Of a stretch of DNA of 64,000 nt, positions 1 to 64,000 are shown piece after piece (positions within the stretch are counted from its first letter, which is position 1; the number at the start of each line of letters is the position of its first letter). The notes beneath the pieces are model-generated. The model was not told the DNA's origin. It worked only from the letters and a program-made list of their open reading frames with translations, and made no database searches. The stretch is from the NCBI GenBank assembly GCA_951406725.2, contig OX597826.1, positions 5,890,001 to 5,954,000 on the forward strand, written 5' to 3'. The stretch comes from Octopus vulgaris. Taxonomy: Eukaryota. Both the position numbers and the translations under genes were made by a program.

Positions 1-424
1 TGAAAACTACCGGAAGTGCCACTGAATGATATCGAATTCAGTTGGAACAGTTTAATGTTCAAATTTCTTTCATATTCTTGAAAGAGGGAGGCTGACATTT
101 TGAATGTAAAATTTTTGCAGACTTCGCACAAGATGTATGTCGTGCCCCCGAAATTAGATTTGAGAACATTGTGATCCGTTTGCTAAAAAAGCACATATAC
201 ATTTTAATGTATTGAAAAATAGTAAAGCGATATATAATTGTGATTTCAATCGATAAAGTACCACAATCTCTGATTAAATATGCTGTGTATCGGCTTTGCT
301 TTGCCGTTACTCTTTCACTGCAAAATTTCCTTCAGTCAATCGTTCTTTGAAAGGAATCGAAATATCTGGATCTGAGTTCCTGTGTATTATATCACGCAGC
401 TATTGATACTGAATTCAAAATTAA

Positions 425-465
<41 letters not shown>

Positions 466-1730
466 TATATAAATGTTTGTGTGTGAGGGGTGATTGTATG
501 TGTGTGTAATTGTGTGTGTGTATGTGATTGTGTGTGCATGTATTTTTGTGTGCGCGTGAGTGTAGGTGTGAGGGTGTATGTATAAAATCCAGTATGCAAA
601 ATGATTCAAAGAAGTGTTTAGATTTCATATCCATTTCGAATTGATTTATAAAAAAAAAATATCTTCCATTCTCTGTATCCAAATGAATATTAACTAAAAC
701 AAGACTAATTATATTTGAAATAAAGTACCCAATGTTCTGTTCATTCGAAAATATCTTAGCGATGACAAGTATTTACTGAATATCAGGTCTCTGTAAAGAA
801 ATGCCTATTTTTATGCTTCACGTGTTAGCTTTTAATAATATTTTATTTGCTTTATCATATACAGTATTGAGTAGATCAATTCTTTCTGATATAAAGTCAT
901 CAGAATTATATTCTAAACCATATAAAAGCTCCTTTTAACATAGTCACAGCGAACATAACATCTACTGGTACACAGTTTTCCAATGGGTATTATGTAGAGA
1001 TCCTTGTAAACGTGTAAGTACATTAATGGGCTTGGCAATTTACAAATATCAGAAGCCAAAACATGTACACCTATAGCTGTAAGTCATTTGTATATATATT
1101 TTTATGTCAGGTTGGTGGTAATCTTCGAAAGCTATTAATAGAAACGATAAAGATAATAATAATATAAATTTCTTTGAGTGTGAATAATGTAGATAGTAAT
1201 GCAACTATCAGACGAGTCCTTCTATAGAGTTAGACAATAAATAAGTACTGGTAATGCAAAGCACTCGATTCCATTGACTATGGTCTAACATAAAAGTTTG
1301 AAAGAGTGTGCAACGTATGCTTCACAGGTCAACATTTAAAAAAAAATGCTCCATTTATTGATTGGTGCAGTATTCAATTGATAGCAATATTCTACATTTT
1401 TGTAAAATAATGCCTGTTTCATTGATTGAGCAGGGATAATATCGTATATGGCGGCTTTAATAATGGACAACAGCCGCCCTGTGAACCATTGGAGTATGGT
1501 ACTACTTGCTACAGCTCATATGGCGCGTAGTGAATTTCATTCCGTCTGGACATCTAACATTCCAACAAAAAATTTCCAGAGGAATGGTCTCGATTGTTTG
1601 ATGCATAAAATATGCGCTTATTGGTGTAAATAAGTATGTATACATGTGCATGCGTTCAATGGTGTATGCCTTTGTTGCGCAGGTATGATGCTATGAGTGT
1701 CTTAGCGAGTTAAACTGTGGATGTGTATGA

Positions 1731-1776
<46 letters not shown>

Positions 1777-2119
1777 ATAACGAAGATAACTTGTGTATCG
1801 AAATTTTTAGACTTTATTAATGTATTGCCACATCCGTTTCTTCATCCCACAAATTGTGAAGACACTTTCCCACCAATAGAATGTCATAATATATTATTTA
1901 TAATATTGAGCATACTTCTATTCAACAGGAAGTAGCCGACAAGAAGTATTGGAGCTTTTAGTAGCACTTACAGAGGCGTTTACCCTGAACGAGTTACAAG
2001 TATATGTGTGTGTGTATGTGTTTGTGTATGTGTATTTTGCGTGCGTAAGTGTGTACAATTGTATTTACATACAGTTGAATAAATTAATACGTAAATATGT
2101 CTGTATATAACTGTATATG

Positions 2120-2310
2120 AACTAGTCGTTAGTGGGTTACTTTTAAAATCGTAAAGTCTAGGATTCGAACACTGCATCAGCTATGTCCTCGTTTAAGTCT
2201 ATTCACACCTTGTGGCTGCTTAGCTAACATGTGACCCAGCTGATTACTGGTGCAACTGTGGCATCCTGAATGTTCCAGTGGGTCACGTGTGGCAGGGTGT
2301 AGACTTTGGT
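2120..2310 (+). mobile_element. degenerate tRNA-headed SINE-like element with a long internal hairpin
   Basis: A-box-like TAGTCGTTAGTGG and B-box-like GGATTCGAAC, followed by a foldback at 2195-2306. Confidence 0.35.
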
Positions 2311-2573
2311 GATATTTGCTCACGATTGTATAGGAACTTCAAACATGGAAAACGTTAACAGATTCATACTTCCGATTAACAAAATATGTGTGTGTGTGTG
2401 TGTGCGTATATATATACATACATACATACATATATATATGTGTGTGTGTGTGTGTGTATGTGTGTGTGTGTGTTTGTGTGTGTGCCTGTGTTCGTGTGTG
2501 TGTGTGGGAGGGGGGTGTATGTATTGTTGGCGATTTTTTTCTCCTGTATATATATATATATATACCTATATAT

Positions 2574-2792
2574 GCAGCGAGCTAGCAGAATCGTGACCAC
2601 GTAGGTCGAAGTGCATAGCGCTATTTCGTCTGCCGTTATGTTCAGAGTTCAAATTCCGCCGAGTACGACTTTGCGTTTCATCCCTCGGGGTTGATAAAAT
2701 AAGTACCAGTTACGCACTGGTGTCGATGTAATCGAATTAATCACTTTGTTTGTTCACTCTGTGTTTAGTCTCCTGTGGGTCATAAAGAAATA
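2574..2792 (+). mobile_element. SINE family A copy
   Basis: GCGAGCTAGCAGAA head, GAGTTCAAATTCCGCCGAG B-box region, GGGGTTGATAAAATAAGTACCAGTT body; matches copies at 33560, 49515 and 60284. Confidence 0.85.
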
Positions 2793-4221
2793 TATATGTG
2801 TGTTTGTGTGCATGAGTGTGCGTGTGTGTGTGTAGTGTGTTAGTGCATGTGTGCGTGTGTGCGCGCGTTTGATTGCATATATATGTGTGTATTTTATACC
2901 TACATCTGTGGTGGCTGTCTCTCGTTGACGTGTATGACCACTGAGAACATATTTTTGTCCAGAAATAACCAAGGGTAAGTTCTTTAGATTCTTAATGAAA
3001 TCGGTGATATTTCAGAATTCTTTTTTTCTGTTTGCAAAATCAAGGGGCCGGGGAACTTTTACACTGACGTTACCCACCTGAATTTGAAAGGAAGGTAAAT
3101 GATTGTTTCTTTAAATTCAAAAAGTTTTCTGAATCTATTTTATTGAATCTATTTGTATTAATCTGTTTAAAAGCCCATTACATAGGAGAAATACAGTGCT
3201 GCTAGAAGAAAAATTTATATCATAACAACGAAAACACTTTTTATAATACTCTTCCTAAGTTCCACACTTTAATTTATCTCGGATCGCCGAACTCTGTGCT
3301 AGACACATGTCGAAATAAAGATTAGGGATCCCTCACACCTAGCTGTCAGATGACTGCTGATGATATAGAGGTCCCCCGTTCCTTGACACCTTTTCATTTA
3401 CATCATGCGGGGTATCCAAAGAAAATCCCTACTCTTTACAAAGCAGGCTTGGTAGGGCTGCCGCTTTACTCACCGACAGGTAGTGCTGAATTACATGTTG
3501 CCAGTAGTACAAAGAATGACCAGATATATTTTGTGTATGTATACGTACGTGCTTGCATGCTTGTGCATGTGTTTACTTTTTGTAGTAAAGGGAATCTTTA
3601 AAAGTAGACTCACCTTAAGTTCCAAGTTTTCGAAAAGTTATTAGTGACAAGCGAAAAAAAAAAAGACATTTAAATTTTTTCAGAAAATTATGGAGAATCA
3701 AACAAAATGAGAAGGATTAAATATAACTGAATAAACTACTTAAAATGTTAAACACCGTTAAGCTTGTAGATTACAAAATAAAAACAAACAAGATGAACAA
3801 ATTTTTCATGTGTTGGAAATTAAAGACGAAATATTAGAAACTCAAGATCGTTACTTTCCGCACGCAAGGATATATCAGGAGCAGAAATAAAATCTATGCG
3901 TTTAATAATTCAATAATTAAATGAGGATGCAAAAAAGGATCTGTATGTGAATGTATTAATTTAATATCAATATTGAACTTAAATTAAAAGCTTTTTACAT
4001 CGGGGAACAAATGTATTGCCCCGAAATCCTATATCAAATTTCTCACGAAATCTTTAAAGAAAATTATCACCCTCTTTTAAAAATCTTGAAAAACCGTATT
4101 TCGAATATATTTCAAACTCCAGCGAGCTTCAGCATAAGGATACACACGCGCACACACACACGCACACACAAACACACACACAAACTTACACACATACCTT
4201 TAATATCTCCATCATCTATCT

Positions 4222-4625
4222 TTTATTTCTTTCAGTCATAAGCCTGCAGCCATGCTTAGGCGTTGCCTCAAAAGGGCTCCTAAAAACTTCGCCGAAATAC
4301 TTATTTTCTTAAATCCGGTAATTTTTATAACGCTGTCTTCTTGCTGAACCGTTAACATACGAGATCGTATAGTTGCCAAGAACGGCTGGCCACCAATGGT
4401 ACAGAACAAACAAACATAAAGACTCATACATACTTAAGTACGTATATATAACATATAATATGTACACACAAACACACTCATACATATGAATTTATGTATG
4501 CATACGACGGGCTTCTTTCAGTTTCCATCTTCCAAGTTCACTCACAAGGCTTTCGTAGGCCCCGCTCTAAAGTAGGAGTGAACCCCGTACTACGTGTTTG
4601 TAAAGTAAACTTCTCACCATACAAC
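4222..4625 (-). mobile_element. SINE family B copy, degenerate
   Basis: TTTCAGTCAT..GCAGCCATGCT tail and TACGACGGGCTTCTTTCAGTTTCC..CTCACAAGGCTTT segment shared with copies at 43340 and 52398. Confidence 0.75.
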
Positions 4626-4725
4626 AATGCATATAAAGATATATACGCGTGTAATACACGCACATGCAAAAGCATGCTCACACACACATTATACATATAT
4701 TCGTGTTTATATTGCTATAAATCTA

Positions 4726-5292
4726 TTGGGTTGCTCGGAAAGTTCGTGCCGATTTTTAAAGGAAAGAAAAAGGTCAATAAATACTCGTGCCATTACATTT
4801 TTAATCAACCAAACATGAACCATTTTGTTGCACAATGCGTCTCCGCCTTTCCTATAACTTGAAAGTACCCTCTTCCCAGAGCTGTGGTGGTTTAATGGCA
4901 AAGAATTCATCAAGGTATCTTTTTACGTCATCCAAGGAATTGAAATTTTTACCATTAAGACTATTCTGCAGAGATCTGAATAAGTGAAAATCCGAAGGAA
5001 TAATATCTGGTGAATATGGAGGGTGCGGTAACACATCCCAGCCAAGCCTCAGCAATTTTTTTGGTTCCCAAAGCATCGAGTGCCGAAAATGAACTTTCTT
5101 ATTTTCCATTTTAAAGGGTAACAGTATTAACACAGATGAGAAGGGACATAAATCTCCTTCCAGGAAAAGATAGCTTAAACTGTGCTATAAATGGAGGTGT
5201 AGTGAAATCCTATTTTATGGACGCAACCATGTGCTAAAATAAGTCGAAGGTTAAGCTACTATAAATCGGCACGAACTTTCCGGACAACCTAA
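4726..5292 (-). mobile_element. internally deleted mariner transposon (mellifera-like)
   Basis: ~30 bp TIRs TTGGGTTGCTCGGAAAGTTCGTGCCGATTT / AAATCGGCACGAACTTTCCGGACAACCTAA, TA on both flanks (4724-4725, 5293-5294), transposase remnant inside. Confidence 0.95.
4852..5109 (-). pseudogene. mariner transposase remnant (N-terminus fused to C-terminus)
   Basis: MENKKVHFRH start joined to LGWDVLPHPPYSPDIIPSDFHLF, a variant of the mariner YSPDLAPSD motif; premature stop. Confidence 0.93.
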
Positions 5293-6300
5293 TATAATGT
5301 GTGTACTTGTATCCCAACTACAATTACATGTAACGTTAGCGTTTTTGTTTTTAATTTCAATTTCGCCATTTTCTACCCAACACACAACAGTGCTGCATCC
5401 TACTCAAAACGACGAATATATATATGCGAATACAATTATATATTTAACATGTGAAACAATGTAATTGGTACTGAGCCATTAAATACAACAAATGCTCTTA
5501 TAGGTCATCGGCAATAAATCTTTTTTGTATATGTTTACTAATCTATCATGAAAATAAAACTTTGAAAACTTAGTATAAAAAATACCACAAAATCAATTTG
5601 GTTCAAATTATTTGCCATTTTAATATCTTTATTGCAAGTTTGTTTATTTGTTCGTATAATCGACAGACACTAAAATCACCCCTGATAAATTCTTAATTAA
5701 GATGCCTCATAAACTAATTCGCTGTTTGGTTTATGATTATAATATGTGCCTCATGATCTTATTTTACATTAGCACTTGTATATATGGTTTGAAAATATCT
5801 ATCTCGAAATTGAATGGAAAATGATGTGTTACAATATTAATTCGTTATGTGTGCTTGCATCAAATATATTATTCTATAGTAAATGAGACGTTGTACTAGC
5901 GACTGCAACACATAGGAATGCCTGATATGATTGTTTATTAAAGATGTACGTAGGATTGGAATATGGCCAAGTATGTTATTATTTTAGTTAATATTTTTAT
6001 AAATATCATTACTTTAATGCAAAATATTACAAATGAATCATAAGAATCTAATACAATTTGTTGTTTATTAAATCCTTGGATCTGTATTTTCAAGTATATT
6101 GTTTAGATTAATCGGTCTTGCGTTCACATCTTGATTGTTGATTTCACTACGTTTCGGCTGTGTAGGCTCCAACCTTTTTCAGGTATCTTGTGATTCAGAA
6201 GACACCTGAAGGATTCTGGAGCGTACAACAACCGAAAAAACGTGAAAGTAATATTCAAAATGAGGATACCAGCTCGACTAATGTAAAGATGTCCATAATA

Positions 6301-6846
6301 CGAGGGTGAGTCAAAAGGTAATGCCATTTTGTTTAGGACAGGTATAATTACCAACACAGGAACATGTATCATACATCAAAATGAAGCTGGTCCTTTGTGG
6401 ATCATATCCCTACTTTTCGACATGTTCACCGTTTCTCTCAATAGCGATGTTCCACCTTCGAAAGAGAGCATGTATCCCTGCTCGGTAAAATTCTGTTGAC
6501 TGTTCTTTGAGCCACTTCTTCACAACAGTTTTCACTTCCTCGTCAGACTATCATCTCTTCGGTTCCATGAAAGAGGGTTTAAGAGGAAAACATTATTCCA
6601 GTGATGAGGAAGTGAAAACTGTAGTGAAGAAGTGGCTCAAAGAACAGTCAACAAAATTTTACGGGGCAGGGGTACATGCTCTCATTCGAAGATGAAACAT
6701 TGCTATTGAGAGAAACGGTGACTATTTTGAGAAGTAGGGATGGGATCCACAGAGGACCAGCTTCATTTTGATGTATGTTACGTGTTCTTGTGTTACTAAT
6801 TATACCTGTCCTAAACAAAATGGCATTAATTCTTGACTTACCCTCG
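6301..6846. mobile_element. palindromic mariner-derived MITE built from two 3' ends
   Basis: arms ~6301-6544 and ~6602-6846 are reverse complements; ends CGAGGG..CCCTCG flanked by TA; + strand encodes SDYHLFGSMKEGLRGKHYSSDEEVKTVVKKWLKEQ..NGDYFEK*, a mariner transposase C-terminus. Confidence 0.93.
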
Positions 6847-7317
6847 TATAAATTCCTCATCTCAGAAACATAGAATTGTATATTTTTAGTAGTAGATGTG
6901 TTTGTTATGCAGGATTACTTATCATTTTCGAAACCTGGTGGGTTAGAGTTATTAAATGAATAATGAAATCATCCCGGGCAACTCACATTTTCGTTGGCGT
7001 CCGTCAAACTCGTAAGGGGAGATGTTGTCGTGATAGATATTAACACCTCTGTGTGTTTAAAAGATGTACTTGTCGAATTCTCATAAAGGTTAACGTTATC
7101 GTTGAGACAACAGAGAGCCTTTGAAGTCTCGCGTCGCAGAAGTCGAAGAACGTTGTGTGAATACACTGCTTTACCTCCTCTTCGTTAAATCATATATCCA
7201 AATGGAAGGATATAAATCTTTTCCTCAAAACATGGGGGTGGATTTATTTTCAAGCTAACCTGCATATATATTTGGATATGGCTGTAAAATGCGATTTAAC
7301 TGGAATATTTTCGTTAG

Positions 7318-7479
7318 GTGTAGAACAAGATGGTGATCGTTTTTCTTTGTCTAAGAAACAGAAGACTATGGTCAATGATTCACTTTATGTTATTGCATGG
7401 TATTTAGCATCGTATGCGATGCTCGTGGTTATTTCTACATCTTTTTCTTTGCCGATGTATCTGGGAAACGCTGAGTGCA
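7318..7479 (+). CDS. candidate exon A of an unknown gene (hydrophobic signal-peptide or TM segment; ATG at 7368)
   Basis: acceptor TTTTCGTTAG, donor GCA|GTAAAT, 162 nt fully open, phase 1 exit; MVNDSLYVIAWYLASYAMLVVISTSFSLPMYLGNAEC; no homology recognised. Confidence 0.3.
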
Positions 7480-7814
7480 GTAAATACAATTCTGAATGCT
7501 TTGGTTTTGTTTATCATAAACAGTATATTGATTTGTTGTTGGATTAGAAATCACCATAGGTACTTAATGCATCTTTCAATCATCGTAATCATGTTATAAG
7601 ACTCATAAAAAACTTTCATTGTTATCCACTTTCACATAAATATATGCTTTGAATTATATTCAAGATACACGGAATGTTTATTTGATGTTGTTACAGAGCT
7701 GTCATTGCGGTTATTCTATTATTCTCTTATTCCATTATCCTACGAACAATTTCAGTGCTAGGAGCACAGTAATGTTGGAGAAACTCTTTGAAAATTTTAG
7801 TCCAAGACAGATAA

Positions 7815-7978
7815 TTATTCTGTCATTTTCTTTGCCGAACCGCTAAGTTATGGGGTGTGAACAAGTTTATCAAGTGGCGGGGAAAATGAACACGAAAATA
7901 CTTATACACACCAGCACGTGCATTCGCAGACATACAAACGCAAACAAAAACGCGCGCCCCCACACACCCACACGTGCG

Positions 7979-8017
<39 letters not shown>

Positions 8018-8075
8018 AGGTCCCGGGTTGAGTCGGGGTTAACCACAGTAAATAAGGTACTCAATACATAGCAGA

Positions 8076-8127
<52 letters not shown>

Positions 8128-8295
8128 ATATATACATATATATACACACACAACGGGCTTTTACACTGTTTCTGGGAATCAAATTCACTCACAAAGCATT
8201 GGTGGCCTGGGGATATAGTGAATGTCACTCGCCTAACGTACAGCTAAGTGGAAATGAACTCCAAAGTATTTGGTTAACCACACTGTCATGCATGA
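7815..8295 (-). mobile_element. SINE family B copy with internal (TA)n and a nested fragment at ~8017-8080
   Basis: TTTGCCGAACCGCTAAGTTA and ACGGGCTT..TCACTCACAAAGCATTGGT segments. Confidence 0.75.
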
Positions 8296-9339
8296 ACCTC
8301 AATTATTTTGCTTAGGGCACTGAAAATCTTCATTTTATTTCTTTGTGAGGTGTTTCTGTTTTCAGAGGGAATTAGAGTACAAATATGTATGTCATAACTG
8401 TATCGATGAAATATTTTATCCACATCATCTTTATCAATACACTTACAAAGTTCTCAATAAGTACAGATTTTACACTAAGAACACACTCAAAATAGTTAAA
8501 GTAAATCTGAACACAGCATTATTATATAATAGTCATGCTAAAAGATGTTATATGCATAGTTTGGGTTCTAAATACATCTATATATTATCAGATCGCATGG
8601 CTGATAAAATAATGAAAACACATATTAAATTTTTCCTCAGATCAGATTATCCTAAAATATTGTTATGTAGTATAACCAAGCTTTCGTAAGACGCATTCGG
8701 AATGACAAACGGAAAGACGTAGGATGTCTATACGAATAAATATTAACCACAGAAATAGAAAAATAATAAACTATAATCATCTTTACAATGTAATTATAAC
8801 CCAATTCCCTCAAAACAGGCTGTCAATGGAAAGCCTAAGAATTCAGATATAAGAGTAATTACAATTCCATTACGTAACTGAAATATACTTGGTACCTAAA
8901 AGAGTGAGTTAAAAGAAATTACGAGCATAATAATACGAAGTTTTGCAGCAAAGGCAAAGTCATGCAAGTGTCATTTAGGCTCAATAGAGAAGCTGAAATT
9001 ATTAACATCGCGTTTAACATCTTAAATAAGAAAGAAGCAATTACACGCGGTTTGCACAGAAATACATTTAAATTGAAACTTACAAATACATTACTGTTCG
9101 CTTTCAATAATCTTAAGCATAAAATTGTTACTAGGCGTTCCGTGTACGAAATTTGACCCTGAAATATTTGTGCATGTAATGAGTAAATCGGAAAAATTTA
9201 ATTGAGTAAAAAGGTGACGATAATTATTTCCCTCAAAGTTGCACCCCTTCATGAAACCTGTTTAACATAATTAAAATCTGCAGAGGGTGGGTTTTTCAAT
9301 ATCGTTCCATAAAATCGAAGTGTATTATCGTCGAATACG

Positions 9340-9550
9340 ATATCTGTAGCTTCATACGGTTTCTGTGGCGTATGTGTTCCCCGCAGCTGGAAGGGACGCC
9401 AGTCCATCGCAGCGTTACCCAAACAACAGGAAGGAAGAGTGAGAAAAAGTGGTGGCGAAAGAGTACAACAGGGGTCGCCACCACCCCCTGCCGGACCCTC
9501 GTGGAGCTTTAGGCGTTTTCGCTCAATAAACACACACAACGCCCGGTCTG
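9340..9550 (-). mobile_element. SINE family C mosaic copy, 5'-truncated
   Basis: body matches 50200-50310; tail GACGCCAGTCCATCGCAGCGTTAC matches 17196-17219. Confidence 0.8.
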
Positions 9551-9944
9551 AATATAAGTCTGCACTGTAACACATAGAGATTTAATTGATGTTGTAAGAC
9601 AAGAGTGTTCTCTCCAAGTAGTTTGTTTCCCGTTTAAAGAAACTTATAAGCAATATCCGAGAAAACTGCGGATATCATTTGACTTTCAGTTTTACAACCG
9701 GGCAATTTGAATACCCTCAGTTAAACATGTAGGTAATTAAGTTGTAATTACAATGCAAATAAGGAATAAATATTTTGTTAATAAGGAAATGCTGTTCCTT
9801 AAATTTACGAAACGATTTCATCATACGTACATACATCAGAAGAGAAAATAGTGAGCTATCTGCATATGTTGTTGCTAACCTCTTTAGTGATACTGTTAAA
9901 TTTATGATATAAGGCTTTGAGGGGGTCGAATCATTGCCATAAGG

Positions 9945-10112
9945 GACAAAATGTTTAGCGCAGTTTCTTCTGGGTTTTGAGATCGGAATTCAAATACCGA
10001 CGAGGTCACGTTTGATTTTAATCCTTATAGGGTTGATAAAATGAAATGAAATAAATTAAGTACTGGTGTCAATGTAATCTCTCTTAAATTACTGGCTTGA
10101 GCCAAAATTTGG
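9945..10112 (+). mobile_element. SINE family A, degenerate
   Basis: AAATGTTTAGCG..ATTCAAATACCGACGAGGTC..GGGTTGATAAA..GCCAAAATTTG. Confidence 0.65.
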
Positions 10113-10569
10113 AAGATATATATTTACAAACATTAAATGTAACAATTCTAATCCTTGTCACTTTCATCCATCAATTGAAATTCTATATCTGCGCGAGGGA
10201 AGATATGGGTAGGGTAAACATGAGGGAATGAAATTAGTTGGTATATTTGCATCACACCAAAAATAACCTTTGAAATGAAAAAAAGAAAAAAAAACATTCG
10301 TGAAGACAAGGAGTAAGAGAAAGATAAAAACGGAATTAACCAGATTCACTAAATTATATTTTGCAATACAAATTGAACATTAGACAGACCATTCGAAACA
10401 AATTTGGCGTATAAACAAAACACACGATCGATAACGTTTACATTACAAGTGATACATTTAATTTCTAATTAAAATTTTCTTTCATATGAGCTACGTCGCA
10501 GCATATCAGCAAATAGACTCCACTCTGTTTGCATATAAGTAGACTAGCTTCTTTTCACTCTTTTTCCAG

Positions 10570-10650
10570 ATGATCTGAATATAGTATACAATAATGACGG
10601 AATATATTCTAATATATTCTCGGTGATTCCGAAGAGAGCTGTCTCACCCG
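10570..10650 (+). CDS. candidate exon B of an unknown gene
   Basis: strong acceptor CTTCTTTTCACTCTTTTTCCAG; donor CCG|GTCAGT (alternative CAG|GTAAGA at 10666); 81 nt, open only in phase 1: NDLNIVYNNDGIYSNIFSVIPKRAVSP. Confidence 0.35.
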
Positions 10651-10784
10651 GTCAGTAGCATTCAGGTAAGAGTTATTTAACACCTGACGCAAGTGTGGTA
10701 TATAGAGAAAAGAAATACATTATGCCTCTGTGACCCGATAAAGGTTACATGTTTACGCAAAGTTTAATTTTCAATATATGTGTG

Positions 10785-10840
<56 letters not shown>

Positions 10841-10859
10841 GGTAACACATTGAGATTAG

Positions 10860-11290
10860 ACATGTGCCGAGCCCATTAAGAAATGTAATTGGAAAACGAA
10901 AGCTCCTGTCCGTTAGAAGGAAATGTCTAGTGAAAGGAGTAGTTTATAGAGCCAAGGTGCAAGTGGAGGCTCATCGGAATACAAGACATACACAGGGGCT
11001 TCAGAAAATTCATTTAAATCAAGATTTTATTCTCATAAGAATTCTTTTAAATACCCAGAGAACAGAAAAAAACCAGCCTAGCAAATATGCTGAACTAAGA
11101 AAAGGAAGCCCCACCTTTCAACGTGACATGGAGCATTCTGGACAGGGCGGCACCATACAGGCATGGAGCTTACAAATATAATTTCAAGTGCAGGCTCTGC
11201 TATAGAAAAATGCACATATTATTCAAAGACAATAATTCTTGAATCAAAAGTGAATTAATGAACTTATGTAGGCACACGCTAAATTTAAAT
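10860..11290 (+). mobile_element. Penelope-like element 3' remnant, GIY-YIG endonuclease (frameshifted)
   Basis: across frames: CPLE.KCLVKGVVYRAKV..YTGASENSFKSRFYSHKNSF..VTWSILDRAAPY..CRLC..EK..LNQ.SELM..CRH, the Cys-flanked PLE GIY-YIG pattern; starts next to (TA)n. Confidence 0.85.
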
Positions 11291-12294
11291 GTCGAATATA
11301 AATATACCATATGGATAGAGTATATATTTTGTATTTTGATTTTTTGATTTTGATTTTGACTCTTCAGCGCTACGACGGACCTATAGCAAAGTCTTATTGT
11401 TTCACATATATATTAGGAAAAACCTACAAACTTGTTTTCATGTTATTGTATTGCATAAGATTACCTTGATTATTTATATTACCTTGATTATTTATAAATG
11501 ACCCAAAATAGGATGTTATATTTTATTTTATATGTCTTTCGTATATATTTTTATTAATGCACCCATTTTTTAAAAGCAATGTTTTTTTTTTTTAAAAAAG
11601 CAATGTTGTCAAATTTAGAATGTTTATATAAGTTTGTATATACAAAGCATATATATTTGTAAGCATGCGTATCTGTGTATGTGTAAGTGAAAGTATGCTT
11701 GTGCTTAGCACGCATACACACGACGTATGTATATGTATCAATTCAAACTTGTGTATGTATACTGGCCTCTATAGATGTCAATAATATCGCTACAAGTTTT
11801 CCCCACCCCTCCTTCGTTTCTTTTTCTCTTTTCCTTTCTTTCGTTCCCCCTCTTGCTCAGTATATGAGAATTGCTACATAGATGAATTTTAGCTTGCGTG
11901 CGAGACGGTTGCGTGAATATATGTACACATGCTTTTATGTGTATAATTTAGATTCATATTCATACGTCTGTATATGTATGTATGGCGTTTACGCGCATCC
12001 TTTGTGTATGTTGATATATATATGTGGATTTTAATATAAATATGTATTGCAGTATTTATAACAGGTTTAATTTCTATGCTTAATTTGTACTGTCTTCATT
12101 AACGGCAATAGGTTTTTCCTCGGATTTTATAATTTTTATAAGTTTTTTATATATATATATATATATTTTTGACCTTTTTGTTTATCGCTCGAAGATTGAC
12201 CGTTTTTTCTAAAGGGCCAATCAAACAAGTCCATTTCTTTTAAAGGTGTAGCGTTTGTAAGATATAGATTGAATTAATATATATGTTCCATTCT

Positions 12295-12346
12295 AGCAAA
12301 ACTGTCTGATGAACGGCAACGAGAAACTAGAGTAACAGATTTTGTT
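12295..12346 (+). ncRNA. type I hammerhead ribozyme motif in a probable Penelope pLTR fragment (~12170-12370)
   Basis: stem I AGCAAAA-CTGT/ACAG-A-TTTTGTT, CTGATGA 12306-12312, short stem II CG-GCAA-CG, GAAAC, loop TAGA, GTA triplet 12332-12334. Confidence 0.65.
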
Positions 12347-12369
12347 GAATTTTCTGCTCTTAAAATAAA

Positions 12370-12370
<1 letters not shown>

Positions 12371-12429
<59 letters not shown>

Positions 12430-12444
12430 TATATATATATATAT

Positions 12445-12478
<34 letters not shown>

Positions 12479-12545
12479 AATATATATATATAATATATAT
12501 ATATATATACATATATATGTGTGTGTGTATGTATGTATGTTTGTA
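12371..12545. repeat. (TA)n compound microsatellite, one of more than 40 (TA)/(TG)/(TACA) tracts in the window
   Basis: direct reading. Confidence 0.95.
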
Positions 12546-13450
12546 TATCTTTTTTCTTTTATCTTTTAATCTTTTAATAGTTTCTGTCATTAGACTGCTG
12601 CCATGCAGGGGCACTGCTCTCTCTCTCTATATATATATATATATATGTGTGTGTGTGCGTGTGTGTGCAGGTGAGTCTTTGTGATTACTCTTTGTGCCTC
12701 ACCAGATGACAAGCACAAAAACAAATGATTTGATTATCTTTATGTTTTAACAAAATAGCGGTTCAGCATAAATGAACGATGGAACAAGTACCAGACTTCA
12801 TATTTAAAATCGCGGGTAGGCTTGATCGGCCAACACATTCATGGTGGTAATCCTGCTCAATCATATTTTAATGACAACACAAGGAAAATACGAAATATGT
12901 GGAATTATGTGGAATTACTAATTTATCTACTACTTTATTTCAAAAATAGCACAATAAACACTGTCAGTCACTAACAGAATTAGAAATAGGAAAGCCAGTG
13001 GGATCAAAACGTGATTATTTCGACAAAACATTGAGATGAAATGTAGCTTATATATTCGCCCGAGTAAAAATGAAGTACAAAGTAAAACGAAAGGAAATTT
13101 TTAAATGTAAACGTAGAGATACGTAAATAATAATACACCATGATTATATTTCCAGCCGCCTACGTTTCATCATCCACGCATTTAAGATGGCGTCAGTTAT
13201 ATAATTTCCGTCTAATCGAAACGATTGCAAAATTTAACAAGGATTTAGAAGAGAATGCATTAAGTAAATGGAACTGTTTGTGGAAGAACTAATAAATAGT
13301 TATTTGTAGAGTCATATGTTAGCTAAGAGTTTACATGAGGCAAGACATTCAATGCTGTTGCTGTCAGAATCTCGCTCATTCATGTTTATCGCAAATTAAA
13401 CCATATGTATTTCTGTTTGTGTCTGCCACATTCTTTGGCTTTTGTTTCAG

Positions 13451-13492
13451 AAATCACTTGCGGGCGTATTATGAAGAAACCTATCTTATTGT
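13451..13492 (+). CDS. candidate exon C of an unknown gene
   Basis: acceptor TTCTTTGGCTTTTGTTTCAG, donor TGT|GTATGT, 42 nt, phase 1-1: EITCGRIMKKPILL. Confidence 0.3.
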
Positions 13493-13549
13493 GTATGTCC
13501 ATATATATATATATGCGAGTGCTCGTGTGTGTGTGTATATATGTATTTA

Positions 13550-13591
<42 letters not shown>

Positions 13592-13662
13592 CATATATGT
13601 ATATAGACAGATATATATATACATACATATATACACATACATACATACATACATACACACAC

Positions 13663-13720
<58 letters not shown>

Positions 13721-15005
13721 GTATGTATATATATATACACACACACGCAATCATCCTGTGTTTTTCTTTTTTAAGAGTAATAATGTGTGTCATATATGCT
13801 CAGCAACTTCATCTCTGTCCTCAATTACGATTAGATTACTTTAACCGAATTTCTATGTAAGATACAGAAAAGATGTTATTTTGATTCCCTAGATAAGATT
13901 TTGGATACTGCATTATTGCTAAATCTTGAAAATTCTGAGTAAGTTATGACGTTTAATGTTTGGAAAGTTAAGGATTTTTTAGTAATATCAGAAAATATAA
14001 CGAATTGGACTTGACTTAATTAATCTGTATATTTCATTTGAATGCCTGCTACGTTATTTAACCATAACGCAATAACTAAAAACGCGAAGCCACTTATGAG
14101 ACATTGATAGAGCATCAGAAAATGATCTTCAAAATATACCATAATTTTAGAGAAACATCTAATGGCTACATATATGATGCTTTTGCCTTTTCTAATAATT
14201 ATGCCAGAAATAATCTAGCGCTGAGGTTTAACTCAAACATAGGAAGAGTTTACCATATCTGGATTACGTATGTAATATTTTCAGTGGCATATCTTCTGCA
14301 TTTACCCTAATTTCAATACCAAAACAAATACATATTGAAAATGTAGATAATAGAAAATTTGATTCATAAATCCTATCCTAAAGTATGAAATTAGCGCAAC
14401 ACGCTCGTTTTATTATTTACAGAGAATGCCTGCCATTTAATAACAATAAGCTGAGGACAAATGAATCGCTCTTTAATTTAGACAACGAAGGCATAAATGA
14501 TACATTTCTGCTATGGTGGAATCTTGTGTATTTAGATAAAATTATTCGATCATTGTTTTAAATAGTTTCTACAAATTTTGAGTAAACGTATATACTATGT
14601 ATTTGTTTATCCTTATTTTCTTCGCATTATTCGTACACGTATGTAGTTGCTCTCTATATTTTTATAAACAATGGCCTGATCTGTGTTAAAACAGTTATGA
14701 TTATGGATCACAATGCAGATAACATTTTTTATCTCAAGACTGTGTGCCTCGTTTGCTGATTGTGTGGATGTGGCTAAGTATATGTAAAGTATATGTTATC
14801 GAAAAATAAGTAAACGTAGATGTTAATTTTCTGCATGTTTATTTTGTCTCTCTGTATATTGATTTTAACATCAACTAATTTTGAATGCGTAAATTCCTTT
14901 CAGTCAATAACTCCTTGCTGAGACGCATTAGAAATTTTTTTCGTGTTTCATGTATATCTAGTTAACACATAAATTGGTCTTAGCTTTTGTTTATTTTTTT
15001 CATAG

Positions 15006-15057
15006 CAGAGCCTTTTTCATCTATTTTGTCAAGAATCAATAGATCAAGAAGTTTACG
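15006..15057 (+). CDS. candidate exon D of an unknown gene
   Basis: acceptor TTTGTTTATTTTTTTCATAG, weak donor ACG|GTTGTG; SEPFSSILSRINRSRSLR. Confidence 0.25.
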
Positions 15058-15175
15058 GTTGTGTATAACCGCATCTATTTCTTTCCCACTAGACATTCTG
15101 TTTACTTTATATTCGATGTATCACGATCGACTACTGTTTATAGTTTGCATTCAGATTAACCTGCCATGTTTTCAG

Positions 15176-15197
15176 CGTCTGTGCAGTCACAGGTTAA
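15176..15197 (+). CDS. candidate terminal coding exon E
   Basis: acceptor ATTAAC..TGTTTTCAG after a 118 nt intron; VCAVTG* in phase 2. Confidence 0.2.
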
Positions 15198-15529
15198 CTA
15201 GCGGCCTTGGAAGATGATAATGATGTGGTTAATATGTGGACAATTCTTTCATTTTTATATATTTAAGATTCAAAACTTCCTTTGATTTATTTCATTCGCG
15301 CATGTCTTATATCACCTGATAATTTTTAATAAGTTTCGTCAAACACACACAGGAAAAAATGCCACACTTTTAAGACGCACCCCTGAACAATGTGTGTAGC
15401 ATGTTACCATCTCATGCTCAAACATACATGAAGAGACAACTGTGCGTGGGCGTATGTGTCTGTGGGTGCATTTGTGTCCGCGCGCTTCTTCGCTGATGTA
15501 TATACGAGTGAATAATACGAATAATAGAA

Positions 15530-15725
15530 AGGAAGCAGGGAATCGTAAGCACACCGAACAAAAAGGCTTTAGGGCATTTCGTTCATCTGTACGTTCTGAG
15601 TTCAATTTCTGCCGAGGTCAACTTTGCCTTTCATCCGTTTCGGGGTCGAAAGAATAAGTTCTATTCCAGCACTGATCGACTCACCTCTATCCTTCAAAAC
15701 TCATGGCTGGTGCCAACATTTGAAA
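15530..15725 (+). mobile_element. SINE family A copy
   Basis: GTTCTGAGTTCAATTTCTGCCGAGGTCAACTTTGCCTTTCATCC..GGGGTCGA. Confidence 0.8.
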
Positions 15726-17061
15726 GCAGCACAAATAACAGAAGTATAATCGTAAGAGCGGTGTATCAAGAACGAAATACCGTAAATAGTATCTTCTACG
15801 CTGAGTTATAAACACACTCATCTTTCTCCTGTCTTTAGAAATGGGATGAAGTGATTGGTCTGGTGGAAACTTGTAATCAACGAAGCTGTCTCTCACAATT
15901 TGCGATGTACAACATATATATATATATACACACACGAGTAGTATTATGAACAGGGAACGCTCTCAAAAAGTGCTTATTTACACATCCATAATATGTGTCT
16001 GACACCACAATGTACTTCTTAACATATTCAACAGACACAAGCACATATATTTTTTTAGGGCGTCAAAATAATAAAATAAACAGAAACATTGACCGTCTAC
16101 ACGAAGTCACAATCGCAAGTACATTTTTGCGCCCGAAGTATAGACGTTTGCTTATATATATCCTGATAACATATCTCACTCGTTCTTTTGAGTAGAGACA
16201 AAATGGAGATCTTCTTTATGAATTAGTAATGATGTACTTGTACTTTCGAACATCGTTTGCCTTTGCCCTTCCTAACACCTCCTCTCTCAATATATATGCT
16301 TACATATATATGTGTATATTATTGACACACACACATATATAAAGAGTGTAGGAAAAAGAGGGTAAGATAGACATGTATACACGCATAAACACATACACAC
16401 ACGCACAGACACACATGTATATATATAAATATATATATATATATGTACATGTTATGTTGTATCTTTGAGTGGATTTATATATTTTATATGTGCTTAATGT
16501 TATATTGCTACTTCACATGCGTGCGTGAAAACCTGTCTGAATGTAAGTGTTTCCCATACACATTACATTGAGATATAAACACCTCTTGATTGCTTGAGAC
16601 ATATAAAAAAAAGTATGACTGTCTGGGTTCAAAAAAATGAAGAACTCTATTAATAAATCAGTAATAAAAATGTCACACAAAAGCTAAACCCCGAATACAT
16701 GCCACATGTTATCTCTTTACGAATCCATAAACCTGTTGAAACTAATTTAAAACACATAACTCACACTTTTCTCTTTGGTTTGGTCTAACCTCTTCGTTCG
16801 TGCTTATTTTCTTTTAAAATTTCCTTCTTGATTCATTCTTTGATGTTTTTGGGGGTTTTTTGGTTTTCTTTGGCTGATATATATCTTTTTCAATCGTTTT
16901 CGATTATTTTTCTGTTTGAAATGTTCTTTGGTTGGATAGAGTCTGGTAGCAAATTCAGAGGGTATGTTTAGATTTCACATTCTGCCATATGCAACACAAA
17001 CGTTTAGGAACATTACCAAAATTCTTCTCAGGTGCGTACGTGCTTATGTATATTTGTATGT

Positions 17062-17118
<57 letters not shown>

Positions 17119-17124
17119 CACATA

Positions 17125-17355
17125 TGCACCCTTTTAAACTAGGCAGTCTCATGGGCCAGTTTCCCAGGTTCTATGGCGTATGTGTTCCCCAACTGGACGC
17201 CAGTCCATCGCAGCGTTACTCATTTTTGCCAGCTGAGTGAACTGGAGCAACGTGAAATGAAGTGTTTTGCTCAAGAATACAACGCGCCACCCGGACTAGG
17301 AATCGAAACCACATTCTTACGATCATGATGCCCTAACCACTAAGCCATGCGCCTC

Positions 17356-17357
<2 letters not shown>
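17125..17357 (-). mobile_element. SINE family C copy (tRNA head, CORE-like middle)
   Basis: minus strand GGAGGCGCATGGCTTAGTGGTTAGGG..GGTTTCGATTCC A/B boxes, TTGAGCAAAACACTTCATTTCACGTTGCTCCAG middle. Confidence 0.85.
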
Positions 17358-17413
<56 letters not shown>

Positions 17414-17491
17414 AACTTACATACATACAAACAAACATACATACATGCATACATACATACACATACATACATACATACATACATACATACA

Positions 17492-17522
<31 letters not shown>

Positions 17523-17529
17523 GGTATTT

Positions 17530-18620
17530 GAGTATAAGGCTTGAAAAAAATGCAGCAGGCGATTACGTTTCTGTATCTTCCTTCCTCATAAGTCTCTTGA
17601 ATCGGAATAATGTTGTTCTGTTCCGAGCGTTTTTTTTTTTTCGAGTACTGTCCTTTTGGAGATGGAGATCCTGGCAATGCTAATATATTTCTCATTTGTA
17701 CTGATTTATTAATCCTCTGTACGAACTCAGTGCTAACAAGCGTCATGTAATTTCATGAAGGATTATGTGAATACCTTTCGCAAATGCTAATGTTTAATTG
17801 CCATTATCATTCTCATTTTCCGCTATACTTCCTGGAATTTTCTTTAGGTTACATATGATCTTCTGCAAAAACAAGTATCTTTAAAATTCCCTCTCACAAA
17901 ATAACATATTTTAATGATCTTTACTAATCTACACAAATATATACATTTTTTTGCGTATGTTAAAGTATTTAAAGAATGTAAAAAAAAGGGTTTATTAAAA
18001 AATGATGCGTTGATCTACCAATATTAGTTACTGAATATAAGTTACTGAATTAATGGCATTTGGACTCTTTTATGTTCTGAGTTCAAATTCTGCCGAGGTC
18101 GAGTTTACCTTTCATCGGGGTCGATAAAATAACTACCAGTTGAATACTGGGGTCAATATAATCGGCATCCCCCCTCTCCCGATGTTGCTGGCATTGTGCC
18201 AAAATTTGAAACAAGTGTTAGTTACTGAATAAAAGTATTTTAATTCTTACGTCATGGTCGTATGAACGAACATTATCGTCTGCTTTTCTCATCAGTGAAG
18301 CACAATCTTCACCTTATTTGCAGAAGTGACTATGAAAAAGTAAAAGAATTTCAAATAATGTGCAAGAAGATACTTTGGACGCATCAGAAATGAATGTAGA
18401 ATAATTTAGATAGCATACAGTACATTGTATATCTCGGTTTGGCATTTTATGAAGGTACCCCAGACATTTGTACAAGAACGTTTGTCTTTCAACCTCAATT
18501 AGATGTCAATTGCAGACATCTTATGTATTCCTGTATACGCCTTGAGAATTTAGATATGTCGGATTCCATTTTGATTTCAAATAAATCATTCAGTTAAATT
18601 GGGGCTGTAATCTGTAATGG
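17530..18620 (-). pseudogene. heavily decayed CR1/L2-like LINE reverse transcriptase remnant
   Basis: ordered motif traces on the minus strand: YLN..KAY (LDFSKAFD-like, ~18550), SGVP (~18460), ADDN (~18275). Confidence 0.5.
18051..18217 (+). mobile_element. 5'-truncated SINE family A with ~14 bp target-site duplication
   Basis: TTAGTTACTGAATA at 18024-18037 and 18218-18231 flank the SINE body. Confidence 0.85.
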
Positions 18621-19981
18621 ATAGTTGGGAATGAATAATACTACACTCTTTTCAAATATATAGGTGTCTAGCTAGCTAACGCAGAAACTCTCTGATCACT
18701 GGCACTCCGAGTGGTAATCAGGCCAGTCTACTTCCATTCACGCTTAGAAAATGTCGTGCGTATTTGAATAAAACAATCTAGGATAAAAGGACGATCGTTG
18801 ATGCTTGAATGCATTTAAATTGATGCTGAAAGTAGCTTAATAAACTATGAATATCATCAATGTCCCTTCAGCAGCATGAAATCCCATTCCATAAAACGAT
18901 TTAGAATATCCATGATATCAGCAAGGATTGTCATTATTTTCTCTTCACTCACACACATATATGTGACGCTAACTGAAGAATAACACACAGTTCTTAATGG
19001 TGAACTAACATCAGGTGCCTAAACCAATATTTTCTAAATAAGCAATACTCCCAGAATTGAACATCCCTTGATGGAGAAATATAGGGGTTCATCATCCCAC
19101 ATGTTTCTGTCTTTACCTGTAAGGCCTTTTCACACCTGTGCGCCCACGACATCGCGAAAATCTCCCCATGTTGTTGCAAAACTAAAGCAAACTTGCGTAA
19201 ATTTTGTGCTTATATGACACACCAACAACAGGCGTAATATAGGAAATCCCAGATGTATCACTCTTCTTATCATTGTCAGCATCGGTGGCATCATCATCAT
19301 CATCATCATCGTCGTCGTCGTCGTCATGATGTAACATAATCACATCATACACATACACGCTCGATCACATACAAACACACACACACACGTACACATACTG
19401 GCACAAACACACATTCACACGGGACACAACAGCCCTAAGAGTTGCATCGAATATGTTCACAAAATCATCAGCAAGGAAATGGAACAACGCAGCAGTTTTT
19501 CCTCGAAGTATTATATTCAGTTAAGAAAAAGAAATAGCAATAATGTTGAGTAGACGAGAGATCAGATCTATCATGAATTGTATGAGTACCACCTGGGTAC
19601 CCATGTATCCACAAATAACTGTAGCACGCGATAGAAATAACAGCATTAGCATAAATATTCGTAGTTTACAGAGGATATGCGCAGATTGTCTATGCAAAGA
19701 AACAAAATAATGGTTTCTAACAAATGCACATGTTCTGGAGATAAGGGAATGAGTGAGTGGTGGATTACACCAACTGTAGTAATAAAATTCTGCCTTGTTT
19801 TATCGACACCGGGAAATTGGTTTGTAAACAACAATTTCAGGTACAGAAAGTAGATCGGTGCAAATCATTTCTCGCAGTCACATACCGGGTATATTAATCT
19901 ATCGACCTCACGACCCAAGTGTATCAATAACCTATGAGTACATACATATATAAATACATACATGCATGCATACATACATAC

Positions 19982-20081
<100 letters not shown>

Positions 20082-20339
20082 GTATATATGCGCATATATA
20101 CGCAGAGACACACGCACACATACACACACATATACATAGATATAAACATATACATATATGCATAGTCACACACATGCAAACACGTATATAGTACACAAAC
20201 ACACGCATATATATCCTTCATTCTATCCATCTATACATACATACATAGATACATACATACATAGATACATACATACATACATACATACATACATACATAC
20301 ATACGTATTTCTTTTGGTGTGCATATAAGAGAAAGTGTG

Positions 20340-20830
20340 TAAATTACAAAATAGAAATGATTCTCATAAAAGAATTCTGTTGTGTTAAACTCCCGAAACT
20401 GATATTTGGTAATAAATATATCGCTGTTTCTTATAGTTTCCATATTTTGGCATTTGCTTTTCTTTCACATATCTTTTCATAGACAAAATGTCTGCCAAAT
20501 CGCATTTTATTTTAACAGATGCCAAAGCAGACCACCAGTAGTATCATTGGATTACAAATATTACCATATATTATCTATTCTATAGGGACATTCGGCTTTG
20601 TTCTTATTCCACCGAGAGAATAGAAAAAAAACTCACAAATGTCTTTGTTTGAATTAGAAATTATTATACGTAAATACAATGTTTTTACTCTCTTCATTGT
20701 TTCTATATTCAGCAGTGATGGTCAGCCGTATTTTCATCGGTAATTCATTAGTTCTAACAATCACTCCAAATTTGTACTGCTAATTGGTTCAGTGCACTAC
20801 ATAGAACTCTTTATATGTCTATTGTATATC
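20340..20830 (+). repeat. diverged direct duplication, copy 1
   Basis: ATAGTTTCCATA..CATAG.CAAAATGTCTGC.AAA.CGCATTTT shared with 23330-23690. Confidence 0.75.
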
Positions 20831-21007
20831 TATGTGTCTATCTGTCTCATTCTCCCACTATCTATCCATCTATTTCCATACCTACCTACCTACCTACCTA
20901 CTACCTATTTTTCGTGGTTTGTGGTTTGACTGCCCTTTTTTAGCCTGTAAGAAGACCATTTATTTGTCTTCTCTCCGTGTATAAATTTTTATATACTCAT
21001 ATATATT

Positions 21008-21085
<78 letters not shown>

Positions 21086-21629
21086 TTTAAAAAAGGAAAA
21101 GAAAATGGAGATTACGAAGTTACATTTACATATATATATATATATGCATGTATATATATATATATATGATGAAAGCTTTATGGTAAAGAAACTCACAAAA
21201 TAATAGAAAAACACACATATGAAATCAGGGTTTCCTGGTTACAATATCAAATTTTCTATGCCATCTTTGAAACGGATCATGGGATACAATGATTCATGAT
21301 GTCCCTTTGTTTATGTAATTAGTATTTGATATAAACATATGTTATATATGTTGATAGAAACATATGTTCTTTACATGCTCGACAGACTACAACAGGGAAA
21401 TCTATTTTTCTTTATGAGTATATTGTACAATTGTACGCCTCTAGCGAAGGTAATTCAATAGTTGTTCATTGAAATATCATAATTTACTCCCTTTGTTATT
21501 GAAATGTTAAGGCAAGTGATGAAATGTGAAATGCGTTAGCATTTCACATAGTTTCAGAGATTAATAGAACCAGTTTTCATTTATGTTGCAAGGCAAATCA
21601 TGGGTTCAAATTTGAATTTAATACAGTTT

Positions 21630-21841
21630 CCTTTTCTATTTGTTTCAGACATTTGACTGCGATCATACTGGAGCGCCGCCTCGATGGGTTTAGCTGAACA
21701 ACAGACGCGAGTACTTATTTTTTAATGTCATTTATTTATTCTGTCGGTGTTTTGGCCGAACAGCAGTGTTACGGGCTCGTAAACAACCCAGTATCGGTTC
21801 GTAAGCGGTGATGAGGGACAGACGCTTGCACAAAGACAGAA

Positions 21842-21875
<34 letters not shown>
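21630..21875 (-). mobile_element. SINE family B, 3' half
   Basis: TTGTTTCAGACATTTGACTGCG..CTGGAGCGCCGCC..GGCCGAAC. Confidence 0.75.
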
Positions 21876-22429
21876 ACATATATTAATGATTAATGAGGGA
21901 GTCTGAAGATGGAAGATACGAGAATATTTATTAATCACTACAGCTGTTTCGATTCATCTAGCACATAACAAACATAGAAACACAGAATCTGCGATCTAGG
22001 AAAACATACGAGAAAGTCAACTCGTTACTCTAATTACACCAAACAAGTCAACGAATAAATTTAGTATATAAATAAACGACCTTACGTTTCTGACTGTCCA
22101 TTGTTCCGGGTATATTTACCTATTATACCTTTGCCCACGAATTGAATTTCATTGAATTCCCGATGGAGGCATAGATGAAATAGTAAGACTAGTTTGCAAA
22201 TCGCACATTATCCAATGTTGTAATTTCTTACTCATCTAACATTTATTTATAAACGACTTCTATTAGGAAATATAACACGTTTAATGTACATGCTCTACAT
22301 TTCACAACGACTGCTTTCACAACGGATGCACTCTGAAAAATGAACTTATATTAATACATACAACTATTGCTCTTCCGTTGATATTTCTTGACGTGTGCTA
22401 AAATTTTAAACCTTCATATATATTATAGT

Positions 22430-22570
22430 AAGGCGGCACCATTAGCGTCATTTTGTCTGCATTTACGTTATGAGTTCAAATGGCACCGAAGTAGACTTTG
22501 ATTTTCACGTTTTCAGAATCAATAAAATAAGTACCACTTGAATACTGGGGTCGATGTAATCGACTTATCC
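22430..22570 (+). mobile_element. SINE family A, degenerate
   Basis: GAGTTCAAAT..AAATAAGTACCAC..TACTGGGGTCGATGTAATCGACTTA. Confidence 0.75.
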
Positions 22571-22639
22571 ACTTCCTCGATATCTCTGGATGTGTACCAA
22601 ACCTCGAATCCAACATATACTGTCATTCTCTTCGCTTAC

Positions 22640-22689
<50 letters not shown>

Positions 22690-22708
22690 GTGTGTGTGTG
22701 TGTGTGTA

Positions 22709-22740
<32 letters not shown>

Positions 22741-22748
<8 letters not shown>

Positions 22749-22967
22749 CCAAACAAGAAAGCACAAAAAGACACAACGCGAGGACGTGGAACAAATATAG
22801 TATTATTGGACTCTCGGGAAAGAAGGGAAGAAGTAGGGTTTAACGTTTCGAGCGGAGCTCTTCGTCGGAAACATAGGAGAAGGAAAGATCCAGAGAAGGG
22901 AAGACAGAGGAAAAAAATCTCCAACGTTACACACGAGGTCACACACATGCGCATACAACACACATTC
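22741..22967 (-). mobile_element. Penelope pLTR-like fragment in (TA)n with a minimal hammerhead-like motif (22838-22872)
   Basis: minus strand GTTT-CCGACGA-A-GAGC(TCC)GCTC-GAAAC-GTT-AAAC; flanked by (TA)n. Confidence 0.6.
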
Positions 22968-23021
22968 ATATATATATATATATATAGCAGCAAAATTAAG
23001 GAACGGCCATAATAGGCCATT

Positions 23022-23059
<38 letters not shown>

Positions 23060-23329
23060 CAAACGTATATATGCATACATACATACATACATACATACAT
23101 ACATACATACATACATACATACATACATACATACATACATACATACATACACACATATATATATGCATGCGTTTTAGCATTGGCAAACAAGCGCATGTGA
23201 ATTGGAACATAATTGTGTCACTCTTTTTACGTATAAGTATATGTTTATATTCACATAAATCTGTTTATTTTACTAAGTATTTGTGCTTCTTTAAACAAGT
23301 GTTAAAATATGAACGTGTATGTGTTGGAG

Positions 23330-23690
23330 AAAAAAAAATTAGCAAAACCAAAAATTAAAAAAAAAATCTCATCACACAAAGCAATCCATTTGTGTCAAAA
23401 ATTTAATATCTCAAATTTGGTAGCATGATGTTATTTGCTAATATAGTTTCCATACTTTGGTGTTTGTTTTCCTTTGACATTTCTTCTCATAGTCAAAATG
23501 TCTGCGAAAGCGCATTTTCCATTTTCTACTGGGACAGTTGTCTTTGTTCTTGTTCCTTTGAGAAAAAAAAAATTACAAATGCTTCTGTTTACTTGAATAA
23601 GAAATTCTCAAATGTAAGTGGAATTTTTCTATGTTTCTTCCAGTTGGTTTTAATGACAACAAACTCTCCACATTCTATTGTATGTGTTTC
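23330..23690 (+). repeat. diverged direct duplication, copy 2
   Basis: see 20340-20830. Confidence 0.75.
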
Positions 23691-23915
23691 TTTAGATATT
23701 CAACGCTATTACAGGGTAATGTCTTTCTTAATTACAAGCTTCATCGCAGTCCGTCAAATTAATTCAAATCATATAAACATAAGATGACATACATTTTTCA
23801 AATTGCTTTCCTCACTTATGGACCTCAACACAATTTATTTGAAATTTGAAACTTTTAGTTCCTGAGAATGTTTAGCATTCCATAATTAGCTGCTTGAGAA
23901 TAACCTAACTTTTCT

Positions 23916-24081
<166 letters not shown>

Positions 24082-24170
24082 CAATTATCTCTCTAAGTGT
24101 TTATCTATCTCTGACCCCTTTATTCAAGAATATGTGTATTTAATTCATATATATATATATATATATGAAT

Positions 24171-24689
24171 TAAACAACAGGTTGTAGGGATCGCCACGTG
24201 GATAAATCATTTGGTAGGACAGAAAGAACAAAACATAATATGCGGGAAAATAGACGATAGCACGACAAACGGCAAAACAGGACAAACGCTATATACACGA
24301 CTCATCCGCAGCTGATTTCCTCATCAGTCGGAGTTCCCTGCAGCTTTACGTGTATATTTTTGGATTTCTCGCTTTTGTTTCTGTCCTTGTTTTCGTTCTT
24401 GTACACATTCGTTTGCCTTTTCCAAGAGGCTTATTGCTTTAAGCTTTCGTCTCTGGCAGCCCTCGGATTCGAGTAGTCTTGGAGATAAGGGACCGAAACT
24501 ACAAGGACCTCCCGGACTCCGACTGACGAGGAAAGCGGCCGCGAATGATCGATGTATCTTGTTTATGTCCTGTTTGTCGTGCTATCGACTATTCTTCTGC
24601 ATATTATGTGTTGTTAGTTTCCGTTTGTTGTGTTCTTTCTGTCCTACATTTGATTTATCCTTGCGGCGTTCCGTACAACCTGTTGTTTA
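24171..24689. mobile_element. foldback element with ~165-175 bp inverted arms (inverted Penelope pLTR-like or MITE)
   Basis: arm 24171-24334 (TAAACAACAGGTTGTA..TTTCCTCATCAGTCGGAGT) is the diverged reverse complement of 24516-24689. Confidence 0.85.
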
Positions 24690-25185
24690 CTTTGTTAAAA
24701 AAAATATCACCTGAATATTATGTACGACTTTCACCCTCTGTTCCTCGGTTTTCTCCCTTATTCCTTCCTTCTCTCTCTCTCTCTCTCTTCCCCTCCCCTC
24801 GTCCTTCAGTCCCACTTTCTCTGCCTCTCTTCCCCTCCCTCTCGTTCTTAAGTCCCTCTGATTCCTTTACCCTCTATCATATTCCTTAGTCCCTCTGCCC
24901 TTTTCATCTCCTCCCATCTCCTACCACGTGATCGCTGTCCGGATACGGTATTGCTATTTTTCGACCAGCCACCTTTCAGGTTGGTCACATTCCTCTGTCC
25001 CGTCGCCCGATCTGTTAAGATTTTCCACTTTTCCTTTGTGCCAGCTTACTTTGTTCGTCTGATAGACGAAATACTATTTTTGTTATTTATTTATCTTGTA
25101 AACGGAAAGGCGTTTACCAAATGTATATGTATGTCTTTTTCTGTTGTACTTGCATTTGTATTTCATAACGCTATATTCGCCCTAG

Positions 25186-25713
25186 CTGGCAGGGGTCATT
25201 GCCTACCCTTTGCAAATATAAGGACACAGAAAATGTGTCAAAGCCGACAGGAGACGTCGATGTTTCCTGACGGGACAGTCACATTGAGTTGATAGTATAC
25301 GACCACTATATCGCTCCACCACTCATGTCTCTCTGAGACATTTAGAAATTCAATATTTCTAATTTCAGTGATCAGTAAATAAATTTTACTGAAAATAGGA
25401 TATATTTGCGAAGAGGCTGCAGTCATCTCAGCGAGCGAGACCGACTACCCTGGACTGACGACGAGCAATAGATTTAGAAACATATGTCTTCAGGTGCTTA
25501 GTCCCATCTGGCGGGGGTGATTGCTTCCCCTTTGCAAATATAAGGACACAGAAAATGTGTCAAAGCCGACAGGAGACGTCGATGTTTCCTAGGGATAAAT
25601 GGCGGTGCTGTAATTCCCTTACGGGACTGTCACGTTGAGTTGACAGTATACAACCACTATATCGCTCCACCACCGCTCATGTCTCTCTGAGACGTTTAGA
25701 AATTCAATATTTC

Positions 25714-25718
<5 letters not shown>
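25186..25718 (+). mobile_element. retrozyme-like structured tandem repeat (~1.6 units, period ~322 bp)
   Basis: 25186-25364 repeated at 25508-25718; many hairpins; hammerhead between the copies; ends in (TA)n. Confidence 0.7.
25449..25494 (+). ncRNA. type I hammerhead ribozyme motif
   Basis: stem I CCTGGA/TTCAGG, CTGACGA 25455-25461, GAAAC 25477-25481, palindromic stem III ACATATGT, GTC triplet 25486-25488; stem II poorly paired. Confidence 0.75.
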
Positions 25719-25787
<69 letters not shown>

Positions 25788-25799
25788 TCATTTTCTAGC

Positions 25800-25895
25800 A
25801 AATCTATTCAGGTTATAGGAGGTGACACTTCGCCGAAGCTTCCACGGGACTGAACCCAGAACGACGTGGTTGAGAATCAAACTTCTTGACACACA
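25800..25895 (-). mobile_element. SINE family B head fragment
   Basis: GGGACTGAACCCAGAACGACGTGGTTGAGAATCAAACTTCTTGACAC. Confidence 0.6.
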
Positions 25896-27240
25896 GATAC
25901 ATCTGCGTCTCTCTCTCTCTTTATATATATGTGTGTGTGTGTGAGTGTGTATGTGCATGTATCTGCGTAAATGTATATAGGTATATAAGTGGGTATGTGC
26001 ATACAGCCGTACATAAATACACGTACACGGAGAATAATAACTGTACATATTCCTGGGATGTTTATACCAATGTTGTAACAATATTTTTACTGATAAAAAC
26101 ATTCGGATTAGATTTGGGCGTGGTTGACAGAGGATAGTTGAATTGACTTATTCATATACTTGCAGTATTTAATATTCCTTTCTATGTTCCAATGGGATCC
26201 CTAGAGATGTGATTTGTAGTCAACTGAATCTTGGAAAAACCGACACCGATATTGCCTTAGCGATTTCTTAGATTTCGACAACCCAACATGGCTAATTCTA
26301 ATCTAATACTGTTTTTAATGTAATGTATAACAATAGTATTACTGGTGGCCTTCTTCTTCCTCTTCTTCATTTCTCCCTCCACCTTTTCTCTTATTATTTC
26401 ATTCTTCCTTTGTCTCTCTTTCTTCCAATTGTGCTTTTCTTGTTCTCTCAGTCCTCTTTCATTCTTTCTTTCTTCTTTTCTTTCTATTCTTTCCAGGAAT
26501 AAATCTTAGAATAGCATAGAAATAACCAAAAAGATTGATAAGTCCAACAACCAAAAATACCAGAGTGGTCATGTTTGTTGACCCTACACATGGAAACTGA
26601 ATAGCGTATATTTTTTAGAAAAACCTTAGATCTATTGACGTTTTAAAGTAATAGACACACAGGAACCTCCTTATTAGTAGAACCTATCCTTTTGAAAAAA
26701 CAACCCTGAACAGATAGCAACTGTATAGTGTGTAGAGTAAGGTCACAGATAAACTGTACATATACAAATGTAGATTATAGTAAAATGTATACTGAGAGAC
26801 GGTGCAGAATCGGGACAACGGCATACATTCCGTCAAGGGAATACTGGTTTTGTTATTAACAAATTAGAACATGAATATAGCACACAAAACGATAGCAAAG
26901 TGGTGAAAACAACTATTATAACTGAGACACATGTAGCATGTTTAAATGCACGACTGTACTATTCTGCAGCGAATATAGTAATAATAATCAAAATAGCATG
27001 GCAACCATGCAGTTAATCTCTGAGGTTGATGAAATAAAGTATCTCCATATCACTGTAGCTGATGGTAAATTTTATGCTCTGACCCTCAATTTTACTTAGT
27101 TCATATTTCCTTGAGTTTCGGGTACCCCTTCTTCCCTTTCACGAACATTAAAATGCAGTACCAGTCAAGTAAAAGTGTTGAACGTATCGACTAAATCCGG
27201 TACCACAGTATTGCTGGTCGTGTGCCAAAGCGAGAATACG

Positions 27241-27377
27241 AAGACGACGACCACCATCACCACCTTCACCCATACCATCGCCACCACCACCATCACCATA
27301 TCATCATCATCATCAACTTCAACATCAACATCATCATCATCATCATCAACATCAACAACATCGTCATCGTCATCATC

Positions 27378-27430
<53 letters not shown>

Positions 27431-27730
27431 TTTTATTACAAAAAGTGCCGATAAACGCGCCAACCAGGTGAAAGAAGACGCTAATAATTTTAACGTTCCC
27501 GGGTCAGTAATTTTTCCTTGTTGTTCCCATTGAGGATGAGGAAAGGATGATGATAATGATGATGATGATGATGATGATGAGGAGGAGGAGGGGTAGGGGG
27601 AAAGATGTAGTGGAGGAGGACAACGACGAAGACGAAAACTGCAATGAGGGCGATGATAGTGATGCTGATGCAATGGTAATGACGACGAAGTTGCAGATGG
27701 CGACGACGAAGACGTTGATGACGATAGTAA
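27241..27730. repeat. trinucleotide low-complexity block: (CAC)/(CAT)n then (GAT)/(GAG)/(GAC)n
   Basis: direct reading. Confidence 0.95.
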
Positions 27731-28290
27731 GGAACAGGGTGGGAGTGATTCCGCTTAGTGTCGTTGGTGCCAACGTGACATACTGGAAAACACTCAGCGT
27801 TGAAGCATTATTTCAATACTATTAAAGTATACAGAATAAATTATGAATTTCGGTGGTGGGGACGAGACAAAGAAAGAAGATATACTAGAAGCACTTCATA
27901 TTTAAATGAAAACAAGAATACAAACACCCAAAACAAATATACTAAATTTAAAATATTATTTTGTGATAAAGGGGGGAAAAAAAAAAGCGAAATTTAAATC
28001 AAGCCAGTAATATCAAAATTAAAATCACTGATGCTGGTAATGGAATCATAGGGTGGACAGAGAGATGGGGTGGTCGGAGGTTTGTAGTTTATTTGGCAAT
28101 ATAGTGTTGGCGTTGACTGAAACATTGAATGGGCTGAAGCGAGAATAGGTGGGTTGAGTGGTTTCAAGTGGTACAAGGGAGGCGGTGTTTGGGAGGGGGA
28201 GGGGAGTTAGAATAAGGACGCGTAAGTGTTTGTTTTAGCGAAGAATTTTCTTTATAAAAAATACGTTATTTTAATATGCGTGTGTGTATG

Positions 28291-28336
<46 letters not shown>

Positions 28337-28371
28337 CTTGTATGTATCTGTATATTCATATATTTACATTT

Positions 28372-28430
<59 letters not shown>

Positions 28431-28519
28431 CATTTATATATATATACATATATATACATACATATGTATATATCTTTATTTACATATGCATATATATTTA
28501 TATGTATATAATAAAACGA

Positions 28520-28553
<34 letters not shown>

Positions 28554-28734
28554 ATATGTATTTACATACTATATACATATATATACATACTATATATATA
28601 TGCATATAAATACATACATACGTACATATATATATATATATATATATATACTATTCTTTTAAATGTACGAGTGTGTATTCATAGCGCAATGATAGACGGT
28701 TATATTTTGGACGTATGTTAGCAGAGAAAAAGTG

Positions 28735-28737
<3 letters not shown>

Positions 28738-28793
<56 letters not shown>
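28738..28793. repeat. (GA)n microsatellite
   Basis: direct reading. Confidence 0.98.
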
Positions 28794-28795
<2 letters not shown>

Positions 28796-29481
28796 TTCAC
28801 GTTAAGTGAGTTTCATTTTAACAATTTTAATTCAGATATTCAGGGCTTGATAAAACGTGTCATTGACTCTTTCTACTCCTCTCACACTCACTCCTTCAGT
28901 AAAAAGAAACGAAGAAAAAAAAGAATGAAACGAAACAAAAAATACTGAGAACTTTAAAAAGGCAGCGAGAGAGGTGACGAAAAGAAAGTCTATATCTTTT
29001 TTTCTTTTTTTTTTATTCTGCCTGCTTTTTAACGGAAACTTAAGAAATGTAGATTTCGAAGATTGGTGATAAGAAGGCTGTGTCCATAGGGTTGGTTGGA
29101 TATTCTTTATGGAATGTTGTTTACAATGAAGTGATAATGTTTTTCTTAAAAATTTTCTAATTTTATTTTTGTTTACTATCAGAAAACAATCAAACATTTC
29201 TGGGAGTTATGTGTGTATTTGCGTGCAATTATATTTTCCGATGCCTATTTTTTTTCTCTTCATGTCTCCATTCAATTTTGCAAATATATTTTGCTCGTTG
29301 TTTTCGTGTCTTTTTCTGTAACTGGCGAGACCTAAACAGGTTCCAGTTTTTCATGTAAACCTGGAATTCATTTTCTTTATTACTGCATGAGCATATACAA
29401 ATAGGTATGTATATATATGTATATACATGTGCATAAATTTAAACATATAAATATAAATATATATATACGTATATGTTTGGA

Positions 29482-29530
<49 letters not shown>

Positions 29531-30563
29531 CATATATGTGTGTGAGAATGTATAAATGTATATGTATGCTTATATGCATGGTTATATATATATATTATTG
29601 TTATTATTATTATTATTATTATTACTATATTCGAATATATATGAATATGTGTGCATGTTTACATTGAATGTGAACGCGCGGGCATGTTTGAGTGCGTTAG
29701 TGTGTGTGAAAGAGAGAGAGAGAGTATCTGTGCATGTGTGTGTATGCGCGCGCGCGTGCGTGTGTGTGTGAATATGCGCGAATGAAAGGAACATTTTTGC
29801 TTTCGAAAATGTTGAAAGAAATGTGCTCAAGTAGAATACCGTTTATAAAGCATTTTCCGATGACGTACATATGCGTACTTAATACGCTCTGGCCGATTCG
29901 GACGTGAAGTTGAGAATCGCTAATCACAGTTGTATTCGTTCCTGCAGAGCATTTGTTTCAAATGAACGTCTCTTCATAACACTCTCAATTCACTAGTGTA
30001 AGGAGATTTGGAAACACCCGGTGTTTCTATTCTTTTCTATCTCCAAAAGCAATGCCACTGCAGTCTAATGAACCTAACAAGAGATTTTGGCTCTTGTCTT
30101 CTTGATGTGTGACGCTAACATTATCCTAAATGCAAGTGCAGCGAAGTATAACAAGGGTAGAAATTTTCATTCTTAATATGCTTCGGCCGATTCGAACATT
30201 TCTATGCTAATCGCTGGTATATTTAATCATTGGAGAAGAAACCACCCTTTCAGACGAATTTATGTTCATAAAACAATTTTTCGTATTTCCATATTAACTC
30301 CCATAATATTCTGTGTGATTAACATTTTAAAGCCTTCTCGACTTTAGCTTCTGAATGATGTAATGCAAACGGTGCATTATTGAGGCAGTTTCTTAAAAAA
30401 CAGAAACGTATCTGTGTTTGATGAACTAATAAAATCTGTATTTTCAAGTTGTCTCCCTCTATATATACATCCTCACACACATACATATATACGCACTCAT
30501 ACACACATACGAATACACACACAAATACAAATACACACAGAGATATGCACACAAACGCACACA

Positions 30564-30628
<65 letters not shown>

Positions 30629-30859
30629 TCAACAATATATCAGCAGTTTATATTTACTGCTGATAAGTTGGCGCGATGACGGTAGATTTTGAAAATTTAG
30701 AGTATATATTCCCAAGGCATCGATGCTGTTGCCTCGTGGAATATATATTCCCCTGGCTTCTTTGCCGATTAGACGGGCCAGTGGTAAATTGACTTGATTA
30801 AATTTAATTTAATTTAATTAAGCTGGTTTGTCAAAAGTACGTCGAAACTATGCATAGTC

Positions 30860-31043
30860 CAAAGATGATAAGGGTAAATGTTTTTAATCTTCCTTTGATT
30901 TCTGAATTACTACTATTTAGCGGTTTGAGTTTGGCTGCTCGTTTTAGTGAGTTGAATGGCCTATTAAGGCCATTCCTTAATATTATTGTTGACCGCTGGT
31001 GGCGAAAAAATTTCTATTGAATTTTTTGCTACCCTGATATTGA

Positions 31044-31047
<4 letters not shown>
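30860..31047. repeat. unclassified interspersed repeat abutting (TA)n
   Basis: hairpin GAATGGCC-TATTAA-GGCCATTC plus flanks recur in inverted orientation at ~22990-23023. Confidence 0.6.
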
Positions 31048-31095
<48 letters not shown>

Positions 31096-31166
31096 GCTAA
31101 ACATAGAGGGGCTAAACATAGAGGGGACAAACAAGGACAAACAAACGGATTAAGTCGAGCGTAATA

Positions 31167-32336
31167 AGACAAGGTAGAAAATATTAAAATAATTTCATCA
31201 TGAAATGCATTTTGCAACGGTTAGTTACGACTTTTTCGACTAAGTGTAAAAGAAAGCTGGATATTAATTAAGAAGAACAACTTAAATGAAATGTCTTGTA
31301 AATATTTCCATAGTCTTCAAATAGGTAGGACATTTTCCTTTCTTTCTGTCTGTCTGACTGTCTGTCTCTGTCTGTCTCTGTCTGTCTCTGTCTGTCTGTC
31401 TGACTGTCTGTCTCTCTCTGTCTCTCTCTCTCTCCCTCTCTCTCTGTCCCTTTGTGAATGCTCGGTAGTTGTAGATTTGAAGAAAAAAAAAGTATTTATG
31501 GGTGTGCAGAGAAATATTTGGTTCTGAAGTTTGATGGGTTAAGCAGCAGCTGCTGATGAAGGAGAAGGCGAAGAAGGAGGAGGAAAGGAAGAAGAAGAAG
31601 AAGAAGGTGAAGAAGAAGAAGAAGAAGAAAAAGAAGAAGAAAAAGAAGAAGAAGAAGAAGAAGAAGAAGAAGAAGAAGAAGAAGAAGAAGAAGAAGAAGA
31701 AGAGTGGTATGATCCAGTAGAATCTACTTTAATGGTAACGTGACTTAAAGTGACCTGTTCTAGAAGAAATAGCAGAAACTGTTCTAAATAAATCCATGGG
31801 TAGTAACCGTTCTTAATATATCTATCGTTTTTAATATTTGCGTGGGTATTGTTCTCAGATCATCTGTGGTGGAAGCATTCAAAAGGGGTTTACATTTTGC
31901 GATAACATATGATCCTTTTTTAATGCGTTGATTATAGGTTTCATTGTCCCCAAAGTTATAGAGGAGTAACATTCTAGAGATGGGTCGTTCATTAGTGGCG
32001 CAACTGTCAATGTGTTCACTTAATGCTATTTCTATGTCTCCTTTATTCTGGGAATTATGTATGGTCATCCTCTGGCGTAAACTGTTTTTGTTTGACCATT
32101 GCATTGTTCTCGATAATCTTAGACAAACAAAAAAAAAACGAAAATGCTCTACCTATTTGAAAACTGTCGAAACATCTACAAAACATTTATTTTAATTTTT
32201 TCTTCAATTGAATTGATTTTATGCTTAATTAATACCCATCTTAGTTTTAAGAAAAAGTGGAAAAGGTTGAAACATGCACTAAACGTTACAAAATGTATTT
32301 CATGATAAAATTATTTTAGCATTTTCTAACTTGTCT
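31167..32336. mobile_element. ~1.17 kb segment bounded by ~110 bp diverged inverted repeats
   Basis: 31167-31272 (AGACAAGGTAGAAAAT..ATTAATTAAG) versus 32224-32336 (CTTAATTAAT..ATTTTCTAACTTGTCT). Confidence 0.7.
31561..31703. repeat. (GAA)n microsatellite
   Basis: direct reading. Confidence 0.97.
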
Positions 32337-32355
32337 CTCTCTCCCTCTCTTTCTC

Positions 32356-32425
<70 letters not shown>

Positions 32426-32995
32426 GAGGGCAAGCAACAGGTTGCTTAGCCACATACCGAAAAATCAGAAATAGTAGTCAAAGACTGTTTATTTCTATTT
32501 TCTACAAATTTGACTCCACATACAACATATTCATGTAATTCACATATGTAAACAGAAGGAAAAAATTACGAAAGCAAAGTCTAGGTTTAGTTACGGACGT
32601 TTCTGGATTATAATTATAAATCAATTCATTTCCATTCCTACCGATAATGGTTATATTTACATACCGAAATCTACCGGAAAATATATATATTTTTTTTTAA
32701 AATTAATAATTATTTACCCGTATATTATTAATATATATATATATATATAATGTGGAACTATTAATCTCAACACATTGTTTTCTCTCATTAATCTCTATCT
32801 CTCCCACTTTCTCTCTCCCTCCCTCCCTCCCTCCCTCTACCTCTTTCTCCCTTTGTTTCCACTCATCTGTTCCTGCCGAACAGCGTAGGCTTGAAACCTC
32901 AAAGACTGACCCATTTTCTCGAGCGTCAAACCAGTACACTTGGTTGATGTTCCCCTCACCTGTCTCCATTTTACATGTTTCTTTGTACATTTGAA

Positions 32996-33071
<76 letters not shown>

Positions 33072-33559
33072 TCGTTCTTGTTACCTAAAATTATTTTTGG
33101 TGCATCACATCTCTTCGATCTTCGTTCTCGTATCTTTCTAAAAGTATTCTTTTTATTGTGGCATATCTTAGTTTTGAAGTTTCTTCTTTTGAAAATATTC
33201 CTGCTCAGTTTAGTTAATATACACTTTCATGTACCCACAACGTAATGGGTTATGCTTTGAGCTACAATTGTATAGGTGTTCGATTAAATATTATAGCCTT
33301 GAGTTAAAACGGTAACTTTTAAGACCGTTTGTGAGAGAAGATCACTCAAATGTTCACCATTTAAAGACAAATAAACATTGCAGATCTATTACGACAATAT
33401 CTACGTAGGAAGCATCTACAATCGCGTCTCACATAGAACGCTTTGGATTATTATCTCCTTCTACGGTGCTACACAGAAAGCGTCGGACATAAACACACAC
33501 ATATACAAGCACATATATGTAAAATGCAGTACGTGTGTATGTGTGTGTATATATATATA

Positions 33560-33790
33560 TTTCTTTTCTGCCCACAAGGGGCTAAACACAGAGAGGATAA
33601 ACAAAGACAGACAAACGGATTAAGTCGATTACATCGACCCCCAGGGCAAAACTGGTACTTAATTTATCTACCCCGAAAGGATGAAAGGCAAAGTCGACCT
33701 CGGCGTAATTTGAGCTCAGAATGTAACGGCAGACGAAATACGGCTATGCATTTCGCCCGCCGTGCTAACGTTTCTGCCAACTCGCTGCCT
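33560..33790 (-). mobile_element. SINE family A, near full length
   Basis: reverse complement of 49515-49730, including head GGCAGCGAGTTGGCAGAAACGTTAGCACG. Confidence 0.9.
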
Positions 33791-33859
33791 TGTGTGTATA
33801 TATAAATGTGTGTGTATGTCTGCGAGCGTATATAATATATATATATTATATTATTTTAT

Positions 33860-34290
33860 CCTTTTATTCTTTTACTTGTCACAGTAATTGTGACTGAGGC
33901 CATGCTGGAGCATTGCCCTTTAGTCGAAAGATATAGATTCCTGGACTTATTCTTTGTAAGCTTGATACTTATTCTATCGGACTTTTTTGCCGAACGGCCA
34001 TGTTACGGAGACATAGACACACCAATATTGGTTATGAAACGATAGCTGAGGGACAAAGATAGACACGAACACACAAATATGTACACACGCACTCACACAT
34101 ACACACATGTATATATCTATCTATATATATATATACTACACGCTTCGTTCAGTGTACATCTATCAAATCCACTCACAAGGCTTTGGTCGGTCCGAGGCTA
34201 TAGTAGAAGACACTTGCCTGAGGTGACACGCAGTGGAACTGAACCCGATATCATGTGGTTGGAAATCAAGCTTATTACTACACACCCACA
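33860..34290 (-). mobile_element. SINE family B, near full length
   Basis: collinear with 52398-52768. Confidence 0.9.
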
Positions 34291-35459
34291 TATAATATAT
34301 ATATATATATGTATATGATATTTATATTATATACCTGTATATATTATATATAACAAATAATATGTTACACTCACTAAAGCACACAATCACTTGCGCGCAC
34401 ACAGAGTGTCAAACACATACACAGCGTACATCAACAGATGCAATTCATGGACGTCACATCAGATCACTTGGTGTTTTTATTCTTACAACGTAGATTCTTA
34501 TGAGGGTGACCCGAGCCGGGTTGATCAAACTTAGGTCTTTTCTTAAAAGGAGTTGTCCTGCGCCCACCGATCAATACTCGGAAAAAAACAAGAGAAGTTT
34601 TCGTTCATTTGCGGGAAGCTGGTAAAAGATTGTCAAAAAATTACTACTTAGTCGTTTAAACTATCAGCAATTTTTAATAATCTTAAATAAATGTTGTTCG
34701 GTCTCAGATTGGCTACTTTTTATGTATCCTTCTATTTCTTGGAACGGCTCTATGTATTGCTAGAAAAACAATAGCGCTGGAGGGCATTCATGTTTTCAAG
34801 TTGTAGTTGAGAAAAAGGTTTGCTGTGAAAAAAACCCACTTAAAGCCATCTGAATACAGGAAAAGGGTTACCTGTTTCATGAAGATTAGATCCCCATCCG
34901 GAAATGCCGACATCATGAACAACGCTCAATGCGTTTTGAATACTGTAAAGGCTATAAGACGTAACATGCAGAGCAGCAACTGAGACTACGAAGTCGTAGC
35001 TAATAGGACGTGAAATAGTGGGTGTTCTACCTACGTCCTCACGTCGAATTACATCTAACACCTATAGGGCCTGGTGATGAAAGATCCAAACAAATTAATC
35101 CAGGCCTTGGCAATGGGTATGGATGTTGTAGTCACCACTATGAGACTGTCCATGAATGGCGACCTCCCCTGCTAAAGATGAGGATAACTGCTTTAAGATT
35201 AGAAAAAAAAGCTCGTGAAAAAGCTGAAGCAACCTTTTCAACCGGGGCTGATCTAGTTCTATTCAGTTGCGTAAGGCACACAAGAACAGATTGCCGAAAG
35301 TTAATGTTATGTCCCATGTAACATGAAAACCAAGTTTCCCGAAACTTGCGTGTGACTCCAGTGATATTGATGACATGCCATCCCACATCATTGAACAGTG
35401 TTTAGGAAAGATGCTAGAGAACAATACTGTCTAAGGATAGTTGCTGCTAGAAGGCCAAA

Positions 35460-37430
35460 TGTGTGGGAGCGGCATTCGATTCCTTGCCATACTTTGAAAA
35501 TGTATGAAATAGTCTCGAGTAGAGTAGAAAGAATGGAACAAAGATGCAGTGTGTTTATCAGAAAATGGCTTGGTCTGCCGAAACCACTGAATACAACTGC
35601 ACTATATGGAAAATCCGTGCTGCAACTACCAATAACATCAATCGTGGAAGAATATAAGGCAGGAAAGGCAAGGACAGTAATGATGCTAAGGTATTCAAAA
35701 GATCAGAGCATCCGGGAAAACCCTCCAAAGGTACGAACAAGGAGGAAATGGAAGGCGGAAGAGGCAGTAAACAAGGCGATCGGAAAACTAAGGCACGCAG
35801 ATATAGTCGGAGCGACGCAAGAAGCTAGAACCGGCCTAGAATCGCAAATTTCAGGCCATTTTGCAAGAGCAGTGTAAAATAGATGAAAGAGGCAGTGGTA
35901 TACGAAGTGAGAAAGGAGGAAGAAAAAAGGCAAAATGTACATTTGGTGCAATGCAGTCAACAGGAACAGTGCCTGAGATGGGAGGAATATGTGATCAACC
36001 GTAGAGTATCATGGAAAGAATTTGGGCTTGGGAACAAGCAAGAACATCCTTCCTGATCAAGTCTACCTTCGACGTTCTACCCTCACGGGCGAACTTAGTC
36101 CGGTGGAACATAAAAACAACCGATGACTGTAGATGCGGAGAGAAAGCGACAGTTAGACATGTTCTGTCAAGTTGCAGACTAGCACTAGAAAGATATACAT
36201 GGCGGCACAATCAAGTCCTCGGCGTCATAAGCGCAGCACTCAAGGAGAAGATCGAGAGGTACAATAGGGTAGAGTACCCAAAAGTAGAAAAGCGCAGGAA
36301 AGTATACTTCCACAAGGAGGGGAAAATATATAAAACCAGGCCTACAAGTAAAGTATACGAGATAGACGAAAGATGGAAGGGTTACTGGGAGGTGGCCACG
36401 GACTTGGAAAGACAAGTAATATTTCCACTAATAAAAACAACAAAAAGACCGGATTTAGTCCTATGGAACAGAGACCGGAGAGTATGAATTTTACTAGAAC
36501 TGACAGTACCTTGGGAAGAGAGCATCGGTAATGCAGAGGAATGAAAGGAGAAGAGGTACGAAAAGCTAATCGAAGAATGCAGAGAACAGGGATGGAATGT
36601 CGAATATTATCACCTGGCAGTTGGGGCTAGAGGCTTCATTGAAAGGAAAATGACAACGCTTTTCAAAAGAAGATTTGTTTTTTCTAGCTCCGAGCTGCGA
36701 AAACTAATAAGGAGAGTACAGGACGCGGTCGAAAAAGTCAGCTTCTATATATAGCTGAAGTGGGAAGACCGAAAATGGCTTGAAAGTCATAACATGCCGG
36801 CGGGAAATAACATCACTAGGTGAGACAAGCTGACACTAAATCAGCTTCGCTGACTGACAGGTGCCAGTCGTTTAGACAATGCGCGGGCTAAAACTATGTG
36901 CCTTCATTAGTCAGTTAAGGTGAAACAGTGTCACGTGACAACTTGCTGGGGCTGCCTGCTGGAGTCTGAGGGCAGGTATTTTAAGGGAAAAATTTGACAA
37001 GACAGTCAGTCGCCGGCTGACACTCGCTGGCGATACATTGAAGAGGCCAGGGAACAGAAGAAAGAAGACATGCACACAACACCAGAGCTGAAGACACCTC
37101 CGAAATAGGGGGGGGGCGCCACGTCAAATCGGTGGAGGAGTAGGGGCCGAAACCGGATGTAGTTCCTCCAGATGATATACTGAGCTAACTGGATCCTATA
37201 AACGAGATGTGGTGGTAGCAGACTACGAAACACGGTTGTAATCTCATTACTCACTACGTGTTGGGTCCTGTTGAGGAAGATATGAACTGCTCTGACTGCA
37301 ACACCAGGTCCGTACTGTTTGTCAAGCTCAAAGATCTTCCTTGGATCGCATGTGCCAGATGCAGAGCTGCGTTAGAGCCGTGGTGGAAGCTAAGAGCGGT
37401 TACTTTGCTCTAACTGTTATCTCCCAGCCA
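35460..37430 (+). mobile_element. 5'-truncated HERO-like non-LTR retrotransposon (RLE type) with long 3' UTR
   Basis: protein motifs as in the next feature; GC-rich non-microsatellite tail 36824-37430; both ends approximate. Confidence 0.8.
35490..36823 (+). pseudogene. RT thumb, CCHC zinc knuckle and PD-(D/E)xK restriction-like endonuclease, disrupted
   Basis: MYEI..RKWLGLP..ALYG..LQLP..RTRRKWKAEEAV; FDVLPSRANL..CRCGEKATVRHVLSSC..WRHNQVL; RPDLVLW..LLELTVPWE..KRY..VGARGF; frameshifts near 35840-36010 and in-frame stops at 36485, 36542 and 36752. Confidence 0.92.
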
Positions 37431-37912
37431 TAATCTATTTGCTTTTTTTTTTATTTAAAAAAAACAACTTTTTGTTTTGGATGGTATTATTGTGTTTTCT
37501 GTTACTTTTATGCAAACTGTCCAATTTAGAGTCAACAAACAGTATATACACGTAGAATAACAGCCGAAGTTTTGCTAAAGTTTCCGTCATTAAAATACAG
37601 ATACAACAATACTACGTTAATATAAAAAGTAAATAACTAAATTAAGTGTTGTTTACAAACTGTATATTGTTGAATTCTATTTGTATCCACTTGAAATAGT
37701 GACAAATATATTGAAAACAAAAGAAAGCTGTGACTTAAATTAATTTGTATAACACTTTACGTTATTCGATATTTCCATCATTCCATTATTCCATGTATAT
37801 TTTTATAAATTTCTAAATACATATTTACTTGACATAGTATAGTTAACTGAACTTTCGATGTTTCAAGTTACAGAAGTTATTTGAGTGCGTTTTTTTACCG
37901 ACAAATATGTAA

Positions 37913-37978
<66 letters not shown>

Positions 37979-38032
37979 TATACATATATATGTGTGTGTG
38001 TGTATGTATGTATATATATATATATATATATA

Positions 38033-38690
38033 TGGGAATTTACAAAAGAAAAACAAGAGACGAAGACGGGTTTGTAAATGTGTAAACAACAAACCAATTT
38101 ATTAGTTTAACGCTCGGGAAATGAGAAAGTCTTTTACGTTTCGAGCCCATGCACTTCAGAAATATACAGGGAGAGAAAATTTTAAAAAAAGGTGTAGTGG
38201 CTTGGAATCTATCATGGCGAATGCCGGACACAGGTGTCACACAGGAGAGCAAGGAAGAAGGGGAGATAATAAATTGATGGTGATCCCGAAATGCGCGTAC
38301 GTGTGTATGTGAGAGCGTGTATGTGCGTGTGGATGGGGGCTGGTGACCTTGACGTGTGTGTGTGCGCATGTGTAGGTGTTTGAATGATGGTCAGTGCCAG
38401 TGTGTGCGGAATGGTGTGGCATGGTATGGTGGTGCGTGGTATTGTGTGGCAAGATGTGGAGTGGTGTTGGCAAGATGTGGAGTGGAGATGTGTGGCGGAG
38501 GCGAGAGTGGATGAATGGTGGGGGTGGGTTGGGGTGAGGGATTGTGTAGGGATGGGGTATATGGGAGTGGGGTATAAGGGACGTGGTTGGCAGGAAGTGG
38601 GTGTGATAGGAATAGAGGAAACAAACACAAATGACCGTCCCGAAATACAACAATATGTTTCAATACACTATCACCCATCAGGAACCTAGC
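38033..38690 (-). mobile_element. Penelope pLTR-like fragment with decayed hammerhead-like motif (~38131-38162) and G-rich tail
   Basis: 38033-38190 homologous to 51700-51860; begins at (TA)n. Confidence 0.6.
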
Positions 38691-38752
38691 AAAAGAAATG
38701 CATAAATGTGTGTATGTATTTATATATATATCTGTGTGTATTTATATATTTA

Positions 38753-38797
<45 letters not shown>

Positions 38798-39423
38798 TAT
38801 TTATGTATATAAATATTTATTCACGTTGCGGTGTAGAGTAGGTGTTTGTGTGTTTTGTTGTCTCTGAGGTCCATGGCGGCGGAGCCCAAGCCAAGTCTAC
38901 CATAAATCCAAAGACAAAACAAAGTGACAGAAGAATCGATGACAATTCACATCCAATAAGACCTGGGATATGATAGTTCAGATTCGTGGTAGAGGATAAT
39001 CGACACCAAAAGGCAACGATGCTCTATGCAAAACAGGGAGCAATATCCCTCAATAAGTAAGGACGTATATATGCCAAATTTATATGTATATATATATATA
39101 TATATTTCTAGGTATGTATATAATGTATGCATATATGTGATAGTGAGTGTGTGTATTTATGTTTTGACTGTAAATACGCACAGATATGGACACACCTACG
39201 TATCTATGCTTGCTTGTACATGATTAAATATTTGTATTTACATATAACTACACATTTCCATTTCAGGTATACCCATACATTTCAAGCATTACAATAGGAG
39301 GAATATATTATATTTTGGGGATAAGGAAATACGCATACGTATTTACAAGAGACATATGCGTTTATGTATGTCTCTCTGTATGTAACTACCTACTATACAC
39401 ATACTTATATATGTGTATGTGTG

Positions 39424-39500
<77 letters not shown>

Positions 39501-39541
39501 TTAAATATATATATATGTATGTGTATATATTTCTATATATA

Positions 39542-39589
<48 letters not shown>

Positions 39590-40218
39590 TATGAAGCCTT
39601 ATTAATTCTATACTACATTTGCGCTATATGACAAGGTGATATTACATACACCCTTCCTCGCATATTTTCATTCGAGCTATTTGTTAGGAATCTTATATAA
39701 ACACAATGTTATGCCTAAGGCAAGGTGACAATTCTATTCTGCTTTTCATGAACGTGTATCCAGATACAACTAAATCCATGCATACGTGTGTGTGTCGGTG
39801 CGTTCGTTTACGTGTATGGAAGTATGTATGTATATGTGCATGCATGTATGTATGAATGAATGCATGTTTGTATGTTTATATGTGTGTATGTGTATTCGGC
39901 TTATTTGCTAATGGGTTTTATTATTAGCTTGTATGTTATAGAGCTCATATGTTTTTTTTTTTTGTTGCATGATTTGTTTGGTTGTCTATTCATAATGTGT
40001 ACGATATTTGTATTAACGTATAAGGGAGTGGTTGTATATTATATAGCTGGCAGTATTTAGAAAGTGGTTCAAATTTTAATGAGGGTGTAAGCTTTAAACT
40101 TGGAGCTACAAAACTTCGTAGCAATGGCAACAACCGTTAAATAATATACGTTTATATATATAAGACCGTTCGAAGAGTATGTATGTATGATTGCGTGTGT
40201 ACGTGTGTGTGTTTGTAG

Positions 40219-40268
<50 letters not shown>

Positions 40269-40782
40269 TCAGTGTGTATCTGTGTATGTGTGTGAGCGTG
40301 TGTGCGTTTCAGAGTTTACATAATTTTGGAAAATGTACAACTACGCAAATGAAAGCAAAACCATATTATATAATCCAATTTCTCCGATCTACTTAACGAA
40401 ATCAATATAAATAGAAACATCACTGAATATACACATCGAGACTCATATACCTAAATATTACATGTACATATAATACATACATACATACGTACATACATGC
40501 ATATATACATATATAAACATATATACATAATACACATATATAAATATATGGATATATGTATATATATATGCATGTATATATAGATACACAAAACACTCAC
40601 ACACACGTTGGCATTATATATATATATATATATATGTATATATAAATATATATGTGTATATAGACACATATATATATATATACGCATATATATATGTATG
40701 TATATATATGCATACGTATATGTAATTTATATATATATATATGCATATGTATATATATATATACATATATATGCATATACAC

Positions 40783-40817
<35 letters not shown>

Positions 40818-40819
40818 GG

Positions 40820-40928
<109 letters not shown>

Positions 40929-41939
40929 TGCAACATTTTAATATGTACATATTCTTCTACTTTGCTCCATGTTTAGTGAATTACATATAATTTCAGTAAT
41001 TTTAATGTTATATATTGGAGAACATTAAGATTCATGGGTATTTAGCTATTAAATTATCTGACTATAACTAAATCATACACACAAAAAAAAGCAAGTACTT
41101 TCTCTGCAATTTTTCAGATTACACGCGAGTGCATGTATGTTTGGGTTTAGTTACATATAAGCATACATACACAGATATATATTCTTGCGTAAATAGATAC
41201 GTAATTAGATACAGACACACACACAGACATACGTATGTATGTATGTATGCATGTATGTATGTATGTATGTATGTATGTATGTATGTATGTATAATCCAAT
41301 CTGAGTATTGTAAATATATTTTGCAATACAGATACAATATTGGATTAAATCTTGAACTGTGGTTTTTTTGTAAATGTATGATTATTTTAATAGTTTATTT
41401 TACGTAACTTAGTTTCTATAGAAATTAATTTTAACATAAGACTATTCCATTTAACGGAATGGAGCTTTTAGCATGACAATTCCCAGACCTACAACATATT
41501 TCGAGTTTTGATGTATGCCGTATTTAACTTCAAATCACTATTAATAACATGGTTATAACTATAGCATATTTTAAATATATGCTGACGTTTATGTCTCAAT
41601 TATATAATTTACGTAAACACATTATATATCAACTATGTTTTTTCAAGAAACTTCCACAAGTACTTTTTAGGGAAAAATATTTTAGACTTTTTTTCCACGT
41701 AGTTATGCTGTGTTGCATCTATGATCCAAAAACCATTTTTTAAAAAAATTTTCGTATGTGCATTTAATATCTCTACGTATTTCCGTTATAATATCCTTTG
41801 CTGAACCACTATGTGTTACCCGTACGCGAACATGCTTACATAGTTTATCCAGCGCTGATTTGGGTCGACCACAATCACACCCACAAACATAGATAAATGC
41901 GCACGCGCCTGCGGGCGCGCACGCGCACACACACAATAA

Positions 41940-42100
41940 GCACAGGCACGGTTTGTAAGAAGTTTGCTTCCGAAACACATGGCTCCAGGTTCAGTCCCAG
42001 TGTGTGGAACATTGGGCAAGCGTCTTCTACTATACCCTCGGGCCGATCAAATCTTAATGAGTGGATTTGGTAGAAGGAAACTGCGAGAAACACGTCAGAA
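41940..42100 (+). mobile_element. SINE family B head
   Basis: GTAAGAAGTTTGCTTCC..GGTTCAGTCCCA..TTGGGCAAG..GAGTGGATTTGGTAGA. Confidence 0.85.
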
Positions 42101-42135
42101 GCATACATACGTATATACATACATACATACATACA

Positions 42136-42168
<33 letters not shown>

Positions 42169-42170
<2 letters not shown>

Positions 42171-42226
42171 TATTATTAATATCATTATGATTATGATTAT
42201 GATTATCATTATTATTATCATTATTA

Positions 42227-42297
<71 letters not shown>

Positions 42298-42326
42298 ATC
42301 ATCATCATGATAATCATTATTAATAA
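42169..42326. repeat. (ATT)n microsatellite
   Basis: direct reading. Confidence 0.97.
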
Positions 42327-43339
42327 CCAAGGGAAAAGTTGGAGATTAAGATGAATAAAAGTGAAAATATATTCAGAGAAGGGTGTACAAAGAAATTTAA
42401 ATATTTGAAATATAATGAAAACCCTAAACAGGAAGAATATAGTGTATCATGAAAGTTAAAAATAATGCATAAATAATTATAAATACCGTGATAAAAAATA
42501 ATTACAGTGATAAATTAATATAAATAATGATAATGATAATGCAGACTTACCCATGCAAAAATATGAACAGTGGTGATATGTAAAAAAAAAACCAAGACAC
42601 CGGCTATTAAAATAGTACAGAAGTGAAATAATTAGCCCCTTCCTGAATTTGGTAAATTACTGAAGTAATTTACCACATTTATTTAGTTAAATTAAATTTG
42701 GTTGATTTTGTGATGCAAGAGAGGAATTGAAACAAGTGTAGGTCTCACCTTGTCGATGTATTAATAAACATTTATTAATCTTATCTCCATCTTCACTCTT
42801 GGTTTTTAATATTAATGATATATATGTATGTGCCTATATTGTTAGGTATTCAACCAGTATAATCTTGAATATTTTTATATCCTTACCTGTATTCTGAGAT
42901 ATATATATATATGTGTGTGCGTGTATGTGTGTGTATGTGTGTGTGTTTGTGTGGGCACATCATAAATACAGATTCTTGGTGTCATTGAGTACTTCGAATT
43001 TACAGGACTCAGAGATCTCCCTAAGGTGCCTTAGCCGCGATCGATGAAGTCGCAGCTTCTGTTGAGTTACAAATAAATTTTAACACATCCCGTTTTTTGA
43101 CTCACCCTTCCTGATCCACTGCGAGATTCAGGTAATCACGGCTGCCTCTGTAGACAACATGATGACTTTTCCCTAACTAGTCCCCGAGGTGTCCGGCATA
43201 TCTGGTAGCCCAACAATCATGCCGCACCCTAAGTCAACGGGATTATAGCGGATTTAGCACTCTTATTACCATGTAATAAGTTTTATATAACGCACGCTCG
43301 CACATATTTTATGTATTAGAAGCATATTTATTCATATAT

Positions 43340-43823
<484 letters not shown>

Positions 43824-45027
43824 ATATATATTCTTATATATATAATGCACGTAAAGAACGCGTATACATAGTCATATGCATGTATAGTTATATCTATGGT
43901 AACGCGCAAATTCATTTCGAGAGCACTGTACAAATGAGCTTAAGTGATTCAGATTGAAATGTTACATCGCGAATTAAAATCATTTTGTATAAAATGTATT
44001 TGTTAAGTAGATTGACAATATCTCCATTTTGAAAGTCTCCAGAGAAGACAATGATAGTTAAAGTAGATCTTGTATTTAAGTATGGATGGATGGATGGATT
44101 CATATATGTTTGTATGCTTGTTTATAAGTATGTATGCATATATGTTGTATATATTTGAGTGTGTATTGGTGCGCTCATGTGTGGTTATATAGTGTTAGAT
44201 ATTTATAGTATGCAAATCGGGCCCTCTACGTCTCCCAAACCTGTAGATTTTTTATGTATATAAACATACTGGCTGTCTGTTTCTCTAGGATAGGGTAAGC
44301 CACGTAAACACCTCTGACGAGACCCCAATAAGCTTCGAAAGCAGGATTAAACATTGTTCATCGTTCTTTCGATCTACAGAGAAGTAGTTAAATATTCACT
44401 ATTTATCCACAGCATAGATTATTAATGTATAGTTTCTTATTTGTAATGTAGGTAGCATATTGCGAAAACGAAAATCTGGCTATGTGGTGTTATATTAAGT
44501 TTTAAATATGCTATAGAATGCAGAAGGTGAAAGCACAGTGGGAACTGCAAAAATGCTTTCACTCTTCAAATTATTTGTCGTTTCATCGTAGATAAGAATC
44601 ACCATCATGCAAATTCATGATTTGATAAAACCGTTTGTAAAGCAATAAAATTACACAAGATGCGTTAATAATACTAATAGGAAATAGGAAACGATAAATA
44701 AATGTGCAATTGACTGGAACAATGCCGACTATTCCAAAACTTCATAAAATTTTCTTTGATCACTGAGGAATTAGTCGCTTTTGTAGCCAAAATGTCAACC
44801 AGAGCCGAATGTAATGATAATGGTAGAAGAAAATAAGAGAGAACTTAAGAAAAAAAACTTTTTTCATGAAAATGATGCATAAAAATGCTTACAACAATTG
44901 CCCGTAAACATAAAACCCAATGCCTCAATGAATGTGGCTGGTTGTATATAATTAAGGTATGGAATGTATGTCTGTCTCACTCATCTCTCTCTTTGTATAT
45001 ATATACATAGATCTACACATATATATA

Positions 45028-45079
<52 letters not shown>

Positions 45080-45714
45080 TATTTATATATACACATATAT
45101 ACATATATATATACGTGGGTATACATGGAAACACACACACACATACAAACAACATTGGTAATCAGTTTAATACAATTAATATATTTTGTATTTGCTATTT
45201 TAACATGGCGAAACGCCAACTAGCATAAGAGTTACACAGCTAAAAAGAAGTTAAATCATTCGAAGAAGCCATTTACTCGATATACAATAGAGCATTAGTT
45301 TTAAAACAAAATATGAAGACTTGCAACAAAGCCATATCATTCGATGCTTAACTTTATATTTTTCCTATTTACATCGAAAATAGCTGTAAGTTCTCTCATG
45401 TGTGCATATTACAATATGCATATAATGAAGTAAAGATAACGTACTTCGAGTATAACAATATAGAAATATTTCGGAATTAATTCTGAGAAATCTAAATCAT
45501 GGTGAGTGTATCTATGCATATTTCGAGCACATTGAGAATTCCAATGAACAAATTATCGTAGTTCTGAGATCGATCCCATTATATAGTGGCTTCGCTAAAT
45601 TCATTATGGGATTGTAAACGGAAAGTCATGTGAAGGTCTCTCGCTTTCTTTCTCTCTGTCTGTCTCTTTCTCTCTCTCTCTCTCTCACTCACACACACAC
45701 ACAGGGTAATAGAA

Positions 45715-45915
45715 GTATCAAAGGTTTTCCAATTTTACTAGCGTATATGATTTGCCTCTGCACGGGACACTGATCCATCGTAGGATTACTCACTTTTGCC
45801 ATCTGATCGGACTGGAGCAAGATGAAAGGAAGTCCTTTGCTGAAGAACACAACGCACTAAGGAACAGGAACCACAATCTTACGATCTAAAGCGCAATTCC
45901 CCCAAAACACTAGCG
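45715..45915 (-). mobile_element. SINE family C, degenerate
   Basis: TCCATCG..TTACTCAC..TTTGCCA..ACTGGAGCAA..GAACACAACGC collinear with 17160-17340. Confidence 0.7.
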
Positions 45916-46694
45916 TACGGGTTTTCTTTCATTGCGAGTTTAACTTAATTATTATATTTTGTCCTTGCATCTCAGGCTAACAAAGCAGTACTGCAGATAG
46001 GCTTAAATATATATATATTACATTGCGATAAAGAATTATGCTTATATGATAGACTAAACTCTTGAAAATAATTTCCAAGCATCGTTGCGGTTCAATGACT
46101 AGAGCCAGCAAATGTTAAAAAAAAAAGTAATTATTATGAAATGATGTATACTGAGCCTCTGTCCCATTTAATATCCTTTCGCATAACGATTCCGCAGTTT
46201 ATTGAACCAGAAGCAGTTTGTGATGTTTCTGCTAGAAACTAAGAACACCACCCTCCACCCGTGCTAGACAATGACATTGTTTCTACTGCAATTTGAAAAT
46301 GTATTATGCGTGTACAGATAGAAATTAAATACCACAGTTTTTCGTTAAATATGTTGTGTTGTTTCCAGTTGACGTGTATTTATTTAAATTCCCATTCTAT
46401 TATTTCCTCAAATGCAGTCCTGAAATCAAAATTAAATTGAGTGTGTAAATTAACGAAACGTATGAAAACAACTTATGGTTGAATGAATTTAAATAATAAC
46501 TGATAAAACAATTACTCTCAAAGTCACTGTATAGAACTGCTCCAATGTCAACTAATTACTATGCTTGTTTTGCTAAGCATGGTCTTCGTAAATGTAGTTT
46601 TGTCCATTGCCTATACACACAACTTAAGTTAACAAGTTTCTTAAACTCAAATCTACAGAATAACGTATGTATTGCACAACGTCATTGACAATTT

Positions 46695-46767
46695 TGGCGT
46701 GTCAATCGAAACCGCGATCCTACGACCGCGAGTCTGCTGCTCTAACCACTGGGCCATTGCGCTTCCA
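46695..46767 (-). mobile_element. SINE family C head only
   Basis: AATCGAAACCGCGATCCTACGACCGCGAGTC..TAACCACTGGGCCATTGCGC matches 50320-50380. Confidence 0.85.
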
Positions 46768-46825
46768 CACACACACACACACACACCTATACATATATAC
46801 ATACATATATGTACATACTTACATA

Positions 46826-46919
<94 letters not shown>

Positions 46920-46989
46920 TATATAGGTACAGGACGTCTCAAAACGTAAACAACATGAAATGCGAAGAGTATGCGTAGTAAATCATAAC

Positions 46990-47155
46990 GAGATTGCAGA
47001 AACGTTAACGCGTCGTAGAAATTGCATTTGTTCCGAGTCTTTATGTTCTGAATTTAAATTCCGCTCAGGTCCTTTCGGATGGATAACATAAGTACCAGTT
47101 GAGCACGTTTATTGACTAAGACCCTGCCCAAAGGTTCTACCAAACATTTGAACCT
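46990..47155 (+). mobile_element. SINE family A, degenerate
   Basis: GCAGAAACGTTA..GTTCTGAATTTAAATTCCGC..ATAAGTACCAGTT. Confidence 0.6.
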
Positions 47156-48149
47156 TGTAAGTATGTCATTTCACACTGGCTGAACAAAATATTAGCGGCA
47201 AATTATCAGACTTATAGGTCCCAGTTATAAAGATCGTTTTGGAATGGAAAATAATATTGTGTCGTTCTGTTAAAGTACGTCTTACCAAATCTTTCATATG
47301 TATTTTCCGTTTACACGTATGACTGTTTAATCTTAGACATGACTTTCTCTTAACTTCGCGTCTCCACGCCACTTCAGACCCTATATATTGCCTTTCGAAT
47401 GACATTGAGTTTTCGTCTCCTTATAACCTATCAGGAACTAATGAAATCCACATGAAATCTACACACACCAAATGACACAAAATCCTTCATTCCATGTATC
47501 ATAGATATATACTATACTTTGCAATTTCCAAAATACCCAAGAATCTCTCGTGCAACATATCAAAAATATACATGGAACTATACTGAAGAGATACAAACAT
47601 AGAGGTCTCATGACATGCAGAAGAGCAAACACTTTCTTTACTTAATAGCTGAGAACAATTTTAAAAAAAATATTCATTGATTGTAAACATGGCCGTTTTA
47701 TTAACTTGACGGTTGCAGGAAACACAATTTAGGAGAAAAGTGAAAGTATTTTTTAGAGTAGATTGAAAGATCGACAACGGTACAGAATGTGATTTGGAAA
47801 AAGACATTTTATAAAACTAAGTCTACTTAGATTGGATCACAGCAACTCACATCTTTAATCATCTTCATTCTCATCATATTTTACACATAGATACGTAAAA
47901 TATATCGTTCAGAAAGTTTCCGTGATTTGTTCAATTCTTGAAAAAAACCACCTAGCCTTGTTGGCGATGTAAGTACAGACTATCATAATGAATTCAATGT
48001 AACACGTACCTAATCTCAGGCATACCGCCTTATATAGATAGTGGTCCTCTATTATCTTGTGTATCTGTACATAATATGTTCTATATTGCTCAATGTTATC
48101 AGCAATCGTTCGTTTGCTATACCAAAACCTGTGTAATGCATTTGTGTGG

Positions 48150-48650
48150 AGCGGGGCTTCTTTCTCTAATGATGTATGAAGAGACACTTCTTCATTTTCC
48201 TGAACACCAGTTCCTGAATATGTTTTAGTTCTCGTACATGTAGTGAGTCCGTGTGCAATCACATATCATTCCTAACCATATTGTGCCACCAAGGCAAGGA
48301 CAGATAAAGCGTTCATCTTGTCATAACTTTCAGTTTGAGCCTGGCATATTTTGAAGCTTGCTATTCACCTGGTTCTCAGATACTAAATTGGACACTCAAA
48401 ACTGTTACTGGTACCTAGCTCTGTAGACGATACAGTAGGAGCTATATATGATATTTTTATTCCCAAAAGATATGATGCAACTCATCCTATTGTTGGTCAT
48501 ACACAACTTGATGACCTTCCCTCAATGAATCTCCATTCAGCTGTGGAGATGCTTTGGCGTTTGTTACAAATTTTTACCAAGTAGGCGTATTTTATACTGG
48601 CTTAGACATAATCAAGATGTGTTTGTAATTGCTAGAAGATACAGGACTAT
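48150..48650 (-). pseudogene. decayed RTE-like LINE fragment
   Basis: ordered minus-strand traces QLNGDSLREGHQVVY, IVYRA and WHNMVRND resemble RTE post-RT motifs. Confidence 0.45.
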
Positions 48651-49267
48651 TCACGTGCATTCGGATATTTTCTGCTTTTCAATTTGGGAAAGCAGAAATT
48701 TACATATGTGACATATTGTTATTGAGTTGTCAGTTTCACTAACTCCGCTAACGGTTTTAGCCAAGTGTCAAGAATTATCACAGTTTTTGTCTAGAAATTA
48801 TAGTTTTCTTCAATGATATGTTTATTTACTTCACGTTTTCTGCTTTTATATACTTCTTGCACAAAAGCTAGGGTTTGGGTCTAATTTGTGAGTGTTGTTT
48901 GCTAATATAGTTGTTAAGAATGACAACCAAACGCAAGGACATGTTCATAATGTCTGATTACTTTCTTTAATTACTGAGGAATATGTAAACCAACTTCGCA
49001 CTTGCCTTTTTTTAAAAAATTAATTGCAAAAGAATTATGGCAATAACATTTCGCCCAAAATTTGAAAATGTTCACATAGTATCAATTCATTTGTAAGAAT
49101 AACGGCTATGGCATTGTCGATGATGAGGACGTCTCTCTCGATGACATGATGATGAGGAAAGATATTTAAGGACCCATGCACTCAATAACGAACCACGACT
49201 TTTATAATTACGTTTGGAAAGCAGGGAATATAATAAAATTTAAGAGCAGGGCAAAACAAAACCGCGG

Positions 49268-49392
49268 CTACTACTACTACTAATACTACTACAACAACAG
49301 CAACAACAACTACTACTACTACTACTACTACTACTGCTGCTGCTGTTTCTGCTGCTGTTGCTGCTGATGCTGATGTTACTGCTACTGCTGCA

Positions 49393-49430
<38 letters not shown>

Positions 49431-49495
49431 AACGACGACGACGGCTACTACTACTATTGTTGCTGCTACTGTCTCTGGTGATGGTGCTGCTGCTT
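49268..49495. repeat. compound (CTA)/(CAA)/(CTG)n microsatellite
   Basis: direct reading. Confidence 0.95.
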
Positions 49496-49514
49496 GTAAG
49501 AACATTACCCTAAC

Positions 49515-49860
49515 CAGCGAGTTCGCAGAATCGTTTGCACTCCGGGCGAAACGCTTAGCGGTATTTCATCTGCTGTTATGTTCTGAGTTCAAATTCCGCC
49601 GAGGTCGACTTTGCCTTTCATACTTTCGGGGTCGATTAAATAAGTACGAGTTACGCACTGGAGTCGATTTAATCGACTTAATCCGTTTGTTTGTCCTTTC
49701 TGTGTTTAGCCCCTTGTGGGTAGTAAAGAAATAGGTATTTCGTCTTTAGCTACGTCCTGTGTTCAAATTCCGTCGACTCTGCCTTTCACCGGTTCGGGGT
49801 CAATAAATTAAGTACCGGTCAAATACTGCGTTCGATGTAATTGATTGGCCCTCTCACCCA
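49515..49860 (+). mobile_element. SINE family A, full copy followed by a partial second unit
   Basis: body GGTATTTC..GTTCAAATTCCG..TAAGTAC occurs twice. Confidence 0.9.
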
Positions 49861-50024
49861 CAAACCTGAATGCCTCCTACCTGTAATACAAAGGACTATT
49901 ATATATACACCACTAGCCCTACCAAAATCACCACCACCGCCCCTACAAAAGCCGTCATTACTACTACTACTACTACCGTTGCTATTGCAGCTGCTGCTGT
50001 TGCTGTTGGGGTTGCTGTTGAGCA

Positions 50025-50383
50025 AAGCGGTCTTCGTCCCCGAGCTCGCAGTGGGAGAAGTCCGAATCGTGGTCCTTTGCTATTTGTAAGACCCGCAGAA
50101 GAGAAAGCAAGTCAACCCCGACACCGAGAGCATCGACGGATGGATGAATGTGCATCCAGGCTCAGCGGTTGCATAGGAAGTCGGGGACAAGAAACAGGAA
50201 GAAAGAGTGAGAGAAAGTTGAGGAGAAAGAGTACAACAGAGGTCGCCACCACCCCTGCCGGAGCCTCGTGGAGTTTTAGGTATTTTCGCTCAATAAACAC
50301 AAACAACGCCCGATCTGGGAATCGAAACCATGATCCTCCGACCGCGAGTCCGCTGCCCTAACCACTGGGCCATTGCGCCTCCA
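50025..50383 (-). mobile_element. SINE family C, full length and young-looking
   Basis: minus-strand head GGAGGCGCAATGGCCCAGTGGTTAGGGCAGCGGACTCGCGGTC..GGTTTCGATTCCC (tRNA-Arg-like), CpG-rich tail. Confidence 0.9.
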
Positions 50384-50847
50384 CTGCAGTTGCTGCTAAT
50401 GTAGTTGCTACTGCTGTTATTTCTCATGTTACTACTATACACTGTGTTGTATGGAAGAATTGCGATTTAATATTTTATGAAGAAGCCTCGAAACGAAATG
50501 TAAAAATAACATCCACTGATTTAATTTCAAATGACATGAAACAAAGACATTTTTTGCACGCAATCTTTCAAGAGACAAATGTGTTGAAGCAGTAGACTTT
50601 GAGAATAAATATCATAAATACGTAAGATCAACAACGAAGATTGCATCAGTTTCACTGCTGATATTTGTTTTTTCTTTACGTGTGTTAGTAAATAATTATC
50701 GGTCGTCAGACTTGTTTTTCTCGATGTTTAGTTCAATGTCGTTTCTGTTATACTTCAGACGACAAATGCTCAGAAACAACCTGGCAATGGCCATTTCTTA
50801 TATCTTTCTTTTGTATACGTGTGAATACATATCATTGAACATAGAGA

Positions 50848-50984
50848 CAGACGTGGCTGTGTGGTAAGATGTTCGCTTCTCAACCACATGTTTCTGGTTT
50901 CAGTGCCACTCAGTGTGTGGATGTAGTAGACGGAAACTCAAAGAACTCCGTCGCATGTATGTATGTAATTATGTATGTATGTAC

Positions 50985-51046
<62 letters not shown>

Positions 51047-51325
51047 TTAAAATCCTTAAAAATGTTTTAGCCCGAAGGCCGCGGCCATGCTGGGGCACCA
51101 TATATATATATATGTGTGTGTGTGTCTGTTTACATATGTCTATGTTGATTTTTTGCTGCTTGCCACCAGCTGTTTCACATGCGGTGTTGGTGTGTTTACG
51201 TTCTCGTAACATAGTGGTTTGGCAACAGGAGACCCATTGTATTAGTACATGGGTCGTTTATTTCAACTAAAATGTTACAAGGCGTTGCCCCAGTATAGCC
51301 GCAGTCTAATGACTGAAATAATTAA
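50848..51325 (+). mobile_element. SINE family B with internal deletion and a nested inverted tail fragment (~51045-51100)
   Basis: GTGGCTGTGTGGTAAG head, GTAGACGGAAACT, GCCGCAGTCTAATGACTGAAA tail. Confidence 0.85.
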
Positions 51326-51643
51326 AAAAAAACTTTATCTATATTCAGTGATTCATTCTTTCCTTTGCCAGACGGTAAAACATAGATGTTGTTTCTAACG
51401 AGTCCAGTGCCCGTGTCTGGGGTTCACCGAGGATTTTGCCAGAATAATAGTTCGTGAATAATGAAAAGTTATTAAAAAAGATTTTGGTTCAGAAGTAAGG
51501 AATACTTCTTTATGACAGCGGATTAACAGAATCACCAGAGCGTCAGTTAAAATGTCTTGTTGTAGTGTTTCCGAAACATAACATACATATATTAAATCTG
51601 ACAGGTCTGTGTTTGTGAGCGTATGTGCGTGTTTGTGTGTAGC

Positions 51644-51699
<56 letters not shown>

Positions 51700-51700
<1 letters not shown>

Positions 51701-51860
51701 GGGAGAGTTTACGAAAAAAAACAAAAGACGAAGACAGGTGGTGTACAAAACAAGCAGATGTATTAGTATAACGCTTAGGAATAGAAAGTCTTTTACGTTT
51801 CGAGCATACGCTCTTCTACAGAAAGAGACACAGAAAAAACAGGGAGAGAAAAAACGGAAT
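51700..51860 (-). mobile_element. Penelope pLTR-like fragment with a minimal hammerhead-like motif (51790-51825)
   Basis: minus strand CTTT-CTGTAGA-A-GAGC(GTAT)GCTC-GAAAC-GTA-AAAG; (TA)n on both sides. Confidence 0.65.
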
Positions 51861-51875
51861 ATATATATATAGGAT

Positions 51876-52178
51876 AAAGACCCCTTACGTTACAAGTGAC
51901 CGTAGCATTGCATTTAGAAAGTCTCCCTCCGTGGCTGAAGCTCGAACAAGGCTGTTTGTAGAGGACCAGCATAATACTGACCCTTCTCCATGCCACCGAT
52001 CTTATTCAAGGGAAAGGCAAATGCTGATACAGGTGGAAACCGGTGCCGTCGCAACAAATTTCTACAGCTGAGCGAATTGTAGCAACATAAAATAAAGTGT
52101 CTTGCTCAAGAACGCAACACATTCCAGTCCCGGAATATTGTACGCCCAATGCTCTAATTAGTTAACCATGCGCCTTCA
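51876..52178 (-). mobile_element. SINE family C with a third type of 3' tail
   Basis: CAGCTGAG..AGCAAC..AAAGTGTCTTGCTCAAGAAC..CCATGCGCCTTCA shared with 17230-17357; different distal part. Confidence 0.75.
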
Positions 52179-52397
52179 TACTGTATCTATAAAAACGTCT
52201 AACTTCTTCCCTCAAAAATGTTTGGTTTTGTCATGTATTGAATAATTGCATAAAAAGGAATCGTTCAAGAAATAAAGTTTTGTGAGACAATATTAGCTAT
52301 AAAGCGATGATTATTTAAATTAACGCTTAACGCCAAAGAAGCAGTAGTCAGTTTCTGGGTACAGAAACATATATTCAAAACTGTAACTCTGTTACCC

Positions 52398-52768
52398 TTG
52401 TACTTGTTTCAGTCATATGACTGCGGCCATGCTGGGGCGCCGTCTTTAGTCGAGCAAATCGAACCCAATGACTTATTCTTTTTAAGCCTAGTACTTATTC
52501 TATCCCTCTCTTTTGCCGAACCGCTAAGTTACGGGGACGTAAACACACCAGTATCGGCTGTCAAGGGGTGTTGGTGGGACAAACACAGACACACAAACAC
52601 ACACACACATATATATATATACATATATACGACAGGCTTCTTTCAGTTTCCGTCTACAAAATCCACTCACAAGGCTTTGGTCGGACCGAGACTATAATAG
52701 AAGACCCTTGCCCAAGGTGCCACGCAGTGGGACTGAACCCGGAACTATGCGGTTGGTAAGCAAGCTAC
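52398..52768 (-). mobile_element. SINE family B, near full length
   Basis: reverse complement of 43340-43823. Confidence 0.92.
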
Positions 52769-53160
52769 AATATTACTATTATACTTTAGGGCTATAAAGT
52801 ATTTGCTATTCCTCTGTTATCCTAAGAATTCAAGTGGGATGCAAAATGCATGCTATCACCATACCTTCCAAAATAACTATTATATTTATATTAAATTTGC
52901 TGCATAGTGTACAGCATTCCCAAGGACATTCAGGTTGTATTGTATCCAAGGAGGAAACGATAGTGGCAGTGTAGAAGCTTGTTACTTTCTTTTATTTGAC
53001 CCGTTCAGGTGAGCATGGTAAGCGCTGATTTATCTACATCAGTGTTACTCTTTTCAAAGCAGTCCATCTATATTATAATTTAATCTATTTCGATTAAAAC
53101 GAAAATTTTATTTCGCATATAAACATATATTAGTTTTACACACATATATTCTGTGTTATG

Positions 53161-53300
<140 letters not shown>

Positions 53301-54740
53301 ATGGTAATAATAAATCAAATATGAAATATAAAATAAAATGTTTTATAGGATTGTGTTTCATTAAAATATGTTTAGTAATGATATCTAACTCTAAAAGAAA
53401 CTCAGTTTAATTTACTAGCAATCAAATTTATATTAAGAAATTCATTAAATACACAAAATATTAATCTCTGAATATCAAGAAAAATCTAATTTTATTTTTA
53501 CCGCTAATGAATATGTCGTAAATTCTTATTCTGATAAAACCCTATTGAGATATCATATATTGAGATATCATATATTCAATTGATCTTTGATGATTGGCAT
53601 TCGTTTTATGTTTATTGATTAAACTCTATCTCGCAGTGAGATGTCACATCATAGGATGATCTATTTATTATTATTTTTTTTAATGATAAAGTGTAAACTA
53701 TTCGTATGTAATGATTAACTTTCTGATTAGTTATTTAATTGCTTAATATTAATGACAAAACAGCCGATGGGGATTGTATATTAATTAATCACGTTAAAAC
53801 TATTTTCGATAGACAACATAAGTATTTAATTTATAAAATGATTAATGTTTTCCTGCCTTGTGATTACTTATTTGAGAAATTTGTTTCATTGCTGGCCTTC
53901 TAATATCTTGATGCGAGTAATCATACGGCTTTGAGATATCATCGAATTTACGATCTAATAAAATACTAGCATACAGATATTGAGTTCAAAATTTGATGCC
54001 GATGTTATATCGTTGAGAACTACGTTAAATCCTGCCTGAGTGGCAACATATCTTTAGCAAATGAGTGCCAAGTTGTTCGAAGTTATATGTTTCAGTGAGC
54101 TCACATGACTTCAGGTATATCGATATATCTCACCGAAATAAAACAAATTTAATATGATTTATGGACAAGCAAATAATAATTATTGATTTGTAAATAAATT
54201 CACTGATTTATAGAACTAGTATATGAATGAAAAATAAATATTGCAAATACACACGACCTATGTTATTGAATATATTTCTGTATTTCATAGAACCTTAGAA
54301 TTTCTAGTTAATGGTATATTCAAAGATTTATTTAGTTCATGTTAAAACTTGTGTATATAATAAATGATATTTATTCCTTCAATAGATATATCGAAGTTTC
54401 GTGTTCAAACGATTTCATATCAAAATTCAGTCATCAGTTCTCATTTGAGTTCGGACTAAATAATAACACCGCTTACTTGCTTTGACACAGCAGTTAAATC
54501 CATGTTTCATAGTTCCTTCGTTAATGTTATTTTATGGAATTGGCAATGTTTCATACCTACACACGCGCTTTCACCCACACGTTTATGTATGCTTACATAC
54601 ACACGTTCGCGCATGCACATATATATCTTTATATAAACGTTTCTCTCCCTTTACCGCTCCTTCACTCTCTTTCTCTCTCTCTCTCTACACGCACACAAAC
54701 TCATACATATATAGCAGCTACGCAAACACACACACACATT

Positions 54741-54778
<38 letters not shown>

Positions 54779-54895
54779 AATATGTATGTATATACATCCA
54801 TATATACATTTACATATACATATATATGTATATATTTAAGCAAAAATATATATATATATGTATGCATATATAAATATATATATACATATATATAA

Positions 54896-54943
<48 letters not shown>

Positions 54944-54948
54944 TACGG

Positions 54949-54986
<38 letters not shown>

Positions 54987-55580
54987 GTATTATGTATATG
55001 AACATACACACACACATGCATACATTTATTCATGCGCACATACATACATAAATACATACATACTCATATACGTTCTTACAAACTTATATACATATATATA
55101 TATTTATAAATATACGTATGCACAAGGGTGCACACAAAAACACACAACCATACGCAAGCAAACATACATAGAGAAATTGATTAAGGTGGTAGGAAGAGAA
55201 AGAGAGAGAGTAAGATGAGGGGGGTAAAGAGAGAGTATGATGGAAGGGACAGTGAGTCTTGAAGAAGGGAAATCAGAGGAATAAATGTATAGGAGAGAAA
55301 GAAATAAAGCAATGCCGTATTTGTAAATAAACAGTAATGTATGTCAGTGCAAATATCGTCTTCAAATAAGATACGTAGACAAATACATATATATAAACAT
55401 ACCGACATATATATTTGCGCAAAGAGATTTGCAAACGCAAACCATATATATATATAGGATGAGGCCTACGCATATGCACTGGGTTCTACGCAAATATAAA
55501 TACGTGTGCAGGAATGCACCCACACGTACACAGAAACACACACACATAATACGTACACGCACACATATATATGTATATAA

Positions 55581-55668
<88 letters not shown>

Positions 55669-55686
55669 CATATATGTAATATATAT

Positions 55687-55717
<31 letters not shown>

Positions 55718-56109
55718 GTGTGTGTGTGTATACATACATACATACATACATATATATATATATATGTAACCCATTAAATTTTGGGTACTATATATGTTTA
55801 TTGTTCATATTTAACATCTTATTTTATGGTGAACGTTTTATGATACACCTCATAGAAATATTGGTGTTAAACTATATATTCATTGCTGATACCGGTATCC
55901 TTTGAATGTGTGTTCAAATATCTAACAACTCTTTTGAATTATTAACACCGGTTTTATTTATCGGTTATATTTTTTATTATAGGTATTTAAATAGCACAGC
56001 CATGTTTGCCGAATGTCAAATCAAAGACCATTTATGTTTTATAAGAACACCGGTAAATAGATGATTGTACATAAACGCTCTTAAGTCCACACACGCGCTC
56101 ACACACACA

Positions 56110-56147
<38 letters not shown>

Positions 56148-56151
56148 CACA

Positions 56152-56191
<40 letters not shown>

Positions 56192-56559
56192 AGCTTGTGT
56201 GTATATGTGTATGAGTATATGCATGTACGCATCTTTTTATATGATTTTCGTACGTATTCATACTATGTGTACAATATATAAGTATACGTTGTTATACACA
56301 TACGTTTTTTATACACACACACCACACACACATATACATATATATGTTTGTATATATATAGATATATATATTTATATATATATATTCATATATATATACA
56401 TAATTTTATATATGTATGCATATATGTAGATTGGCATATATACATAAATATAGTCATATGTGTATATGTATTCATCATAGATATATAAATACACACACAC
56501 GAGTATGTATGTTTGCTTGTTTGTGTATATATATGTGTGGATATTCTAGTTTTTTTGCT

Positions 56560-56780
56560 ACTGTGAGATACACCATCACATGGTTCTTCAGGCAACGTTG
56601 AGTGAGAAGCTTTGTTCTGCCTACATAGAAAGACTCTTGAGAAAAAAGAAATAGAAGCATGCATTATGTTACAGTAATGGCATATTTGAATTGCAAGAAG
56701 GTCCTTCACATTGGCTCTTCTATGCCAGGCATTTCTCTCACTGTCTATTTTGCCGAACACCTTTCTGAACGTGTACAATT
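56560..56780 (-). pseudogene. possible decayed LINE RT fragment
   Basis: VHVQKGVRQ on the minus strand (GVRQG-like motif); little else. Confidence 0.3.
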
Positions 56781-56919
56781 TTTAGGGTTTGAACGCGTGG
56801 CATTCGTGCTTAATATCAATTAAGTACCTATTTGTGCAAGTACGATTGTATTGAGATGTATGTGTATTTGTACTATATTGAATTTATGTAGATATATTAG
56901 ATGTTTAGAACTTATTTGT

Positions 56920-57270
56920 GTTGTATGGTTAAGAAGTATGCTTTGAAGCCACGTGGATTTGGGTTTACTCTCTCTGCGGGAAAACCTGGGCCAGTGTCTT
57001 CTAATGTAGCCCCGGACCGATCAATGTGTTGCCAGTGAGTTTGGTCGACGGAAATTGTGTTCCTGTGTAATGTATATATAATTGTCTCATTCCTTTTCTC
57101 TTTCTAAACCTTCCACTCGAGAAATATGTTAACGTCGACGTCACCTAGCGTTTCGCCAAGAGATAACGATCGAATAAATACCACGATTGCAAAGTAGACA
57201 TTGGGGTCAATTTGTTCCACTAAATCCTTAAAAGCGTTTTCCCAACTTGCTCGTAGCCCAACGTGTGAAA
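56920..57270 (+). mobile_element. SINE family B, degenerate
   Basis: TGGTTAAGAAG..CTGGGCCAGTGTCTTCTA..GACGGAAA..TGGGGTCAATTTG. Confidence 0.65.
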
Positions 57271-59924
57271 TATAAGAAATATAAGAAATATAAGACATAA
57301 AGGTTATAACATATACTCAATCAATAGACCTGTACGACAAGCATGCTCCCTTTTGTATTACTATCTGCTTGTATATCTTTGTGAATTCCATCCATAATTC
57401 TCATAAATATATACTAGAACGTGGCTACAGTGATTATTTGATCCGAGAATTGAAAGAAAGATTAAAGAATATTGACTTCCCAAATGAGATGTTCATCAAG
57501 GCGACCACTTCTTTATTGTTGAATATTATCGTTTATAGACTATGATTTCATTAAACAATCTGACGATTAAAAAACTTATCAGCCATAGCTCTATGATCAA
57601 GGGACTCGTGTTGCAACAACGTGTAAGACTGTGTTAGTGTGTATGTGTGTATTCGTGTGCCCGTATATGCATGTGTGTGTCTATGTGCGTGTATGCTTCT
57701 CATACTGAATTTCGGTTTGTAAGACTATAGTCTAAATTATTCTCATTACGTTCCTGTATGCGCAATCTTGAAATTAAACTGTTGCAGTATATTTTATATC
57801 TGATCAAAATATATTGTCAAATTACCTCCGCAAATAAGTTTTCAGTTTTCATTTCGTTCAGATCTATCGTATACCCCATTAAAGTTTGCACTATTATAAA
57901 ACAGAAATTTTGACATCATATTTCACTCACTTCAGAGACACTAACCCTGGTTTTAGAAAAATTAACTACTATCAGCAACCATACAACAGAATTCACAAAT
58001 CTCTTTTTCTTCTACCAGAAACTAGCAATTTCTGAATAACCAATACAGATTTGAAATATCATAAGGAATCAGCATCCATTGACAAGGTTCCAAAAGAAAC
58101 GAAAATTTTGGAAGAAAAAAATTATATAAATAATAAATGCTTGGAAATTCAACTGGTGAGTGTGTTGCATATTAAGGCATTAAAGCAGTGAGACTCTCCC
58201 CAGACACAACAAAATATAAAGATAGTTTCAGCTTACGTCACTCCCGCATAACTTCAACTTATATGAAAGTTCGTTGCCTGAAAAGATAGAAAGATAAAGG
58301 GTAATCAAACTTAAAACTGATTAATAAAGTTTGCAATAATAATCTGCTATTAATCAGGAAAAGTAAATTTAAAACTTTAAAAGACAAATGTCAATATAAT
58401 GTCTCGGCTAAGTTTCTATGTCGCAAGTAAAAGATACATTCTTGAAGCAGTCGTTTTTGCTTCAAATTAATATAGCTTATATCTGAACTGGTGCCAATTA
58501 ACATTCGGCAGCAGATGGTTACAATGTAAGTTATTGAAAATATTAGAAATTGAAACTTTAATCGTTTCAGATGTGACCTTTAACTTTTCAGCATAATTCC
58601 AATTTATAATCTGGTCTGACCGGAGTTCATCTGACATTTTAGTAAATCATAACAACGCGATATAACTAATGTACGTTCAATAATGCTGTTCACTAACCTA
58701 TGGTAAAGACAAATGTATATAAATATATGTGCATGCGTATATGTGTGTATGCAAATATGCAAATATTCATACATATACACACACATACAAATGCATATAG
58801 ATATTCATATATATGAGGCAAACGTACATGTGTATATATGTGTATATATATATATATATATGTGTGTATATATGTATGTAAATATATGTATATATATATA
58901 TATGTGTGTGTGTGTATGTATATATATATGTATGTATATAAGTATATATATATATGATATTTATGCATGTGTGTGGACATAAGCGTATATATGTTTGTAT
59001 TGATGGAAATTTATATTGCAAGCAAATATAACATGCTTACCAATGTCTACAACTGCCGCAACGGGAAAAGTTTTCTTTTTTCCTTTGTCAACAGCCTAAA
59101 TGCCAGCTTGTGCGCAGATTTTGTCGATCGATAATGTGCATCTTCGAATTGAAAATCAACTTATTGAGATATAATACCTGATTGAAAATTTTAGGATATA
59201 TTGTAAAGGTTATGATGAAATCGTTAATCTGGGAATGTAAGAAAACAGAGAAGTAACTTGTTATTACAAATGTGAGGTCATGTTTAGTAAGTTAGCTCTC
59301 GATACACAACGCCTGTAGATTAGACGAGAAGGCCACCGCTTAATTGCTCTGTATATCAAACTATTCTTGCTAGTAAAATGCGAAAATTGCCCTAACGCAC
59401 GAATCGTAATAACAAGAATCGTAATAACTAATTGTTTCTCATTATTTAATAATGGTTTCTTTAACATAAGAAGGAAAACAAGATGAAGGACAACTAGAAC
59501 TTATCACAAAGAAATAAATAACATAAGGGAGAAGGAAAAAAAATGTGGGATTTGGTCAAGAATCTTTAATTTCTTCAACGTCATTAGGGCTGACATTCAC
59601 GTAGAAAAATATAAATGATATAGATCGAGCTTTCGAGAATTTTCAGAAATAAGGTTATATATATTCTTTTATATATACCTATTGAGAAACCCACAACATG
59701 TAGATACTAATATACAGGACAACACGTATTTTAGATCATTCATAATATACACTATAGATGTCATAATCTGCTGTTGTGTATCCTCTATGTCAATGTAGAT
59801 GGGAATAGATTCTATATAAAAATATATTCCAGCCGTGTCTATACTGTATGTGTGTGTGTTAGTGTATATATGTATGTAGGTTTGTCTGTATGTGTAATGT
59901 GTGTGTGTATCAGTGATTGAGTGC

Positions 59925-60140
59925 CTTTGTGTCTGTATTTTTCCTCCATTACCGCTTGACAACCGGTGTTGGTGTGTTTACGTACTCGGGACCATAGCGG
60001 TTCGGTCGAAAGAAAACGATAGAATAAATACCAGACTTAACAAACATTAAGTATTGAAGTCGAATCATTCGACAAAGATTAATTCTTCAAAGCGGTGCTC
60101 CAGCATGGACACAGTCAAGTGACTGAAAGATATAAAAGAC
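59925..60140 (+). mobile_element. SINE family B, 3' half
   Basis: CGCTTGACAACCGGTGTTGGTGTGTTTACG..GCGGTGCTCCAGCATGG..GACTGAAA. Confidence 0.8.
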
Positions 60141-60283
60141 AAAACATAAGATGTGGTAGGTCTTTGAGAAAGATAGGTTTCTTGTGATCAGACACAAATA
60201 AAATTCACGAAGTTATATCACAAAGGCCATTTGATCTTAGATTCAGAACCTATGTTTGCATCGATAGTGGCTACATCTTGACA

Positions 60284-60765
60284 AAGGCGGCAAGTTGGCA
60301 GAATTGTTAGCACGCCGGACGAAATGCTTAGCGGTATTTCGTCTGTTTCTACGGTCTGAGTTCATACTCACCCGAGGTCGACTTTGCCTTTCATCATTTC
60401 GGGGTCGAGTAAATAAGTACCACTTATGCACTGGGGTCGACATAATCGACTTAATCCGTTTGTCTGTCCTTGTTCGTCACCTCTGTGTTTAGTAAAGAAA
60501 TGAGTAGTAAAGAAATGTGGGTAGTAAAGAAATGGGCATTTCGTCTGCTGCTACGTTCTGAGTTCAAATTCTCAAAGATTTCGGTCCTTGTGCCTAGAGT
60601 AGAAAAGGGTAGTTTTGCATGCCGGTCAAAATGTTTAGCTCATTTCATCGCCTTTCTTCTTTTTGGGGTCGATAAAATAAGTACAAGTCGAGCACTGGCG
60701 TCGATGTAATAGACTTAACCCACCACCGAACTTGCTGCTTTTGTGCCAACATACGAAACCAATAA
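60284..60765 (+). mobile_element. SINE family A compound (full copy plus partial units)
   Basis: GGCGGCAAGTTGGCAGAATTGTTAGCACGCCGG head; body restarts at ~60535 and ~60620. Confidence 0.88.
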
Positions 60766-61057
60766 TAGAGCATACAAGCGCATCACACATACGCGCGGGA
60801 GCACTGCATGCTAACATAACTCTACATAGATACATATATACAGACACTTTAGCATCGTCCCCAGCACAGATTTTCTCTATACACCGATCTCCCATGCACA
60901 TGTAAAATGTGAACCTGGACGTTAGGATATATTTGCTCACGAACATACAATTTTCCCCCTATCACTGTTGCGTCGTTTCTTTCCCTATTGTAATTCGCGC
61001 TCATTTTCAAACAGCAATATGCGAACGACCTCCAGAAATTGAACTAAGAATCGTTTG

Positions 61058-61400
61058 TTAAATTATGGAGTTCAGTGTGCGATCACATAGTATCTTTCTA
61101 AATTTCATTTTCACTGCACTTACATTAAGAAAGTGTGATGCATCATTGTAAAGTGTCAATTCAAGAGTTGTGAGTGAAATTCTCTTGATAGGAACTGTAG
61201 AACTTCGCATCTTGTACATGTCTACATACACGCGTTCAACACCATAGGCAGCTCCGTAGCATAATTTACGCATTTTGTTTCCATCTAGATCAAGAAAATT
61301 ACCATTCAGACTGATGATAGATAAAGAGCCTTGTGTCGTCTTGTATTTCCTCCACCTGCTAGAGAGACACTCGTAAAAGGTCACAGTCGCTACCCACACT
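61058..61400 (-). pseudogene. decayed RTE-like LINE fragment
   Basis: RWRKY..AAYGVE..SAVKMKFRKILCDRTLNSII resembles the RTE W..F..L / YGSETW / EMRMLR..G.T..D.I region. Confidence 0.45.
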
Positions 61401-63925
61401 CATTTACCTATGTTTATACATTTTTTCGCGTAGACAGCCCCTAATTAATTCTAAACTTTAAAACACAAATTATTGATCGTCATAAAATGACAAAATATAA
61501 ATTTCATTTCGTGAGGTTTCCTACCATATATATATATATATATTTCTTCTTTATATTTCCCATTTATTTTTATCGTGAATGAAACGGTATTAAAATGTCA
61601 CCCGCTACCTCGGATACCGGATTTTACCCCTATTAAAATGTCAGATATGCACCTAAACGCAATAATAGGTGTTTATGTGTTTTCACGTAAACTTAAAGGG
61701 AATTCTTACAAATATGAAGTTAAATCTACCCCCTTGAAATATGGTGTAAAATAGAAAGTTGTCTCCATGTCAAATTTAAAATATCATAGCAAAAATATCG
61801 ATAGAAAAGAATATATAAAATGTAAAGCTGAGAGCTTTTGTGTGCGCCCATATATATATATATGAATACACCACACACACACACACATATATACACATAT
61901 ATATATATATACATGGGTGTGTGTATGTATATATAGACGTATATATATATATATATGTATGTATATATATGTATATGTATATATAAATATATATATATGT
62001 GTGTTTGTGTGTGTGTGTGTGTGTGTTTGTTTGTTTGTGTGTGTGTGTGAAGGAATGCATATATGTGTATATGTGAAATAAATAAACAGTGGATTGTATT
62101 TAAAGTTGTGTATTGTCGCCTCTCGAAAAATTGTTTATTGATCACGCTTGAAGGATAAACCAGCACAGATATACACACGTGTGTATATGCGTATAGCATG
62201 CTTATCAGTGCATATACGTACACACGTACAATAATCTTACAGAGGAAAACAGATAATGAGACACACAATCACACACTCACACACTCATGTTGTTTGGAGT
62301 TTTGTGTTCGGCTGCGAGTGTTAGAGTACGTATATATATAATATGTGTGTGTTTGAGTGTGTCTGTGCGTGCGTGTGTGTATGTACATACATATGAAAGG
62401 ATGGTCTCAGAGTGCTATGATTATTCCATTTAGGTTTCGCTGCTTGCATCAAACTTCCACCGCGATCAGGTTTGGGTCCTAACACAATAAATAGAGAATG
62501 AACACAGGTTTGAACTTGCTACCTTTTCATTTCGTCTATCGTATATGTTTCAGTAAACGGTAGCAAAGGGCACCCAGCTTTAGATGCAACTCATAATGGC
62601 AGAATGCACAAGCAAAGTCATCTTTAGACAGAAAAATGAGTGATATAAGTCAGAGTAAACAGTTGGTAGCAAAAACATTGAAGGACTCTCAATCCGAACG
62701 AAATACTTCTTAAACTCTCTGTTGTCACGTCAGCCTAACAATATTTCTTAGATTAGTGGAGAACTTTCAGTGATCTTTCAGTGGGTCCAAGGTTATGTTT
62801 CATTGCAATTCTATATTGTAAATCACAGAGTGATATATAAAATATAATGGTTATTACACATTTATCCTTTCTTGCATCAAATAAAGGGAAATATATATAA
62901 TAACCATTACATTGTACATTACATATATGTTTGTGTGTGTCTATTTGTTTTTTTTTCTTATTATATATATATATATATAGGTATATTTTTACTTTTAAAT
63001 GCATATTGATATTTAAATCTTTATTTATATTTTAAATTGCATATCTTCTACTTTTTTTTGTGTGGATTTAAATCACAATCACTAGGCATACTATTATGCA
63101 CTGATAATACCATCAACAGGCATTCTGAAATTATTCTCGTTTTGGGTATTTGGAAGAAACCTGTGAAATATAATGTTATATTATCTATCCATTATCTACT
63201 AAAAACGTATTCTTGAGATTATTCTTATTATTATGAGTATGATTATATTGTTGTTTACCTGCATTATGTAATTTCATAAGTTGTGTGCGAATAACCTTAC
63301 TTGGTTAAAAGCAAAACAATTGTAGGATAGACCTAATAAACATGACGTACAAATATATGCGTAGTTGCAAGACCATGTTATAAAATGAGTATAGCATGTG
63401 TTTCCATTGAAGCATTATTATAAGTGAATGGTCATGTCATGATATACTGAAACACTTAGATCGGAGCGAACTAATCTTTCTGAGGTTACCTCACAGAATT
63501 TATACGTTCTTTGTTGAGCATAAACTCAAAATATTCTAAATAAACTGATATAAATATGAAAAGGGATACAATTTGAACATATTCGGAGACTTAGAGGTAG
63601 TGGAGCATGAAATGGTATATTCACGAAAGCGATAAATGGGTGTGTATGAATGGATAGATATATGTAAATATAAACATATGTATGTATATTAGTGTTACAT
63701 ATATGTGTTACATGTATGTAGAAATGTGCATGCCAGTAAATCTTCTTGCTTTAGTTGCCTCTCTTAATGACTTCTTAAGCAAATGTGACGCAGCCGGGCG
63801 ACTCTGAAGTTATAAAATCAAAAATATATATGTAAATAGATAGGCTTTGATCATCTGCCGGGCCAAGGAGCTGAACGTATGCTTCTGGTTTCCTTTGAAG
63901 TGGAAAGACACAATAAACAAATAAT

Positions 63926-64000
63926 TACTCTTTACTCTTTTACTCTTTTACTTGTTTCAGTCATTTGACTGCGGCCATGCTGGAGCACCGCCTTTAGTCG
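63926..64000 (-). mobile_element. SINE family B 3' end with (TTACTCT)n tail, running off the window
   Basis: TACTCTTTTACTTGTTTCAGTCATTTGACTGCGGCCATGCTGGAGCACCGCCTTTAGTCG. Confidence 0.9.

Follow-up and report, generated by a model that had tools for sequence, protein, structure and literature searches.

An aged one-and-a-half-unit copy of a hammerhead-bearing repeat family in Octopus vulgaris, likely a non-autonomous partner of Penelope-like elements

The region described here lies within a window of 64,000 nucleotides (the whole stretch of DNA that was analysed) and is an aged copy, 1.5 units long, of a non-coding repeat family that bears a hammerhead motif. A full unit of 354 nt, with a GC content of 44%, is preceded on the same strand by a 5'-truncated partial copy that is equivalent to positions 25498-25718 and thus represents about the last 190 nt of the unit (Table 1). 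As BLASTN aligns 25186-25364 to 25508-25718 (E=5e-57), the repeat noticed in an earlier reading, made from the letters alone (the sequence-only reading), is real, but the constant spacing of 322 bp given there holds over the first ~90 nt only. The offset then becomes 351 and finally 354, because the upstream copy lacks 29 nt (within 25588-25620) and a further 3 nt, and the unit length of 354 nt follows from the offsets after these deletions, at the upper end of the ~320-355 nt estimated before. The 29 missing nucleotides make up the AGGGA/TCCCT hairpin region and are situated between short similar words. Both copies terminate at the identical base and differ by 14 mismatches in 189 aligned columns (7.4%). 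Leftward alignment beyond 25185 is not significant, with 139 of 400 shuffles scoring equally well, and the start of the upstream copy is therefore placed at 25176-25186. A gappy alignment back to 25153, by which this copy would begin at the cleavage site, was rejected on the same shuffles.

As had been read from the letters, there is no meaningful ORF, with stops interrupting all six frames of the unit, and the element ends in a TA repeat, here delimited as (TA)33.5 at 25718-25784, which likely was the insertion target. A search for a target-site duplication at the element found none, the longest shared word being 7 nt. No ORF combining reverse transcriptase (RT) and GIY-YIG endonuclease is present in or beside the element, which by this measure is not an autonomous Penelope-like element (PLE). 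BLASTN detected no further copies within the 64-kb window, and exact-pattern scans of metagenome contigs and viral contigs gave 0 matches. The locus shows no sign of a host function, and the copy is decayed.

Table 1 Features of the element and its 3' flank, in positions of the window
Feature	Position	Strand	Basis
Partial unit copy	25176..25364	+	BLASTN pairing, alignment with 25498-25718
Full 354-nt unit, non-coding, highly structured	25365..25718	+	Alignment, folding, ORF check
8-bp hairpin right after the end-to-start junction (25364/25365)	25372..25392	+	Folding
Long stem with the hammerhead at its tip	25401..25542	+	Folding, z=-3.14
Type I hammerhead motif	25449..25494	+	Descriptor, folding, family letters
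Four consecutive hairpins	25545..25647	+	Folding, family coverage
A/C-rich stretch with inner 3' end point (25658-25662)	25650..25680	+	A+C 0.70-0.75, loose ends
Optional 3' tail of two hairpins, with outer 3' end point at its end	25663..25718	+	Loose ends, z=-3.59
(TA)33 microsatellite	25718..25784	.	Repeat finding

The type I hammerhead with a palindromic helix III, proposed earlier to lie between the copies, is found at 25449-25494 exactly as it was written, and is the sole match to a strict type I descriptor on either strand of the 64 kb. A hammerhead as good appeared in 0 of 100 dinucleotide shuffles, and a looser setting yielded an average of 0.01 per shuffle. The Rfam search that the sequence-only reading had suggested came back empty, with no hammerhead family matching the window at the gathering score or at E<=10; the 26 weak matches obtained all belong to unrelated families and mostly fall over simple repeats. 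Helix I is of 6 bp, the core is intact and helix III consists of 2 bp plus the palindromic loop, and the motif is predicted to be cut after 25488. In the window copy, helix II does not fold (0 kcal/mol). When two molecules are folded together, helix III forms an 8-bp duplex of -8.4 kcal/mol, and the folding energy is -22.6 for the hammerhead dimer as compared with -5.8 for the monomer.

The unit as a whole is more stably folded than its shuffled counterparts (z=-4.70, matched by 0 of 100 shuffles; z=-3.44 for the minus strand). A long stem, in which 25401-25435 pairs with 25508-25542, carries the hammerhead at its tip, and this stem and helix I are together predicted to pair both ends of a monomer that extends from cleavage site to cleavage site. 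All seven stem-loops listed in the sequence-only reading were recovered at their positions, each forming a hairpin when folded singly. With one hammerhead and a broken helix II, the window copy is predicted to be inactive and, as this one hammerhead is damaged, the locus is unable to make an RNA circle alone.

The window contains other hammerhead-like motifs and repeats, which are recorded here in their own right. At 24473-24531 (+), hammerhead blocks with a canonical core occur in the non-circular S-G-C order, with a predicted cut after 24478, a helix III of 5 bp, a helix I of 6 bp and a helix II of only 2 bp. This was the only match of a post hoc scan of six permutations (helix I of at least 5 bp, II of at least 2 and III of at least 4), while in shuffled sequences the S-G-C scan reached a helix I of at least 6 and a helix III of at least 5 in 2 of 300 cases, and in 7 of 300 at a looser setting. 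The minimum free energy (MFE) fold of this stretch does not adopt the hammerhead (z=+0.56). Type SGC ribozymes have been found, none of them, according to the accessible text, in the genomes of known organisms (Eckert et al. 2023, PMC10085705). A genomic animal type SGC hammerhead would thus be new if true, and the motif could be more novel than the 354-nt family, but it is doubtful that it is one. It is flanked by an inverted repeat of 72% identity (24168-24334 and 24516-24692), in which each arm opens with one strand of helix I and a CUGANGA core; this repeat has the appearance of two inverted pLTRs from another PLE family. Minimal-hammerhead-like cores at ~22840-22875 (-) and 44307-44355 (+), which fail the strict descriptor, are likely left over from the pLTRs of further PLE families. 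A 122-aa frame at 31784-32152 (-), accompanied by inverted repeats (31061-31355 and 32121-32422), has no Pfam match; it may represent the C-terminal part of a GIY-YIG endonuclease from a PLE. Broken frames of a non-LTR retrotransposon occupy 35395-36487 (+), with a weak zf-RVT match (E=0.003) that is below the cut-off. Two abundant SINE-like families are also present, one at 2554-2797, 33553-33807, 49515-49770 and 60284-60571, which appears to resemble octopod tRNA-derived SINEs, and the other at 33861-34280, 43351-43824 and 52386-52778.

To describe the family, contigs from 4 of 24 runs were aligned to 24900-25718 at 80% likeness, with organisms A, B and D represented by DNA-type runs. These three runs contributed 3068, 2548 and 1191 related contigs, a minority of which belong to an unrelated upstream repeat, whereas locus-specific contigs are single. 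A separate low-copy repeat, with several contigs per run, lies just upstream of the element at 24957-25101. The repeat family is dispersed and multi-copy. In organism B, a locus-specific contig (record 17) runs from the flank to ~50 nt inside the upstream copy, and the insertion is thus shared with this organism.

Of the 123 rows of differences between the window copy and the family, 40 were considered, of which 23 fall within the unit. A letter giving helix II a G-C pair accounts for 98-100% of the depth in all 4 runs at both 25473 and 25475, and at 25453 a letter that renders helix I fully Watson-Crick accounts for 46-71%. The family letters thereby convert 3 of the 3 G-U pairs of helices I and II to Watson-Crick pairs, which argues that the family keeps its hammerhead helices and that the window copy has decayed, even though a C-A mismatch persists at the base of helix II in the 40 of 123 rows considered. 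Elsewhere in the unit, the hairpin pair 25576/25585 varies on both sides, in a phase that the contigs do not resolve, and the AGGGA/TCCCT hairpin loses one pair in 91-98% of the family depth. When set against the MFE fold of the window copy, 5 of the 23 listed variants break a pair, as compared with 27% at random, so that no enrichment indicative of structural selection is seen.

A tandem duplication at a single locus, with a hammerhead-like motif arising by chance, would account for the presence of one copy only in the window and for the lack of an Rfam match. Indeed, a single-copy local duplication had been named in the sequence-only reading as what would speak against its own proposal. The thousands of related contigs with mixed flanks, the family letters that restore the helices and the failure of any of 100 shuffles to yield the motif refute this explanation, and we assign it practically no probability.

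Coverage along the unit is highly uneven. The hairpin region 25545..25647, likely the part that would be recognised by a PLE protein, is the most deeply covered part of the family, and the hammerhead and the junction reach 1.5-4.5% of the depth of the 3' peak (ratios of 0.015-0.045 in the three DNA-type runs). Depth changes in a step at 25507-25525, which falls within the 3' arm of the long stem rather than at the cut site (25488/9). Most family copies therefore appear to be 5'-truncated, a profile that should be taken as soft, because contig depth is no measure for ranking parts of one stretch against each other and such a step could also come from a diverged subfamily. Summed depth over the locus contig ranges from ~6-480 for the hammerhead part to 370-17,000 for the 3' peak, values that vary with or without a correction for contig overlap and serve as loose bounds only, not as copy numbers. 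Run X10, guessed to be RNA and possibly containing DNA, yielded 294 contigs of the family, in which depth over the hammerhead part amounts to 0.6-1.2% of that at the 3' peak; as these contigs show neither level, strand nor circularity, they were counted neither for nor against expression.

The loose ends of the contigs define two 3' end points ~56-60 nt apart, with mixed AT-rich sequence beyond both. The outer one (behind 25365, which equals 25718) is seen in 27, 22 and 18 contigs in runs X3, X4 and X8 with an agreement of 0.48-0.54, and the inner one (behind 25658 and 25662 together) in 45, 51 and 28 contigs with an agreement of 0.50-0.58. The end-to-start junction is bridged at other loci in records 11 and 19, the latter from organism B; record 11 holds 345 foreign bases, begins 33 nt before the junction and continues through the hammerhead. 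The junction recurs, with a family letter at 25367 being carried by 42, 37 and 19 contigs in X3, X4 and X8. Among the joints listed, 6 of 15 connect opposite strands, each in one contig and all in one run; at 80% likeness such joints may derive from other repeats, and these inversions are thus soft evidence. No copy with two hammerheads occurs among the 32 contig pieces listed, which are too short to hold a dimer, 7116 more pieces being in existence. A joint in X4 that goes back 349 was rejected as evidence of a tandem, since it represents a switch between the two copies of the window at the same unit position.

The steep 3' bias should be considered when asking whether the unit has an RNA cycle of its own. 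The element could instead be pLTR debris of an autonomous PLE, with the many short 3' copies representing 5'-truncated insertions of a full-length Penelope element and the 354-nt unit a minor, internally deleted form. The far greater depth of the 3' part and the step at 25507-25525 are as expected from such debris, solo pLTRs that bear dimer-type hammerheads occur widely (Cervera & de la Pena 2014, PMC4209133), and a recent preprint derives retrozymes from PLE termini (Li, Clavereau & Pollet 2026, 10.64898/2026.07.22.740005). Nonetheless, we consider this explanation unlikely: the same junction in many contigs implies that the 354-nt form itself was amplified, the unit carries no ORF, and the loose ends listed behind 25365 (550 rows more exist) have no dominant ORF continuation, their agreement being ~0.5. 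The 64-kb window itself contains no autonomous PLE that shares the ends of the element.

LINE-type priming also gives 3'-anchored, 5'-truncated copies beside simple repeats. The family might be a structured repeat, either SINE-like or derived from a satellite, that a LINE or Helitron mobilises with the hammerhead as a passenger, in a genome for which 893 recently active unclassified SINE families have been described (PMC13282606). Such an origin is highly improbable, as a dimer-type hammerhead and two fixed 3' ends, together with partial tandems and inverted joins, characterise PLEs, and as no tRNA gene or Rfam RNA was detected as a head.

With PLE marks being shown in an element that has no ORF, we regard the dispersed 354-nt family, of which the locus is an aged copy, as a likely non-autonomous PLE partner of the non-LTR retrozyme type. 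Non-LTR retrozymes are low-GC tandems of 150-450 bp with type I hammerheads and form circles in coral, mussel and axolotl, and PLEs have been proposed to mobilise them (Cervera & de la Pena 2020, PMC7229834). The family shares with them a short, non-coding, self-paired and multi-copy unit of less than 50% GC, a type I hammerhead with a palindromic helix III and the lack of LTR-type features; the closest in size and GC are the retrozymes of mussel (350-390 bp) and axolotl (330/350 bp) (PMC7229834). It differs in that it seems dominated by short 5'-truncated 3' pieces, and its likeness rests on sequence-level criteria whereas known retrozymes have also been shown as circular RNA. The retrozyme and PLE-linked reading made previously thus stands at the level of the family, which is multi-copy, with restored helices, fixed 3' ends and a recurrent junction; the window locus itself has one hammerhead and a decayed helix II. 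In the 2026 preprint (10.64898/2026.07.22.740005), a locus is called active when it has two consecutive units with complete motifs, so that the window locus, with its single hammerhead, would not count as active. The same work, which leaves non-vertebrates outside its scope, ties Xenopus retrozymes to pLTRs and regards animal retrozymes as non-autonomous PLE derivatives; among its predicted dimers, 1 of 9 was cleaved in vitro (10.64898/2026.07.22.740005).

The resemblance to PLE termini is equally close. Dimer-type hammerheads have been described in PLE pLTRs (PMC4209133), and PLEs insert preferentially at microsatellites, as partial tandems accompanied by truncated copies in inverted orientation (10.1101/2021.04.23.441226). 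In the anole PLE, reverse transcription starts at two sites inside the RNA, at an A/C-rich stem-loop, which results in an optional tail of 30-40 bp; mainly unprocessed RNA was used in vitro, with hammerhead cleavage dispensable, and the endonuclease favours AT-rich DNA (Frangieh et al. 2024, PMC11167929). Like the pLTRs of endonuclease-bearing PLEs (Penelope/Poseidon, Neptune), the family has partial-tandem and apparently also inverted insertions and an AT-rich target; its hammerhead precedes the two alternative 3' ends by ~170-230 nt, and its inner end is A/C-rich. It differs from them in having no RT/endonuclease ORF and in the 84 nt that lead from the 3' end to the hammerhead, and its tail of 56-60 nt compares with 30-40 bp in the anole PLE (PMC11167929). 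Naiads target (TA)n but are described as lacking hammerheads (10.1101/2021.04.23.441226). That the PLE partner belongs to the Neptune clade is only a guess.

The mobilisation of the family may be pictured as follows, with PLE enzymes and internal priming as the presumed movers, by analogy with the anole PLE. Intact tandem source copies elsewhere would be transcribed, and in the transcripts two hammerheads are predicted to pair via the palindromic helix III and to cut after the base equivalent to 25488. Helix I and the long stem would then hold the ends of the monomer together, making ligation to a circle possible. A PLE RT/GIY-YIG protein would nick TA- or AT-rich DNA, and reverse transcription would be primed inside the RNA, at 25658-62 or at 25718. 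Most cDNAs seem to stop within ~150-200 nt, near the 3' arm of the long stem, a pattern that is seen in the DNA and whose cause we suppose to be incomplete reverse transcription, while a minority would pass the hammerhead and the end-to-start junction and give more-than-unit copies such as the one in the window. This copy has since decayed to one hammerhead with a broken helix II.

As the insertion contains the junction, its template must have had the 3' end joined to the start of the unit, either in a tandem transcript or in a circle. The more-than-unit length had been taken earlier as what an RNA circle would leave, but it fits a circular template and an uncleaved tandem transcript equally well. 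Indeed, 1.5 units alone are no proof of a circle, since partial tandems are normal for PLE insertions and the anole PLE used mainly unprocessed RNA. An uncleaved linear tandem transcript is slightly the more probable template, with an RNA circle close behind. A cleaved linear monomer is not favoured as the main template, as a start of the upstream copy at the cut lacks significance and the depth step is at 25507-25525.

The retrozyme class is already known and the 354-nt family is a further member of it. No description of the family was found in the literature on cephalopod hammerhead ribozymes, and it may sit unnamed in a repeat library. The main text of the non-LTR retrozyme study has 0 mentions of octopus or cephalopods, which its supplement may list (PMC7229834), and the accessible text of the O. 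vulgaris repeat annotation reports many PLE and unclassified SINE families with 0 mentions of ribozymes or retrozymes (PMC13282606). What the family contributes is an example probably from a mollusc, with PLE insertion marks (two 3' ends, a tail, a TA target and apparent inversions) that can be read across many copies. We tentatively suggest a retrozyme family, probably of cephalopods, whose intact sources would make a dimer-gated, stem-closed circle of 354 nt that is reverse-transcribed by PLE-type priming at two sites. The link between retrozymes and PLEs has so far been argued from co-occurrence and from pLTR homology in vertebrates; if this suggestion is true, hundreds to thousands of insertions would record priming on a circle, and would provide, for an invertebrate, an insertion signature that ties retrozymes to PLE enzymes.
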